64,000 nt of DNA from Sulfurimonadaceae bacterium (lineage in GTDB: Bacteria > Campylobacterota > Campylobacteria > Campylobacterales > Sulfurimonadaceae). Below, in pieces: positions 1 through 64,000 of this stretch; the first letter of the stretch is position 1, and every line of letters begins with the position of its first letter. The stretch lies in NCBI GenBank assembly GCA_050305515.1, contig JBNLFL010000016.1, positions 17,496-81,495 on the forward strand, in the 5' to 3' direction. The notes below the pieces were generated by a model, which made no database searches, was not told where the DNA came from, and was given only the letters and a program-made list of their open reading frames with translations. Both the position numbers and the translations under genes were made by a program.

Positions 1-290
1 TCATAGCCGTGGACGAATGATGAGGTGCGGGTTACATAGACGTCAAGACGCTCATTGAAGCCATAGCCGAGTTTGAAAGAAGCTGCCAGTCCCTCGTGTG
101 TTTCCGTGGCATCTCTTTTCCAGGAGGCATCGGTATCGTCAAAGCGGCTTTGGGTCAGTGCCACACCGACACCGGCGGCAAAAAAGAGCCCTTTGGCTTC
201 GCTCTGCGCTGCATGGAGCGGGAGTGCTGAGAGGAACAGGTATGTGCCAATCTGTGCAGGCACACGGCGACAAAAAGTGGAAACAGACAT
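1..290 (-). CDS. Partial CDS (N-terminal 96 codons): putative secreted/outer-membrane protein
   Basis: ATG at 290-288 is preceded by AGGAG. My translation stays open to the window edge: MSVSTFCRRVPAQIGTYLFLSALPLHAAQSEAKGLFFAAGVGVALTQ.... The N-terminus looks like a signal peptide and the following Gly/Ala-rich segment looks like a beta-strand. The ORF is missing from the track because it runs off the window. Confidence 0.45.
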   Translation of the reverse strand, partial: MSVSTFCRRVPAQIGTYLFLSALPLHAAQSEAKGLFFAAGVGVALTQSRFDDTDASWKRDATETHEGLAASFKLGYGFNERLDVYVTRTSSFVHGY

Positions 291-447
291 GAAATCTCCT
301 TGATTGTTGTATTTCGTGGCAGTATAGGAAAGATTCGGATTTTGCGCTTTTCCATTCTTGCTGACTTATGCGTTTTAAGGTGGGATATACAAGCTCCGTT
401 TCAATCCCAAACGCTATAATTTGCCATCTGTTTTTTGAGGAGTTGAT

Positions 448-3400
448 ATGAGTGTGACCCCTTTCACCCACCTCCATCTGCACACCGAATACTCCCTGCT
501 TGACGGCGCCAACAAGATCTCCGCGCTGATGAGCCGCGTGAAGGAACTGGGCATGACGTCAGTGGCCATGACCGATCACGGAAACATGTTCGGCGCGATC
601 GATTTTTACCAGCAGGCGCGCGAAGCGGGTCTCAAGCCGCTCATCGGCATGGAAGGCTACATTCACAATGGTGAGGAGCTGGGCGACAAGAGTACCAAAC
701 AGCGCTTTCACATCTGCCTTTTTGCCAAAAATATGGCGGGTTACAAAAACCTGATGTACCTCTCCTCCAAGGCCTATATCGAAGGCTATTACTACTTTCC
801 GCGCATTAACAAGCAGGTGCTGCGCGAGTACTCTGAGGGGCTTATCTGTACTTCGGCATGTCTTCAGGGAGAAGTGAACTGGCATCTTAACCTCAAAAAC
901 GAACGTAACGTCAAAAACGGCGCGGGCGGGTATGACGAGGCGAAGCGGATCGCGCTGGAGTACAAGGAGATATTCGGAGAGGATTTTTACCTTGAACTGA
1001 TGCGCCACGGCATTGGCGATCAGCTCTACATTGACGAGCAGCTGCTGAAGCTCTCGCAGGAGACGGGCATCAAGATCGTCGCCACCAACGACACCCACTA
1101 CACCTTCCCCGACGATGCGCAGTATCATGAAGCGTTTATGTGTATCGGGATGAATAAACTGTATGACGACCCCAACCGGATGCGTCACTCGGTGCATGAG
1201 TTTTACATCAAAAGTCCCGAACAGATGGCACGCCTTTTTGCCGACATTCCCGAAGCGCTCGAACATACGCAGGAGATCGTCGAGAAGTGTCAGCTCGAAC
1301 TCAAACTCGGTGACCCGACGCCGCCGAACTTCAAGTTTACCCGCGAATATGCCGAGGCCGAAGGCTTACATGTAAACCATCCCGACGACCCGGAACTCCC
1401 CGAAGATGCTGACAAGGATGCGCGTAAAAAGTGGCTCAGCGCCGCCGACAAGAACGATGCGGAATTTTTCATTCACTGCTGCCGCAAGGGGCTCGAAGCG
1501 CGTCTTGCCTATGTCCCCGAAGCACGCCATGGGGAGTACCGCGAACGGCTTGAGTTCGAGATGAAGGTCATCAACGACATGAAGTTTCCGGGCTACATGC
1601 TCATTGTCTGGGACTTCGTGAAGGTAGCCAAGGAGATGGGTATTGCCGTAGGGCCGGGGCGGGGTTCCGCCGCAGGGTCGCTGGTAGCGTATGCGCTAGA
1701 AATTACCGACATCGATCCCATGAAATACGACCTTCTTTTTGAGCGTTTCCTTAACCCCGAACGGGTCTCCATGCCGGATATCGATATGGACTTCATGCAG
1801 GCGCGCCGTGGCGAAATTATCGATTACGTGGTGCGCAAATACGGCCGTAATCAGGTGGCGCAGATTATCACTTTCGGTTCGCTTCTGGCCAAGGGAGTCA
1901 TCCGTGACGTCGCACGGGTTCTCGACATGCCGCTTTCACAGGCCGACAAGATGGCCAAACTCATTCCCGATGAACTGGGTATTACACTCAACGGAAAGAA
2001 AAAGGGCGACGAGGTCAAACCCGGCGCGTTTCAGAAAGAGCCGAAAATCAAGGAGCTCATCGACTCCGACGCGCAGGCGGCGCGGGTATGGGAGTTTGCC
2101 AAAAAGCTCGAAGGTTTAAAGCGCAATGCCGGAATGCACGCGGCGGGCGTGGTCATTTCCAATGAAGAGCTGTGGCACAAGACGCCCATTTACAAGCCCT
2201 CCGGCGAGGAGACGTTTGTTACCCAGTATTCGCTCAACTACCTTGAAGACGTCGATCTGATCAAGTTCGACTTTCTGGGCCTCAAGACGCTTGACGTTAT
2301 TGACAACGCCCTGAAACTCGTCAAGGCGCGTCACAACATTGCCGTTGACTGGCACACGATCGACGTGGATGACCCGGAAGTGTACCGGGTGATTCAAAGC
2401 GGGGCGACGGTGGGAATGTTCCAGATAGAGAGTTCGGGCATGCAGGATCTGAATAAACGTCTCAAGCCATCCTCTTTTGAAGACCTCATTGCGGTACTGG
2501 CACTCTACCGTCCGGGACCGATGGAGTCGGGGATGCTTGATGACTTTATCGAACGTAAACACGGCCGCAAAAAGATATTTTACCCCTTTGAAGAGGTAAG
2601 CTTTGACATGCTCCAAGATACGCTTGGACCGACTTACGGGATGATCGTCTATCAGGAACAGGTCATGCAGATCGTCCAGACGGTGGGCGGTTTTTCCCTC
2701 GGCGGCGCGGACATCGTACGCCGGGCGATGGGTAAGAAAAAAGCCGATCTTATGAAAAAGTACAATCAGGAGTTCTCCGAGGGGGCGCAAAAGCAGGGGC
2801 TTGATTATAAAAAAGCCTCCGAGCTATTCGACCTGATCGAAAAATTCGCGGGTTACGGTTTCAACAAGTCGCACTCGGCAGCCTATGCGATGGTTACGTT
2901 CCAGACGGCATGGCTCAAGTGCTATTACCCCAAAGAGTTCATGGCGGCGCTGCTCACATCGGAGCGCGATAACACCGACAAGGTGGTCAAGTACATCGAT
3001 GAGGCCAAACGTATGGGCATCGAGCTTTCGCCTCCGGATATCAACCGCTCCTACATGGAGTTTTCACCGGCGACCATCGACGGCAACGAACTGATTCTTT
3101 TCGGGCTCGGTGCCATCAAGGGTGTGGGTGAATCGGCGGTTGAATCGATTCTCGAAGTGCGCAAAGAGGGCACGTTTGGCGATATGCAGGAGTTTGTCAA
3201 CCGTATCAACCCCAACAAGGTCAACAAGAAAGTGATCGAATCCATCGTCAAGGCGGGCGGGTTCGATGCCTTCGGCTTTTCGCGCAAGGCGCTGCTGCAG
3301 CAGATCGAAGCACTTGTGGAGGTCGCCAAAGATGCTTCAACGGCAAAGAAAAACGCCGTAGGCAGTCTGTTTGGAGACGATGAAGAGATCACGACGGTAC

Positions 3401-4068
3401 AGCTCTCGCTCAAAAACGAGCCCGAATACGGTCTGAAAGAGATTCTCGAGTTTGAAAAAGAGACGCTCGGTTTTTACGTTTCGGGCCATCCGCTCGATGA
3501 TTTCAGAAACGAGATCGATAAAATTACCTATACGCTCTCAAGCGACGTTGAAAACATCGCGGACGGCTCAACGGCGATTTTTATCGGAAAAGTCGAGGAG
3601 ATCACCAAGAAGATCTCCAAAAAAGGCAACGCCTTCGGCATTGTCAACCTGATGGACTTTCACGGGAACATCGAAATGATGCTCTTTAGCGACAAGCTTG
3701 AAGAGTTGGAAAAAATGAACCTTGACGAACCGGTGGCTTTCAAGGTCAAGATTACCCATACCGAGCAGTTTACCCGTACAAGCGTCATGAAAATCATTAC
3801 GCTCAAAGAGGCGATGAAAGAGGCGAAAAAGGTTGAAACCAAAATTATGGAAAAACCGCCAGAACCGCTCTTTATCCAGCTGCACATGACGCAGGATATG
3901 GAGCATCTTGAGACACTTTACCGTCTGGTGCGAAAATACCCCGGCAACCGCCCGCTGCAACTGACACTGGTGAGCAAACTTCAAAACATTGTCATTGATT
4001 CGGCGATCCGTGTTGACGGACGGGTTATTGAAGAGCTGGAAAAACTCGCTTTCGTGGATGTCGCATGA
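448..4068 (+). CDS. dnaE: DNA polymerase III alpha subunit
   Basis: 1206 aa. N-terminal PHP domain (HLHLHTEYSLLDG, MTDHGNMFG), polymerase core (GRGSAAGSLVAYAL, PDIDMDF) and a C-terminal OB-fold region. This is the typical DnaE length and motif set. Confidence 0.97.
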   Translation: MSVTPFTHLHLHTEYSLLDGANKISALMSRVKELGMTSVAMTDHGNMFGAIDFYQQAREAGLKPLIGMEGYIHNGEELGDKSTKQRFHICLFAKNMAGYKNLMYLSSKAYIEGYYYFPRINKQVLREYSEGLICTSACLQGEVNWHLNLKNERNVKNGAGGYDEAKRIALEYKEIFGEDFYLELMRHGIGDQLYIDEQLLKLSQETGIKIVATNDTHYTFPDDAQYHEAFMCIGMNKLYDDPNRMRHSVHEFYIKSPEQMARLFADIPEALEHTQEIVEKCQLELKLGDPTPPNFKFTREYAEAEGLHVNHPDDPELPEDADKDARKKWLSAADKNDAEFFIHCCRKGLEARLAYVPEARHGEYRERLEFEMKVINDMKFPGYMLIVWDFVKVAKEMGIAVGPGRGSAAGSLVAYALEITDIDPMKYDLLFERFLNPERVSMPDIDMDFMQARRGEIIDYVVRKYGRNQVAQIITFGSLLAKGVIRDVARVLDMPLSQADKMAKLIPDELGITLNGKKKGDEVKPGAFQKEPKIKELIDSDAQAARVWEFAKKLEGLKRNAGMHAAGVVISNEELWHKTPIYKPSGEETFVTQYSLNYLEDVDLIKFDFLGLKTLDVIDNALKLVKARHNIAVDWHTIDVDDPEVYRVIQSGATVGMFQIESSGMQDLNKRLKPSSFEDLIAVLALYRPGPMESGMLDDFIERKHGRKKIFYPFEEVSFDMLQDTLGPTYGMIVYQEQVMQIVQTVGGFSLGGADIVRRAMGKKKADLMKKYNQEFSEGAQKQGLDYKKASELFDLIEKFAGYGFNKSHSAAYAMVTFQTAWLKCYYPKEFMAALLTSERDNTDKVVKYIDEAKRMGIELSPPDINRSYMEFSPATIDGNELILFGLGAIKGVGESAVESILEVRKEGTFGDMQEFVNRINPNKVNKKVIESIVKAGGFDAFGFSRKALLQQIEALVEVAKDASTAKKNAVGSLFGDDEEITTVQLSLKNEPEYGLKEILEFEKETLGFYVSGHPLDDFRNEIDKITYTLSSDVENIADGSTAIFIGKVEEITKKISKKGNAFGIVNLMDFHGNIEMMLFSDKLEELEKMNLDEPVAFKVKITHTEQFTRTSVMKIITLKEAMKEAKKVETKIMEKPPEPLFIQLHMTQDMEHLETLYRLVRKYPGNRPLQLTLVSKLQNIVIDSAIRVDGRVIEELEKLAFVDVA

Positions 4069-4394
4069 ACAGCGAAGATGTTGAATTCATAGCGCGCCGC
4101 GCCAAATATACCAGACGCTGGAATGTCGTCGCGCTGCTCTCCGTGATTCTGCTTGCGGCAATGGCGGGCAACCTCTGGGTGAATGTGCCGCACATGATCA
4201 ACCCCTTACATGTAAAGACGTTGATCGAAGAGCATGCCCTGACATGCAATCTTGCAGCAACGATGGCCGGCGTCTTGCCTTACATGGTGCTTTTCATCTT
4301 TTTTCTAATGGTCATACTCATTGTGTATGCAAGCGTCATGATACGCAATGAAAAACGTTTTCTTAAGATCATCGAACAGATAAAAAACTCATGA
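4065..4394 (+). CDS. Hypothetical membrane protein (two hydrophobic helices)
   Basis: Start overlaps the dnaE stop (ATGA), suggesting translational coupling. Two clear hydrophobic segments. I recognise no family. Confidence 0.5.
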   Translation: MNSEDVEFIARRAKYTRRWNVVALLSVILLAAMAGNLWVNVPHMINPLHVKTLIEEHALTCNLAATMAGVLPYMVLFIFFLMVILIVYASVMIRNEKRFLKIIEQIKNS

Positions 4395-4990
4395 GACTTT
4401 CAGCTTTATGGGCGCTGGCGCTGCTCTTTGGAGGTTGCAGTATCACCTCTTTGAGTCTGGAAAACGAGTCGGAAATTCTCATCCGGAAAGATGAAAAGAA
4501 GCTAATAGTATCGGGCGATCTTGTACAGACGCGTCAGGAACGTTTCAGTAATCTCAAACTGCAGCAGAGTGTTTTCAAGTTTGAGGATGGGGAACTCTGC
4601 ATCTATGAAGAGGCTGAGACGGATATCGACTATCGCTTTGCCACCGATACGCAAAGTGCGACAGGCATGATCTTTGATTCCCGCAAGGTACGCTGCATCG
4701 CTTCACTCGGCAACCTCTATTTTTTTCAGGTTTTACTCAAGGATAACCACTGGCTCAATGTCATTGTTGAACAAGATGACATGCAAAGCCTGCAAATGGT
4801 CTATGGCATTGACAATGAAAAAATGCGCTTAACCATTGAACATCTTGGTGGTAAATTCTCACAGAATCTGGAAGAAAAAATAACCTCTTTTGATCGCTTT
4901 CAGGGTTCGTTTTTAACACAGTGGAGTGCAAAACTCCTGACACTTGACGGGCTGATTAACCGAATACGGCGCAATCGCATGAATCCTTGA
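4391..4990 (+). CDS. Hypothetical lipoprotein
   Basis: ATGA overlap with the upstream ORF. Signal peptide with lipobox (LLFGGC). No recognisable domain. Confidence 0.55.
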   Translation: MRLSALWALALLFGGCSITSLSLENESEILIRKDEKKLIVSGDLVQTRQERFSNLKLQQSVFKFEDGELCIYEEAETDIDYRFATDTQSATGMIFDSRKVRCIASLGNLYFFQVLLKDNHWLNVIVEQDDMQSLQMVYGIDNEKMRLTIEHLGGKFSQNLEEKITSFDRFQGSFLTQWSAKLLTLDGLINRIRRNRMNP

Positions 4991-5072
4991 AACTACATCG
5001 AATTTCCCCTTGAAGCTTCAGAAAATACCCTCTATGATGAGCGTATAAAACCTGTTACACAAGGAGGATAAG

Positions 5073-5255
5073 ATGTTTCTCGACAAGAAAAAATACAATA
5101 TTTATCTCGTCTCCGCGATTATCGGTGCAGGACTGCTGTATATGGGCATTAGCACCTGGTATATTCAAAAAGAGGTAATGAGCCAGACCAGCGTTGATCT
5201 TGCGATAGACCGCGCCGTTGATCAGTGCTGGGAACAGAAAAGTGTTAATGAGTAA
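5073..5255 (+). CDS. Small hypothetical membrane protein (60 aa)
   Basis: GGAGGA lies upstream of the ATG. One hydrophobic helix (IYLVSAIIGAGLLYMGI). The ORF is short, so confidence is low. Confidence 0.35.
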   Translation: MFLDKKKYNIYLVSAIIGAGLLYMGISTWYIQKEVMSQTSVDLAIDRAVDQCWEQKSVNE

Positions 5256-5317
5256 TCTGTTTTAAAAACTATTCTCACTATAATGCGATATCTTTGTGAA
5301 AAAAAAAGGATCGCATA

Positions 5318-7096
5318 ATGAAAGCTATTACAGGCATCATTGCGGCGATGGCAGCACTTTTTCTGCTGTCGGGGTGTGATGAGAGCAGTTTCGAGTGTGG
5401 AACGGGCCAGAAAGCTCTTAATGGAGAATGTGTCGCCAAAACCTGTCAGGCGGATGGCTATCAGTGTCCCGATTGTAATACGGCAATTGGTGAGACGCTT
5501 GGATATTTTGCAGATGAAAGCGGTTTTTGTAAGGTAACCTGGTGTCCTGATGCGCAGGGCAATCCGGATGAAGACTTTAAATGGGTCGATCACAACGAGA
5601 CTTTTGCCGAATGTATCGCCAAAACCTGTCAGACTGACGGTTACCAGTGTCCTGAATGTAATGAAGTGGGTGGTGAAACACTGCTTTATTTTGCTGATGA
5701 AAGCGGTTTTTGTAAGGTGACTTGGTGCCCGGATGCACAGGGCAATCCGGATGAAGACTTCAAATGGGTCGATCACAACGAGACTTTTGCCGAATGTGTT
5801 GCCAAAACCTGCCGTGATGATGCCTATGGCTGTCCGAGTTGCGCAACCTATGAAAAGCTGACTTACAGCAGTGACGGGAGTGGAACCTGCGTGGTAAAAA
5901 ACTGCCGTGACGACGGATATAACTGCCCCAGTTGTGATGCCTATGAACGTATCGTATATAATGGCGATGGTACGGCCTACTGTACCAGCAAGCCATGCGC
6001 TTATCCGACTGTTGGAAGTCGTTATGCACTCAGTAATCTGGTGATCCCGATGTGTAAAGTGCGACTCAAAAACGGCCAGACATTGAGCGTTGACCTTGGC
6101 ATCGGCAGTGGTGCCAGTACGCTCAGCGGCAAAAGCAATTTTGTTACCGGTAACGGGTTGAGCCTTAATTGTGGAGATGTTTCCGGCGTCTGCCCCGGCA
6201 GTGCTGCCGCAGACGATAAAATCATGCCTTTGCGTGAGAGTGACTTCACTCCGGCGGTTTTGGAATTTGAACTGAATGAAGCGATGAATCGTGCGACCCT
6301 GACCAAAATCACCACAATCAAAGATAGCAGCAACCATGCCATCAGTGCACTGTTTCATCCCTTAATGGAAAGCAATTCCTCCAAGCATGCTTATGACAGA
6401 AATGGTAATGAAATCGCCTATAATCCTAACGCCATAGATACTGAAGCGGTCGTCAGACTCTCTGCAGATCGTGGTTATTGGGTGGGTGATGCCTATACTG
6501 CCTCGATTGCCCATCTGGATGAAAACGGCGTGATTACAAAACGTTTTGTACCGCAGGGATGGATGTTTACAACCAATTATGATGTCAATGACTCGCTTCC
6601 TGCCACTCTTGCCTCTCGTGCACCTTATGGCGGGATTGAAGCGATTGCGGTGGATGAAACCAATCAGTTGCTTTATTTCATGACGGCAACACCGCTTTCG
6701 ACAGATGCCAATACCAATCTTCGCCTCTATACAGTCTCGCTTAATGCGGGGCTGGATGATATTGCGCTTCCTGTAGCTATCAGCAATGACCATAATTACA
6801 CGCTTGCAAGCTCCGGCCATCGTGTATCGGAAATGTATCTTAGCAGTCCGGGAACGCTTCTTGTTGTCGAACATGACGGTACGAATACGCAGCTCTATCG
6901 TGTACCGATCAGCGGTGCAACACTCAGCAAAAATGCTGTAGCAATTTCGGGAACAACGCCATCGGATGTCCAGGCATTTGCACCGGCACCTATGGGTGGA
7001 AGCAGCCGCTTCTTCTTTGCAAACGATAACAATTTTGGGCAAAATGGCAGTGCCAACCAAATGCTTTTCGTTGATCTTAACACGACAGGATTTTGA
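5318..7096 (+). CDS. Lipoprotein with N-terminal Cys-rich tandem modules and a large C-terminal globular (beta-propeller-like?) domain
   Basis: Signal peptide plus lipobox (LLSGC). Two near-identical 61-aa modules (AKTCQxDGYQCPxCN...[30 protein letters not shown]) are followed by shorter CxxDxYxCPSC modules. The C-terminal ~330 aa family is not identified with confidence. Confidence 0.7.
5435..5800 (+). repeat. Tandem direct repeat, 2 x 183 bp (in-frame, intragenic), with a degenerate third unit starting at 5801
   Basis: Units start at 5435, 5618 and 5801, each with GCCAAAACCTG. Long identical stretches include GATGAAAGCGGTTTTTGTAAGGT and GGCAATCCGGATGAAGACTT. Confidence 0.9.
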
Positions 7097-8484
7097 TCAT
7101 GAAACATAATATTTTTCTTTCAATGATTTTGGTCGGGACATCGCTCAGTGCCGGATATGTCGATCATCTCCATCTTCGCGGCGGTGTGAGTAAGGCATTC
7201 ATGGATGAAGCTGATAGCAGCAAAGTCGATACGAAAACCATTAAATCGGTTGGCTGGATTTACGATCTGTCTGCGGTTTTTAACGTTGCGGACGAGGGCT
7301 TTTTCAGTGAGTTCAAGCCCTATATTGATTTTTCCGGACGTCATTATGATGACCGGAGTGCCAATACGGCAGGGGTTGGTCTTTACCATGACTTTGATCC
7401 TGTCGCAGGATTCACCCCTTTTGCATCCGCAGGTATCGGTTACGGACAAATGCGCTGGGAAAATGTTCCGCTGAAGGGAACGGTAGATCGTGACAAAGGG
7501 ATGTCCAGTGCCGTTGGAACTTTACAGGGAGGGCTTTATATGCCGCTTCTTGACTGGCTTGACCTGAGTGCCGGAGTCCGTATGGATGTCTACAGTTTCA
7601 AGACCGAATTTAAAACCGAAGATCATACAACCTCCCAAACCGATAATTTTGCGCTATCAGGGCTGATAGGGCTGCGTTTCAAGTTCCCATCCTCTGCTTC
7701 GGATGAGATCATCGCGGCAGATGAGCCCGACACCAAGCTGCCACCGGCCAACATGGCGGCAGCCGCAACGGCCGCAACAACTGCCGCCGCTGTTACGACT
7801 GCTGTTACGGCTCCGTGTGATCTTTCAAAAACTCCGCGTCATCTCTATTTTGCATTCGACAGTGCCGAGCTTGATGCTCAGGCCAAAAAGATTCTGGATG
7901 ATTCAGCCGCATGTATGAATGAACACCCGGAAACCGTGATTGAATTTGAAGGTCATGCCGACAGTACCGGCCCTGCTGCCTACAACCAGCAACTGTCACT
8001 TAAACGTGCGATATCGGCTCGTGATTATGGTGTGACAGCTGGAATTGCCGCATCGCAGACCAATGTAGCTGCTAAAGGCGAAACCATGCCGATTGCAAGC
8101 AATGCAACACGTGAGGGACGTGCCAAAAACCGCCGTGTTGATATCTATTTCATCGATACAATACTGCCCGTTACGTTTGCATACAATGACACTTCCATCA
8201 CCGGACAGGTTGAAAAACTCAACGGTCTGCTTGAGATGATGCAGAAAAATCCGCAGAGTGCCATTACCATTGTCGGGCATACCGATGATGTGGGCAGCCA
8301 GAAATACAACCTGAAACTTTCGCGCAAACGTGCTGAAGCGGTTAAGGCGTTCCTGGTCGGAAACGGTATCGATGCCGCACGCATTAATGTTGAGGCCAAA
8401 GGAAAACTTGAACCCGCAGTAGAAGGCAAAGATGACGCTTCACGCGCGAAAAACCGTCGTGCCGAGATGACGGTACGCCATTAG
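7093..8484 (+). CDS. OmpA-family outer-membrane protein with two tandem C-terminal OmpA-like domains
   Basis: ATGA overlap with the upstream lipoprotein gene. Signal peptide, then a beta-barrel-like N-terminal half and an Ala/Thr-rich linker ([20 protein letters not shown]). Two OmpA peptidoglycan-binding modules follow, each ending in an NRRV/NRRA motif ([20 protein letters not shown]). Confidence 0.85.
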
Positions 8485-8490
8485 GATGTC

Positions 8491-9744
8491 ATGGTGGAGC
8501 ATTTCAACAGCGATCTCTTTGCGTTTCTGAATGCATCGCCGACACCGTTTCATGCGGTCTCCAGGATGCGTTCAATGCTGCTTGAAGCAGATTTTGAAGA
8601 GCTTCAGGAGAGTGCGTCCTGGAATGTAAAAGAAGGAAAACGCTATTTTTGCATACGTAACGGCAGTGCCCTGATTGCGTTTACGTACCCGAAAACTGCC
8701 AAACCGGGGTATCTGCTTCTGGGTGCCCATACGGACTCGCCCAATCTTAAAATCAAGCCCAATCCGATACAGCAAAAAGAGGGGATGACCCAGCTGGCTG
8801 TCGAACCTTACGGCGGAGTGCTCATCAACCCCTGGTTTGACCGTGAGCTTTCCATTGCCGGCAAGGTTGTCGGTGTTGATGCCGGAGATGCGGTTTGCGA
8901 ATCACTTGTGGATTTTGAAGCGCCTGTGGCTATTATCCCTTCACTGGCAATCCATCTCGACCCGACAGCCAATAAAGAGCGCAGTGTCAACCTCCAGACC
9001 GATATCGCCCCGCTGCTTACATGTAATGAAAATTTCGACTTTGACGCCGCACTTAAAAAAGCCGCCCATGCGGATTTGGAATCGATACTCTCGTACGAAC
9101 TGAGTCTGTACGATGTCCAGAAAGCGGGTTATGTCGGAATCGAGCGCGACTTTATCGCATCGGCACGTCTGGACAATCTGCTTAGCTGTTATGTCAATGT
9201 GCAGACGCTGCTGCAAGCGGGCCCTGACGATGCGGTGATGATCTTCTGTTCGGATCACGAAGAGGTGGGCAGCGAAAGCAGCTCCGGTGCGGCAGGGCCG
9301 TTTCTTGAGCAGTTGCTGCGACGCCTCTACACCCATCCCGAAACCTATGCGCAGATGATCCGAAACTCCCTGATGGTCTCCTGCGACAATGCCCATGCCG
9401 CCCATCCGAACTTTTCGGACAAGCATGAACCGGGGCACAAGCCGCGTATGAACGGCGGTGCCGTCATCAAAATCAACGCTAATCAGCGTTACGCTTCAAA
9501 CGCCCTGAGCATTGCCCGTTTTGCCAAGGCCGCGCAGGATGCTGGAGTCGCCATCCAGCGCTATGTGACCCGCAGCGATATGGGGTGCGGCTCGACCATC
9601 GGCCCGATTACGGCAACCCGTCTGGGGATCGAAACGGTCGATGTCGGCCTGCCGACGCTGGCCATGCACTCCATCCGCGAACTTGCAGGCAGCAGGGATG
9701 CTTACGAACTGGTACAAATCCTTCTGAAGCTTTTGCGTGGCTGA
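8491..9744 (+). CDS. apeB: M18-family aminopeptidase (aspartyl aminopeptidase-like)
   Basis: 417 aa. The N-terminal SPTPFHAV motif, HTDSP, and conserved acidic/His metal-ligand regions (DHEEVGS, AHAAHPN, MHS) are typical of M18 peptidases. Confidence 0.85.
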   Translation: MVEHFNSDLFAFLNASPTPFHAVSRMRSMLLEADFEELQESASWNVKEGKRYFCIRNGSALIAFTYPKTAKPGYLLLGAHTDSPNLKIKPNPIQQKEGMTQLAVEPYGGVLINPWFDRELSIAGKVVGVDAGDAVCESLVDFEAPVAIIPSLAIHLDPTANKERSVNLQTDIAPLLTCNENFDFDAALKKAAHADLESILSYELSLYDVQKAGYVGIERDFIASARLDNLLSCYVNVQTLLQAGPDDAVMIFCSDHEEVGSESSSGAAGPFLEQLLRRLYTHPETYAQMIRNSLMVSCDNAHAAHPNFSDKHEPGHKPRMNGGAVIKINANQRYASNALSIARFAKAAQDAGVAIQRYVTRSDMGCGSTIGPITATRLGIETVDVGLPTLAMHSIRELAGSRDAYELVQILLKLLRG

Positions 9745-10729
9745 CACGCTTTCCCCGCAGGAGCTGCAGTTCTTTATCGAACAGAGCTTCAAGCTTGAAA
9801 ACGATTTTAAAAACCTTAAAGAGTCGTATGAACAGCTGCAGGGAACCATAGAGCGTGTCGTCGCCTTTTTGCCCAATGCCATCTGGATTCTTGAAGAGGA
9901 TGGCAGGGTTTTTCTGGAAAATACCCAGGCGAAGGAACACGCCCATTTACTTGAGGCGCTGCGTTTCGATGAGGAAGAGTATGAACTTGCCATCGATGCG
10001 CGCTATTATCTGATCAAGCTCTCCCGTTATGAGGAGAAACGGCTGATTTCGGCAACGGACATCACGGAGCAAAAGCGCAAGGAAAACCTTGCGACCATGG
10101 GGCAGATGGCGGCGCATCTCTCGCATGAGATCCGTAATCCCATCGGCTCGATTGCACTGCTAACCTCAACTTTGATGAAGCGTGTCATTCCCAAAAACAA
10201 GCCGATCGTCTTTGAGATTCAGAAGTCCATTTACCGAATCGAGCGGATCATCAAATCAACCCTGATGTTTTCCAAAGGGGTCAAGACGCAAATCGAGACC
10301 ATCCGCTGGAGCCAGATTCTTGAAGAGCTTGAGATGGCTATAAGCTATTACAGTTACGCCAAGGAGATTGACTTCATTCTCCCGCGGGATGATTTTGAAC
10401 TCTCGGGCGATGCCGATCTGCTGAGCATGCTCTTTAGCAATTTCATTTTCAATGCCATTGATGCGATTGAGACAGATGAAGAGGAAACGGGCCGTGTGGA
10501 GATGCAGCATGTCGCTGAAGCGGACTTTCACCGTTTTGAAGTCCATGATACGGGCATTCCCATCGAAAACAAGCAGATGCTCTTTGAAGCGTTTAAAAGT
10601 ACGAAGCAGAAAGGAAATGGGCTGGGATTGCTCTTAAGCAAGCAGATTGCAGAGGCCCATGGCGGTGAAGTAGGGCTCTGCGAGGGCGCGCACAAAGGCT
10701 TTTACATTCGCCTGCGCCGCCGGGATTAA
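9737..10729 (+). CDS. Cytoplasmic sensor histidine kinase (PAS-like N-terminus, HisKA, HATPase_c)
   Basis: H-box AAHLSHEIRNPIGSI. N-, G1- and G2-like boxes (FNAIDA, HDTGIPI, GNGLGLLLSKQIAEAHGG). No TM segments. Confidence 0.85.
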   Translation: MADTLSPQELQFFIEQSFKLENDFKNLKESYEQLQGTIERVVAFLPNAIWILEEDGRVFLENTQAKEHAHLLEALRFDEEEYELAIDARYYLIKLSRYEEKRLISATDITEQKRKENLATMGQMAAHLSHEIRNPIGSIALLTSTLMKRVIPKNKPIVFEIQKSIYRIERIIKSTLMFSKGVKTQIETIRWSQILEELEMAISYYSYAKEIDFILPRDDFELSGDADLLSMLFSNFIFNAIDAIETDEEETGRVEMQHVAEADFHRFEVHDTGIPIENKQMLFEAFKSTKQKGNGLGLLLSKQIAEAHGGEVGLCEGAHKGFYIRLRRRD

Positions 10730-11292
10730 TCTTCCAGAATCCCTTCGATTTCAATCTGGAGTTTGACTGTGTCGCTTACGGCAACTCCGCCGGCTTCAAT
10801 CAGCTTGTTCCATTTGACACCGTAATCAAGACGGTTGATCTCGCCTTCGAGGCTGAAACCGACGCGCTGGTTCCCCCACGGATCTTCAATCATACCACCC
10901 AATTCGTATTCAAGTTCGATCTCTTTGGTAACACCGTGCATCGTAAAGGTTCCGTAAAGTTTGTCACCCTTGATTTTGGTCATCTTGAAGGTGATGTCGG
11001 GATATTTTGCAACATCGAAAAAATCGGCACTGCGCAGGTGGTTGTCGCGCTTTTCAATGCCGGTATCGATGGAAGCAACTTTAATGTCACCTTCGAGTGC
11101 GGTCAGGGTTTTGCTTTTTTCATCAAACGCAAAGCTGCCGCTGAACTCTTTGAAGTCGCCGCGGACATTGCTGACCATCATGTGTTTGACCTTGAATCCG
11201 ACGTTCGTGTGCGAGTTGTCGAGTTTGTAGGTTCCGCCAAAAAGCAGTACCGACGTAAGCAGTGTCAGTGAAAGTAGACGTGGAAGTTTCAT
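10726..11292 (-). CDS. YceI-family periplasmic (polyisoprenoid-binding-like) protein
   Basis: Signal peptide MKLPRLLSLTLLTSVLLFG. YceI-type pattern (YKLDNSHTNVGFKVKHMMVSNVRGDF...RDNHLRSADFFD). Start moved to the internal ATG at 11292, which has AGGAG upstream; the track start was 11319. Confidence 0.85.
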   Translation of the reverse strand: MKLPRLLSLTLLTSVLLFGGTYKLDNSHTNVGFKVKHMMVSNVRGDFKEFSGSFAFDEKSKTLTALEGDIKVASIDTGIEKRDNHLRSADFFDVAKYPDITFKMTKIKGDKLYGTFTMHGVTKEIELEYELGGMIEDPWGNQRVGFSLEGEINRLDYGVKWNKLIEAGGVAVSDTVKLQIEIEGILED

Positions 11293-11394
11293 AAGAGGCT
11301 CCTGAAATTTGGAATGCAACCATCATATTATGCTTACATGTAAAGCTTCCAAAAGTCATTCACCTGATTGAACAGATAAAGAAAACTTTAATGA

Positions 11395-12090
11395 TTATGA
11401 AAAACGGTTTCTAAAGTGTTTTGCCCCGTCTTTGCTCGATTCGACCGTGTCACTGATTCCCTCGAAACTGAAACGGATTTTGCTCTGTTCGATGGTCTCC
11501 ATCTCCCTGATATGATCGAGGTTAATCAGATAGGAGCGATGAATACGCACAAAATGGTGCGGCAGCAGCATTGTTTCAAGGTCGGATATTTTTTTGGTGA
11601 TATATGAGAAGCCTTTTTTTGTGCGCAGCATCACCTCGCTCAGATCGGCTTTGATATAGTAGATCTCTTCGGGACGCAGCAGGTAGTAGTTTTCGCCGTT
11701 GCGGCTCATAATGCGCAGGTCGCCGCTTGCCGAACGCATCTCGAGCGTCACGCGTTCAAGTGTTTTTTCAAGCTGTTCGATACTGTAGGGCTTGACAAGG
11801 TAGCCGATTGCGCCCATGTCGAAGGCATCAAGCGCATGGTCGCTGTAGGCGGTCTGAAAAATCAATGCGCTCGAACTCCCCCGGTAGCGGAGTTCATAGC
11901 CCAGATCAATACCGTTCATCGCCCCCATTTCAATATCAAGAAAGATCACATCGAAAGGGGTGGCAGCGGCTGCTTCAAGTGCGCCGGGGGCATCTTCGGC
12001 TGCCGTAATGTGTTCATGGCCGAGCGTGCGCAGCATACGTTCAAGACGCTGCCGTGCCAGAACCTCGTCATCGACAATGAGAATATTCAT
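11395..12090 (-). CDS. Two-component response regulator, LytTR DNA-binding family
   Basis: Receiver domain (ILIVDDE...DVIFLDIEM) plus a C-terminal LytTR domain (FVRIHRSYLINLDHI). Confidence 0.9.
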   Translation of the reverse strand: MNILIVDDEVLARQRLERMLRTLGHEHITAAEDAPGALEAAAATPFDVIFLDIEMGAMNGIDLGYELRYRGSSSALIFQTAYSDHALDAFDMGAIGYLVKPYSIEQLEKTLERVTLEMRSASGDLRIMSRNGENYYLLRPEEIYYIKADLSEVMLRTKKGFSYITKKISDLETMLLPHHFVRIHRSYLINLDHIREMETIEQSKIRFSFEGISDTVESSKDGAKHFRNRFS

Positions 12091-13075
12091 GATTGACTCC
12101 TAAGGTAATAAGAAATTCCGGAGGGTCGGAAGCGACGACTTCAAGCGCGCCGCCGCAAAGGCGTTCGAGACGCTCTTTGAGATTTGAAAGCCCGATTCCC
12201 TCTTGAAAATCTTTCAGGGCTTTGCCGTTATTGGCTACCCGAATCGAGCCGTGAGCGACTGAGATACTGATACGAAGCGGTCGGTTTTCCAGACCGTGCT
12301 TGATGGCGTTTTCCACCAGAAGCTGGATGGAGAACTTCGGCACGTTCATCGTTTCCACACCATCTTCAAGGGTTGTATTCAGGGCAATACGGTTGTTATG
12401 GCGGATGTTCTCAAGATCGACGTAGTCGCGAACATTCCTCAGTTCGTCACGGACAGCTATGAGTGCCTTCTCCTGCATCGTGTTGCGCATGAATGCAGAT
12501 ATCTTCAAAACGGCAGCTTCCGCCTTGAGCGGATCGGTGTGAATGAGTTCAGCTACGGAGTTTAGCGCATTGAACAGGAAATGGGGATTGAGCTGGGTTT
12601 CAAGAGAACGCAAACGGCTTTGAAGCAGATGATGGTCGGCCTGCTCTTTTTCATTTCGCATTTTTACGAAGCGGTAGAGCAGCGCGCCTACAATGTAGGT
12701 CAGGATACCGACGGCCGCAGCAATGGTAAGGGCGGAGCCTTTGACACCGGAAATGACAGTGACCGGCAGATGATCAGTCAGAAAAATGGTGCAGAGTGTC
12801 CCCAGAAATCCCGAAAGAAACGAGAAAAAGAGGGCCATAAGATCCCAGTAGCGCTTTTCAAGCCGCGGCAGCAACACGGTGTTCATCAGGCTGATGCATA
12901 CCAGAGAAAAGAGCGTGATGAAAAATCCCAGCAAGGCTCCAAAGAATGCACCCTCAACAATCGGTTGCGCGAGCAGCTGGTATCCGAGTGCCGAGAGCGT
13001 GGTTCCAAAGAGGATGCCGATTACGATGATGTAAAGCCAGTCCTGCTTTCGGATCTCAAGTTCGATATCACGCAT
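12068..13075 (-). CDS. LytS/YehU-type sensor histidine kinase
   Basis: Several N-terminal TM helices, then the His_kinase motif LNPHFLFNALNSV and a GHKL ATPase region. The 3-prime end overlaps the response-regulator gene. Start set at the internal ATG (MRDIELE). Confidence 0.85.
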   Translation of the reverse strand: MRDIELEIRKQDWLYIIVIGILFGTTLSALGYQLLAQPIVEGAFFGALLGFFITLFSLVCISLMNTVLLPRLEKRYWDLMALFFSFLSGFLGTLCTIFLTDHLPVTVISGVKGSALTIAAAVGILTYIVGALLYRFVKMRNEKEQADHHLLQSRLRSLETQLNPHFLFNALNSVAELIHTDPLKAEAAVLKISAFMRNTMQEKALIAVRDELRNVRDYVDLENIRHNNRIALNTTLEDGVETMNVPKFSIQLLVENAIKHGLENRPLRISISVAHGSIRVANNGKALKDFQEGIGLSNLKERLERLCGGALEVVASDPPEFLITLGVNHEYSHCR

Positions 13076-14504
13076 CGAGCAGCCTGGCAAGATTGTGAAC
13101 ACCTGTGACGACACCCGGCCATCCCTGCGCGGCATAAACGGAATCTCCCACGTTGTAGAGTCCGCGAAAGGGGGTGTCGTTACCCGGAAGACGGGGCAGA
13201 AAATTGCGCATGGTCATGGCATTGCCTCCAAGTTGCGAGCGTCCAAGGTAGTGCTCAAACGTTCCGGGCGTCGCGGCGAAATGATCGACGATCTGCGATT
13301 TTTTGATCTCCAGTGTATCACAAATACGCTGTAGAAGGTGTGATGCGAGTAGCTGCTTTTGCTCTTTGTAGGCAGCAGGTTCAAGGCCGCTCCACCATCG
13401 CGCATCCGTATGAATCGATGCGGTCACACTGTAGTGTCCCGGTGCTGCCATGAGTGCATCGGAAGGGTCGGAAAAAGAGACAAAGAGTGCCCGGGAGAGC
13501 GTTTGCGGTACGACTTTTGGAAATATGATTTGATAGTGGTGGGCAAACGCGGCACTGCTTTCAAGTGTCAAATAGAGCATAAAGGCGCTCTGATGGTTAT
13601 CGAGCGTTTCATACCGCTGATAGAAGCGTTTGTATTTCGCATTGTCAAAGAGGCGCGCCGAATTGTAGACGGTAGTATTGAGTATGAGATTTCTGGTTTC
13701 AACAGTGGCATTTTTGCCATGAAGCAGATAGCCCGATTTTCGGACTTCAACGTGAGAAATTTCGGTATTGCGGTGTATGGTTCGCATGTTACATGTAAGG
13801 GCGTCGAAGAGCGTGCCCATACCCCCGATGCTGTAGTGGTTGGCACCGAAGGTATAGCCCAGCGCCAGTGCGGCCGTGAGGAAGTTGACCTCTTCGCTGT
13901 TGCTTTGTGTGACGATAAGCAGCTGGGCGTCGATAAAGTCGCGGTACGCTTTTGAAAGCGTGCCGAAAAAACGGCTGATATAGCGCGACGCCGAGATGCC
14001 GATGTAGGGCGCAAACTTCAGAGCCAGAGGCATGAAGCTTGCAAGCGACGTGCATTTGTCCAGCAGTGAATGTGCGGAGTATCGATATCCGTCCATAGCA
14101 TAAAACTGCACGTTGATGTCGTAGACCAGCCTCCAGAACGCTTGGTTTTTCGCATGGGGATGTACCCGTTCGATCTCATCCAAAAAACGATCAAGATCCC
14201 GGTAACGCGCCACGCTTTTGCCGTTTTGAATGACAACGAGAGCCGGGTCGGTCGGAATGAGTTGCGGCGCGGTGCCTGCGGCGTCAAAAAGCGCTTTGAC
14301 ACTCTTGCCCGCTTCATACCCGGCAAAGGTCGTCGCTCCCGTATTATAGCGGCGCCCTTTGTGTTCAAAAGAGCTGCTGCAGCCTCCAAGAGAGGGCTCT
14401 TTTTCAATCAGCGCGACATCGTGGCCTCTGGCATCGAGCAACGCGGCAATGGCGCTTCCGCCAATACCCGAGCCGACAACGGCGAAATCATGCATAATAG
14501 GCAC
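13068..14504 (-). CDS. FAD-dependent oxidoreductase, phytoene-desaturase (CrtI/CrtD-like) family
   Basis: N-terminal dinucleotide-binding fold (FAVVGSGIGGSAIAALLDARGHDVALIEKEPSLGG) and a C-terminal GDSVYAAQGWPGV motif typical of the amine-oxidase/CrtI family. Confidence 0.8.
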   Translation of the reverse strand: MPIMHDFAVVGSGIGGSAIAALLDARGHDVALIEKEPSLGGCSSSFEHKGRRYNTGATTFAGYEAGKSVKALFDAAGTAPQLIPTDPALVVIQNGKSVARYRDLDRFLDEIERVHPHAKNQAFWRLVYDINVQFYAMDGYRYSAHSLLDKCTSLASFMPLALKFAPYIGISASRYISRFFGTLSKAYRDFIDAQLLIVTQSNSEEVNFLTAALALGYTFGANHYSIGGMGTLFDALTCNMRTIHRNTEISHVEVRKSGYLLHGKNATVETRNLILNTTVYNSARLFDNAKYKRFYQRYETLDNHQSAFMLYLTLESSAAFAHHYQIIFPKVVPQTLSRALFVSFSDPSDALMAAPGHYSVTASIHTDARWWSGLEPAAYKEQKQLLASHLLQRICDTLEIKKSQIVDHFAATPGTFEHYLGRSQLGGNAMTMRNFLPRLPGNDTPFRGLYNVGDSVYAAQGWPGVVTGVHNLARLLDA

Positions 14505-14579
14505 TCCCGTTTTTTTTGTTCCATTCTACGGGAGAATGCGGCAGTTTGGTACTCTGTTTATGTCGTTTGATAGCGGCTT

Positions 14580-15179
14580 TTAATGCGCAGGCGGGTTTGA
14601 AGGTGCCTCAGCGGCGAGAAGCCGTTTGATATCGGCTTCAATAGAGAGCGGCGTTGTCATGGGAGCGTAACGCGCTACGACATTGCCCTGACGGTCAACC
14701 AGAAATTTGGTGAAGTTCCATTTGATGGATTCACTGCCGAGCAGGCCGCTTTGGGCACTTTTGAGATAGCGATAAAGCGGATGGGCATTCGCTCCGTTGA
14801 CATCGATCTTTTCAAACATCGGAAACGTAACGTCGAAGTTTGTGCTGCAAAAACGCACAATCTCCTCTTCGCTGCCGCTCTCCTGCGCTCCGAACTGGTT
14901 GCAGGGGAATCCCAGCACGACGAGGCCCTTTTCCCTGTAGGTCTGATAGAGGGCCTGAAGTTGTTCATACTGGGGTGTAAAACCGCAATGGCTGGCCACA
15001 TTGACGATAAGCAGTACCTTGCCCCGGTAAGGTGCAAGCGTCGTCATGTTGTGATCGATGGTGGTGACTTCAATATCATAAAGTGACATGGCAGGCTCCC
15101 CGGCAAAAATAGAGGTATTGGCAAAGAAAAACAGCAGGATGAAAGCAGCTATTGAACGCTTGAATTTAGTTAACGTCAT
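14580..15179 (-). CDS. Glutathione peroxidase (Cys-type), with signal peptide
   Basis: Motifs NVASHCGFTPQY, GFPCNQFGAQE and WNFTKFLVDRQG are the canonical GPx signatures. The catalytic residue is encoded as Cys, not UGA. Confidence 0.9.
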   Translation of the reverse strand: MTLTKFKRSIAAFILLFFFANTSIFAGEPAMSLYDIEVTTIDHNMTTLAPYRGKVLLIVNVASHCGFTPQYEQLQALYQTYREKGLVVLGFPCNQFGAQESGSEEEIVRFCSTNFDVTFPMFEKIDVNGANAHPLYRYLKSAQSGLLGSESIKWNFTKFLVDRQGNVVARYAPMTTPLSIEADIKRLLAAEAPSNPPAH

Positions 15180-15321
15180 GGTGATTCCAGAAAAGTTTTT
15201 TGATATCCATAGCCTGCAGTGTAGCTAAAATTATACAAAGATTGATCAACTGACACCGGTGATCTTCCAAATGATTGCAATTACAGGCAAACTGTTACAT
15301 GTAAAGCAAAAAGGAGTTCCC

Positions 15322-16770
15322 ATGCGTCCGCTACACATTTTGCTCACCGGAGCCACAGGCTATATCGGGCGCCGGCTCAAATATGCACTCTCAGCCGATC
15401 GTAATGTGAAGCTGCGCCTTCTGGTGCGCCATCCCGAATCGCTCTCAAAACAGCTTTCACCTGACGTTGAAGTGGTGCGCGGAAGCACTTTCGAACCCGA
15501 AGCACTCGAAGCGGCGATGAAAGGCATTGACGTCGCCTACTACCTGATTCATTCGCTCGGGCATGACGACTATGCGCAGCGCGATCGCCAGAGTGCCATC
15601 AACTTTCGTGACGCCGCCATTGCCGCGGGCGTGAAAAAAATCATCTATCTTGGCGGACTCGGGGTTAAAAATGCGCTTACGAGCGAACATCTCTCCAGTC
15701 GCATCGAGACGGGAGAATTGCTCAGCGCGCGCCCCGATGCCATTGACGTGCTCTGGTTTCGTGCGGGCGTTATCATTGGCTCGGGGAGTGCCAGTTTCGA
15801 GATTATTCGCAATCTCATCGAAAAGCTCCCCCTCATGATTACGCCGCGTTGGGTGCGTACGATGGCGCAGCCCATCGGCGTGGATGATGTGCTGGCCTAT
15901 CTGAATGCGGCGCGGGAGCCGGACATCTCGGGAACGGTGATGATTGACATCGGTGCCGAGCCGCTTTGCTACCAGAATATGATGCGCCAGTGTGCGGAGG
16001 TGATGGGCCTGCGGCGGCTGATCGTTCCCGTACCGTTTCTCTCCATAGGTCTCTCGTCGTATTGGCTCAACCTCTTTACGCCGGTTCCCTTTGGCGTGGC
16101 AGCGTCGCTCATCGAAGGACTGCGTTCGGAAGTGGTGGTGCAAAATGACCATGCCCGAAGGCTTTTTCCGGATATCCGTCCCGTACCCTTTAAAGCAGCC
16201 GTAGCCAAAGCGCTTGAAGATGTGGAAAACAACCAGATTATCAGCCGCTGGAGCGATCAGGGCGGCGGCGTTTGGGAGGAAGATCACGGCAATTCCATCG
16301 CCAATGCGGTTTTTATGGATCGCCGCATCGCTTCTTTGGAGGGGATGAATGCCGGCAGCGTGTTTGAGAGTTTTTGTGCTATCGGAGGCGAAAGCGGCTG
16401 GTTTGGCTACGACTGGCTCTGGTCGCTTCGCGGGCTTTTTGATAAGATGCTCGGCGGCGTGGGACTCAACCGAGGGCGACGTCACCCAGAGGAGCTCCGC
16501 ATTGGAGACAGCCTCGATTTCTGGAAGGTCGTCGATATCAGACCCAATGAACGGCTGCTGCTGTTTGCCCAGATGAAAGTGCCGGGTAAAGCGTATCTTG
16601 AGTTCAGAATCAATGACGGCACACTGGTACAGAGTGCCTATTTTCTTCCCAAAGGGGTTTCGGGACGCCTGTATTGGCTGATGCTCGTGCCGATGCATGC
16701 GCTGGTATTTGGCGCTATGATCCGCGGTGTCATGAAACGTGCCCGTTTAAAAGCGGCATCGGCATCATGA
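15322..16770 (+). CDS. NAD(P)-binding NmrA/SDR-like protein with C-terminal DUF2867-like domain
   Basis: Rossmann motif ILLTGATGYIGRRL at the N-terminus. Start set at the ATG at 15322, preceded by AAAGGAG; the track start was 15259. Confidence 0.75.
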   Translation: MRPLHILLTGATGYIGRRLKYALSADRNVKLRLLVRHPESLSKQLSPDVEVVRGSTFEPEALEAAMKGIDVAYYLIHSLGHDDYAQRDRQSAINFRDAAIAAGVKKIIYLGGLGVKNALTSEHLSSRIETGELLSARPDAIDVLWFRAGVIIGSGSASFEIIRNLIEKLPLMITPRWVRTMAQPIGVDDVLAYLNAAREPDISGTVMIDIGAEPLCYQNMMRQCAEVMGLRRLIVPVPFLSIGLSSYWLNLFTPVPFGVAASLIEGLRSEVVVQNDHARRLFPDIRPVPFKAAVAKALEDVENNQIISRWSDQGGGVWEEDHGNSIANAVFMDRRIASLEGMNAGSVFESFCAIGGESGWFGYDWLWSLRGLFDKMLGGVGLNRGRRHPEELRIGDSLDFWKVVDIRPNERLLLFAQMKVPGKAYLEFRINDGTLVQSAYFLPKGVSGRLYWLMLVPMHALVFGAMIRGVMKRARLKAASAS

Positions 16771-17493
16771 AAATTCCGTCATCCATTTTCTGTAGAGCAG
16801 CGGTACATGCTGCCGCTGCAAGCGTTCGTTGCGGCGCGATTCAATAGTCACCTTCTCAAAGAAGAGCCGCCAGAGCTCTGCATAGCGTTTTTCATCGGAA
16901 TCGGTCTGTGGCAGTTCATAGTCATGCACGGCGTGCAGTTGCATGGAATCGTGCGTACGGACAAGCGCTGTTGCGCGTTTGAGATCGTGAATGATGAACG
17001 GCTCCGGACCGAAACGTTTTTTGAAGTGGCGTCCCATCAGCGGCAGGACATTTTGGGGCGGTTCGATACGGGCATAGAGCACTCCCGACACCACACTTTC
17101 GAAACGGGCGAAACCGACCATCTGATGCAGGGTGCCCAGCAGGCGGTGCTCGTACTGTTCAACCGCATAAACGACAGGGTGGGAGAGTGAGTCCAGAAAG
17201 CGGGGCGATTTAAAGCCGAGTCGTATGTACTGCAGCAGTTGCATTTCGGGGGAGAGTGTGTCACACAAAAATGCGTGATAGATACGCTCACAGTTGTTTT
17301 TGCCCAGTTGCCGCTTCATGGCATCAAAAAGCCTGCCGCTTTGCTCCATATCGGTTTCTATTATTTGCGGCTGTTCAAAAAGCCCCGCTTCAGCGTTGCT
17401 TCGCCCGATGCGTTCGGGGAGAACACGGCGTTCATAGCTCTGTACGACACAACTAAGAAAGCCTTCAAAACTGCCGTCGTAAACCCAGAACAC
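16765..17493 (-). CDS. Putative DNA-metabolism protein that partners the radical-SAM gene (DUF4130 / TIGR03915-like)
   Basis: 242 aa, with its start abutting the stop of the upstream radical-SAM gene. This gene pair is a recognised conserved pair. The family call rests on context and sequence feel only. Confidence 0.65.
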   Translation of the reverse strand: MFWVYDGSFEGFLSCVVQSYERRVLPERIGRSNAEAGLFEQPQIIETDMEQSGRLFDAMKRQLGKNNCERIYHAFLCDTLSPEMQLLQYIRLGFKSPRFLDSLSHPVVYAVEQYEHRLLGTLHQMVGFARFESVVSGVLYARIEPPQNVLPLMGRHFKKRFGPEPFIIHDLKRATALVRTHDSMQLHAVHDYELPQTDSDEKRYAELWRLFFEKVTIESRRNERLQRQHVPLLYRKWMTEFS

Positions 17494-18728
17494 TACAGTT
17501 CCCCTCCAAGTGCGCTGATCTGGTCAAAAAGGCTGGGCTGAACGTAGGCCATCGGCTTTGGAAGCGAAAGAAGGCGGGTTTCAAGCTGTTCGAACCTCAA
17601 AATCGTATTATCAAACGTGCGGCCGTCTGCGGTAATGAAATAGCGGGCCCGTTTGAGCGGAATCTTCATGGTTTCAAGCGCTGCAAAGTCGAGCCTGCGG
17701 TAGCGTCTGGCACGTAAAATCTTGCCCACACTGCGTACGCCAAGTCCCGGAACTCGTAGCAGCATCTCTTTATCGGCACGGTTGATCTCCAGCGGAAAAT
17801 GGTGCAGGTTTCGCAGCGCCCATGCCATCTTGGGATCGAACCGTTCATCCAGAAACGGGTGGGTATCGGAGACAATCTCGTCATAGCGGAAGTGGTAAAA
17901 ACGCATCAGCCAGTCTGCCTGATAGAGCCGGTGTTCGCGCAGCAGCGGTGCGGGTGTGGAGAGCGCAGGCAGATTTTTGTGGGAGTTGACCGGAAGGTAG
18001 GCGCTGTAGTAGACCCGCTTGAGCAGGGCCTGATGGTAGAGCGCGCTGCTGAGCTTGAGAATCTGAAGATCGCTCTCAGGTGTCGCACCGATAATGAGCT
18101 GCGTGCTCATGCCAATGGGCTTTTTGCCGCGTTCAAGAGAGAAGTCCCTTGCCTGATGCAGGGGCTGCAATACCTTTTCCTTGCTTTTTTCGGGTGCTAG
18201 CAGCCTCAGACTCTCGGAACTCGGCAGTTCAATGTTGGAGCTGACCCTGTCGGCAAGCAGGCTCGCTTCGCGGATCAGCTCGGGGTCGGAGCCGGGAATG
18301 AGTTTGAGATGCACATAGCCGTTAAAGCCGTAAGTGTGGCGCAGCAGTTTGAGGGTCTTTAGCAGAAGGCGCATGGTGTGATCTTCGCTGCTGATAATGC
18401 CCGAACTGAGAAATAGCCCCTCGATGTAGTTGCGTTTGTAAAAATTGACCGTAAGTTCCGCGACCTCTTCGGGTGTGAATGCGGCGCGCCTGCGGTCATT
18501 GCTGCTGCGGTTGATGCAGTAGGCACAGTCGTAAATGCAGTGATTGGTAAAGAGAATCTTGAGCAGCGAAATGCAGCGTCCGTCCGCCGAAAAGGCATGG
18601 CAGATGCCGCTGGCGTGGGTAGCCCCGAGGCTGCCGTAGCTTTCGGTGCGTGTCGAACCCGATGACGAACAGGAGACATCGTATTTCGCCGCATCGGTCA
18701 AAATGGAAAGTTTGGTTTCAAGAGTCAT
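17493..18728 (-). CDS. Putative DNA modification/repair radical-SAM protein (TIGR03916-like)
   Basis: 411 aa. Radical-SAM cluster motif CIYDCAYC. The N-terminus (LSILTDAAKYDVSCSSSG) is characteristic of this family. Confidence 0.8.
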   Translation of the reverse strand: MTLETKLSILTDAAKYDVSCSSSGSTRTESYGSLGATHASGICHAFSADGRCISLLKILFTNHCIYDCAYCINRSSNDRRRAAFTPEEVAELTVNFYKRNYIEGLFLSSGIISSEDHTMRLLLKTLKLLRHTYGFNGYVHLKLIPGSDPELIREASLLADRVSSNIELPSSESLRLLAPEKSKEKVLQPLHQARDFSLERGKKPIGMSTQLIIGATPESDLQILKLSSALYHQALLKRVYYSAYLPVNSHKNLPALSTPAPLLREHRLYQADWLMRFYHFRYDEIVSDTHPFLDERFDPKMAWALRNLHHFPLEINRADKEMLLRVPGLGVRSVGKILRARRYRRLDFAALETMKIPLKRARYFITADGRTFDNTILRFEQLETRLLSLPKPMAYVQPSLFDQISALGGEL

Positions 18729-18829
18729 AAAAAAAGGGTAGCAAAAGCAGAAAAGAGAGAGTGAAAATATGGCACAACGTCAGAAAAACAGCGTGGAGTG
18801 TTTTAGGGGCAATGCCTTTACATGTAAGG

Positions 18830-18943
18830 TTAAAACCAGATACAGTAAAGTCCGAACAGACCGATAAAAAGCGGTCCGATCAGATGGCCCAGACTTGCAA
18901 CCAGCGCACGTGAGTTGCACGATTCACATGAAGAAGGGGTCAT
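18830..18943 (-). CDS. Small Cys-containing membrane peptide (37 aa), hypothetical
   Basis: ATG at 18943 is preceded by a strong GAAGGAG. Sequence MTPSSCESCNSRALVASLGHLIGPLFIGLFGLYCIWF. Overlaps the 3-prime end of the upstream small ORF by 20 nt. Confidence 0.3.
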   Translation of the reverse strand: MTPSSCESCNSRALVASLGHLIGPLFIGLFGLYCIWF

Positions 18944-19091
18944 GGTCACTCCTTCGATGACGGTAGCTTGTAAAACGTTGTTTGGCTTCGAGCAGTTGAT
19001 ACCCGATCCAGTAGCGGTAACTGTGAATGAAACGCGCCAGAGCAATGATGACCAGAAAGGTCAGCGTAATGAAGAATATATTCATAGGCAT
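18924..19091 (-). CDS. Small membrane protein (55 aa), hypothetical
   Basis: ATG at 19091 has AAGAAGG upstream. One TM helix (MNIFFITLTFLVIIALARFI) followed by a basic tail. Confidence 0.3.
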   Translation of the reverse strand: MPMNIFFITLTFLVIIALARFIHSYRYWIGYQLLEAKQRFTSYRHRRSDHDPFFM

Positions 19092-19210
19092 ACAAACCTT
19101 CTTGGTTGAATTTTGAATGAAGATTATATTCATAAAATTGAATCGACGGTAAATCGTGACGGCGTATTCTGGCCTAAACGTTTACATGTAAAACAGATGT
19201 CGACGAGGCT

Positions 19211-21478
19211 TCATGTGTCGGCGGTAGCTTCGCGAAGCTTTTTTGGAAGCGTGATGACGGCGGCACATCCCTGTCCGCGGTTCTCAAGGGTAAGTGCGCC
19301 GCGAAAATAGTTCTGGATAATGGTCCGGCTCATGTAAAGGCCGATGCCGCTTCCCTTTCCCTGCTCCTTGGTGGTGTAATAGGGTTCGAAAAGGCGCGGC
19401 TGGATATCTTCTTTCAAGCCGATGCCGTTATCGACAATTTCGATACGCAGCGTATTCTGGTTGTCGAAGAGGTAGAACGTAATTTTGCCATTTTGTGTGT
19501 TTTTCTTCTCATTCCGCTCTTTGATGGCGTCGATGGCATTACTCATCAGGTTAAGAAACACCTGTCGTAAATGGTTGGCATTCCCATGGATATGCAAAGT
19601 CTGGTCACTGATTTCCGTCATATCGACTTCAATATCGTTGTTATGGAGCTGGGCTGAAAAAAGGGCTACGGCATCCTGAAGTGCCTGTGCTACAGAGAAG
19701 TCCTGATCGCCGCTTGAGGGTTTGAAAAAGTTCCTGAAATCTTCAATGGTCTGGGAAAGATGGTTGACCTGTTGCATGCCTAACGCGACACTCTCTTGAA
19801 TGTAGGCATCATCAAGCTCACCGCTTTTCTGGGCACTGAGCATATCCTGAAGATAGAGTGCAATGGCGTTAAGCGGCTGGCGCCACTGGTGGGCGATGGC
19901 GCTGATCATCTCCCCCATTGCGGCAAGCTTTGACTGCTGAATCAGCAGCTGCTCCTGTTCATGCCGCTTGGCACTCTCTTCGGCAACACGCTCTTCAAGA
20001 TGATGGGTCAGGGTTTCCGATTCGGTGATGTCGTAATTGATGCCGATCATCCGCGTCGCCTCTCCCTGAATGTCATAAAGAATATCCGCATAGGATTTGA
20101 TGGTCCTCACTTCACCGTTGTCCTGCCGGAGAATATGGAATTTGGAATCAAAACGCCGGTGATTGGTGATGGCAGACATAATTTCGTCGGCCACGCGTGC
20201 GGCATCTTCGGGAAAGACACAGCGCTCCCATGCATCATAAGTGGAATCAAAATCGCTTCGTTTAATACCATAGAGTTTGAAAAGTGTGTCATCCCACTCC
20301 AGATCCTGTGTGACGAGATTCAGGTCCCATACCCCGACCTGACCGCTTTCAGAGGCGACACGCAACCGGTGCTCGCTCAGACTCAGTTTTTCGCCGAGTT
20401 TCCGGCTCTCATCAAGAAGCTGGCGGATCTTGCGGTTTTTCTCTTCAAAAGCTTTGGCTGCGCGGGTGAGTTTGCCAATGTCATCGTCAGCGACATTCTC
20501 CGGTATGGTGACATCCTGCTGCGATGCGGTAAGGGCTTCAAAGGTTTGGGTCATTTCGCGTAGCGGAGTGGTAATGATCTTGATAAGCACCCAGGAGCTT
20601 GCGAACATGGCCAGTAGGAAAAGCAGGACTGTTACAAGAAGAATCCGGCGTAATTTTTCCGCATTATGACTCAGTTCTCCGCGCAAAACATCAAAGGCTT
20701 TGGTCGCTTCAAGACGCAGCTCTTTGGCGTAATAGAGCATTTCGTGGGCTTCACCGCTCATGACGACATCAAGCATCAGGTAGGCGCGAAAGTGCTGAAG
20801 CGATTTGACGACAATCGTATGAAACTGATCCAGAGCGCTCACAAGGCTCGCAGATTCGTGCGAACGGCTCTGTGCAAGGATTTGTGTCTGCTTCAGTGTT
20901 GCGAGCGCCTTTTCGGCGTAGGAGCGGTCAAGTGTCTCAAAATAGCGGATGACCCCTTTTTCCACCTTCATAAGATTGTTGAGTAGCTTGATATAGTGCA
21001 TCTGTTGTCTGGGATCGTTTTCCTTTGCCTGTAGCGCGGAGATTTCGGTTTCGATCGCTTCGGCAGTGGCGTGCAGGGTGTCCCGAAGTTCATTGTGAAT
21101 CGGGCGTTGCAGCTTCATGATGGCAAAGTTGCTCATATAATTGTCAAGATGCGATTTCAGTTTGGTGACTATCATCTGAAGTTCACTTGCCGAGGAAGCA
21201 TCAAGAAGCTGGATGTTCGTACGAACTGTGGAGGCAAGAGATTCCGCAGCATTGATGGAGTCGGCATCACCGGTGAGCGTAAAGTTGAGGACGTGACGTT
21301 TAAGCTCTTCGATATGGGTAGCCATAGCCATATCTTCCTGTAGCGTACGTGAATGCCGGTTAAGCTCTTCAAGCTGTTTTCCGGTGTGTTCCAGCTGGAT
21401 CATGGAAACAAGCATCAGTGTGAGCATCAAGAAGGTGGAAAAGAGCAGGGTCAGATAGATTTTAGTATTGAGCTTCAT
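19211..21478 (-). CDS. Membrane sensor histidine kinase (large periplasmic helical domain, HAMP-like, PAS, HisKA, HATPase_c)
   Basis: Two TM segments flank a ~290-aa extracytoplasmic region. A PAS domain follows, then H-box ISAIAHQWRQPLNAI and G-boxes (DNGIGL, GSGIGLYMS). Start set at MKLNTKIY. Confidence 0.85.
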   Translation of the reverse strand: MKLNTKIYLTLLFSTFLMLTLMLVSMIQLEHTGKQLEELNRHSRTLQEDMAMATHIEELKRHVLNFTLTGDADSINAAESLASTVRTNIQLLDASSASELQMIVTKLKSHLDNYMSNFAIMKLQRPIHNELRDTLHATAEAIETEISALQAKENDPRQQMHYIKLLNNLMKVEKGVIRYFETLDRSYAEKALATLKQTQILAQSRSHESASLVSALDQFHTIVVKSLQHFRAYLMLDVVMSGEAHEMLYYAKELRLEATKAFDVLRGELSHNAEKLRRILLVTVLLFLLAMFASSWVLIKIITTPLREMTQTFEALTASQQDVTIPENVADDDIGKLTRAAKAFEEKNRKIRQLLDESRKLGEKLSLSEHRLRVASESGQVGVWDLNLVTQDLEWDDTLFKLYGIKRSDFDSTYDAWERCVFPEDAARVADEIMSAITNHRRFDSKFHILRQDNGEVRTIKSYADILYDIQGEATRMIGINYDITESETLTHHLEERVAEESAKRHEQEQLLIQQSKLAAMGEMISAIAHQWRQPLNAIALYLQDMLSAQKSGELDDAYIQESVALGMQQVNHLSQTIEDFRNFFKPSSGDQDFSVAQALQDAVALFSAQLHNNDIEVDMTEISDQTLHIHGNANHLRQVFLNLMSNAIDAIKERNEKKNTQNGKITFYLFDNQNTLRIEIVDNGIGLKEDIQPRLFEPYYTTKEQGKGSGIGLYMSRTIIQNYFRGALTLENRGQGCAAVITLPKKLREATADT

Positions 21479-21488
21479 TATCTGTACC

Positions 21489-22766
21489 TTATGCAAGAGT
21501 CCCGACAGGCTGGGTACGTACGAAACGGTTCCATTTGTCAAGGGCATATTCAAAGTTCGGCATTACGGTATTCCAGACGGCAATGTGGCTGAAACGGTTA
21601 ATATAGGAACCGCCGGTCCGAATATCGCCGGGGTGAACGGAGATCTTTCCGTCCGTACCGTAAAGTGCTTTGGCAGCGGGTTTTCCCTCGTACCAGTAAT
21701 CCCACTCTTCAGGTTCCATCAGGGGTCTGGAGCGCTGCGGATTGGAGATGTAATAGCCCTGCCGGGCAATAAATGCTCCCGGCCATCCCGAGAGCCACCA
21801 GTTCATGTAGGCGTAGGCGGCTTCCTTGCGCTCGTCGCTGCTTTCGCTTGAGAGACTCATGACACCGTACCAGGCACGATATCCCTCTTTGGGCGCGGCG
21901 TAGATGCAGGGAATGCCCATGCCGTTAAGCGAGGTGATAGCCGGGGAAAACATGCTCTCGATATCGACCTGACCGCTTGCCATCAAATCGACGGATTGGG
22001 GAACGGAGTTCCAGACACCCCGAAAATGGCCGTTGCGGCGGTAACGCATGAGCACTTCAAAGAGTGCGTCGATCTCGCTGCGCGTAAGATTGCCGATATC
22101 CTTGAACCTGACCAGACCGCGCGCCTGCGTTGCCAAAATGGCATCGAAAAGTCCGATGCTGGGTTCGTTGACCAGTGCCACACGGCCTTTGTAACGCTCA
22201 TCGAGAAGCCATCCCCAGCTTTCACTCTGATAGGGTGTCCCTCTGGGAATTACGGTGCTGTTGTATCCGAAAGAGTCGACATTGTGGACGTAGGGCATGA
22301 AACTGATCTGCTCCGTAGGCGTTTTGCCAAGCGAACCATCAGACTGGATGAAGAGAATTTTGTTGGGAACGTCTCCCGCTCCGGGGAGTGCTTCGGGAAC
22401 GATGCGGCCGGTTTTTGGCAGGTCGTTGATTTCATTCCAATAGGTGAGACGTTTGATATCGATAGGTTGAATGGCACCGGAACTCCAGAGCAGACGGGTC
22501 GAATTGGACCACTGTTCGTAGAGGTCGAATGATGTCGGATCGGTGATTGCTTTCATCAGGACTTCGGCGCTGCCTCCGGGAAAAAACTCGATGTTGATTC
22601 CCAACTCGATCTGGGCACGTCGGCGCAGCGGTTCCTGAAGTGTCACATGAGTACCGAGCACCTTGATGGTGGGATATTTATTACGTGCATGCAAAATGGC
22701 GGGAAATGTAAATGCTGCTGCCGCAACGGCACTTTTTTGTAAAAAACGGCGTCGTTTTTCATTCAT
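21489..22766 (-). CDS. Periplasmic solute-binding protein (PotD/PotF-like ABC-type SBP fold) with Tat signal
   Basis: Twin-arginine signal MNEKRRRFLQKSAVAAAAFTFPAILHA. Size and composition fit type-2 periplasmic binding proteins. No ABC permease or ATPase gene is adjacent. An alternative start lies at 22781. Confidence 0.75.
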   Translation of the reverse strand: MNEKRRRFLQKSAVAAAAFTFPAILHARNKYPTIKVLGTHVTLQEPLRRRAQIELGINIEFFPGGSAEVLMKAITDPTSFDLYEQWSNSTRLLWSSGAIQPIDIKRLTYWNEINDLPKTGRIVPEALPGAGDVPNKILFIQSDGSLGKTPTEQISFMPYVHNVDSFGYNSTVIPRGTPYQSESWGWLLDERYKGRVALVNEPSIGLFDAILATQARGLVRFKDIGNLTRSEIDALFEVLMRYRRNGHFRGVWNSVPQSVDLMASGQVDIESMFSPAITSLNGMGIPCIYAAPKEGYRAWYGVMSLSSESSDERKEAAYAYMNWWLSGWPGAFIARQGYYISNPQRSRPLMEPEEWDYWYEGKPAAKALYGTDGKISVHPGDIRTGGSYINRFSHIAVWNTVMPNFEYALDKWNRFVRTQPVGTLA

Positions 22767-22851
22767 TGAACACTCACCCATGCATTGATATTTCTAATAA
22801 TATCACAAGCAGGAAGAATATAAATTACACTTTACATGTAAGGAAGAATTT

Positions 22852-23490
22852 TCAGGGAGCAAGGCGCGAAATCTGCCATCCTGTTTCGATTTTCGTATAG
22901 AGTATGCGGTCATGCAGGCGGCTTTCGCGTCCCTGCCAGAACTCGATGCTCTCAGGAACAATGCGGTAGCCGCCCCAGAAGTCGGGCAGGGGAATTTCGC
23001 CGTTTTTAAACTTCGCCGCCATCTTCTCCAGCTGCATGGCGAGTGCCTTGCGCGAGGTGATGATCTTTGATTGGTCGCTTACCCACGCACCGAGCTGGCT
23101 GCCGCGCGAGCGTTTCATGAAATAGGCGGCGGACTCTGCCGTGCTGATCTTTTCGCAGCGTCCGCGAATGCGTACCTGACGCTCCAGCTCAAGCCATAAA
23201 AAAGCTGCCGCTACCTGCGGATTGGCATGAAGTTCATGGGCTTTGACGCTGTTGTAATTGGTAAAAAAGACAAAGCCTTTCTCATCGAAAATTTTAAGCA
23301 GTACCGCACGGATGTTGGGCATTCCTGAAGCATCTGCCGTCGCGAGCTGCATGGCGTTGGGCTCGAGCACTTCACTTTTGAGTGCTTCGCCAAACCACGT
23401 TTCAAACTGTAGGAACGGGCTAGTGTCGACCTGTGATTCATCAAGTTCTGCGTGACGGTAGTCACGGCGCATGTCATAAAGGTTCAGCAT
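22852..23490 (-). CDS. pdxH: Pyridoxamine 5-prime-phosphate oxidase
   Basis: 212 aa. The conserved RVLLK-type segment (here AVLLKIFDEKGFVFFTNYNS) and the C-terminal IEFWQGRESRLHDR motif are diagnostic of PdxH. Confidence 0.92.
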   Translation of the reverse strand: MLNLYDMRRDYRHAELDESQVDTSPFLQFETWFGEALKSEVLEPNAMQLATADASGMPNIRAVLLKIFDEKGFVFFTNYNSVKAHELHANPQVAAAFLWLELERQVRIRGRCEKISTAESAAYFMKRSRGSQLGAWVSDQSKIITSRKALAMQLEKMAAKFKNGEIPLPDFWGGYRIVPESIEFWQGRESRLHDRILYTKIETGWQISRLAP

Positions 23491-23495
23491 GTGGT

Positions 23496-24194
23496 TCAGG
23501 GCAGCGGACGGAGCACAGGCTTAGGTTTTTTGTCATGGTCGTAATACCTGCTGACCCATTGGCGCTCGATATCGTTCCATGTGCGGCTGCTTACCTCTTC
23601 CTGACGGCTGTTTTCACGCTGGGCGAAACGCTGCGCAATGGAGTCTTCAAGTGACGTGTCGTCAGAAGCTACGCCAGCTACGGGAGCACACCAGCGTTCG
23701 AGGTCCGCTTTGAGGGAGAGCATCTGCTTTTGCAGCGCATCAAGCTTGGTTTGCGTCTCTTTGAGCTCTTTTTCTATGGTAGCGCTGTTGGAGTGTGACC
23801 ACGCGGCAATGTTGTCAAGATATTTGATGGCGACCGGAAGCGGTATATTGCTTTTGCCCATCACCGAGAAGGTACCGTTATCGGAGATCTGCCCATGCTT
23901 GGCGGGAATGCGCGTGTTGAGTGTAAGGCGTTCACGCGGGGTAAGTGCACTTTTTTTGTTCTGGATGGCAATGGCGTTGCGGATGACGTTGCGGGTGGCT
24001 TCGGTATCCCAGATGATTTGCCCCAGACGCTGCTGCTCGCTCTCCCAGAACGCTTCATCGGTATAAAGTTCCGACCATGCCGCTTCGAGTTTGGCATAGT
24101 CACGGCTAAGGGTGTTGCACTCTTCGGGGCTCATGGCATACAGCGTCACGAAAAGAAACGCTGTCGCGGTGAGGGTTAATGTAATACGTTGCAT
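23496..24194 (-). CDS. Secreted hypothetical protein, coiled-coil-rich (232 aa)
   Basis: Signal peptide (MQRITLTLTATAFLFVTLYA). Its start lies 15 nt downstream of the 1221-aa gene and its stop 5 nt upstream of pdxH. No recognisable family. Confidence 0.55.
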   Translation of the reverse strand: MQRITLTLTATAFLFVTLYAMSPEECNTLSRDYAKLEAAWSELYTDEAFWESEQQRLGQIIWDTEATRNVIRNAIAIQNKKSALTPRERLTLNTRIPAKHGQISDNGTFSVMGKSNIPLPVAIKYLDNIAAWSHSNSATIEKELKETQTKLDALQKQMLSLKADLERWCAPVAGVASDDTSLEDSIAQRFAQRENSRQEEVSSRTWNDIERQWVSRYYDHDKKPKPVLRPLP

Positions 24195-24209
24195 GATAAC
24201 TCCTTTGTT

Positions 24210-27200
24210 CTAATTGCCATGACACTGGCGTTTTCCGGGATCAAGCCCGATATGTTGACCCGCAGGACAGGGTTTGCAGTTGTTTACAGGGTCCGGCAGT
24301 GTCGGTTTTGTATCGAGTGCCTTGCCTTTACTGACACTGATGTTGGTATAGAGCGGATACTGGATGATCTTCATTTTCTTTTTGTTTTCTGCATTACGCT
24401 GTGTGATGAGGTCGTTGATCGTTTTGACATCTACAGGGCCGACAATCGTGTAGGTGGTTGATGAGCAGTTCGCCGTACGCTGCAAATAGGTACTCTTCTC
24501 GGTAATGAGATAATATTTTCCGACAGAGGGTGCCGTCGCTCCTGTTGTTGTGCTTTGCGAGGCACGGCTACTTTGGGATGTCGTCACGCTGCTTGATACC
24601 GAAGATGATGACCATGATTGACTCGAACTCCATGATGTTTGATCGTTACTGTTGCCATGGGCACTGCTGCGCTGGTTGTGTGCGGTAAGCGTGGCGATAG
24701 TTTCGGCATTCGCTTCATTCATGTTGTCCTGACCGAAGTCATGACCCTCTTCACCCCATCCCGAAGCGTTGTCCTGATTCTGACGCTCGCCGACACCGCT
24801 TTGGCGGTCACTCTCGCGGCTGTCCCATCCGGAAGCATCAAACCCGCCCCCGCCACTTTCAGGAATACAGATTTTATCGAGTCCACAGACCTGACCGAGC
24901 GGGCAGTTATGGTCGGTTTTACATGTAATGATGGAATCCTTGATCTGTTGACAGATAGCAGCTATTTTTGAAGAGCACGCCACGGCTTCCTGTGCTTTCG
25001 TATCGGCATAGGGACCGAAGATCTCCGCCGTATCTGCGGCTGCCCGGAGTTCGTTGAGATCACCTCCGGCGTTTTGCTCCTTGCAGCCGGCAAGCGCGAT
25101 TTTCTGCTGCATCAGTGCCGCGATGGCACGCTCTATGGCACTGCGCTGTGTGTTGCACTCGGCAATCGCTTTTTGCACGCCGGCAGAGTGCGTAGCGGCT
25201 GTGGAGGCGCTGAGACGGATACTTTCACTAATAGGTGCTAGCGATTGTTTGGCACCGGCGATCATCTCCTGCGATGCTCCGGAACGATCAAGCTCTTTGT
25301 TGATGCGGGCTGTGAGTGTCGCAGCCGTGGCCTGAAGCGAACGTACTTTATCAGCGTGCTCTCTCGCACCGCTTTGCAGGAGTGCGAGGGATTCGGGCGA
25401 AAGCAGCGCCAGTGAGGAGCGGGCCGATTCAATAGCGGCATTGATGGCATTGGACCGATAAAGCGCTTCGCGAACAAGTTGGTCGAACGCGGCATTGTTA
25501 AAGCCGGAAACCAGATGGTCGTAGCGCCCTTTGATAACTCCGGCTATCAGAAGCGCCTTGTTCGCTTCCGATCGTGATGCCGCCGCCGCACTTTTTGCCT
25601 GAAGGGCCAATGCGTTGCAGGCTTCAAGCGCCATCGATTTGTCGGCTTGCGACACGTAATCGCACGTCTCTTTGGCAGAATCGGCGGCGAAGGCGTAATG
25701 AAGTTTGAGTTTTCCCATATCTGATACCGAAGCGGCGTTGGCCGCTGCAATCTCCTGAGGATCGACAACGCCGAACTGCTGCATTTTGGCGCACCCCTCA
25801 ACGAGCTCATCAATGCCTTCGCCCGCACTCACGATTTTCTCTTTTATGGCACTGTACTCGGAGAGATACTGCTGCGCCTGTTGTGAAGCGCGTTCCAGCG
25901 GGGGGAGTTCCGCTTTGATACTGCGCTCTATTCCCTTGAGTTCGGCAAAAAGGCCGCGTACATCCGCAAAAGGATCAAATTCGTTTTGTTCCAGACCGCT
26001 GCACTCCCTGACACGGGCTTCAAGCGTATCAAACGCTGCAAGATAGCGGTTATAGCGGCTGAGTTCCATTTGAACGGCATCGACAAGCTGTGCGGGATCG
26101 GAAGCGGGAGCCTGACACGATTCGAGTGCTTGCGAGATGTCGCTTACCATGCGTTCACGTTCGCTCATGCGTTCGCGGAATGCCGCAATGTTGGCGCTTT
26201 CGGCAGCCATGATCGTTTTGATGTTCTGATCGACTTCCCATGCAGGCTTTTTGTATGCACGCGCCTGCTCCATGAGAGACTCTCCGGCTTTGGCCGCATA
26301 TTTCTTGATAAGCGGATCGCTCAGCAGCGTGCGGATCTGCTGATAGGGGGCGTCGATATACTCCGTGTAGGCTTTGGTGATAAACTCCTGCCAGGTCTCA
26401 ATATTGTGCAGGATGGTTTTGCCTTCGTCAATGCTTTTCGATGTTCCCGCAAGCTGCTCTTTCAGACTTTTGAGTTTTTTTAGAGTGCTTTTGATGGCGG
26501 TCGCATGGGTGAGTGCTTCTTTGACGTGGTAGTCTATGTCGGCTTTATAGCTTTGGGCTTCGCGCTTGCTTTTATTGATATATGCAAGGGTTTGACTGAT
26601 TAGTTTTGAATCGGATTTGTTCTGGCATGCGTTCTGTGCTTTCTCCCGTGCACTCAGACCGCGATCACGAATTTTGTCCAGATAGGTGCCGAGCTGATCA
26701 TGGGCAGTCTCAAAGCTTTGTTGATGCTGCGCGATGTCGCCGCACTCGGTGTATAGCGCCGCAGCTTCATGCCTGAGGTTCTCAAGTGTCTGTGCAGTGG
26801 CGTCGGAGCGGGAGTTGAATTCGGTGATTTTTTTGATCTGTTTTTCAAGTTTGCTATCAATACTGTAGAGCTGATCGGAGTTTTTCTCCAGCGTTTTCAT
26901 TGCGCTTTGCACCTGTGCGAAGATGCCTACCATTTTCTTGATCTGTTCATTATTCTGGGCATATTTCGCGGCGACGCTCATAAAGTACTGAAACATGCGG
27001 TCATGTTCCGCATCAAGAGCCGCCTTGAGCGGTTGAAGGCTTTGAACTGTTACCTGGTTTTGGCGTGCCTTGAATGCGGCATACTCATATTTTTCCAGAT
27101 AACCCAGCTCGGCGAACTCACGAACATTCTGCTGCTCCTTGATACCGAAGCTTCTGATCTCCGCCATGGGGTAACGGCCGTCAAGACTGAAGGTCTTCAT

Positions 27201-27875
27201 GTAGGCCTGTTCCGGAGTATATCCGGCCTGCCTGAGGTCATTGTAGTATTCGAGCATCTCACCCGAGAAGTAGCGTTTCATCCCTTTTTCGGCGAAATCA
27301 AGAAACTCGATTTCGAGTTCGACAAGCTGGATGAAGAGTCCCCCCGGACTGCCGCCGGTGCTATCTTTGAGAACCCAGTCAATGCCGCCGGTGATGAGGT
27401 CTTTCGAAAGCGCGGTCATCTTTTCGGTTCCGGTGGCTTTAAGCCGTGCTTTGAGGACGCTCGAAGCATCGGCATAGTTCCCCAGCCACACCTGCTGATA
27501 GACGGCTTTGGCATCATCGCGCGTGAGGGGAACGTAGTTTAAAATCTGCGCCGCGGGACTGTCATCGTCGATGATTTCGGCAATATGAGAGTCCACATAA
27601 GTGACGAAGTAGTCGCTGGCACTCTGTCCGGCCATCTGGAAGGCACCTTCGTAGTCGCCTCCGGCCATGCTGCCCAGAAAGTCACCGACTTTTGCCGGAT
27701 CAACGCTGCTGAGCCCTTTGGCAAGTTTGGGGTGATCTTCCTTGAGTTCTGCAATAAGGTCATTTTTAATCTGTACCATGGCCTCCTGCATCAGTTCATC
27801 ATCGCTGGGAGTATCGGCCAAACCTGTCGAGCATGTAAGCGAGAGAAACAGAAAAATGTGAATAAGAAAACGCAT
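24210..27875 (-). CDS. Large secreted alpha-helical/coiled-coil protein (1221 aa) with Ser-rich linker and Cys-containing C-terminal module
   Basis: Signal peptide MRFLIHIFLFLSLTCSTGLA. About 950 aa of helical, Ala/Glu/Lys/Gln-rich sequence follow. Then comes a CxxDHNCPLGQVCGLDKIC knot-like segment, a Ser-rich tract (SWSSSQSWSSSSVSSSVTTSQSSRASQSTTT) and a small C-terminal domain ending CKPCPAGQH...CHGN. Confidence 0.7.
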   Translation of the reverse strand: MRFLIHIFLFLSLTCSTGLADTPSDDELMQEAMVQIKNDLIAELKEDHPKLAKGLSSVDPAKVGDFLGSMAGGDYEGAFQMAGQSASDYFVTYVDSHIAEIIDDDSPAAQILNYVPLTRDDAKAVYQQVWLGNYADASSVLKARLKATGTEKMTALSKDLITGGIDWVLKDSTGGSPGGLFIQLVELEIEFLDFAEKGMKRYFSGEMLEYYNDLRQAGYTPEQAYMKTFSLDGRYPMAEIRSFGIKEQQNVREFAELGYLEKYEYAAFKARQNQVTVQSLQPLKAALDAEHDRMFQYFMSVAAKYAQNNEQIKKMVGIFAQVQSAMKTLEKNSDQLYSIDSKLEKQIKKITEFNSRSDATAQTLENLRHEAAALYTECGDIAQHQQSFETAHDQLGTYLDKIRDRGLSAREKAQNACQNKSDSKLISQTLAYINKSKREAQSYKADIDYHVKEALTHATAIKSTLKKLKSLKEQLAGTSKSIDEGKTILHNIETWQEFITKAYTEYIDAPYQQIRTLLSDPLIKKYAAKAGESLMEQARAYKKPAWEVDQNIKTIMAAESANIAAFRERMSERERMVSDISQALESCQAPASDPAQLVDAVQMELSRYNRYLAAFDTLEARVRECSGLEQNEFDPFADVRGLFAELKGIERSIKAELPPLERASQQAQQYLSEYSAIKEKIVSAGEGIDELVEGCAKMQQFGVVDPQEIAAANAASVSDMGKLKLHYAFAADSAKETCDYVSQADKSMALEACNALALQAKSAAAASRSEANKALLIAGVIKGRYDHLVSGFNNAAFDQLVREALYRSNAINAAIESARSSLALLSPESLALLQSGAREHADKVRSLQATAATLTARINKELDRSGASQEMIAGAKQSLAPISESIRLSASTAATHSAGVQKAIAECNTQRSAIERAIAALMQQKIALAGCKEQNAGGDLNELRAAADTAEIFGPYADTKAQEAVACSSKIAAICQQIKDSIITCKTDHNCPLGQVCGLDKICIPESGGGGFDASGWDSRESDRQSGVGERQNQDNASGWGEEGHDFGQDNMNEANAETIATLTAHNQRSSAHGNSNDQTSWSSSQSWSSSSVSSSVTTSQSSRASQSTTTGATAPSVGKYYLITEKSTYLQRTANCSSTTYTIVGPVDVKTINDLITQRNAENKKKMKIIQYPLYTNISVSKGKALDTKPTLPDPVNNCKPCPAGQHIGLDPGKRQCHGN

Positions 27876-27887
27876 GGTCTCCTCCTT

Positions 27888-30800
27888 TTACTGCCGCTGC
27901 AGCTCTATGCTGATGGTGATGGTGTCATCCAGAGTGCTGCAGGTTTTTGTTTTCGGGTAGCTGCCTTTGAGGGTGTTGCCGCTGATCTTGCCGTTCCAGA
28001 TGCCGAGTCCGGGGATGGTGAATGTGTTTTTATCGGGGTAGACATAGGCGTAGTCGGAACTGTTGTAGGCGTCGAGATGGATGCGGCGCTGTCCGCAGTA
28101 GTGGCGGAAACCGTATGTGACGGTAGCATTGTATTTGAATTTTTGCAGGCTTTCAGGACCGACATAGTGGTCTTCGACGTTGATGGTAATGGGGAACTTC
28201 TCTGTGCCGCTCTCTACTGTTGTGACGGTCGCCGTTCCTTTAAATCGTGCCGGAAGCGCCATACCGGAGCTTGCTGCGCTGGTCTGTGTCACGCTACCTT
28301 TGGACTGCCAGGTTCCCTTGACATCATCATCAGTCCAGGTACCGCTGCCGCTGAGGTTACCTTTGGCATCTTTTTTGATGGTGCCTTTCCAGCTGAAAGT
28401 TCCACTGCTGCCACCGGCCTGTTTGAGGTCTATCTTACCGGTGTTGCTGATGTTTCCGGTGAAGGAACCGTAGTCATCTCCTTCGTAACGCACCGTCACC
28501 TTGCCATCTTTGGCAATCGTCATAGTAAAAGTGCCTGAAGCGAGTTTGATAATCCCGCCTGAGCCTTTCCAGCTTCCGGTCATGGTACCGCTGAAGGCAG
28601 TAGAACCCGAAGTGGTCGTTGTACCAGTGGTAATGGAGGTTCCTGAGAGTGTGTCCGTAGAGCCTACCGTTCCCGTGGCAGTCGTACCCGTTGTCGTGCT
28701 GCTGCCGCAATCGGCAACGACATCGGTCATACCGCGGTAATTGGAACCGGAATTGTTGGCCCAGGTCGAATTTTCCGAGTCGACAATCGTATAGGTTCCT
28801 GCCGGCAGGGAGATGTTGGGTGACGCCGTCCAGTAAGCGTTGGGAACGCCGCCCTGTCCGGGTTTACCTATCGTTGACCACGGACCATACATTTTACCCG
28901 AACTATCACGAACTCCAATAGTGCCGGGCTTGCTTCCTTTGGCATTGTTCCAGTGGTAGTTGGTGATGGAGACAAGTTTACATGTAGACTTGATGGTGAA
29001 CGTAGTGGGGTTTTTCGGATTGTTTTGTACGCCGGCAATGTTACCCGTATTTAAAATGGTCTGCGATCCAGTTGTGGTCGTAGTTCCTGACGATGTATCC
29101 GAAGAAGTTGATGCGGTACCCGATGGCGTCGAAGATGTATGGGATGTTGGCGTATGCGTGTCATCATTTGAATGCGACGAATACTGCTTGCTGACAAGAA
29201 TCTCTTTTTGTTTGTTCATACCCGAGTTGACCTGTTGGGTCATCTGTTCGTATCCGAAACTGTTGGAGGGCTCTTCAGGGGTGTTGTAGCTGTCAAAAGA
29301 GTTGCGGTCCCCGACAACCTGGTCTCTGCCACTGTCACGACCTGTAAAACGGTCTGTCAAAGAGAGCCCGGCAGCGGTCATCGCGGCGTCATCTTTTTTC
29401 TTCTGGGCTTCGCGATTGGCTTTCTGCTCGGCTGCCGCTACGGCGTCGGCATTTTTTTTCTTTTCCTGCAGTCTCACTCGTAACGATGCGATCAGCTGTG
29501 ATATATTCGGGTCCGGCCACTGCTTGACACTCGCTTCGAAAGATTCAAGAGCACTGGCAAGATCACTTTTGTCAAGCGCTGCCCATCCTTTTTTGTTGTA
29601 GTCTCCGGCTCTTTGCTGGCGTTTTAGCAGATCATCGAGTTTTCGTTGCACACTGGAATCGTCTTGAATCTGGAGACTTTTTTTATATGAGGAAATAGCT
29701 TCACTGAATTTGGAGTGTTCATTGAACGTATCTCCTTGCCGCGCCTCACTCTCAGCTTGTGAGACACGCTCTGCTACCTGTGGACGATACCCTGTTATGC
29801 CTTCTGTATGTTCTTCCCATTTAGGAAAGTTGTCTATAAGGCTTAAGGCTTTTTTGGGATCTCTGTTCTCGAGAAGCGCGCCAATCTCTTTGAATGTGTC
29901 TGTCGCTTTTTCCTGCATTTCAAGACTACGTTCATTATATATTGTTGAAAGTTCGTTCCAGCGAGGGTCTTCTGAGACAGGAAGTTGCCGTTGCGTCATT
30001 CTTTGTCGTATGGAGTCCATAGTGCTCATAGCACTTTTGAGTTTTCCCTCTTTAATCTGGGATTTGATGTTTGGAATGTCTTCTTGCAGTACTTTGTTCC
30101 ATGGTTCTTTCCATCGTTTATACTCTTCAAGACGTTTGGCGTTGTTGACAGCTCTGGGACCACCCACCAGATCAGACAACTCAATTGCTTTGATACCTGC
30201 ATTGAAATCACTGTTTTTAAGGACTTTGGATTGACCAGCATTGATAAGACGCGCTGTTAAAATAGATTGCATCGCTTGTTTGTCTTTTTCCAGCATCATG
30301 TCAGCGATGCGTTTGTAAATTTCACCCGCTTCAATCCAGAGATCTTCCCAGCCGTCGCGTTGAGGAAATATCAGGGAGTTGATTTTTTGAATATCTTCTT
30401 CAATACACTTCGCGTTTTCTTTTTGGACGACGATTTTCAGTTTCTGATAGACCAGTTCATCATTTTTACGCATCTCATCAAAAATTTTGAGATTCTCTTC
30501 ATAATTTTTCTGGTCAACATAATTTCTGCATCCCAGGAGCGCTTTTTTTGAAAACGGCATGGGTGCATACCATGATGTCAAAGGACCGGTTGCCATACAA
30601 GGCCCACCCTGATTCGTACCGGCATAGTAACCGCCCAATGAACCACCGGAACTTTTACAAAGACAGTTATAAAGTTTGTCAAAGTCACTCTTTCTTGAAG
30701 TCTGATTTCCCGAAGAAACCTGAGCGCTCGAAGACGCAGGGTTGTTCAAAACGGAGTTTTCATAACCTTTGAAGGTGAACCGCTTGCTCTCTTCATCCGC

Positions 30801-31472
30801 ATACGCCTTACGCAGTCTGTTCAGTGTATTTGGTATTTCGTCCCTGTCTTTTTTCAAGGAATCCATAGAGACTTTATGATCGTTTTTCAGAGCATTCAAA
30901 ACCTTCATCAGTTTAGAGTTTTTCTCCAGTTCTTTTAATTTTTTAAGTACGAAGCTTTGACTGTTCTTTCCACCAGAATTCACTCCGTCTACGATGTTCC
31001 AGTCCAAATTGGTTTGAACCAGATCTTTTGAGAGGGAAAAGGGTGTCACTCCCGGAATCAAAAATTTAATTTGCTCTTCGGTGACTTGTATCTGAAGCTC
31101 ATTGATTATTTTTGACCGGCTCTTCAATGACTGGTTGGCAAGGTACGCGTACAGGTCATTCGCGTCAAGATACTCTTTGCGACACTGTTCATAGTTGTCG
31201 TCAAAGAGTTTTTTGATCGCATTGTCATTGTTGGCTTGGGGAAATGCAGAAGGTTGCCCATACTCTTTAAGTGTGCGTGCACATTTTTCTACAAGCCTGA
31301 TACGTTCATCCATGGGCATACCTGGATGCGTTAGCGCTTTTTCTAAGCCTTCTTTTGCTTCATTCACCCATTGTTGTTGCGATTGATTCAAGACACGTGC
31401 ATCTGCATTTGAATAAAAACTGACTAGCATGAGAAGAATAACGGAAAAGTATTTGAGAAGAGAGGGTGCCAT
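27888..31472 (-). CDS. Large secreted modular protein (~1194 aa): helical/TPR-like N-terminal two-thirds, Ser/Thr-rich linkers, three beta-rich C-terminal modules
   Basis: Start set at the ATG at 31472 (AAGGAG 6 nt upstream), giving signal peptide MAPSLLKYFSVILLMLVSFYSNADA. Ser/Thr tracts include HTSSTPSGTASTSSDTSSGTTTTTGS and SSTTTGTTATGTVGSTDTLSGTSITTGTTTTSGS. The gene lies 12 nt upstream of the next giant gene. Confidence 0.7.
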   Translation of the reverse strand: MAPSLLKYFSVILLMLVSFYSNADARVLNQSQQQWVNEAKEGLEKALTHPGMPMDERIRLVEKCARTLKEYGQPSAFPQANNDNAIKKLFDDNYEQCRKEYLDANDLYAYLANQSLKSRSKIINELQIQVTEEQIKFLIPGVTPFSLSKDLVQTNLDWNIVDGVNSGGKNSQSFVLKKLKELEKNSKLMKVLNALKNDHKVSMDSLKKDRDEIPNTLNRLRKAYADEESKRFTFKGYENSVLNNPASSSAQVSSGNQTSRKSDFDKLYNCLCKSSGGSLGGYYAGTNQGGPCMATGPLTSWYAPMPFSKKALLGCRNYVDQKNYEENLKIFDEMRKNDELVYQKLKIVVQKENAKCIEEDIQKINSLIFPQRDGWEDLWIEAGEIYKRIADMMLEKDKQAMQSILTARLINAGQSKVLKNSDFNAGIKAIELSDLVGGPRAVNNAKRLEEYKRWKEPWNKVLQEDIPNIKSQIKEGKLKSAMSTMDSIRQRMTQRQLPVSEDPRWNELSTIYNERSLEMQEKATDTFKEIGALLENRDPKKALSLIDNFPKWEEHTEGITGYRPQVAERVSQAESEARQGDTFNEHSKFSEAISSYKKSLQIQDDSSVQRKLDDLLKRQQRAGDYNKKGWAALDKSDLASALESFEASVKQWPDPNISQLIASLRVRLQEKKKNADAVAAAEQKANREAQKKKDDAAMTAAGLSLTDRFTGRDSGRDQVVGDRNSFDSYNTPEEPSNSFGYEQMTQQVNSGMNKQKEILVSKQYSSHSNDDTHTPTSHTSSTPSGTASTSSDTSSGTTTTTGSQTILNTGNIAGVQNNPKNPTTFTIKSTCKLVSITNYHWNNAKGSKPGTIGVRDSSGKMYGPWSTIGKPGQGGVPNAYWTASPNISLPAGTYTIVDSENSTWANNSGSNYRGMTDVVADCGSSTTTGTTATGTVGSTDTLSGTSITTGTTTTSGSTAFSGTMTGSWKGSGGIIKLASGTFTMTIAKDGKVTVRYEGDDYGSFTGNISNTGKIDLKQAGGSSGTFSWKGTIKKDAKGNLSGSGTWTDDDVKGTWQSKGSVTQTSAASSGMALPARFKGTATVTTVESGTEKFPITINVEDHYVGPESLQKFKYNATVTYGFRHYCGQRRIHLDAYNSSDYAYVYPDKNTFTIPGLGIWNGKISGNTLKGSYPKTKTCSTLDDTITISIELQRQ

Positions 31473-31495
31473 AACATGCTCCTTAGTCAAGGTAA

Positions 31496-31527
31496 GATCT
31501 GAATGCTTACATGTAAGCATTCAGATC
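31496..31527. promoter_or_regulatory. 32-bp perfect palindrome (potential 16-bp-stem hairpin or operator) between the csgG-like gene and the first giant gene
   Basis: GATCTGAATGCTTACATGTAAGCATTCAGATC equals its own reverse complement, checked base by base. It is centred on the TTACATGTAA motif and lies 24 nt upstream of the corrected start at 31472. Confidence 0.6.
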
Positions 31528-31557
31528 ATAGCTTGGGGAGCGGGAAGCTCCCGAAAG

Positions 31558-32307
31558 TTATTTCTTGTAGTACTGCTTCGGCGTTTTGACGATCAGCTGA
31601 TTGACCGCCTGGTCGATACAGGCGCGAATCGCTTTTTCCATCGGGGTGTTGGTGTATTTGCCCAAAGAGACGGGCAGGGCGCCTTCGCCTCTGCCGAGGG
31701 TGGTTCCCACATTGGCGTTATAGTCGGTGGTTTTGCCCTCAACCCGCGTGGCGAAGACGACGCGGCCCGATTTCATGTCGGTGGCGCGCATGTCGATGGC
31801 GACATGCGAGTTTTTGCTTCCGCCGCCCATGGAGAGCGGCAGCTGTCCCGAAAAGAGCGAAATCCCCATACCGCCGCTGTCGGCTTCAAATTCGGAGACG
31901 ACACCGTAGATGTAAAGCTCCGCTCCTTCAATGTGACCGCGTGAAGGTCCCGTACCCTCTTCGGCGCGGCGGCTGGCACTGAGGTCCTGTTCGAGCATCA
32001 TATCTTTCATGGCCTGACGGTCAAGGACAATAAAGTGGTTGGAGTCAAAGAGCGAGGTCATAAGCATTTCGCGCAGACCGTCACCGATTTCGCGCGTGGC
32101 ACCGGCGGCCTTGACCTGAAAGTCGCCCACTGCCACGTTGACTTTGGGACCGTTGTACTCCTGACGCTGCGCTTCATAGACGTCCATGCCCTGATTGTGC
32201 GTCGCCTGTGTCTGTGTGGGAACCTCAGGTCCCCCGCCGCCGCAGCCCGAGAGCAGCAGCATGGCTGCTGAGGCTGCGGCGATACCCAGTGATGTAATGC
32301 GTAACAT
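31558..32307 (-). CDS. CsgG-family lipoprotein (curli-type secretion-channel family)
   Basis: Lipobox LLLSGC. By eye it aligns to E. coli CsgG blocks: VNVAVGDFQVK...IGDGLREMLMTSLFDSNHFIVLDRQAMKDMMLEQDL versus IFVSVYNIQDE...ATAMLVTALKDSRWFIPLERQGLQNLLNERKI. A further block is AELYIYGVVSEFEADSGGMG...VAIDMRATDMKSGRVV. At 249 aa the size fits. Confidence 0.8.
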   Translation of the reverse strand: MLRITSLGIAAASAAMLLLSGCGGGGPEVPTQTQATHNQGMDVYEAQRQEYNGPKVNVAVGDFQVKAAGATREIGDGLREMLMTSLFDSNHFIVLDRQAMKDMMLEQDLSASRRAEEGTGPSRGHIEGAELYIYGVVSEFEADSGGMGISLFSGQLPLSMGGGSKNSHVAIDMRATDMKSGRVVFATRVEGKTTDYNANVGTTLGRGEGALPVSLGKYTNTPMEKAIRACIDQAVNQLIVKTPKQYYKK

Positions 32308-32320
32308 GACCGATCCTTTT

Positions 32321-33154
32321 TTAGTTGAAGAAGCCCATGGCTTTGACGTAGATCATAAAGGTTTTATCCAGATCACTGCCGTCATAGGAATCGATAAGCG
32401 GAATTTTGATGCCACTTGAGAGCGGAATGCCCGGAACAATATTGGTGCTGCTCAGTTCCGCCCAGAGGTCGGCAACACTCAGTTTGTCTTCCATGAAATA
32501 GGTGAATTTCACATTGGCGACCGCAACATTGGGAAGCAGTCCCATATGCGAGATGCCGCCCATTAAAGCGATGGAATCATCATAATCATCATCCATATAA
32601 TGTGTGTAATTCAACAAACCGTGGACACGCAGCTCCTGATTGAGGTCTTTAGCCAGAGCATGGGTCAGGACAATGGCTCCGGAACCCGTTCCCAGTCCAT
32701 TGTCTTCATCCCCGGTCGAAGCGATGTAGCGCAGTGTAGAGATGTTGACACCGTATTCGCTCTCTAAAGTACCGAAGTGGTAGTTGGCCGATGTGGAGAT
32801 ATCGCCGATACCCATTTCATCGCTCTCGCCGTTGCGGACAATCGGCAGGCGGACATCAAAACCGAGATTGCCTGTCGGGTTGTAACGGGGCACGACATCG
32901 ACATAATGGATGTCGCTGCCGATGCTGAGTGTGCCGTCAACTGCCATGGCACCTTCACCTTTCGTTGCAAAATCGATCTGGTTGGTATGGTCAATGACAT
33001 CGTTTTTGAAAGTCTGCATGGTTGCCAGCTCACTCGTACCCATGGCTGTTGGACAGTGTTCAACCCATGTACCGTTGATAAATTCCCAATGACATCCCGC
33101 ACTTGCCAGCAGTGCGCTGGCACTTAACGCCAGTGATAGAAGAACCTTTTTCAT
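32321..33154 (-). CDS. Putative outer-membrane beta-barrel protein (277 aa)
   Basis: Signal peptide MKKVLLSLALSASALLASA. Alternating hydrophobic beta-strand pattern, Asp/Gly-rich loops, and a C-terminal aromatic-rich end (YVKAMGFFN). Its stop lies 13 nt upstream of the csgG-like start. The family (possibly MetA-pathway/transporter-like barrel) is not established. Confidence 0.6.
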   Translation of the reverse strand: MKKVLLSLALSASALLASAGCHWEFINGTWVEHCPTAMGTSELATMQTFKNDVIDHTNQIDFATKGEGAMAVDGTLSIGSDIHYVDVVPRYNPTGNLGFDVRLPIVRNGESDEMGIGDISTSANYHFGTLESEYGVNISTLRYIASTGDEDNGLGTGSGAIVLTHALAKDLNQELRVHGLLNYTHYMDDDYDDSIALMGGISHMGLLPNVAVANVKFTYFMEDKLSVADLWAELSSTNIVPGIPLSSGIKIPLIDSYDGSDLDKTFMIYVKAMGFFN

Positions 33155-33258
33155 AACATACTCCTTAACTTGTTCTTATGATCATTATATACCCGGGAGT
33201 ATTAAAAGATTGCTGAATGTGAAAAAAAATTGTGAAACAGATTTGTTACATGTAACAC

Positions 33259-34803
33259 TCAGCGATACAACAGGCGTATGACACCGAGGAGAAACAGTAC
33301 AAGTGCGACTTCCTTTAACGAAGGATCGTAAAGAAGTGTAAAAAGGCTTGCAAAAAGTAGTACGAAGCCGGTAATAACCGGCTTGAGTGCTTCATCAAAA
33401 CTCTTTTGAAGCCAGCTCAACTGCAATCGCGAGAGTTCGACTTCGAGGCTGCCTTCACTGGCACGGTGCAGCGTCTGGCGCAGTGCCTTGATGTCCATCG
33501 GCAGCGCCTTGAACTCATCAATGAGCGTTTCGACAATGCTCTCCTTGGCTCCGAGTGCGCGGGGAATATTGCGCTGCAAAATGGGCAGGATGTCCTTGAT
33601 ACCGTTAAAGTTTTCGATGTAGGTCGTCCCCAGCCCTTCGATGATGGCACTCACACGCAGAATGTAGATGGCTTCCTGCGGCAGCTTGAAGGGTAGGGTG
33701 CGGGTCTGCTCCATCACTTCAAAGGCAAGCTGCTGCATGCTTCCCGCACTGAGATGGTCGTTGTCGAAGATATCGAACATTCGTTCCGTAAACTCGGCGA
33801 GCTCTGCTTCGGGCGCTTCGTAACTGACCGTACCCATGCGTTTGCTGGCACTTACGTAACGCTCGAAATTACGCTCGTGGGCGGCCTGAATCATCTCGAT
33901 GATGGCAACGCGCAGATGTTCGGGAACCCGCTTGACCATGCCGAAATCAAGCAGTATGAGATTTCCCTCGGGCGAGACCAGAAGGTTTCCCGGATGCGGG
34001 TCGGCATGGAAAAAGCCGCGAACGAGCATCTGTTCGGTGTAAAAGCGTACCAGCTGGTCGATGAGCGGATGAAAATCGATGCCGAGACGTCGCAGCGCTT
34101 CCTTGTCATCGAAACGCACGCCGGTCTCAAAGCTCATGACCAACGCGTCATCGCAGCTGTATGCATCAAACGGTTCCGGAAAGCGTACGCCAGAATCGGC
34201 ATAGACCGTTGCGAATTTTTTCAGGTTGGCGCGTTCCTGATTGAGGCTGACTTCCTGAAGAATCATGGTACCGAACTCGGCAATCAGCGCTTCGATGGAG
34301 TGTTTGGTGTAGTGTGAGAAGAGCGGTCGGAAAAGGGCATTGAAAAAACGGACGATGTACATGTCGGCGCGCACCTGACGCTCGATTCCCAAACGGCGCA
34401 GTTTGACAGCGACACGGGTGCCCTCATGCAGCGTCGCTTCATGCACCTGTCCGATGGACGCCGATGCCAGCGCACTTTGGTTGAAAGAAGCAAAAGGCTT
34501 TTTTTCTGAAAATGCCGCAGTAAAGACCTGCTGAAAATCTGCCTTGCTCATGGGTGGAAGCTCGTCATGCAGGCTTTTGAGCGCGTACATGTAATCACTG
34601 CTGAAAAAATCCGAACGGGTGGCGAGCACCTGTGCCAGTTTGATAAAACTGGCCCCGAGGGTTATGACCGCATCACGCAGCGCTTCGGGTGAAAGCGGGG
34701 TGAAGAAAAGGAGCCGGGGACGCTTTCGCATGAGAAGATAGAGCGAGAGCAGAAAACGGAAAACGCGCCAGATGCGCGAGGGTGCGTAAGGGTTTCTTCT
34801 CAC
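33259..34803 (-). CDS. ubiB: UbiB/ABC1-family atypical kinase (quinone biosynthesis-associated)
   Basis: 514 aa. ABC1 domain motifs (ASASIGQVHEATL, VAVKLRRLGI, HADPHPGNLLV, ILLDFGMV) and C-terminal TM helices. GTG start overlaps the upstream ORF stop. Confidence 0.88.
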   Translation of the reverse strand: MRRNPYAPSRIWRVFRFLLSLYLLMRKRPRLLFFTPLSPEALRDAVITLGASFIKLAQVLATRSDFFSSDYMYALKSLHDELPPMSKADFQQVFTAAFSEKKPFASFNQSALASASIGQVHEATLHEGTRVAVKLRRLGIERQVRADMYIVRFFNALFRPLFSHYTKHSIEALIAEFGTMILQEVSLNQERANLKKFATVYADSGVRFPEPFDAYSCDDALVMSFETGVRFDDKEALRRLGIDFHPLIDQLVRFYTEQMLVRGFFHADPHPGNLLVSPEGNLILLDFGMVKRVPEHLRVAIIEMIQAAHERNFERYVSASKRMGTVSYEAPEAELAEFTERMFDIFDNDHLSAGSMQQLAFEVMEQTRTLPFKLPQEAIYILRVSAIIEGLGTTYIENFNGIKDILPILQRNIPRALGAKESIVETLIDEFKALPMDIKALRQTLHRASEGSLEVELSRLQLSWLQKSFDEALKPVITGFVLLFASLFTLLYDPSLKEVALVLFLLGVIRLLYR

Positions 34804-35063
34804 TTGAGTTCGGATTTAAGCGCCTCGATATCTGCTTTGGTGGCAAGCCCAAGTTCGTCGATGACCTCTTTCAACGCTTCTTTGAGTTTCAGTTTCAAAC
34901 GCTCCTCTTCCGCTTCTCCGTGACTTTTGAGCCGTTCGAGAAATGCCTCACCGTCGCTTTTTGCAAGTTTGCCCTGATCTTCCAGACGTTTGAGCTCCTC
35001 TTCGACACGGTCTTTGATAAGCAGTGCGCCGCCGAGTGTGGTGTAAAGTGCTTCTTTAAACAT
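34800..35063 (-). CDS. Small coiled-coil protein (phasin-like / COG3937-like), 87 aa
   Basis: Highly charged helical sequence. Translationally coupled to ubiB (GTGA overlap) and located between the ubiD-family and ubiB genes. Confidence 0.55.
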   Translation of the reverse strand: MFKEALYTTLGGALLIKDRVEEELKRLEDQGKLAKSDGEAFLERLKSHGEAEEERLKLKLKEALKEVIDELGLATKADIEALKSELK

Positions 35064-35176
35064 GGATGCCTCCTTTGGGTATGGGTTCTAAAAGCGATTG
35101 TACAGAATTGGAAACAATATTGGTAGTGGCGTGGTGTCGATCTATCGGGCAAAACGCCCGAAAAGCGTTTTGGAAG

Positions 35177-37000
35177 TCAGATGATCTGGAATTTTTCGAG
35201 AAATGCCGCATCGGCATCGATAATGCCGCGAGTGTTCAGCGAGGCGATGACATCGCTATCGCAGACGACATCACCCGGCCATTCGCGCTCAAAGCCGTCA
35301 ATGGCGCTTTTGTTGGTGGCATCAATGCCCAGAGCGTGCTCGCGCCAGATATCGCGCATGGCGTCGATATTGTTGACCGTACGCCAGATAAGCATGTAGG
35401 GGTTCTCCACGCTGTTGCGCTGCTCATCCACAAAGACGACAATACGCAAATGTTCCGCAAGCGGTGCGAGTGCATCGTAGAGCTCTTTGGCCGGAGCGTC
35501 TTTGGAAAACTGCATGACGGTGATGGGGTTGGCGGTATGGGTCATGTACTGCTTCAGCGCTACGATGCGCACATCAAGTGCGCGGGCTTTTTCCAGAAGT
35601 TCTTTATCACCGAGAAGCTTACATGTAAACTCCTGAGCGGCTCCCGTGGCGTCAATACCCAGTTTGCCGCCGATGAGCTCTTCGTCGGCAGAGTGATCAA
35701 GCGCATCGACGATGCCTTCGGTAATGAGCAGGGATTTGAAATTCATGTGATTCAGAATATGTTCGGTGATCGCTTCGTAGTCGGCCAGGGCGGGCGCGCT
35801 CTCATCCACGAATATGGCGTGTTTGACAAAGCTCATCTGCCCCACGCCCCAGAAGGCGTGCATCAGCTGTTTGGCATGCCCTTTGAAATGGGGTTTGATC
35901 TTGGCAAGAATAAGGTTGTGAAAGACCCCGTTTTCGGGCATGTGGTAATCCACAAGATCGGGCGCGGTGGTCTGAAGCAGCGGCAGAAAAATACGCTCGG
36001 TTCCCCACCCCATAAACTTGTCTTCAAGCGGCGGTTTTCCAACGACCGTGGCCTGATAGATCGGGTTTTCTCTGGTGGTGATGGCGCTTACATGTAAGAG
36101 CGGGTAGGGCTCTTTGAGGGTGTAGTAACCGGTGTGGTCGCCAAAGGGCCCTTCAATGCGCATTTCGCTCGGATCGACCTCGCCCTCGATGATGATGTCG
36201 GCATCTTCGGGCACGTAGATGTCATTGGTGAGCGACTTCACCAGCCGCGCATTCTGACGGCGTACAAACCCGTAAAGCAGCAGTTCGAACATGCCATAAG
36301 GCATGGGGGCCTGACCGCACCAGATGTAGAGCGGATCGCCCCCGATGGCGACGGAAACGGGCATCTTTTTACCCGCCTTCTGGTACTGATCGAAAAAGTG
36401 CGAAGAGTCTTTATGGATCTGCCAGTGCATGCCCAGCGTGTTGTCCTCATACTGCTGCAGGCGGTACATGCCGAGATTCTGGAGTTTGCCATCAAGGCTC
36501 TGGGTGTAGACCTGACCCATGGTGATAAACGGCCCGCCGTCCTCGCTCCATGTGGTGAGGATGGGCAGGCGGTTCAGGTCGGCATTTTTGCCAAGGTACT
36601 GGCGCGCCTGACACGCTCCTTCGCCTTTTAAGCGTTTGGGCGGGACGCTTTTAAGCCCCAGCAGCTTTCCGGCAAACGAAAGCTTGTTCATAAACCCTTC
36701 GGGCGGCTTCATGTGCAGCAGTTCGCGGATCTCGGCGGCCAGATCGTCGGGATGGCGTCCGAAAAGCCACTCGGTAATCTCAAAGTTGGCGAACATGTTC
36801 ATGACGACGGGCATGTCGTATTCGATTCCTTTGGCCCTGTTGATCGGCCGGGTAAAAAGCAGTACTTTGGAGTCGGGTTTTTTGACCTCCACGTAGGCGA
36901 CGTGGGGAATCTCCAGATAGACGTCGAGGGGTTCGTCAATGGTCTTGAGCCACCCTTTGGCCTCAAGCGCTTCAAGGGTGCGTTTCATGTCGCTCATCAT
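35177..37000 (-). CDS. UbiD-family (prenylated-FMN dependent) decarboxylase, quinone biosynthesis type
   Basis: 607 aa. It has typical UbiD blocks (GGPFITMGQVYT, MYRLQ, GGDP, EGPFGDHTGYY). Two adjacent ATG codons at 37000 and 36997 both follow TAAGGAAA. Confidence 0.9.
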   Translation of the reverse strand: MMSDMKRTLEALEAKGWLKTIDEPLDVYLEIPHVAYVEVKKPDSKVLLFTRPINRAKGIEYDMPVVMNMFANFEITEWLFGRHPDDLAAEIRELLHMKPPEGFMNKLSFAGKLLGLKSVPPKRLKGEGACQARQYLGKNADLNRLPILTTWSEDGGPFITMGQVYTQSLDGKLQNLGMYRLQQYEDNTLGMHWQIHKDSSHFFDQYQKAGKKMPVSVAIGGDPLYIWCGQAPMPYGMFELLLYGFVRRQNARLVKSLTNDIYVPEDADIIIEGEVDPSEMRIEGPFGDHTGYYTLKEPYPLLHVSAITTRENPIYQATVVGKPPLEDKFMGWGTERIFLPLLQTTAPDLVDYHMPENGVFHNLILAKIKPHFKGHAKQLMHAFWGVGQMSFVKHAIFVDESAPALADYEAITEHILNHMNFKSLLITEGIVDALDHSADEELIGGKLGIDATGAAQEFTCKLLGDKELLEKARALDVRIVALKQYMTHTANPITVMQFSKDAPAKELYDALAPLAEHLRIVVFVDEQRNSVENPYMLIWRTVNNIDAMRDIWREHALGIDATNKSAIDGFEREWPGDVVCDSDVIASLNTRGIIDADAAFLEKFQII

Positions 37001-37126
37001 TTTCCTTACATGTAAAAAGAATTAAAGGGTTATTCTATCATTTTGGGCTTAGGGCTTGAAAGAAACGTGGTTGTATTGGCATTGTAAAACGCTCTCTTTG
37101 GCGGAGAAAACGAAGGGACTCAGTGC

Positions 37127-39178
37127 TCAGCTTTCCTGAAACGGTTCGGGTTTTCCAAAGAGATACCCCTGCGCATAATCGACGCCAAGTTCCTTGATGG
37201 TGCCAAACACGGCTTCGTCGGTGACATACTCCGCAATGGTCTTGATGCCCAGGCGTCTGGCGAGCTGTACGATGGCGTCGATGATCTTCTGCTTTTCGGG
37301 GTCCGTGTCGCAGTTGCGTACGAAGATGCCGTCGATTTTCAGGTAGTCGCTTTGCAGCGAGAGAATGCGCCCGAAGTTGGAATGCTCGCTTCCGAAGTCG
37401 TCGATGGCGATGTTGCAGCCGTAGTCTTTAACCAGTGCAATGGTCTTGGTTACGACGTCGCCTTCGCTTGAGAGCGTGAGGTTTTCAAGTACTTCAAAAG
37501 TGACGTTGTGCGGGTTAATATGGAATCGTTCCGCTTTTTGCTTGATAAAGTCGACCAGATAGCCGTCCATGATGTCGCGTTCGGTTATATTGATAGAGAA
37601 TTTGGTCCCGGTTCCCGAAAACTGCGCAAACGTCTTGTTGATCATTGACTTGGTAATCGAGGTCAGCAGCCCCAGTCGGGTGGCAGAATTTAGAAAACGG
37701 GCCGGAGGAATGACTTCACCCTCTTCGATAACCCGCGCCAGTGCTTCATATTTGTAGATTTTTCGGGTCGTGACATCGACGATGGGCTGATAGTAAGGGA
37801 CGATCATGTCTTTGTAGATGAATTTTCGGGTGCGGTTGAGCCAGTCGATGCTTTCACGCTCTTCCAGGAACTCTTCGGAGTCCTTGTTGTAGATGACCTT
37901 GAAGCGTTTGCCGTAGCGTTTGGTCAGGTCGAGTGCAAACTCGGCATCGATAATGGTGTCGCGCTCATGCTGAATACTGGCGATCCCGATGCTGAAGGTG
38001 ATGGGAGTCTCTATGGTGTCGATCTCCATCTCGGTGTTGTCGAAATAGGCGAAAATCTGGCTGCAGAGGTACTCGATGTAGTCAGTTTCGAAGCGCGGTG
38101 AAAGAATCACGAAACGGTCCGCACTCAGTTTGTAGAGCTTTTCGCTGCGCTCAAGCAGCAGGCTCAGATGCTCTGCAACAACGGAGAGGAGCTTGTCTCC
38201 GAATGAAAAGCCGTGAAGTTTGTTGAAGACGTTGAAGTTGTTGATATCGAGCAGGTAGAGGCTTCCTTCGTCAAAATAAGTAATATCGCGCTGGAGTGCC
38301 AGTGCATTGGGAAGATTCGTATTAGTGTCGATGTAAAGCCGTGAGAGCAGCTCTTTGGAACGCTCCATGGCAATCGCTTCGTTTTTACGTGCAACGTCAC
38401 GAAGGTGAAGGCTTTTTGAAGTCATGGAGGTAATATCATGGCGAATCCCCATATACTCGATAATATCGCCTTTAGGGTCGAGAATGGGGATGATGGTTGA
38501 TTCAACCGTATATTTTACGCCGTCTTTGGAGAGGTTGTTGATGACCCCCTTCCATATTTGGCCGTTTTTGATGGTCTGCCACAAATCTGCAAATACCTCT
38601 TTTGGCATATCGGGATGACGGATGATGTTGTGCGCTCTACCCATCAGCTCTTCGCGTGAATATCCGCTGATCTCGACAAAGGCGTCGTTGGCATAGGTGA
38701 TATATCCGCGCGGGTCGGTTTTGGAGAAGATGACGCTGCTGTCAAAGGCTTTGAGGTACTCGTTGACGAGGTGATGGGCATCGCGGGAATCACGGCTAAG
38801 CAGCAGGTGGTGGGCTTTTTGCTGCAGCCGCAGTTCAAGCCGCTGCAAATCAATCGGTTTGGCTATGATGGTCTCAAGACCACTCTCGATCGCTTGAAAA
38901 AGCCGGGAACTCTCATCTTTTGAAGCGATCAGCACGACCGGAATTTCGGGCGTGATCTTGCGAATGGCAAGACAGGTTTCAATACCGTCAAACTCCGGCA
39001 GAGCGATGGCACTGAGTACCAGATCGGGAGTGTGCAGACGATAGGCTTCAATGGCCTGCAGACCCGTTGAGGCATGAATAAGGTGCTGGCAACGTGTCTC
39101 AAGATATGCCGTGACATCTTTGGCGCAGTAGCGGTCACTTTCAATATAAAGAACACTTAAAGAGAGCAATGGTGTCAT
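37127..39178 (-). CDS. Response-regulator receiver + PAS + degenerate GGDEF + EAL protein (likely c-di-GMP phosphodiesterase)
   Basis: REC domain (DLVLSAIALPEFDG), PAS (FSKTDPRGYITYANDAF), a GGDEF-like domain whose signature is replaced by SADRF, and an EAL domain with YQPIVD...YEALARV intact. Confidence 0.88.
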   Translation of the reverse strand: MTPLLSLSVLYIESDRYCAKDVTAYLETRCQHLIHASTGLQAIEAYRLHTPDLVLSAIALPEFDGIETCLAIRKITPEIPVVLIASKDESSRLFQAIESGLETIIAKPIDLQRLELRLQQKAHHLLLSRDSRDAHHLVNEYLKAFDSSVIFSKTDPRGYITYANDAFVEISGYSREELMGRAHNIIRHPDMPKEVFADLWQTIKNGQIWKGVINNLSKDGVKYTVESTIIPILDPKGDIIEYMGIRHDITSMTSKSLHLRDVARKNEAIAMERSKELLSRLYIDTNTNLPNALALQRDITYFDEGSLYLLDINNFNVFNKLHGFSFGDKLLSVVAEHLSLLLERSEKLYKLSADRFVILSPRFETDYIEYLCSQIFAYFDNTEMEIDTIETPITFSIGIASIQHERDTIIDAEFALDLTKRYGKRFKVIYNKDSEEFLEERESIDWLNRTRKFIYKDMIVPYYQPIVDVTTRKIYKYEALARVIEEGEVIPPARFLNSATRLGLLTSITKSMINKTFAQFSGTGTKFSINITERDIMDGYLVDFIKQKAERFHINPHNVTFEVLENLTLSSEGDVVTKTIALVKDYGCNIAIDDFGSEHSNFGRILSLQSDYLKIDGIFVRNCDTDPEKQKIIDAIVQLARRLGIKTIAEYVTDEAVFGTIKELGVDYAQGYLFGKPEPFQES

Positions 39179-39243
39179 GTTACAAGCGTCCCCTGTTAGT
39201 GGTATTTTTTACGTCTGGCGAATTAACGTAATATAATATCGTG

Positions 39244-40560
39244 TTATGCCTGAAATCTTTTTACGGCTTCTTCCGCAGCATGTTTGTGTGTAACAATCGG
39301 ATAAGGATAGCCACGGATCGAGGCACGTTTGAGGGCCGTTTCATCATGAAGTATCTTCGGTGCCACTCGCTCAAGCTCCGGGCACCATGCTTTAATGTAG
39401 CGCGCTTCCGGGTCAAACTTTTTGCTCTGAAGATAGGGGTTGAATACCCGAAACCACGGCTGGGCGTCGATGCCGGTTCCCGCACTCCACTGCCATGAAA
39501 GTATATTGCTTGCCGCATCGTAGTCATTGAGATGGCGCGCGAAAAAACGCTCACCCCACTGCCACGGCAGCAGCAGGTCTTTTGTAAAAAAAGAGGCTGC
39601 GATCATGCGGACTCTGTTGTGCATGTCACCGGTAGCGAGCAGCTGCCGGATACCCGCATCGACTATAGGAACACCGGTCCGGGCGGAGATGAAGCGTTTA
39701 AAATACGCATCATTAGCAACGCCGTTAAAACGGTAGCGGAAATTTTTCGAATCGAGCGTCGGATAGTGATAGAGCAGCTGGGCATAAAAGTCGCGGAAAA
39801 CGAGCTGCCTGAAAAAAGGTTCGGTGTCGATGCCTTCTGCTTGGCGTGTGCCCAGCCAGCGCAGAACCTGACGGATGGAAATCGAACCAAAGCGCAGGGC
39901 GACGCTCAATCTGGAGGTGCCGATAGTGTCGATACGGTCGCGCTCTGTCGCATAAGCGGCGATTCCTGAGATGAAGTCATCGAGAAGTATCTGCCCGGGG
40001 GTGAGCAGGAGTGCTTTACATGTAAAGCCCATGCTTTCAAGGCTTACGGGTTCACTCTCATAGGGAAGCTGCTTCATCGCGGCGTGAGGGTAATGCATCA
40101 TGTGCTGCGCGCTAAAAAGTGCTTTAGCCCGTTTATAATAGGGTGAAAAGAGCAGAAACGGGGTGCCATCACTCTTGAGAAGCTCCTGCGGCGTAAAGAT
40201 ATAGGTGTCGTGAATGACTTGAAAAGGGAGCAGGTGCGAAACATTCCGGTCGCGCTCCAGCGCATAGGCGTCGTAATCGCCCCCGGCAGCCACTTCGTCA
40301 AATGCGAAGTGCTGCTGCAAAGCGGCGATGATCGTCACGGGGTCGCCGTAAAAGGTGTGCAGTTCCAGCCCCAGTGACCGAAGCCGCTCTTTGAGCTGTG
40401 AGACCAGCGCGAAGATCATGCCGACACGGCGATCATCTTTTTCGAGGGGCTCGAGAATATTGGAGTCAAAAATAAAAATGGGAAGCACCGCCCCGCCGAG
40501 TGCGAGCAGGGGCTGATCTTCGACACGAAGGTCGCGCCGAAACCAGAGCAGCCGTTTCAC
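39244..40560 (-). CDS. phr: Deoxyribodipyrimidine photolyase (cryptochrome/photolyase family)
   Basis: 438 aa. N-terminal LLWFRRDLRVEDQPLL and FAD-binding C-terminal motifs (TGVPIVDAGIRQL, GDMHNRVRMIAASF, SWQWSAGTG). Confidence 0.9.
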   Translation of the reverse strand: MKRLLWFRRDLRVEDQPLLALGGAVLPIFIFDSNILEPLEKDDRRVGMIFALVSQLKERLRSLGLELHTFYGDPVTIIAALQQHFAFDEVAAGGDYDAYALERDRNVSHLLPFQVIHDTYIFTPQELLKSDGTPFLLFSPYYKRAKALFSAQHMMHYPHAAMKQLPYESEPVSLESMGFTCKALLLTPGQILLDDFISGIAAYATERDRIDTIGTSRLSVALRFGSISIRQVLRWLGTRQAEGIDTEPFFRQLVFRDFYAQLLYHYPTLDSKNFRYRFNGVANDAYFKRFISARTGVPIVDAGIRQLLATGDMHNRVRMIAASFFTKDLLLPWQWGERFFARHLNDYDAASNILSWQWSAGTGIDAQPWFRVFNPYLQSKKFDPEARYIKAWCPELERVAPKILHDETALKRASIRGYPYPIVTHKHAAEEAVKRFQA

Positions 40561-41045
40561 TTGCCGCCTTCGAGATGCGAGCGCAGTGCGAGTTCCTTGG
40601 GATAGGGGGAGAGAAAAGTCTGCTCAAGCAGGTAGGAGGTTTCATATTTTCTTGCATAAAGCAGCAGGGTGCTCACCGGTGTGATGAGCGGTACGATTTT
40701 GGCGGCATAGTCGTTGATCTGTTCATGCAGGATCGCTTTCTCACCGGGTGTGAGGTGGCGTTTAAAAAATCCCGCCATGTGCTCAAGCACGTTACGGTTG
40801 CGCTTGATGGAGCTTTTCTGGGCGATGGCCTCTTTGAAAACACACTCATATTCAGCAAGAAGCGTTTCAAAAGGGCGCTTTTCGAGATTGCCGACGATCT
40901 GTCCGAGAAGTCGGTAGCGCTGTTCGTCCTTGGCCTGAAGCATGAATTTATTGCGGGTATGAAACTGCACGAGCGCATTCATATTTGGCGCGTCGAATCG
41001 GATTTTTTCTCCCGGAAGGCAGGCTGAAACCGCAAGGCGCATCAT
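40557..41045 (-). CDS. ybgA: YbgA-family protein (DUF1722)
   Basis: 162 aa, 4-nt overlap with the photolyase start. The ybgA-phr gene order matches the known E. coli operon. The helical sequence with HMAGFFKRHLTPGEK is typical of DUF1722. Confidence 0.7.
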   Translation of the reverse strand: MMRLAVSACLPGEKIRFDAPNMNALVQFHTRNKFMLQAKDEQRYRLLGQIVGNLEKRPFETLLAEYECVFKEAIAQKSSIKRNRNVLEHMAGFFKRHLTPGEKAILHEQINDYAAKIVPLITPVSTLLLYARKYETSYLLEQTFLSPYPKELALRSHLEGGK

Positions 41046-41149
41046 CTCTCCTCAGACCGCTTGTTTAAAGCTATATCAGGCGGTTGAGAAGTATTATAAA
41101 AAAAAACGCTGCCGTTTTGTAGGTGATATATGGCGATTGATCTCGGATG

Positions 41150-42601
41150 TTATTTAAGATTGTGCGTCATGCTCTCCTGCAGCATTGTTTCCATGATCTC
41201 ATAAAGGCGCTGACTGTATGCTTCCATCTCCCTGAAATTATTGATGATCGTATCACGATGCTCGAGTACCTGGTTTTCAGGGTGGATAAAGCCGATATTG
41301 CGATTCACCAGTTGATGGATCTTGTGATGCGGTTCATCAAGACTTTTGTAAGAGGGGCAGGCATTGAACTTTTCTTTTGCATCACCGCGGTACCATTTGC
41401 CAAGATCACAGTTATCGGGATCTTCGAAATCCACACGTCGTTCGCGGCGAAAGATGGAGGAGTAGGCGTTGGATTTGTAAATGGTGTGATCGATTTTGGC
41501 CAGAATAATGAAAATACGGTTTTCAATGGCGTGGGCATAGCGTGTCGCGGTAGTGGCGTTCTCTCCGAAATTGGAAACGGTATGTGTGAAGGCATTGATG
41601 GTTTCGCTTGAACCTTCGGCAAGACGGCTCATGGTTTCCGAGTTCTCCTGCATCTCGGAAGCATCCTGTTGCAGTGTCTGAATGGAAATGGCAATGTTGC
41701 TGGTTGCTTTTTGGGTACGCTCGGCCAGTTTGCGTACTTCGTCGGCGACGACGGCGAAACCGCGTCCATGCTCTCCGGCGCGTGCCGCTTCGATAGCGGC
41801 ATTAAGGGCAAGCAGGTTGGTCTGTTCGGCAATATCCTGAATGAGATCGACGATGGAGGTGATTTCATTGGTTTTGAAACTGAGCTCTTTGGCATGTTCG
41901 GATGAGTCGTGCACACCTTCTATGAGTGAGCCCAGCTGCGCTCTGACCTGATCGAGAAGATCGCTTGAGTCATGTGCGGCATTTTGGGTTTTTGTTGAGG
42001 CCTGCACAATTTCACGTATATGTTCAAGAGAGTTTTTCAGATCGTTTTGCAGCAGGTTAAGCTCACCGATAACCCCCTGTCCGATTTTTGTGATTTCATT
42101 ATTGAGCATGGAATTTTCGATTTTTGCGGTATCGTCGCGCATCAGGGTGATGGCATCATTTGTCACGGCAATGTTTTCAAGAAGCTGTCCTGAAAAACCA
42201 TTGGTATCGATGGTATGAAAATCTTCTCCCGAACTTGCATGGGTGATGGAGACGGTAATCTGTGACACAAAGGTACGGAACTGTTGCATCAGCGCATTAA
42301 AATTAACGCGGAGTACTTCGAGCTCACCGCCGTCACGGTAGTCATCGATACGGCACTCCAGATGTCCCTCTTTTGCCCGGGCCAGTTCGCTGCTGAAGCG
42401 CCCGATAATCGTTTGAACCCGGCGAATGTTGGCAAACATGTACCATGCAAGCGCAAAATTGGCAAGATTAACGATACGCATCCAGTCAAAACCGTAAGCG
42501 TAGATTTCGACTCCGAGTGCAAGTGAAAAGATCACCAGCGAGATGATATTGGCATATTGAATTTTGGTCAGTGATGAAATGGAATGCATGTAAACCCTCA
42601 A
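41150..42601 (-). CDS. Methyl-accepting chemotaxis protein with C-terminal CZB (zinc-binding) domain
   Basis: Two N-terminal TM helices and a HAMP-like segment. Highly conserved MCP signalling hairpin ([36 protein letters not shown]). The C-terminal H..C..H pattern ([11 protein letters not shown]...CDLGKWY...HHKIH) is typical of CZB. Confidence 0.88.
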
Positions 42602-42733
42602 AAAGGCAGCTCCGGGAATTGCTTCTTTTTTTCAGAGATGCCAAAAATATAGTACAAGATTATCACAAATAGTTGTTTTTTTAATAGAAGGAATAAAAAA
42701 AAAGTGTTTTACGGCCTCTAAACGGCCATAAAA

Positions 42734-44533
42734 TTATACAGAAGTAAGCGATGCGCTTCCGGCAACGGTTTTAAGTTTTTTTGAGCGGGTCGTGAGGGTA
42801 GCATAGGTTTCCGAAGCGACGGAATCGACAAAAATCCATTCTGCCATCGCAGCCTCTTTGGTAAAAGTGACACTCATGAACCCGCGGTTATTGGCGTTGA
42901 AATATTTCAGATCGTCGATGAGTTCGGTAATGACGGTTTCAAACTGCATGGCACTCGCGGTATCGGTGAGTCCGGCATACTCTTCCATGCCCGGTGACGT
43001 GACCGACGTCGTAGCGAACTCGACGCCCACGGGAATGGTTGGCTGGTAGGTATTATCGAACATTTTGAGTTCGCTCGCCCATGCGTTGTGGGTGTCGCCT
43101 GCAAGTACGACAAGGTTTTTACCCAGTGAGGAAGCTGTCTGCAAGACGACTTCGCGGCTGTAGCCGTAACCGTCCCATGCATCAAGATTGTAAGGCACGA
43201 CAGTGTTGATGCGTGCGAGCTCTTCCGCGGTGAGTGTGGGGTCACTTGCGTTGGCCCGAAGTTTGATGGTGTAGAGCTCGGTGAGCATCGATGAGAGCTG
43301 CGAAAGGAGGACGGGCTTTGTTGTTTCATCCGCACCCTCAAGGCTGGCAATCACCAGTAGCAGCTCGGCCGGGAGCATCATGCGCGCCATAAGCACCTGC
43401 TGCCCCAGAACATCCCATGTCGTTGTGCTCTGTATCATCTGCCCCTGAAGCCATTGGGTTTGTTCGTTACCCATGATGGTGCGCTGCGGATTCATGATAG
43501 CGGCGACAAAGTTACTGCTGTCTCCCGTGGTGATGAGTTCGGGAAAATCGCCGTAGCTCAGCTGCTTGTCGCGTCCGATGACGCGGGTGTCGAGCATGTG
43601 CAGGCTCAGCAGGTCGCCGTAGGTGAAGGTGCGGTAGATCGTCTCGCTGTAGTTGGCGTCGCTTGAGGGACGGATGGGAATCCACTCAAAATAGGCCTGA
43701 AGCGCCGCCATTTTTCGTGCTTCAAAACTCCCTTCGCCTTCGTTATGGTTTTCGGCTCCGTCTTTATAGGTATCGTTGGCAACTTCGTGGTCGTCCCAGA
43801 CCGCAATCATCGGGCAGGCGGCGTGAACGGCCTGCAATCCGGTATCGGTATGGTAGATGGCGTAGCGTTTGCGGTAGTCATCAAGCGTGAAGAGTTCGGT
43901 GGCATTGTCAGATGCGAGTTCCCGTCCGTACTCTTTGGCGTGTGATGTTGCATAGTCCGGTGTTACGCCGTCGGCTTTGAACATGCCGTATTCGTAGATA
44001 TAGTCGCCCAGATGCAGCGTGGCGTCAAGGTCGGCGATTTTCGCGGCTTCGGCATAGGCATTGAAGTAGCCGTTAGGGTAGTTGGCACAGGAGAAGACGG
44101 CAAAACGCGCCTGCGATAGGACGCCTTCGGGGAGGGTTTTGGTGCGGCCCACGGGCGAAACGGTATTGCCGACTTTAAAACGGTAGTAATAGACACTCCC
44201 GCTCTGGAGATTTTGAAAATCGACTTTCAGTGTGTAATCGAACGCTTTTTTCACCGTAAAGGATTCGGCGGGACGCACGAGGTTGGAAAAAGCGGCGTCG
44301 GTAGCGACTTCGTAACTCACTTCAATGCTTTCCGCCGCAGCGTCGGGCGTGACGCGGGTCCAGAGAATGACGCTGTTCTGCAGCGGGTCACCGCTGGCAA
44401 CGCCGTGCTTGAAGCTGCCTTTTGCGCCTGACGAGCTGTCAGAACCGCACCCTCCCAGTCCGGTAGATACGGCAAATGCCCCCACCGTCAGCGCCGAAGC
44501 AATCAGAAATTCCCTGCGGGTACGAATGGCCAT
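42734..44533 (-). CDS. phoD: Alkaline phosphatase D (PhoD-family), Tat-exported
   Basis: Twin-arginine signal MAIRTRREFLIASALTVGAFAV. PhoD metallophosphatase motifs (FSCANY, HLGDYIYEY, VWDDHEVAND, LAGDTHNAWA). Confidence 0.88.
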   Translation of the reverse strand: MAIRTRREFLIASALTVGAFAVSTGLGGCGSDSSSGAKGSFKHGVASGDPLQNSVILWTRVTPDAAAESIEVSYEVATDAAFSNLVRPAESFTVKKAFDYTLKVDFQNLQSGSVYYYRFKVGNTVSPVGRTKTLPEGVLSQARFAVFSCANYPNGYFNAYAEAAKIADLDATLHLGDYIYEYGMFKADGVTPDYATSHAKEYGRELASDNATELFTLDDYRKRYAIYHTDTGLQAVHAACPMIAVWDDHEVANDTYKDGAENHNEGEGSFEARKMAALQAYFEWIPIRPSSDANYSETIYRTFTYGDLLSLHMLDTRVIGRDKQLSYGDFPELITTGDSSNFVAAIMNPQRTIMGNEQTQWLQGQMIQSTTTWDVLGQQVLMARMMLPAELLLVIASLEGADETTKPVLLSQLSSMLTELYTIKLRANASDPTLTAEELARINTVVPYNLDAWDGYGYSREVVLQTASSLGKNLVVLAGDTHNAWASELKMFDNTYQPTIPVGVEFATTSVTSPGMEEYAGLTDTASAMQFETVITELIDDLKYFNANNRGFMSVTFTKEAAMAEWIFVDSVASETYATLTTRSKKLKTVAGSASLTSV

Positions 44534-44636
44534 GCAAATCTCCTGTCTTTTTCGGGAGTTTAGCGCTGCCGTATTGCAGGGACGTTACATGTAAAGCACG
44601 GAATGAATACGGGAGCGCGTTGGCGCTCCAAATGAG

Positions 44637-45311
44637 TTAATGGGGAAAGAGAACGGAACCAAGACGTACCATGGTGGCGCCGCAGCGAATGGCGAGTTCG
44701 TAGTCGCCGCTCATGCCCATGGAGCAGATGGTGGCACCCGGAAGCGTTTCAAAAATGCGGTGCGTGGTCTCGAAGCTTTTTTGAATGACTGCAGTGTCGT
44801 CCACGTGCGCGCCGATGCTCATGACCCCTTTGAGGTTCAGGTTGGGACAGCTCTGCTCAATCTGCGCGTAGATGTCGGCAGCCGCTTCGGGCATAACGCC
44901 GCTTTTACTCGCCTCTTTGGCGCTGTTGATCTGCAACAATACGTCTAGCGTTCTGTTCTCACGCCCCAGACGGCTCTGTAGCGCCTCGGCCAGATCTAGA
45001 GAGTCGAGCGACTGCATCAAAAAGGGGTCAAGGTCGAGCAGGTTGTTGATTTTGTTTTTCTGCAGGGAGCCGATGAAGTGCCACTCCAGCGGCAGGTCGT
45101 CAAGAATTTCGCTTTTGGCTTTCAGGTCCTGTACCCGGTTTTCTCCAAATGCCCGCTGGCCGATTTCATAGAGGGCACGCACGGCATCGGCATCGGAGTA
45201 TTTGCTGACGGCAATGATTTTGACAATATGGTGTCCGCTTACATGTAAGCGTGCCTTTTCGATTTTTTCAATGACGGTGTCGATGTGCTGTTTGTATGCA
45301 ACGGTATCCAT
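44637..45311 (-). CDS. yggS: YggS-family pyridoxal-phosphate homeostasis protein
   Basis: 224 aa. VKIIAVSKY (PLP-binding Lys), FGENRVQ, WHFIGSLQKNK, SMGMSGDYELAI and VRLGSVLF match the YggS/PROSC family. Confidence 0.9.
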   Translation of the reverse strand: MDTVAYKQHIDTVIEKIEKARLHVSGHHIVKIIAVSKYSDADAVRALYEIGQRAFGENRVQDLKAKSEILDDLPLEWHFIGSLQKNKINNLLDLDPFLMQSLDSLDLAEALQSRLGRENRTLDVLLQINSAKEASKSGVMPEAAADIYAQIEQSCPNLNLKGVMSIGAHVDDTAVIQKSFETTHRIFETLPGATICSMGMSGDYELAIRCGATMVRLGSVLFPH

Positions 45312-45372
45312 ATAGCTCCTTCAAAGGGTTGCGTAATTGTAACTCATTACGCCCTTTTTGCCAACGCCGATA

Positions 45373-48294
45373 CTAAGCTGGATGGCTCTTTTCATGAGAA
45401 GTATGATCGGCATAAAACTGTTCCAGTTCCGGAGTATCCATGGGTTGTGCATAGTAAAAGCCCTGAATTTCGTTGCAGCCGTATGCTGCAAGCAACTCTG
45501 CTGTGCGTTGCTCTTCGACACCTTCAGCGATGGTTTTGAGATTGAGCGTTCTGGCCATATCGATAATGGCTTTTACAATGGCGATATTCTCTTTGTTCCC
45601 GGAGAGATCCAATATGAAAGAACGGTCAATTTTGAGCTTGTCTACGGCAAAACGCTTGAGATAGGCAAGGCTCGAATAGCCGGTGCCGAAATCGTCAATG
45701 GAGAGGGTGATTCCCATGCCTTTAAGCGTCTGTATTTTTGAGAGGGTTTTCTCCGTCGTACGCATCATGATTGTTTCCGTCATTTCGAGCTCCAGCATAT
45801 TGGGGCTTAAACCGCTCTCTTGCAGGACCCGCGAGACAATATCAACAAAATCTTTCCTCCAGAACTGTACGGCAGAGATATTGACTGCAACAACAAGGCG
45901 AATGCCGTTTTGAATCCATTTGGCTGCCTGTGCGCACGCTTGTGAAAGAATCCATTCGCCAAGTTCGACAATCAGTCCGCTCTCCTCGGCAACCTGAATA
46001 AAATCGTCCGGCGCCACGACGCCCAAATCGGGATGCCGCCAGCGTACAAGCGCTTCGACTCCGACGATGCGGCCGGTTTGAATCTCGATTTGCGGCTGAT
46101 ATTGCAGATAAAACTCTTCTTGCAGGATACCGTTTAAAATTCTGTTTTTGATATGCATGCGGGCGGGGAGGTCGCTGTCCATATTTGAATCGTAGAAGAA
46201 GAAACCGTTTTTACCGTTTGCTTTTGCCTGGCTCATGGCGATATCGCTCTTTTGTAACAGCGCCTCGAAACTTTCACTGTCGTTTGGATAGACGGCGATA
46301 CCGATAGATGCCGTGATGGCATAGTGCTCATCCGTATGTTCAAAAGGATCTTTGAAGATTTTGACGATTTTCCGGGCAATGTCACTGACTTCATCGATCG
46401 ATGCGATATTGGCAACGGAGAGCAGGAACTCGTCGCCGCCTTGTCTGCTGAGCAGGTCGGTTGTTCTGGTATGCAGCTGGAGCCTGAGAGCTACGGCTTT
46501 GAGAATGTCATCTCCCAAATCGTGTCCTACGGAGTTGTTGATATTTTTGAATCCGTCAAGGTTAATCAGCATCAGCGCGACTTTAAGTGTGCTTTTTTTT
46601 GCCTGGCTAATCATTTTGATGCAGCGCTCTTTTGCCAGAAAGCGGTTGGGAAGACGTGTGAGTTCGTCATAGTAGGCGAGAAATTCTATTTTCTTTTCCG
46701 CCTCTTTGTGCTCGGTAATGTCGCGGATGTAGCCATACCAGATGGTGCCTCCCTGCGGATGCGGAAGGGGATTGGAATAGCCTTCCATCCAGCGCTCCCC
46801 ATCTTTAGGATGCTGGATTTTAAAGTACTGATGCCACATGGTTTTTTTGTGAGCCGATTCGATCAGCGATTGCTTCAAGGCATCATGCTCTTGGGGGTGT
46901 ATGAGCGCAAAAAAAGGTGACGCATCGTTGACAACTTCCGAGTGTTCCAGCCCGAAAAGCGTATGGAGTTTGGATGACGCGTAGGGGATGCAAAACGAAC
47001 CGTCGCTTCGCATGTGCAGACTTCCCGCCATCCCCGGAGAAGATTCGGTGAGCATGCGCAGCTCCTGCTCTTTGGCAATGATGTCATTTTGTAACGTGTA
47101 ATAGTCGGTCATATCGCGTCCGACTCCAAGAACGCCAATGAGTCTGTTCTGCTCGTTAAACTCCGGGATCAGTCTGATATCATGGATTTCGGTGATGCCG
47201 TTTGGCATCAAAAAGCTTTTTTTTGATAGAAGAACCGGCTTCTGCGTTGCAAAAACCCGTTTTATTCCATCTTCGATAGCGGTAAAGCGATTCTCACCAA
47301 AGAGTTCGGTCGTGGTTTTGCCTATGACATCTTCATATCGCAATTTGAGCATGTTAAGTTTGATTGTATTGACATAGACAATTCTGCCTTCATGATCCCA
47401 ACGCACGACATTATCAGGGAGATTGTCTGCCAAAGTCCGAAACTCCTGCTCCCGTTCCCGCAGTTTCTGGAGTGAGGACTTCTGTTGGGTTATGTCTTTA
47501 ACAATAGAGAGATAGAGTTCTCTATGATTGTGATAAAAACGGGATGAAGTAACCTCGACATCGATCAGGGTTCCGTCTTTTTTCCGGTGTTTGGTCTCAA
47601 ATCGGTTTTCACTGTGTTTTGTATGCTTGGCTTTGTCAATGATTCCGGATTTTTCATACAGCGCCTCAATGTCAAAAACGCTCATTTCCAGAAACTCATC
47701 AGGCGTATAGCCGAGCATTTTGCAAGCTGCCGTATTGACATAAATGATATCAAATTGACGATCGATGAGATAAACGCCCTCTTTGGCATTTTTCATGGCA
47801 ATGTCAAGTAGCCGCATCCGTTTTTTGGATTCGGTGAGCTCCGCAATATAATTGAATCGGGACTGTATGTAAACCAGCTCTCTTTTGGTATTGAATTTTG
47901 GCGTAAAAGAGACAAAAGTATAGACTTTACCGCCATCTTTACGGATGCAGATATGCTCGAAATCTTCACCCCTGCCGCTTTGAATCAGCGCGCGTACTTT
48001 CTGCTCAAGGAATTTGCCGTCTAAAGAGGAGGCAACATCAGTTGGCCGTTTCCCGTAAAGTTCTCTCGAACTCACTCCCAACAAGGTCTCATATCCCCGG
48101 CTGGTATGGATGTACTGACCATATCGGTCAAAACGGGCAATAATGTCTGATGGATGATCTTGAGAAGCGACGGGCATCTGAAATGCTTCGACATTGGAAG
48201 ATGATGCAGATTTTTTTGAGCGCGAGAGATAACGACCTAGCATGAGTTCCTGAAGTTCTTGACCCTTTCCGCGTTCGGATACATTGTAAGGCAT
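45373..48294 (-). CDS. Multi-PAS + GGDEF + EAL signalling protein (c-di-GMP turnover)
   Basis: 973 aa. At least three PAS/PAC modules, an intact GGDEF (SRQGGDEFLL) and an intact EAL (YQPQIEIQTGRIVGVEALVRW, DDFGTGYSSL). Confidence 0.88.
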   Translation of the reverse strand: MPYNVSERGKGQELQELMLGRYLSRSKKSASSSNVEAFQMPVASQDHPSDIIARFDRYGQYIHTSRGYETLLGVSSRELYGKRPTDVASSLDGKFLEQKVRALIQSGRGEDFEHICIRKDGGKVYTFVSFTPKFNTKRELVYIQSRFNYIAELTESKKRMRLLDIAMKNAKEGVYLIDRQFDIIYVNTAACKMLGYTPDEFLEMSVFDIEALYEKSGIIDKAKHTKHSENRFETKHRKKDGTLIDVEVTSSRFYHNHRELYLSIVKDITQQKSSLQKLREREQEFRTLADNLPDNVVRWDHEGRIVYVNTIKLNMLKLRYEDVIGKTTTELFGENRFTAIEDGIKRVFATQKPVLLSKKSFLMPNGITEIHDIRLIPEFNEQNRLIGVLGVGRDMTDYYTLQNDIIAKEQELRMLTESSPGMAGSLHMRSDGSFCIPYASSKLHTLFGLEHSEVVNDASPFFALIHPQEHDALKQSLIESAHKKTMWHQYFKIQHPKDGERWMEGYSNPLPHPQGGTIWYGYIRDITEHKEAEKKIEFLAYYDELTRLPNRFLAKERCIKMISQAKKSTLKVALMLINLDGFKNINNSVGHDLGDDILKAVALRLQLHTRTTDLLSRQGGDEFLLSVANIASIDEVSDIARKIVKIFKDPFEHTDEHYAITASIGIAVYPNDSESFEALLQKSDIAMSQAKANGKNGFFFYDSNMDSDLPARMHIKNRILNGILQEEFYLQYQPQIEIQTGRIVGVEALVRWRHPDLGVVAPDDFIQVAEESGLIVELGEWILSQACAQAAKWIQNGIRLVVAVNISAVQFWRKDFVDIVSRVLQESGLSPNMLELEMTETIMMRTTEKTLSKIQTLKGMGITLSIDDFGTGYSSLAYLKRFAVDKLKIDRSFILDLSGNKENIAIVKAIIDMARTLNLKTIAEGVEEQRTAELLAAYGCNEIQGFYYAQPMDTPELEQFYADHTSHEKSHPA

Positions 48295-48456
48295 AGTCTT
48301 CCTTTGGCAGATTGTCTCAAATCACTATTTTACACCGTTTTTTTTCGAAAAGTGATAATTCAGGGCATTGAAAAATAATATTAAATATTTTGTCCCGTAT
48401 AGATTTTCATCATAGCGCATGTACAAAATGTATGAAGAATCACAATGTCCATGCAA

Positions 48457-49026
48457 TCAGTTATAGTCTTGAATGTATCCGATGAGCATCTCTATGGCGT
48501 CGATATAGTCCTGCGTGTCACCAGAGGCTTTGGCGGCCAGAATCGCACCTTCGAGTGTAACGGTGGTGAAGAGTGCAAGTTTTGCCGTATCGCAGGGTCT
48601 GAGTTCGCCTGCTTTGACTGCCCGGTCGAAAATGCGTTTGACATTCAGGCGGAACGCGGTGTAGATGCTCTTCATGAGACGGTTGAAATCGTCATCGATG
48701 TTGGACATCTCCTGTACGATGTTCGCAACCGGGCATCCCCGCTTGAAATCGCGCGCATTCAGGTCGCGCAGCCCTTCGAAAAACTGCTCCAGATAAGGGC
48801 CGTCGCTTTTGGCAATGGCGCGGTAACGCGTTCCGAAACGCTCGGCAATCTTCTCTTTGACCGCGGCGAGGGCCATCTCTTTTTTATTGGCAAAAAAGTG
48901 GTACATCGACCCCTTGTGAACACCTGCTTCAGCGAGGATATCCGCCAGTGCCGCGCCCTGGTAGCCGTGGGTGTAGACTGCTTCATAGGTAGCGTCAATC
49001 AGTTTTTGTCGGGTGGTTTCTTTCAT
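48457..49026 (-). CDS. TetR/AcrR-family transcriptional regulator
   Basis: N-terminal HTH (LIDATYEAVYTHGYQGAALADILAEAGVHKGSMYHFFANK). Divergent from the AhpD-like gene. Start set at MKETT. Confidence 0.85.
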   Translation of the reverse strand: MKETTRQKLIDATYEAVYTHGYQGAALADILAEAGVHKGSMYHFFANKKEMALAAVKEKIAERFGTRYRAIAKSDGPYLEQFFEGLRDLNARDFKRGCPVANIVQEMSNIDDDFNRLMKSIYTAFRLNVKRIFDRAVKAGELRPCDTAKLALFTTVTLEGAILAAKASGDTQDYIDAIEMLIGYIQDYN

Positions 49027-49049
49027 AAAAAGCATTATAGCACAGTGAC

Positions 49050-49099
49050 TTGACTAATTGGTCAAATCGTATTACAATGCCACTTGACCAAACAGTCAA
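49050..49099. promoter_or_regulatory. Two TTGAC-N6-GTCAA inverted repeats (candidate TetR operators) in the divergent intergenic region
   Basis: TTGACTAATTGGTCAA at 49050-49065 and TTGACCAAACAGTCAA at 49084-49099, lying between the TetR gene and the AhpD-like gene. Confidence 0.5.
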
Positions 49100-49121
49100 A
49101 TTTTACATGTAAGGAACTTCC

Positions 49122-49655
49122 ATGCCTATCATCGAGACCATAACCCCAGAAGCCGCAACCGGCGAGTTGGCGAAACTTTACAAAATTATCACGGCGATGC
49201 GCGGTAACGTTGGACACAATGCCCGGATATTCAGCGTCAGCTCGGAACTGTTGCGCCAGCAGATCGATTTTATCAGGTTCTATTCGGAACATCCGACGCT
49301 TTCCATGCCGTTGCTTGCCGCAATACGGATTATGGTTTCAAGCGATGAAGCGTGTCAGTTTTGCATCGATTTTAATACGGCGCTGCTAATCAATTATGCC
49401 GGGTGGAGTATGGAACAGGTCACTGCCATGCGTAGCAATATTGACGATGCCAACCTGAACGAACGGGATCTCTCCATGCTGCGTCTGGCCGTCAAAGCCG
49501 TTCGTGATGCTCACACGGTCAATGCCAATGACCTTGACATGCTGCGTGAGATGGGATGGCACGACTCCGATATGCTCGAAGCGGTCAACCATGCGGCGCG
49601 AATGCTCGCCACGGATGTCGTTTTCAATACGTTTAAAATTGAGAGTTTCCGGTGA
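49122..49655 (+). CDS. Carboxymuconolactone-decarboxylase (AhpD-like) family protein
   Basis: 177 aa, helical. It has the CxxC-like motif (ACQFCIDF) typical of the AhpD/CMD fold. RBS TAAGGAAC lies upstream. Confidence 0.7.
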   Translation: MPIIETITPEAATGELAKLYKIITAMRGNVGHNARIFSVSSELLRQQIDFIRFYSEHPTLSMPLLAAIRIMVSSDEACQFCIDFNTALLINYAGWSMEQVTAMRSNIDDANLNERDLSMLRLAVKAVRDAHTVNANDLDMLREMGWHDSDMLEAVNHAARMLATDVVFNTFKIESFR

Positions 49656-49730
49656 ATACACCGTCGTTACAGTGAAGGGTGGGAGCTTTCACGCCGAAGG
49701 TATCGAAACGGTCGTCATGAATCATCTCTC

Positions 49731-50072
49731 TTATGCATTAACGCGATCACCATGACTGGGCGGCGTGGATATCACGAGAAATTCAAGCTCCCGCTCATGG
49801 TTATTGCTTAACGTATGGGCAACACCCGCAGGAACATGGAACCCTTCATTGGGGTGAATGATGAAAACCTCGCCCGAGACTTCAAGCGTGGCAATGCCAA
49901 AGAGCACATAGAAAAACTGCTCGGCATTATTGTGGAGATGGCGCGCTTCTGAAGCGCCCTGCGGAACGCGTTCCTGTATGACGCTGAGGTTGGCGGAGGC
50001 GGCAAGATGCCACCCGTCGCAGTTTTCTCCCCATCTATAGTGATCGGCATTTTTTACAGAGATGACTGGCAT
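49731..50072 (-). CDS. Cupin-domain protein
   Basis: 113 aa. Cupin motif pattern (GASEARHLHNNAEQFFYVLFG...HVPAGVAHTLSN). Confidence 0.75.
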   Translation of the reverse strand: MPVISVKNADHYRWGENCDGWHLAASANLSVIQERVPQGASEARHLHNNAEQFFYVLFGIATLEVSGEVFIIHPNEGFHVPAGVAHTLSNNHERELEFLVISTPPSHGDRVNA

Positions 50073-50282
50073 TGATTTTTCCTGTAGGTGATTGAATATG
50101 ATAATTTCTGTAAATTTTACTCGGAAACGCTTGAACTTTTTTATGATTTGGTGAATGACAGTTTACCGTGCCCAAAATCAGACCGTCTGGCCGAAGCGAT
50201 CAATGCAGAATATCTTTAAATAAATCATTATTTAACCATTTAATTGTATTATTGTTCTATGAAATAAGCTTTGGAGAATGAT

Positions 50283-51398
50283 ATGCGATTGAAAATGATG
50301 CGCTTTAGCGCACTAATTGCAGGTGTGTCGATTGTTTTTGTGGGTTGTCAAAATGACAACAACGGATGGGGACCATGTTGGACAGATTGTCCAAAGACGC
50401 TTGAGGGAACGGGCGGATTGTATACGCTCACCGACATGACCTCTTTGCAGCAGGATACCATCGCATTCAGAAGAGCTGATGTTATGACCAGAGCAGCAGC
50501 AAGTTGTAGTGCACCTCCGCATGAAAACATACAGGAACAGCGGATGTCAGAGCATCGGCAAATTTATTATGAGTCTTATGACTGGCAATTATGCAATGTA
50601 TTTGGTGGCAATAACCTGTTTGATATCAGAATGGTTTTGTTCGGTCAAGAGCGCTATGTCGGTTCGTTCGATACCCATGCCGAATCAAATATCAGTACGA
50701 CCAGCATCTCCTGTAACAACGCATCGGTCACGGTAGCTGCCGGAACGTTTGATACACAGCACTGTGTTTATGAATCTGAAGATAAACAGTACCGATATGA
50801 ATCGTATTACACGGACCCCACTAAAATGGGTGGACTCGTCCTGTATACCAGCTATGTCGACGGATTAGAAAATTATCAGATAGAGCTTCAGGCCTTGGGT
50901 GATTACATCATTGAAAATAACACCACCACAAACTGCCCTCCTCAATATAATGCATGTTATGCTTATGGTTATGACGAGATACTTGAGTACGAATTGGCTT
51001 TTTCAGGTGAAATACCAAGTATGTACGTTTTTGGAGATCATCTTTTTACCACGCAGGAAAGCTACAGAGAGTTTTTTAAACAATTTACACTCGACATACC
51101 GGTGGATATCGATTTTACAACACATTCCGCACTGTTGATTTCAGTCCCAGATGCACCGGACGGAAATGAAATGGTCTGTTTCAATGTCACCAAAGATGGT
51201 GATAAGATAAAAGCGGAGTACATATACGATATTCCCCTGACACGTTTCGAGTATGTTGACGGAGAATATTGTTCGGCACCTTCAGTTTTGGACAATAAAG
51301 ATCTGTATTATATTTATGCGATTACAAAGGTCGATGAAAACGTTTCTGCCTCCTATTACAGATACAGAGAGTCATATCGATATTATGAGAACGAGTAA
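50283..51398 (+). CDS. Hypothetical lipoprotein
   Basis: Signal peptide plus lipobox (IVFVGC). GGAG lies upstream of the ATG at 50283. No recognisable family. Confidence 0.55.
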   Translation: MRLKMMRFSALIAGVSIVFVGCQNDNNGWGPCWTDCPKTLEGTGGLYTLTDMTSLQQDTIAFRRADVMTRAAASCSAPPHENIQEQRMSEHRQIYYESYDWQLCNVFGGNNLFDIRMVLFGQERYVGSFDTHAESNISTTSISCNNASVTVAAGTFDTQHCVYESEDKQYRYESYYTDPTKMGGLVLYTSYVDGLENYQIELQALGDYIIENNTTTNCPPQYNACYAYGYDEILEYELAFSGEIPSMYVFGDHLFTTQESYREFFKQFTLDIPVDIDFTTHSALLISVPDAPDGNEMVCFNVTKDGDKIKAEYIYDIPLTRFEYVDGEYCSAPSVLDNKDLYYIYAITKVDENVSASYYRYRESYRYYENE

Positions 51399-51446
51399 CG
51401 CAGGCGTTTTGTTTGTTACCGCTTACATGTAAGGCTTTTCAAGTTT

Positions 51447-52727
51447 TTACATCTGCAACCGAAACGGCACCATTCCCGAAGCTTCAAAGCCCATGTTTTC
51501 ATAAAAACGGTGGGCGGCTTTATTGTCGCCGTCGGTGAGCAGCGTTACTCTTTTTACTCCTTTCTCCCGGCTACATGTAAGCGCGTATTCGAGCAGTGAC
51601 GCGCCGATGTTTTCTCCCCTGTGCGCGGCATCTATTATCATGTCTTCAAGCAGTGCCACGCGTTCGCCCAGCGCGGTGGAGACGCTGTAAAGCATGTTGA
51701 CCATGCCGATAGCGCTCCCATCCCGGTGTGCTACGTAGATACTCCCGATATTCTCGTTTTCTATAATCTGTTTGAGCGCCCGCGTCTGTCTGGCACTATC
51801 GGGAGTGAATTCGGCTTCTTGCGAGAAGAGCTGTTCGAGAAGGCCGCAAAGCTGCGGGATGTCTTCAAGCGTAGCGGCGCGGTATTGCACAATGGTTTCC
51901 TTACATGTAGACTCACGGGCAAGTAGAATCTTTTTGCGTTCAATCCCCCAGCGATAGCCGCTTATGGCACCGCTTTTGGCGATAACCCGATGGCAGGGAA
52001 TAAGGTAGCCGATGTGATTGCTGCCAATGGCGTTGGCCACGGCCCGCACCGCCTCGGGGCGTTCGACGAGATTGGCAATATCCTGATAGGTGGCGATAAC
52101 GCCGTTAGGCAGGTTGATGAGCGCTTTCCAGACGTTAATCTGGAGATTGGTGCCCTTGACCATCAGATTGTATTTCTTGTTTTTGATGAAAATGTTTTCC
52201 AGATAGGTTTGAGCCTTCTCGTCGTCATGCAGCAGGTTCGCCCGCTCCCACAGCTCGTTGAAGCGTGCGAAAATCGCTTCTTTGTTGGCGTCGATGAAGC
52301 CCAGATAGCAGACCCCTTTGTCGGTGTAGGCGATGAGCGCTTCCCCAAACGGGGTGATGCCGTAACCGTAGGTGATGGTGACATCTTTTCCCTTTTCACG
52401 CCACTCTTTGGGCGTGACGCCGATGAGGTTGACGAAAAGTTCATGCAGCCTGCTGGTGCTGGAGAGCCCGATGTCAAGGGAACTCTCCAGAAGTGAGCCG
52501 GACTCCTTGATACGCTCTTTGGCGTAATTGAGCGTTATCGAGTGTAAAAACTGTTTGGGCGTGAGCCCGACGTACTCCTTGAAGACGCGGATGAAATGGT
52601 ACTTGCTCATGCCCACACTGCGCGCGATGGCATCGACGGTGGGCTGCTCCTTGAAATGGGTATCGATGTAGGTTATCGCTTTGGCGATCAAGCGGTAATT
52701 GTGATGCAGCGTTTCGATATCCGACAT
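51447..52727 (-). CDS. Three-domain fusion: AraC-type HTH (Ada-like) + O6-methylguanine-DNA methyltransferase + GNAT acetyltransferase
   Basis: N-terminal AraC HTH (SKYHFIRVFKEYVGLTPKQF). MGMT active site IPCHRVIAKSG. C-terminal GNAT motif (AHRGENIGASLLEYAL...AAHRFYENMGFE). Confidence 0.8.
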   Translation of the reverse strand: MSDIETLHHNYRLIAKAITYIDTHFKEQPTVDAIARSVGMSKYHFIRVFKEYVGLTPKQFLHSITLNYAKERIKESGSLLESSLDIGLSSTSRLHELFVNLIGVTPKEWREKGKDVTITYGYGITPFGEALIAYTDKGVCYLGFIDANKEAIFARFNELWERANLLHDDEKAQTYLENIFIKNKKYNLMVKGTNLQINVWKALINLPNGVIATYQDIANLVERPEAVRAVANAIGSNHIGYLIPCHRVIAKSGAISGYRWGIERKKILLARESTCKETIVQYRAATLEDIPQLCGLLEQLFSQEAEFTPDSARQTRALKQIIENENIGSIYVAHRDGSAIGMVNMLYSVSTALGERVALLEDMIIDAAHRGENIGASLLEYALTCSREKGVKRVTLLTDGDNKAAHRFYENMGFEASGMVPFRLQM

Positions 52728-52742
52728 GGCGCGCCTTTTTAT

Positions 52743-54005
52743 TTAATAGTGAACATGATTATAAACTCTAAACCGCTTCAAAAAGGTTTGAAGCTCCGCT
52801 TTTATTTCGTTTTGCAGCTGAATGTTGTCGATGTCATCAAGAACGTCGCAGACTTTATGCGCGATGAACTCAAACTCATTTTCTCCCATTCCCAGCGTCG
52901 TCAGCGCTGCCGAACCGATGCGAACACCCGAAGTTGCCGTTGCCGGACGCGGGTCGTGGGGTATGGTGTTTTTGTTGACCGTAATACCGGCGCGTTCAAG
53001 CGCCATGCTGGCGTCGTTACCCGAAAAGGCACGATCCCGTAGGGAGATAAGCACCAGATGGTTGTCCGTACCGCCGCTGACAAGCGTATAGCCCCGTTGA
53101 AGCAAAACGTCGGCGAGAATGGCGGCATTGGCTTTTAGCGCTTTGGCGTAGGTGCGCCATGAAGGGTGCAGCACCTCACCGAACGCCACGGCTTTGGCGG
53201 CAATGACATGCATGAGCGGACCGCCCTGCAGACCGGGGAAGATGGCACTGTTGATCTTTTTGGCAATGCTCTCGTCGTTGGTCATGATGACACCGCCTCT
53301 GGGGCCGCGGAGGGTTTTATGCGTTGTCGAAGTAACGACATCGGCGTAGGGAAAAGGGCTCATGTGTTCTCCGGCGGCCACAAGTCCCGCAATATGGGCA
53401 ATGTCGGCAAAGAGGATGGCCCCCACGGCATCGGCGATGTCGCGGAACTTTTTAAAGTCGATCTCCCGCGCATAGGCGCTGGCACCGCAGACGATGATTT
53501 TAGGTTGGACGATTGTGGCTATGTCAAGGATTTTTTCATAATCCATCCGCCCGTCTTCCTCTACACCGTAGGTGAAGGCGTGGTAGTTTTTTCCCGAAAA
53601 GCTGGGTTTGGCACCGTGGGTCAAATGTCCGCCGTGGTTAAGATCCATACCCAGCAGTTTGTCTCCCGCCTGAAGCAGTGCGGCATAGACGGCACCGTTG
53701 GCCTGAGAACCCGAATGAGGCTGTACGTTGGCATAGGCGCAGCCGAAAATGGCGCACAGGCGTTCAATGGCCAATGTCTCGACCTGATCGGCAAACTCGC
53801 AGCCGTTGTAGTACCTTTTAGCGGGGTAGCCTTCGGCATATTTGTTGGTATAAATACTCCCCATGGCCTCCATGACGGCAGGCGACGTAAAGTTTTCGCT
53901 GGCAATCATTTCAAGATGCGTACTCTGGCGTTCAAACTCGCGTTCCAAAATGCCAAACACTTCCGTATCGGCAACGGATAGGGGTATTTCGTGAATGAAA
54001 CTCAT
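52743..54005 (-). CDS. glyA: Serine hydroxymethyltransferase
   Basis: 420 aa. Canonical SHMT motifs ([42 protein letters not shown]). Confidence 0.96.
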
Positions 54006-54135
54006 GGCGTCTCCTTGTTTTATGGTTGTAAAAGTGTAGCGCCGCAGCGCGGCAGAGGCAATCCGTATTTTGCGAAGATTTCGTAAGGAAAAGCAATTTT
54101 TGGATTTGCAGTAAAATACGGCTAAAAAGAGGGCT

Positions 54136-54606
54136 GTGATGACTCCTGCCGTAACGGTGGCAAAAAAAGCGAAAATTTCCTACACGCTTCACTCCTATAC
54201 CCATGACCCTTCCAATACGGCATACGGTGAGGAAGCTTCAGTAATGCTGGGCGTTGCGCCGGAGCGGGTTTTTAAAACGCTGGTAGTGCGGCTTGATGAC
54301 AAACAGCTGGTTGTTGCCGTGATTCCCGTTTCATCCATGCTCTCCATGAAACAGCTTGCCAAAGCCACAGGCGGTAAAAAAGCCGAAATGGCCGAGGGTG
54401 CGGATGTGGAACGTTCAAGCGGTTACATTCTGGGTGGAGTCAGCCCGCTGGGCCAAAAAAAGCGTCTTCGGACGTTTATTGACAGTTCGGCGGAGCGTTA
54501 TGAGAGCATCTATGTGAGTGCGGGGCGTCGGGGGCTGGAGATAGAACTTGCCCCTGAAGATTTGTGCCGTCTTGTCAACGGAGTGTTCGCGGGATTGTCT
54601 GCCTGA
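54136..54606 (+). CDS. ybaK: Cys-tRNA(Pro)/Cys-tRNA(Cys) deacylase YbaK
   Basis: 156 aa. YbaK-type sequence ([39 protein letters not shown]). Confidence 0.85.
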
Positions 54607-54612
54607 GGCGCT

Positions 54613-54726
54613 CTATTTCCCGCAGGTCTTGCATTCGAACTCTTTCAAAAGAAAGAGTATGCCCGGCAATGCAAAAACAAGCACCATGACAAATACACCC
54701 ATCTGATAATTAAATTCAAAATTCAT
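54613..54726 (-). CDS. Possible small membrane peptide (37 aa)
   Basis: My own translation: MNFEFNYQMGVFVMVLVFALPGILFLLKEFECKTCGK. It has one TM helix and a weak AAAGG upstream. It is too short for the supplied track, and support is weak. Confidence 0.25.
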   Translation of the reverse strand: MNFEFNYQMGVFVMVLVFALPGILFLLKEFECKTCGK

Positions 54727-54854
54727 TATAAACCTTTGAGATTCAAAAAGCCCTATTATATCAAAACCTAATAAGTTTTATTACTTGTATGTAACAAAAA
54801 TCACAGACCGCTTTAGGGCGCTTTTTTTACAATGCTCTTTAAAAAGGAGACGGT

Positions 54855-55268
54855 ATGAAAGCGGATTATGCCGTGCGTGTCATGCAGATCATGATTGGGG
54901 TGAATTTTTTCTGGTTCGGGATGCTCAAATTTTTTTCAGGCGTAAGCCCCGCAGAAACGCTGGCCGTAATGACCATTGCCAAGCTGACGTTCGGCTTTAT
55001 TGCACCGGAGCTTTCCATTAAACTTCTGGCTATCTGGGAAGTCGCTATCGGTGCCGGATTTCTGCTCGGGCGCTATGTCAGGATATTCATGCCGCTTTTC
55101 ATGCTGCACATGGTGCTGACGTTTTCACCGCTCTTTTTCTTTCCCGAACTCTGCTTTGGCGAAGCACCGTTTTCATTGACGCTTGTGGGTCAGTATATTT
55201 TCAAAAACCTTGTTTTCATTGCGGCGGGCGTGGTGATCTGCATAAAATCGAGGCAGGCGGACGTTTAG
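54855..55268 (+). CDS. Small integral membrane protein (DUF417/YkgB- or DoxX-like)
   Basis: 137 aa with four hydrophobic helices. AAAGGAG lies upstream of the ATG. Confidence 0.6.
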   Translation: MKADYAVRVMQIMIGVNFFWFGMLKFFSGVSPAETLAVMTIAKLTFGFIAPELSIKLLAIWEVAIGAGFLLGRYVRIFMPLFMLHMVLTFSPLFFFPELCFGEAPFSLTLVGQYIFKNLVFIAAGVVICIKSRQADV

Positions 55269-55442
55269 CGAAAGTTTTGTTTTCTTTTTCATCAACTTCT
55301 TTGGAGTACTTAAAAGTAGCCTCGTCACCTTTTTATCATTGCTGTGAGATAGTAATGGGGGGGGAGTGGGGCTTCTGGTGGAGCTTTATGATATTATATT
55401 GCGTACTGCTTTTAATTACCACGGGGGAGTTATAATAGATAT

Positions 55443-56402
55443 ATGTATAATTCATTGATTGACAAAGAGTTTCAAAGAATTATCTTAAATAATACTGCCA
55501 TGTGGTTAAATATGTTGGATAATGACGCTAACGTAGTTATGTGGAATAAAGCTGCAGAGAAGATAAGTGGCTATAGCAAAGAAGAGGTACTTGGCCATAA
55601 TAAAATATGGGAGTTACTTTATCCAGATGAAGATTATCGTACTTCTATTTACAATAAAGCACTTGAAATTATTGATAGTGGAGAAGAAATTATAGATTTT
55701 GAAACAACTATAATTTCTAAAGATGGTACTAAGAAAATTTTATCTTGGAACACACATCAGATGGTGGATAAAGATAAAAATATTATTGGTTCTCTTGCTA
55801 TAGCAAGAGACATTACAAAAATAAAAGCTCATGAAAAAAACCTCCAATTATTGACACTTGAATTAGAAAAATCAAATGAAAAACTACTTGAATTAAGTTA
55901 TGTTGATCCACTAACAAACATACCAAATAGAAGAGCTTATGACGAAAGATACGCACATGAGTTACAAGCCACAAAAAGATCAGGAAAAGAGTTCTCTTTT
56001 TTATTAATTGATATTGATCATTTCAAAGAATATAATGATATATATGGACATGAAAATGGTGATGTTATTTTATTTAGAGTCTCTAATCAAATAAAAAATG
56101 TATTACCAAGAAAAACTGATTTTATTGCGCGTTATGGCGGTGAAGAAATAGTAGTAATACTCTCTTATACACCTCTAAAGGAAGCACAAATTATTGCAAA
56201 AAAAATTCTTCAATCTATACGTGACTTAAATATTGAACACTCATATTCAAAGTTTGATCGATTGTTAACTGTTAGTATAGGGGTTACTTCTACAAAAATC
56301 TCTATTGAAAATGTAATGGACGATGCAGATCAAGCACTTTATAAAGCCAAGAATAATGGGCGTAATAGGTTTGAAGTCTACTCTGATGAACCTTGTTTAT
56401 AA
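55443..56402 (+). CDS. PAS + GGDEF diguanylate cyclase (active-site GGEEI with RxxD I-site)
   Basis: PAS domain (NVVMWNKAAEKISGYSKEEVLG). GGDEF domain with RKTDFIARYGGEEIVVIL. Codon usage is markedly AT-rich compared with the flanking genes. Confidence 0.85.
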   Translation: MYNSLIDKEFQRIILNNTAMWLNMLDNDANVVMWNKAAEKISGYSKEEVLGHNKIWELLYPDEDYRTSIYNKALEIIDSGEEIIDFETTIISKDGTKKILSWNTHQMVDKDKNIIGSLAIARDITKIKAHEKNLQLLTLELEKSNEKLLELSYVDPLTNIPNRRAYDERYAHELQATKRSGKEFSFLLIDIDHFKEYNDIYGHENGDVILFRVSNQIKNVLPRKTDFIARYGGEEIVVILSYTPLKEAQIIAKKILQSIRDLNIEHSYSKFDRLLTVSIGVTSTKISIENVMDDADQALYKAKNNGRNRFEVYSDEPCL

Positions 56403-56577
56403 AGTTCCAATCTTCGACAGGCAAAGGCTTAGAGTTGATAAATCATTTCCGTTTCAATGCTAAAGGTAAAAACTTGTATTTTCTATAGCTACCTTATTTT
56501 GGGATTTTTTCTCGCTTTACAATAAGGGTTTGATCTGCTTTAGGGCAGGCTTTTAGGCACCTTTTTAGTGTAACTGA

Positions 56578-57333
56578 TTACATAATACTAGATGCTCTTA
56601 CTGTTAAAAGGAACTCTTTTTCTTTAGACCATGGATTTGATTTAGTATTTTCTAGTTCAATTATAAATTCTTTTTTGTTTGGATGATAAAGATGCCCAAG
56701 CCCATGCAAGCCATATGATTCAAATCTAGCATCTCCGCTATAAATCATCTTTTTATAGTGTTCTAGACAAATTCCAAGTAGTTGTTTATGTTTATCGGGT
56801 CGATTATCAAACCACTTTTTCACTTTATCTTCATTGTATTCAACATAACCAGGCTCATCATCGCTTTTCAATTCTTTCCAAAAACGATCTTCGTCATTTA
56901 CTTGATATGAATTTACCGAATCTGAAACACTTTCGCAAAACATATCAAATCCATTTGGCATCATATAAATCGGATTTTCAAAAACATTTTGCCACAGCAT
57001 TTGAAAGAAAGAGTCTATTAGCTCTTTTATCAATTCAACATCATCGAACTTATTAATCACAAAATTTATGCTTTCTGGTCCTGATTGTACAAACCATATA
57101 TAGACATCAAGAATATCTAAATCTTCATCTTTAGCTATCTGCCTATTTAATTCTATAAGATTTCTTGCATACTTCTCACAACGAGCACATTGGATCATAG
57201 GTGCTTCATCAGCATAATACCAATTATCATCTTTTCTGAATAACAGTTCTTGTAGTTGGGACAGATTCAAATCATCTAAGTCAATAATATCAATGTGTTC
57301 ATGATCTATTTCGTCATTCATATCATTTCTCAA
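56578..57333 (-). CDS. Hypothetical acidic protein (251 aa), partner of the HEPN-motif gene
   Basis: AT-rich ORF 44 nt downstream of the 393-aa gene on the same strand. No recognisable domain. Very acidic N-terminus (DEIDHEHIDIIDLDDL). Confidence 0.55.
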   Translation of the reverse strand: MRNDMNDEIDHEHIDIIDLDDLNLSQLQELLFRKDDNWYYADEAPMIQCARCEKYARNLIELNRQIAKDEDLDILDVYIWFVQSGPESINFVINKFDDVELIKELIDSFFQMLWQNVFENPIYMMPNGFDMFCESVSDSVNSYQVNDEDRFWKELKSDDEPGYVEYNEDKVKKWFDNRPDKHKQLLGICLEHYKKMIYSGDARFESYGLHGLGHLYHPNKKEFIIELENTKSNPWSKEKEFLLTVRASSIM

Positions 57334-57377
57334 TTATTAAATTTTGATCTTTACATGTAATCCCAAAAGCACCATCT

Positions 57378-58559
57378 CTACTTTGCCAGATCTTGAAAAA
57401 CGCAAAGTGGAAACTCGTATCTTTTTTGATTATCTTCCTGATCTGACGGTGTATGGTAAAAGAGTTGCTCCAAGACAAGAAAGCCAATAATTGATGACTT
57501 AAGTGAAAACTCACTCGTATTCGCCACGCCGTGACCTACTGAGTTTCGTGAGATTTCAGCAGGTTCTCCGGGGGCAAAGTTTGCAAAATAGATTTTATTC
57601 AAATAGTCGCTAAACTTTGCTGGTAAGATTCTTGAATAACGCTCTTTTTGAATTTTCGACATTTTCATTGGCGCATTTGCTAAATTTTTTTGACTATATT
57701 GCGTACTGTTTATGAATTGATTCACACTTCTTAGAACCCCTTCAATACGGGGGTAAAGAATAGAAGTTGAACTAATATAATCTTTCTCTATAAATCTTTC
57801 TGCGGCACGCTCAAGGAGATCAATGTGCTCACCAAAAATATGAGAGTTACGCCATTTTTCAAGGAATTCAGGTAAAGATTTTTCAACTTCAGTAGCTATG
57901 TCAGTTAATAGCTCATCGCAATCCCAATCGGCTTTGACATAATTGAGTAGTGAAGTAATGGTTTTCTTTTTTAAGCCGATGAATGGAAACCATTTCTTTT
58001 CAAATAGTTTATCCCATTCGTCATCGCTGATTTTATGTAAGTCTTGAAAAAACAAGTAATTGTAGAAGTGGCCCAAGTTTGCCCAAATATCATATTCAAT
58101 TTTATATTCATTGTCGACTATTGATGTAAAATCAAAAAAGAAGCCTTTTCGCCATCCTTTCGATAGGATGACAAAGTATCCCACATCATTAGGTATTTCT
58201 GTGCCTTTGAACTCCAATGATACGATATCTGCAAAATCATCTTCAAAAACAGGGTCACCTTTTTTCATTGATTTTTTGATACGAGCTTTGGCAACAAGGT
58301 CTATTTCATTCAGATAAACATCACACTTACCATCTTTATGAAATATTGCAAGCATGTGGTCTAGCGTGGAACAGCGAATATTTTGATCTTTTGGCAGTAG
58401 ATTAATGACTTCTGTAGGAATGCCATCTAATCTACTTATAAATTCATCACCATCCTCATACGATGTAAATTCACGTGTGATAAGGGAAACATTTTCACCT
58501 GATCTGGCTTCGGTTGCAGTGTAGCCAGCAGGTGGGCGATCAAATTTTACAGTATACAA
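57378..58559 (-). CDS. Hypothetical protein with C-terminal HEPN-like (Rx4H) motif region, Abi-like
   Basis: 393 aa with a TTG start preceded by AGGAG. The C-terminal helical region contains ISRNSVGHGVA (R-x4-H, the HEPN nuclease signature). Its helices resemble abortive-infection C-terminal domains. The call rests on this motif alone. Confidence 0.55.
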   Translation of the reverse strand: MYTVKFDRPPAGYTATEARSGENVSLITREFTSYEDGDEFISRLDGIPTEVINLLPKDQNIRCSTLDHMLAIFHKDGKCDVYLNEIDLVAKARIKKSMKKGDPVFEDDFADIVSLEFKGTEIPNDVGYFVILSKGWRKGFFFDFTSIVDNEYKIEYDIWANLGHFYNYLFFQDLHKISDDEWDKLFEKKWFPFIGLKKKTITSLLNYVKADWDCDELLTDIATEVEKSLPEFLEKWRNSHIFGEHIDLLERAAERFIEKDYISSTSILYPRIEGVLRSVNQFINSTQYSQKNLANAPMKMSKIQKERYSRILPAKFSDYLNKIYFANFAPGEPAEISRNSVGHGVANTSEFSLKSSIIGFLVLEQLFYHTPSDQEDNQKRYEFPLCVFQDLAK

Positions 58560-58580
58560 TAGAGATGCTCCTGATTTGTA

Positions 58581-58621
58581 ACCTAACGGTGGTACGGGTT
58601 CAGCCCTTTGGGTTGTTAGAC
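58581..58621 (-). repeat. Short attC-like site candidate (41 bp), weakest of three
   Basis: Minus strand reads GTCTAAC-AACCC-AAAGGGC-TGA-ACCCGTA-CCACC-GTTAGGT. Both core boxes are canonical (RYYYAAC ... GTTRRRY), but the length is below that of known attC sites. Confidence 0.3.
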
Positions 58622-58622
58622 A

Positions 58623-58726
58623 AAAAGGGGACAGGCTACTTTAGCTAGTAAATGGGGACAAGCTACTTTTTCTTTACATGTAAAAGAGTTAGTGCTTAAT
58701 TTCAATAAAGTAGCCTGTCCCCTTTT
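58623..58726. repeat. 104-bp element bounded by 21-bp perfect inverted repeats (MITE-like or long-stem RNA structure)
   Basis: AAAAGGGGACAGGCTACTTTA at 58623-58643 is the exact reverse complement of 58706-58726. An imperfect internal copy lies at 58650-58670. A related copy, AAAAGTAGCCTCGTCACCTTTT, lies at 55312-55333 at the island edge. Confidence 0.7.
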
Positions 58727-59114
58727 CCTTAGGTGCGTTAATAATACTAGATATTTTATTTATATAGAATAAGTTAATTAATAATGGTACTCCAAGTACC
58801 ATAAGTGCCTCAATATACCAACCACTAAATAAAGAAGGAATACCACTAGCCCAAGAAGGAAGGATAATTAATCCGATTGAGCTTATCCACTTAATATTTT
58901 TAATAGGCATAATGTTATTTTTTATAAAATGTATTAAAAACAATCCAGAAATTAAAAAAATAGGAACTGCCGCTAAAACTAAAGTAATAAAACTATTAAT
59001 TTTTATAACAATGCCTAGCATCCATAGCATTTCATATTTTTTTAAAATTTTTCCAGAAATAATTAACAGATCAATTGTCCAAGATGCTGTATAGCCAGCA
59101 AGCTCCTGCTGCAA
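58689..59114 (-). CDS. Hypothetical multi-pass membrane protein (start uncertain)
   Basis: AT-rich ORF with three or four hydrophobic helices. The track start is TTG. The first in-frame ATG is at 59030 (MLWMLGIV...). The last 7 codons lie inside the right arm of the 21-bp inverted repeat. Confidence 0.45.
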   Translation of the reverse strand: MQQELAGYTASWTIDLLIISGKILKKYEMLWMLGIVIKINSFITLVLAAVPIFLISGLFLIHFIKNNIMPIKNIKWISSIGLIILPSWASGIPSLFSGWYIEALMVLGVPLLINLFYINKISSIINAPKEKGTGYFIEIKH

Positions 59115-59163
59115 GTCCGACTAAAAATATAATAATTGATAAATATATTTTTTTCATTCCATT

Positions 59164-59232
59164 ACCTAACGTTTAAAATGAGCCGATGAATTGCCCGCAG
59201 GGTAATTCATCGGCTCCTCTGATTTGTTAGAT
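59164..59232 (-). repeat. attC-like structured repeat, copy 1 (69 bp)
   Basis: Minus strand reads ATCTAAC-AAATC-AGAGGAG-[CCGATGAATT ACCCTGCGGGC AATTCATCGG]-CTCATTT-TAAAC-GTTAGGT. This is the 7-5-7-variable stem-7-5-7 layout of integron attC sites. It starts 3 nt after the stop of the 59236..59535 ORF. Confidence 0.6.
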
Positions 59233-59235
59233 CTG

Positions 59236-59535
59236 CTATCCAGCAAGTAATACTCCTATTGTCATATAGATTAACAAAATAACTAGTGCAATACTTCCCG
59301 CAATACGAAAAGCTTTTTCGAGGTAAAAACTTTTTGCTCGCAAGTATCTGGAAGACAAGAATAGTAACAGGGTAGTAAGCCCCCAAGAACCATACCAAAT
59401 AGGCAACATAATAGGTTGCTGATTTGGAAGATTATAAACAATTCCAAAAATCAAAAATAGCCAGACTGCTGCTACAAAAGAAGCTCCGAGAATAACTCCC
59501 AAGATTATCTGGCTACTTGATTTTACAAGATTCAT
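59236..59535 (-). CDS. Hypothetical small membrane protein (~99 aa)
   Basis: Start set at ATG 59535 (MNLVKSSSQIILGVILG...), because the track start at 59574 would lie inside repeat copy 2. Three hydrophobic helices. Confidence 0.5.
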   Translation of the reverse strand: MNLVKSSSQIILGVILGASFVAAVWLFLIFGIVYNLPNQQPIMLPIWYGSWGLTTLLLFLSSRYLRAKSFYLEKAFRIAGSIALVILLIYMTIGVLLAG

Positions 59536-59552
59536 TGTTTGTTCAATCCTTG

Positions 59553-59624
59553 AGCTAACGTTTAAAATGAGCAATCAAAAAGCCGCCCGCGGGTTTTTGA
59601 TTGCTCTCCTTTGATTTGTTAAAA
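59553..59624 (-). repeat. attC-like structured repeat, copy 2 (72 bp)
   Basis: Its arms match copy 1 (CTAACGTTTAAAATGAGC ... GCTC.CCT.TGATTTGTTA on the plus strand). The central 9 stem positions differ from copy 1 and remain perfectly complementary (AATCAAAAA/TTTTTGATT versus CGATGAATT/AATTCATCG). It starts 3 nt after the stop of the 106-aa ORF. Confidence 0.6.
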
Positions 59625-59627
59625 GTA

Positions 59628-59948
59628 TCATCTAATACTATTGACAGCTTCTTGCATAGCCTTACGTTTTTTATCAACTAAGTCTTGTCCCATTGCTTGT
59701 AATTTATGATTCTTGTGGAACAATAAATAAAGCAATTTTTCCATTGAACTTTCAGACATTTTAAAAACTTCATTTGCACGAGGACCGTAATCACGTTTAT
59801 AAAAGACATCATTAATTTGGATGGTTTCACCATATTCATCAATATGTTCTTTTCTTGCAGTTGATTCCCTCCAAGGAAAATAGTTATCTCCCATTTCCTT
59901 GAGATAGGAAAGATATATGTCAAATTCTTCAAAAGTAAGATAGTTCAT
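59628..59948 (-). CDS. Hypothetical soluble protein (106 aa)
   Basis: AT-rich ORF with GGAGCC upstream of the ATG. No recognisable family. Followed immediately by repeat copy 2. Confidence 0.5.
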   Translation of the reverse strand: MNYLTFEEFDIYLSYLKEMGDNYFPWRESTARKEHIDEYGETIQINDVFYKRDYGPRANEVFKMSESSMEKLLYLLFHKNHKLQAMGQDLVDKKRKAMQEAVNSIR

Positions 59949-60111
59949 AAAGGCTCCAATGTCTTTTAACTATTTATTCAACAAACATTATATAAAAAAC
60001 AGCCAGATAGTGCCAAATAAACAAACACAAAAAATGTTGGTATAAATGATAAAACCATTGCAAAATGCACTATCTTGACTCTTTTGAGCCTTACATGTAA
60101 GGGTCTATTTC

Positions 60112-60912
60112 CTACATCACCCCAACAACCATCTTGACACTCAGTGCCAGGGCCAAAACGCCAAAGATTTTTTTCAGAGTTCCCACGGGCAGTGTGGTGG
60201 CGTATTTAACGCCCAGCGGTGCGGTGAGGGTGCTGCCAATGGCTACCAACAACACGGCAGGCAGGTACACATAGCCTACAACCCAGTGCGTAGGGTCGGT
60301 ATGGCTCCAGCCGTTTATAAGGTAGCCCAGTGTGCCTGAAATTGCAATAGGAAAGCCAATAGCCGCCGAGGTGCCAATGGCGCGGGATATAGGGATGTTC
60401 TGATGCATCAGATAGGGCACGCTCAGTGATCCGCCGCCAATGGAAACCAGTGCGGAGATGGCGCCAATGAAGACGCCGCTTAGGATCTTTCCTGCGGTAG
60501 CGTGGGGCTTTGTATTGTGCGGGTAATCGCGTTTAAAAAACATACTAAGCGCCACCCATCCCATAAACAGGGCAAAAAAGAGTGCCAGATAGATGCCTTT
60601 AAGATACGACGCTACAAAGGTCGCCACAAAGGTGCCTGCCAGAACGCCCATAGCGATTTTTACGGCCAGATCGGTCTGGATGTTGTGTTTGCGGTAATGC
60701 GCCCGCATGCTGGCAAACGAGGTAAAGATAATCGTCGCCATCGAGGTGCCCAGCGAAAGGTGCATAATGCTCTCGTTTGCAAAGCCCTGCATGGCAAAAA
60801 GCATGGCAAATATGGGCACCATAATACCTCCGCCGCCAATGCCCAGCAATCCGGCGGCAAAGCCCACAAAGAGCCCCAAAACAGCGTAAGCAACAATAAA
60901 AAGCGGCTCCAT
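60112..60912 (-). CDS. TauE/SafE-family anion (sulfite/sulfonate-type) exporter membrane protein
   Basis: 266 aa with about 8 TM helices and Gly-rich motifs (GLLGIGGGGIMVP, GGGSLSVP) typical of TauE/SafE. Its start lies 2 nt after the stop of the leuA-like gene. Confidence 0.85.
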   Translation of the reverse strand: MEPLFIVAYAVLGLFVGFAAGLLGIGGGGIMVPIFAMLFAMQGFANESIMHLSLGTSMATIIFTSFASMRAHYRKHNIQTDLAVKIAMGVLAGTFVATFVASYLKGIYLALFFALFMGWVALSMFFKRDYPHNTKPHATAGKILSGVFIGAISALVSIGGGSLSVPYLMHQNIPISRAIGTSAAIGFPIAISGTLGYLINGWSHTDPTHWVVGYVYLPAVLLVAIGSTLTAPLGVKYATTLPVGTLKKIFGVLALALSVKMVVGVM

Positions 60913-60914
60913 TC

Positions 60915-62963
60915 TTACTCCTTGATCGCTTTGAGTCTTAAGCGCACATAATCAATATGCCATCCGTTTTTTGGGCTGTAAAGCGTTGGTTTGCATATTC
61001 TGCGAACCTCCTCTTTAAACACGCCAAACTCTGTGGGGCTTAAATGTGCCGTGACGCCGTTGGCAAAAAGATCAAGCCAGTGGCTAATGTCATCCACCGG
61101 GGTGGGGCGTTTGATCAACTCTATGTATTCTACTCTAAATCCCTGCGACTCCAAAAGTTTTTGGTAGTGCGCAACACTGGGAAAAAACCACGGGTTTTCA
61201 AACGCTCCAAACTCGGGATGTTCCTTAAAGGCCTGAGCCATGGCATCTACAGCGGTTTTGGCATTGCCCTCGCCGCCAAACTCCGCCACAAAGCGGCCCC
61301 CGGGTTTAAGCACGTTATAAATGTTTTTCACCACGCTATCGCTCTCTTTAATCCAGTGCAATACGGCGTTGGAAAAGAGCGCGTCAAAATGGTTTTCAAA
61401 AGGCATGTTTGTGGCATTCATCACGTGTGCATCCAGCCCTTTAGCCCGTGCGCTCGCAACCATCTCTGCGCTGGCATCCACCGCTGTAACCTTAGCGCCC
61501 GATGTCTGAATCTCCAGCGCAAGCCGTCCTTCGCCGCAGCCCAAATCCAAAATCTGCTCGCCTGCTTTGGGCGCAAGCAGATCCACCACGCTCAAGGCCA
61601 ACTCCGAGACAAACGCGGCATGTTTGTTGTAGGCATCGGCATTCCAGCGGTTTTCATTGCGCTGCATCATGCCCTCATAAATACCCAACACCTCCTCACT
61701 GCCAATCTCTTTGCCGCGTGTTTCGCTGATGAGTTTGACTTTAGCGGCCAATTCGGCCTGCATCTCCAAAGGTGTGTCGATGCCGTATATCTCTTTAAGC
61801 ACATACGCCACACCCCCTTTGCCCGATTGCGAGTTGATGCGCACCGTATCTTGGTAGCGGCGTTTAATATCGCGCGGATCAATGGCAAGATAGGGCACAC
61901 TCCATACCGAAGATTCGCTGTTTCGGTAATGCTCAATCCCTTTTTTAATCGCGTCTTGATGCGTTCCCGAAAAGGCGGTATAGATCATTGAGCCCACATA
62001 CGGATGCCGCTCACCAACACTCATGCCGGTAATGGCGGTAATACGCTTTAAAATCTCATCAATCCGTTCTACATGTAAGCGCGGATCAATCCCTTGCGCA
62101 TAGTAGTTAAAGGCCAAAGTTACCAAATCCACATTGCCTGCGCGCTCGCCATTGCCAAGCATGGTGCCTTCAACACGTTCGGCTCCTGCCAATACCGCCA
62201 TTTCGGCACTGGCCACGGCGCAGCCGCGATCGTTATGCGGATGCACGCTTATAATGACGCTTTCACGGTTGCGTATGTGCGTGCTCATCCACTCGATTCT
62301 ATCGGCATAAATATTGGGCGAACAGGCTTCAAGGGTGTTGGGCAAGTTCAAAATCATCGGTGCATCTGGCGTGGGGTTGTAGGCCGCAATAACGGCATTG
62401 GAAACCTCAAGCGCGTATTCCAATTCGGTCTGCGAAAAGCTCTCGGGCGAATACTCAAACACCACCGCTCCCTCAAAACGTGCCGCTTCGCGTTTCATAA
62501 TACGCACCCCTTCAAGTGCCAAGTCAATAATGGCCTCTTTGGAGCGCTTAAAAACCACCTCGCGCTGGTTGGCGGCAGTAGGATTGTACAGATGCATTGT
62601 AATGCGTCTGGCGCCTTTAAGTGCTTCGAAACTGCGCACAATATGCTTTTGTATCGAAGGGGTCAAGATGCCAACGGTAACATCATCGGGAATCAAACCC
62701 TCTTCAATCAAGCGGCGGCAAAAATCAAACTCGGTTTGCGAAGCGCTAGGGTAGGCAATCTCAATCTCTTTCAAACCAAAATCGACAAGCGCTTTGAAAT
62801 AGGCAATTTTTTGCGCAATTCCCATAGGGTTTGCAAGGGCCTGATTGCCATCTCGCAAATCGGTACTCACCCACGTTGGGGCAACAGTGGCACTTTTATT
62901 TGGCCATATTCTTTGGTGCAATGCAACCGTGGGATACGGCTGATATTTGACATGCGTCTGCAT
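60915..62963 (-). CDS. 2-isopropylmalate-synthase-like (long/type-2 LeuA catalytic region) fused to C-terminal class-I SAM-dependent methyltransferase
   Basis: N-terminal ~440 aa carry WVSTDLRDGNQAL, HLYNPT and HPHNDRGCAVA (HMGL-like TIM barrel of LeuA). The C-terminal ~240 aa carry ILDLGCGEGRLA...VDASAEMV...LKPGGRFV (methyltransferase motifs I to III). Start set at ATG 62963, preceded by TAAGGAAA. Confidence 0.8.
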   Translation of the reverse strand: MQTHVKYQPYPTVALHQRIWPNKSATVAPTWVSTDLRDGNQALANPMGIAQKIAYFKALVDFGLKEIEIAYPSASQTEFDFCRRLIEEGLIPDDVTVGILTPSIQKHIVRSFEALKGARRITMHLYNPTAANQREVVFKRSKEAIIDLALEGVRIMKREAARFEGAVVFEYSPESFSQTELEYALEVSNAVIAAYNPTPDAPMILNLPNTLEACSPNIYADRIEWMSTHIRNRESVIISVHPHNDRGCAVASAEMAVLAGAERVEGTMLGNGERAGNVDLVTLAFNYYAQGIDPRLHVERIDEILKRITAITGMSVGERHPYVGSMIYTAFSGTHQDAIKKGIEHYRNSESSVWSVPYLAIDPRDIKRRYQDTVRINSQSGKGGVAYVLKEIYGIDTPLEMQAELAAKVKLISETRGKEIGSEEVLGIYEGMMQRNENRWNADAYNKHAAFVSELALSVVDLLAPKAGEQILDLGCGEGRLALEIQTSGAKVTAVDASAEMVASARAKGLDAHVMNATNMPFENHFDALFSNAVLHWIKESDSVVKNIYNVLKPGGRFVAEFGGEGNAKTAVDAMAQAFKEHPEFGAFENPWFFPSVAHYQKLLESQGFRVEYIELIKRPTPVDDISHWLDLFANGVTAHLSPTEFGVFKEEVRRICKPTLYSPKNGWHIDYVRLRLKAIKE

Positions 62964-63049
62964 GATAATTTCCTTACATGTAACAATAATAAAATTCAAA
63001 TGCCGCTAAGGGGCAAAACTAAAAAAAAGGGTAAAAAAGGGAAGAAAAA

Positions 63050-63130
63050 TTAGAGTAGGGGTAGTAGTAGGAGAGCAGCGCTTACAGTATGGCTTTGTCG
63101 CGGTATGGCTGTGTCATGATGACGTTTCAT
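63050..63130 (-). CDS. Candidate Leu-rich leader peptide (26 aa) upstream of the leuA-like gene
   Basis: AAAGGAGAGACC precedes the ATG. My translation is MKRHHDTAIPRQSHTVSAALLLLPLL. Six of the last seven codons are Leu (CTC CTA CTA CTA CCC CTA CTC), four of them CTA. No clear terminator hairpin was found. Confidence 0.4.
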   Translation of the reverse strand: MKRHHDTAIPRQSHTVSAALLLLPLL

Positions 63131-63242
63131 GGTCTCTCCTTTGGTTTTTAAATAAGAAATTGTAACAGAGAATGGATCTTTATTCAAGGTTGTCAGATCT
63201 GTGTGAACCTGTCCCTGCCATATATGGTTTTTAAATACAGAG

Positions 63243-63272
63243 TTGACAATAGTGTGGCAGGCATGATAGAAT
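63243..63272 (+). promoter_or_regulatory. Sigma70-like promoter for the TetR gene (TTGACA-N18-TAGAAT with TG extension)
   Basis: TTGACA at 63243-63248 and TAGAAT at 63267-63272, with TGA immediately upstream of the -10 hexamer. Confidence 0.45.
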
Positions 63273-63282
63273 TTTGAAAAAA

Positions 63283-63302
63283 TTAACCAACCGGTTGGTT
63301 AA
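63283..63302. promoter_or_regulatory. 20-bp perfect palindrome, candidate TetR auto-operator
   Basis: TTAACCAACCGGTTGGTTAA equals its own reverse complement. It lies between the predicted promoter and the TetR start at 63312. Confidence 0.5.
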
Positions 63303-63311
63303 TAAGGTTAT

Positions 63312-63932
63312 ATGAAAATGAAAGAAGATACAAAAGAAATTATTTTACAGACTGCATTGGAATTGTTTGCAAAAAAGGGTTTTGACGCCTGTAGCATGAA
63401 TGATGTCGCCGCTGCGGCAAAAGTCAATAAGGCAACGATTTACTACTATTTCAGCAGTAAAGAAAAAATTTATCATGCCGTTTTAGCCCATATCCTTGAG
63501 AACTTTTACGCCAGATTGCTCAAAGCTGTTTCAAAAGAAGAGACAGCTCAGAAAAAACTAATGGCATACATTTATGCATTTGGAGAAAACTTTAAAGATA
63601 CGCAGAAAATAGCGCCTTTAATGCTGCGGGAACTCGCCTCAAGTGGGGAAAACCTTTCTGATGATGTTAGAAAAATTTTGTTTAATAACATCACGTTGCT
63701 GAGTGACATTATAGAGTCGGGATATCATAGTGGGGTATTCAGGCGTCAGGAGATTTTCCCTCTCTATCTTATGATCGTTGGAACCATGAATATGTATACG
63801 GCAACAAATAAATTTCGTAAAAAAGTACCTGCGGAGACTACATTGTCCGGCTTTAATCTGGATTCAAAAGCGTTAGCAGACTATATACTGGCAATCGTTC
63901 GACAAGGAATAGACAGTGAAAAAAATAGTTAA
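63312..63932 (+). CDS. TetR/AcrR-family transcriptional regulator
   Basis: N-terminal HTH (ILQTALELFAKKGFDACSMNDVAAAAKVNKATIYYYFSSKEKIY). Confidence 0.85.
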   Translation: MKMKEDTKEIILQTALELFAKKGFDACSMNDVAAAAKVNKATIYYYFSSKEKIYHAVLAHILENFYARLLKAVSKEETAQKKLMAYIYAFGENFKDTQKIAPLMLRELASSGENLSDDVRKILFNNITLLSDIIESGYHSGVFRRQEIFPLYLMIVGTMNMYTATNKFRKKVPAETTLSGFNLDSKALADYILAIVRQGIDSEKNS

Positions 63933-64000
63933 TGGTGCACAGGTTATTACGCAAAGTCTTGAAGATCTTGGCATTACACATGTATTTGGATATTCCGGTG
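63916..64000 (+). CDS. Partial CDS: thiamine-pyrophosphate enzyme N-terminus (acetolactate-synthase-like)
   Basis: GTG start with AAGGA upstream. My translation is (M)KKIVNGAQVITQSLEDLGITHVFGYSG, the classic TPP-enzyme N-terminal pattern. It overlaps the TetR stop and runs off the window. Confidence 0.55.
   Translation, partial: MKKIVNGAQVITQSLEDLGITHVFGYSG

Follow-up and report, generated by a model that had tools for sequence, protein, structure and literature searches.

The short open reading frame (ORF) that precedes a leuA-like gene in the window (the whole stretch of 64,000 nucleotides that was analysed) is best read as encoding a LeuL-type peptide, which would serve as a cis-acting sensor of leucyl-tRNA supply and control an extra isopropylmalate synthase devoid of the leucine-binding feedback domain. 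It is very probable that the locus is a leucine-sensing leader; for the statement as a whole, that is, a leucine-sensing leader acting without a classical terminator/antiterminator switch, we estimate a probability of about 0.5. Textbook accounts of leader-peptide attenuation define the mechanism by its competing RNA hairpins, and the locus, together with about 80 relatives that were examined, appears to present a rare-Leu-codon sensor that lacks such a competing-hairpin switch.

The leader and its signals comprise the following elements.

63187..63159, (-) strand: promoter-like sequence TTGAAT-17-TACAAT with a TG extension, for the leader transcript, identified from the sequence and from orthologous loci.

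63142..63134, (-) strand: leader Shine-Dalgarno (SD) sequence AAAGGAGAG, 3 nt 5' of the ATG, which is also the 5' arm of the SD:Leu-codon helix.

63131..63115, (-) strand: small start-codon hairpin CAUGA-N7-UCAUG, predicted by folding, in which the leader start codon is paired with a His codon.

63130..63050, (-) strand: leader ORF of the LeuL type, 26 codons plus stop, encoding MKRHHDTAIPRQSHTVSAALLLLPLL, identified from the sequence and from a homologous peptide in Table S12 of PMC3847290.

63075..63069, (-) strand: anti-SD arm CUCUCCU, made of the end of Ala19 plus Leu20-21, supported by complementarity, folding and covariation.

63073..63053, (-) strand: regulatory codon run CTC CTA CTA CTA CCC CTA CTC, the last seven codons of the leader.

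The stop codon of the leader occupies positions 63052..63050 (-), and 86 nt separate the end of the ORF from the co-oriented LeuA-type gene. Within the ribosome-binding site (RBS), the sequence AAAGGAG lies 5 nt from the leader ATG. Six of the final seven codons specify Leu, giving the peptide tail LLLLPLL, and four of the six are CTA. As CUA is the rarest Leu codon of this genome, accounting for 2.6% of the Leu codons in 1034 long ORFs compared with four of the six in the leader, the choice of rare codons points to stalling. The promoter-like site would place the start of transcription about 15-20 nt 5' of the leader ATG, the sequence between the site and the ATG (63130) being AAAGGAGAGACC, and extended -10 boxes (TGnTAnAAT) were found at an equal relative position in the orthologous loci. 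Folding gave a probability of 0.78 that the AUG of this leader is paired, against 0.34 in shuffled sequences, and a mean of 0.66 for 57 leaders, against 0.43 when shuffled. The ORF, its RBS, the Leu and CTA counts, the pyrimidine tract and the weak stem of the original prediction, which had been made from the DNA alone, were all present at their positions. When the whole genome was scanned for further SD-bearing leaders with an amino-acid run ahead of long ORFs, no second convincing case emerged; the lineage offers no general repertoire of classical attenuators for comparison.

The gene behind the leader and its neighbour are arranged as follows.

62975..62969, (-) strand: SD of the main gene, AAGGAAA, overlapped at its 5' end by a TTACATGTAA copy, with the main ATG at 62963.

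62963..60915, (-) strand: main gene, 682 aa, a type-2 LeuA catalytic region fused to a class I SAM methyltransferase, assigned by domain matches.

60912..60112, (-) strand: gene for a permease of the TauE/SafE family, the start of which overlaps the main-gene stop.

Residues 1 to about 440 of the main product correspond to the HMGL-like and IPMS_D2 domains of the long-form (type-2) 2-isopropylmalate synthase, and a Tam/BioC-like class I SAM methyltransferase occupies the usual place of the LeuA_dimer regulatory domain, so that the Leu-binding regulatory domain is absent from the protein. Because of the overlap between its start and the main-gene stop, the permease gene probably forms one operon with the main gene. 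The genome (3.3 Mb in 44 contigs) contains a rho gene and, on a separate contig, a canonical type-2 leuA whose product is 51% identical. The source organism is a Sulfurimonadaceae bacterium close to Sulfuricurvum. Across genera the methyltransferase is fused in some only, is the product of its own neighbouring gene in Sulfurospirillum and is missing from others; therefore, the constant pair is that of the leader and the truncated LeuA. In this isopropylmalate synthase without an allosteric leucine site, feedback appears to have moved to the level of the leader. The idea that the truncated LeuA is the sole isopropylmalate synthase of Sulfurospirillum and others was discarded, as a type-1 leuA is found there too. 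The divergent TetR gene (63312..63932) was likewise set aside as a regulator, because the upstream neighbour is not constant among the orthologues and differs even in a 98%-identical relative.

To check if the Leu run was conserved, as the original prediction had proposed, the regions upstream of 32 orthologues, that is, genes for regulatory-domain-less LeuA from the genus, the family and the order, were compared. A leader of 23-33 codons with a strong SD and a C-terminal Leu run was found in all of them (32/32), with tails such as LLLLLPLL, LLLRLLLSL, LLLLHLL, LVVVLLLKLR, LLLLQLSTLL and LLLLLNL, and the linkage between leader and gene spans at least six families of Campylobacterales. In contrast, an SD-preceded ORF with a C-terminal Leu run was found upstream of none of the 22 canonical type-2 leuA genes of the same family and of none of the 17 full-length outgroup genes used as controls. 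When one genome per species was scanned, the leader preceded 52 of 63 short or fused paralogues, a set that overlaps in part with the order-wide one; the other 11 loci, mostly from Aliarcobacter or Arcobacter MAGs, had no leader by the criteria used. As such an ORF precedes each of the orthologues and none of the control genes, and CUA makes up only 2.6% of Leu codons, the locus is, on sequence comparison, more than a chance occurrence, and the prediction of a genuine Leu-codon leader before the leuA-like gene was borne out.

Short hydrophobic ORFs are common, and this one could be incidental, or its small hydrophobic product could have a separate function that has nothing to do with regulation of the downstream gene. 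Such an explanation is extremely unlikely, given that the leader keeps strictly to a single gene family in the various families of the order and is missing from the controls. In addition, conservation is limited to the Leu run and to RNA-level features, the remaining peptide being variable, the rare-codon choice suggests stalling, and for the LeuL family there is evidence of translation and a proposed role in regulation. No conserved nascent-peptide arrest motif was evident in the leader peptides.

The name LeuL was given by Porcelli et al. (2013, BMC Genomics 14:616, PMC3847290) to leader peptides of 20-35 aa with several C-terminal Leu residues and rare codons, which were predicted to precede the leu genes of most Epsilonproteobacteria. 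The entry for Sulfuricurvum kujiense Sulku_2675 in Table S12 of that work, MKSHTMPISQPITDNRIVSFSLLLLPLL (PMC3847290), shares its tail with the peptide of the window and is near-identical to leaders found in Sulfuricurvum MAGs before the orthologous gene. Like the LeuL of Campylobacterota, the leader described here is an ORF in the 20-35-aa range with its own RBS, located 5' of leuA and ending in Leu residues encoded by rare codons, so that all the sequence-level features of the family are found at the locus. Since the LeuL family is already published, the kind is known and the locus is a further member of it; the novelty implied by the original prediction was overstated, as LeuL was described in 2013, including the orthologue of S. 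kujiense (PMC3847290, Table S12). According to Porcelli et al., the absence of stalling would lead to termination and stalling to antitermination, with no RNA mechanism given, and the leader RNAs of C. jejuni were noted to end shortly behind the stop codon (PMC3847290). Translation of the C. jejuni LeuL was later shown by retapamulin translation-initiation-site profiling, Ribo-seq (Froschauer et al. 2025, PMC11955535). The LeuL paper (PMC3847290) lists peptides only and leaves undivided two leader families that could be separated here, namely one before type-1 leuA, which carries an LPKIEIKN motif, and one before the type-2 paralogue that lacks the regulatory domain. It contains neither the SD:Leu-codon helix nor the G-poor composition, the missing regulatory domain or the methyltransferase fusion.

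The leader SD and the Leu codons are complementary. On the (-) strand, AGGAGAG at 63140..63134 can pair base for base with CTCTCCT at 63075..63069, and the leader SD plus the next three bases are predicted to form an 8-bp helix with the first Leu codons. As CUCCU arises automatically from CUC-CUN codons, the core of this helix is not evidence by itself. In free folds, the leader SD was paired with the first Leu codons in every lineage displayed, the partners being AGGAGAG:CUCUCCU in its own genus and AGGAGAAG:CUUCUCCU, AGGAGCAG:CUGCUCCU, AGGAGUAA:UUACUCCU and GGAGUAGA:UCUGCUCC in the others, with the pair AGGAGAGU:ACUCUCCU in the independent type-1 leuA leaders. Cognate duplexes between SD and Leu run were more stable than non-cognate ones (permutation p = 0.007). 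In a 40-row mini-alignment anchored on GGAG and CUCC, for which the CUCC copy was picked for best fit, both sides had changed in 11-12 of the 40 rows at each of the three pairs outside the GGAG:CUCC core, and the covariation score was 0.186, compared with 0.071 +/- 0.011 for shuffled rows (reached in 0 of 500 shuffles) and with 0.094 at most for slid ones. About a quarter of the 40 rows were unpaired at the helix position, including Sulfurospirillum and some Arcobacteraceae. The helix is weak or absent in some leaders (about -5 kcal/mol in those of the Halarcobacter type), and the Sulfurospirillum leaders show a different, interrupted SD pairing. The predicted complementarity between SD and Leu codons is, in sum, exact at the locus and covaries across lineages.

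Behind the leader stop, the pyrimidine tract is followed by AG, a 4-bp stem, a U-rich stretch, TTACATGTAA and the main SD, as detailed below.

63049..63021, (-) strand: pyrimidine/U-run tract TTTTTCTTCCCTTTTTTACCCTTTTTTTT, directly 3' of the leader stop, 29 nt with a single A.

63015..63001, (-) strand: vestigial hairpin UGCC-CCUUAGC-GGCA (UGCCCCUUAGCGGCA), outer tier only, 4 bp, dG -3.4 kcal/mol.

63000..62984, (-) strand: U-rich stretch with a conserved UUUUAUUAUUGU-type motif, just 5' of the main SD, identified by comparison of orthologues.

62983..62974, (-) strand: TTACATGTAA copy adjoining the main SD AAGGAAA.

The 'TTACATGTAA-RBS unit' of the original prediction did not hold up, the decamer having 1182 copies in the genome and not being an RBS element. 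The absence of a G+C-rich terminator hairpin with a U-tract was upheld: the sole stem is that of 4 bp at -3.4 kcal/mol, no terminator was detected by a consensus scan on the (-) strand at the locus, and no hairpin plus U-tract with dG <= -3 passed the scan in this genome. In positions 1-20000 of the window, 20 terminator-like motifs were found compared with 22.5 expected from shuffles, which is no enrichment. Most Sulfurimonadaceae orthologues carry at this place a two-tier hairpin, UGCC[GGGCGN-loop-NCGUCC]GGCA, of about -12 to -17 kcal/mol, with two compensatory pairs and usually followed by U's. Only the outer four pairs are left in this genome and in two relatives, all three of which keep the leader, and one Sulfurimonas MAG has no hairpin and also keeps it. 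From this distribution, most of the hairpin of the sister genera seems to have been lost here, and the hairpin appears dispensable.

These hairpins could speak for classical intrinsic attenuation, in which the UGCC..GGCA hairpin and the U-rich run before the main SD would be the terminator and, upon stalling, the freed leader SD region would pair with the U-rich 5' flank and arm of the hairpin as the antiterminator. In most Sulfurimonadaceae orthologues the hairpin followed by U's could be an ordinary terminator, and in the sister genera the two-tier form with its two compensatory pairs and U-run reaches -9.8 kcal/mol in one case and -12.7 to -16.8 kcal/mol in three others; in Sulfurospirillum there is a different hairpin, UCUUGN6CAAGA-U5, which covaries. 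When a stalled ribosome was modelled by masking the Leu run in transcript folds, the freed SD paired with the 3' end of the pyrimidine tract, AAAAC.AAAGGAGAG with CCUUUUUUUU.AGUUUUG (-9.9 kcal/mol), adjoining the hairpin. However, the hairpin in this genome has just four pairs and its tail, UUUGAAUUUUAUUAUU, is not a clean U-tract, and the putative antiterminator, at -8 to -11 kcal/mol, is built from A-U and G-U pairs and changes position with the lineage. Three loci have no U-run after the hairpin, a fourth has no hairpin and keeps its leader, and initiating ribosomes would compete for the SD. Moreover, the stalled ribosome did not diminish the probability of the terminator-like stem, which was the same or higher (0.97 against 0.98 at this locus), with no consistent drop on masking across 13 loci. 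Classical intrinsic attenuation is therefore considered unlikely, and modelling suggests that there is no terminator/antiterminator alternative in this genome. Concerning the alternative pairing dependent on ribosome position that had also been raised as possible, the pairing of SD with Leu codons held and covaries, but masking the Leu run produced no alternation between terminator and antiterminator.

Control could also be post-transcriptional, if translation of the leader governed translation or stability of the leuA-like mRNA, for instance by letting the tract pair with the main SD or by shielding the mRNA from RNases, without termination of transcription. The UUCC in the pyrimidine tract complements the GGAA core of the main SD, the U-rich UUUUUAUUGU-type motif adjoining that SD is conserved across families, and the SD:Leu helix would be a closed 5'-terminal domain of the transcript. 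Nevertheless, access to the main SD changed in no consistent direction between the free and the stalled state over 29 loci (0.18-0.98 at individual loci), the main SD of this locus is predicted to pair locally and not with the tract, and close relatives tolerate insertions of 130-300 nt in the spacer, so that this explanation is held to be quite improbable. Both the classical switch and sequestration of the SD by the pyrimidine tract were rejected as the leading model because stalling left both the stem and main-SD access without consistent change. An internal promoter in the spacer, with the TTTTTATTGT motif as -10 box, was rejected because this motif lies 13 nt from the ATG in orthologues and its use would exclude the SD from the transcript. 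Inspection by eye of the 5' leader for pairing with UAGUUUUGCC and of the frame position of a conserved UAG gave no lead.

The preferred reading, a leucine-sensing leader without the hairpin switch, was next considered in the light of base composition. The pyrimidine tract belongs to a 56-nt G-free run (63075..63020, (-) strand), which is tied 17th-18th in length among 77 such runs (45 nt or longer) across the 3.3 Mb of the genome, and which has the highest pyrimidine content of the 40 longest; about 32 loci genome-wide reach the pyrimidine density of this run. The 80 nt from the Leu run onwards have a C content of 0.30 and a G content of 0.07 and are unpaired in the minimum-free-energy fold, and the C-G excess of the region stands at the 99.9th percentile of the genome, a level also reached by 330 other loci. 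For 29 tabulated leaders, the ORF plus about 50 nt had a C content of 0.16-0.38 and a G content of 0.01-0.16 (0.25-0.38 and 0.06-0.16, respectively, without two low-GC Arcobacteraceae loci), compared with locus-wide values of about 0.2 for both bases. This C-rich, G-poor composition is in part due to CUN Leu codons and U-rich intergenic DNA. By its composition, the region is a rut-like candidate for the loading of Rho, and we tentatively propose, at somewhat less than even odds, that termination is Rho-dependent and hairpin-free.

Of the 29 paralogue leaders, 27 had runs of at least four U's no more than about 30 nt past the stop, as had most type-1 leuA leaders; at this locus they lie at +1-5, +12-17 and +22-29 after the stop, and no hairpin was found 5' of them. 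They could also fit a hairpin-free termination caused by the ribosome itself, in which a ribosome arriving at the stop codon a short way behind the polymerase would dislodge it from the weak rU:dA hybrids of the U-runs, whereas a ribosome stalled at CUA would never touch the polymerase, which would pass. Leader RNAs ending a short way past the stop codon, as reported for C. jejuni, would agree with such contact. The distance between stop and U-runs is not constant (+3 to +26), and sequence cannot separate this explanation from the action of Rho. To our knowledge, ribosome-induced termination has no precedent as a regulatory device, and trailing ribosomes are known to push the polymerase forward. 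Ribosome contact is accordingly rated as very unlikely.

Taking the Rho-dependent form of the preferred reading, the first ribosome would, under ample leucine, complete the leader and depart. The SD:Leu-codon helix and the small AUG hairpin would then shut the leader start and leave the transcript free of ribosomes, Rho could load on the naked C-rich, G-poor RNA, and RNA polymerase would come off at the U-runs or beyond them, either short of the leuA-like gene or in its early part. If Leu-tRNA were scarce, ribosomes would stall and queue on the CUA codons, where they would keep the helix open and cover the tract, so that transcription could proceed into the gene; the queueing of ribosomes and its timing relative to Rho are here pure inference. 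LeuL leaders may thus represent a third design of amino-acid attenuator with no terminator/antiterminator switch in the RNA, in which the Leu codons double as an anti-SD that locks the leader start once a single round of translation is over, except when a stalled ribosome sits there, and in which continuation is decided on an unstructured, G-free pyrimidine/U-run tract by Rho or by contact between ribosome and polymerase, and not by a hairpin. As a whole, this design is considered less likely than not and is put forward as a tentative model.

Attenuation by Rho under the control of an upstream ORF is well established as a class (tnaC, speFL, cruR; PMC12360218). As in tnaC-tnaA and speFL-speF of E. 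coli and in cruR of Bordetella, the upstream ORF is followed here by C-rich, G-poor RNA that is predicted to be unstructured and that a stalled ribosome would shield, and no terminator hairpin would be needed. In tnaC, speFL and cruR, ribosome arrest occurs at the stop codon and is brought about by a ligand acting via the nascent peptide, whereas the signal expected here is the slow decoding of Leu codons. The role of Rho is known for the tnaC/speFL type and is suggested here by the composition and by the rho gene; a helix between SD and regulatory codons has not been described for these systems.

The enterobacterial leu leader (leuL, RF00512) resembles the locus in its short ORF, in a Leu run composed mostly of the rare CUA codon and in its location between the promoter and the first gene of leucine synthesis, and the logic by which a stall leads to read-through is expected in common. 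In contrast to that leader, the RNA of which is highly structured, the RNA here is G-poor and predicted to be unstructured, with no G+C-rich terminator, no predicted antiterminator alternative and no pause hairpin, and the stop codon directly follows the Leu run. A search for the Rfam Leu_leader (RF00512) gave no match at E <= 10 in 60000..64000. The RNA features that define the enterobacterial leader, namely the terminator, the alternative pairing and the Rfam match, are all absent here. A different Leu-codon leader, the LEU element, was reportedly described by Seliverstov et al. in 2005 upstream of the type-2 (long-form) leuA of Corynebacterium and Mycobacterium; it is said to be followed by terminator/antiterminator structures, and the LeuA there is said to retain its regulatory domain.

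With respect to all these systems, what is new here is the covariation support for an anti-SD role of the Leu codons, the indication that the hairpin is dispensable, the link to a LeuA paralogue without a feedback domain and the separation of two families of leaders. Little is understood of how transcription terminates in the phylum, and if both the SD:Leu-codon lock and the hairpin-free termination were true, there would be more ways for a ribosome to inform RNA polymerase of the amino-acid supply. In genome annotation, LeuL ORFs that have been missed are to be expected before the genes of the regulatory-domain-less LeuA paralogue.

The motif TTTTTAGTTTTGCC, located at window positions 63012..63025, at the 3' end of the pyrimidine tract that directly follows the leader stop codon, was near-invariant across the Sulfurimonadaceae. 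It was found at the same position in loci L094-L112, L132 and L101 and was still recognisable in an Arcobacteraceae locus, with a conservation far above that of the surrounding sequence.

In several relatives, small structured insertions were detected between the leader and the gene, with spacers of about 130 nt in loci L009/L094 and of 150-300 nt in L047, L050 and L053. These insertions, whose hairpins are built on arms of the CTTCTTGCAAAA...TTGCAAGAAG type, resemble miniature mobile repeats. On either side of them, the leader and the region of the main SD were unbroken.

In an Aliarcobacter/Arcobacter clade of truncated LeuA genes (loci L135, L136, L141, L143, L148, L152-L154, L157 and L158), no Leu-run leader was found within 560 nt by the criteria used. 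The LeuA proteins of this clade begin with MSFKKYKQ (MNFRKYKQ in L136). The leader may have been lost naturally in this clade, which would be useful as a comparison set.

The leaders of type-1 leuA genes in other Campylobacterales families (L064-L091) constitute a second LeuL family, in which a peptide core ...(K/R)x(I/Y/F)LPKIEIKN followed by LLL is strongly conserved across several families. The same LPKIEIKN-type core is contained in the C. concisus, Nitratiruptor and Sulfurospirillum entries of the predicted LeuL peptides in Porcelli Table S12 (PMC3847290). Conservation of this kind, at the level of the peptide, is a hint that the nascent chain or its coding RNA has a role.

The palindromic decamer TTACATGTAA, which the original prediction had taken as part of the RBS unit of the main gene, is instead a word over-represented across the genome: 1182 copies were counted in the whole 3.3 Mb versus about 3.5 expected (about one per 2.8 kb), and only about 8% of them precede an SD and a start codon. 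The window holds 24 copies, one at 62974..62983 and 23 at other sites, and the flanks of the copies show no consensus. Could it be an uptake-signal-like or a protein-binding site?

Beside the leader lies a divergent gene:

63312..63932, + strand, TetR-family gene
63243..63302, + strand, elements upstream of it: promoter TTGACA-18-TAGAAT and 20-bp palindrome TTAACCAACCGGTTGGTTAA

As this gene is not conserved beside the leader in relatives, a part in leucine control is unlikely.

The LeuA behind the leader has no Leu-binding regulatory domain. Several genera carry a Tam/BioC-like SAM methyltransferase adjacent to such a LeuA (L013/L041) or fused to it (L101/L103), as in the window:

60915..62963, - strand, LeuA-methyltransferase fusion gene

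A TauE-type permease gene comes after the fusion gene in the window. Yeast Tmt1 methylates 3-isopropylmalate and the resulting ester is secreted; by analogy, the LeuA-methyltransferase-permease operon might serve for the synthesis and export of methylated isopropylmalate.
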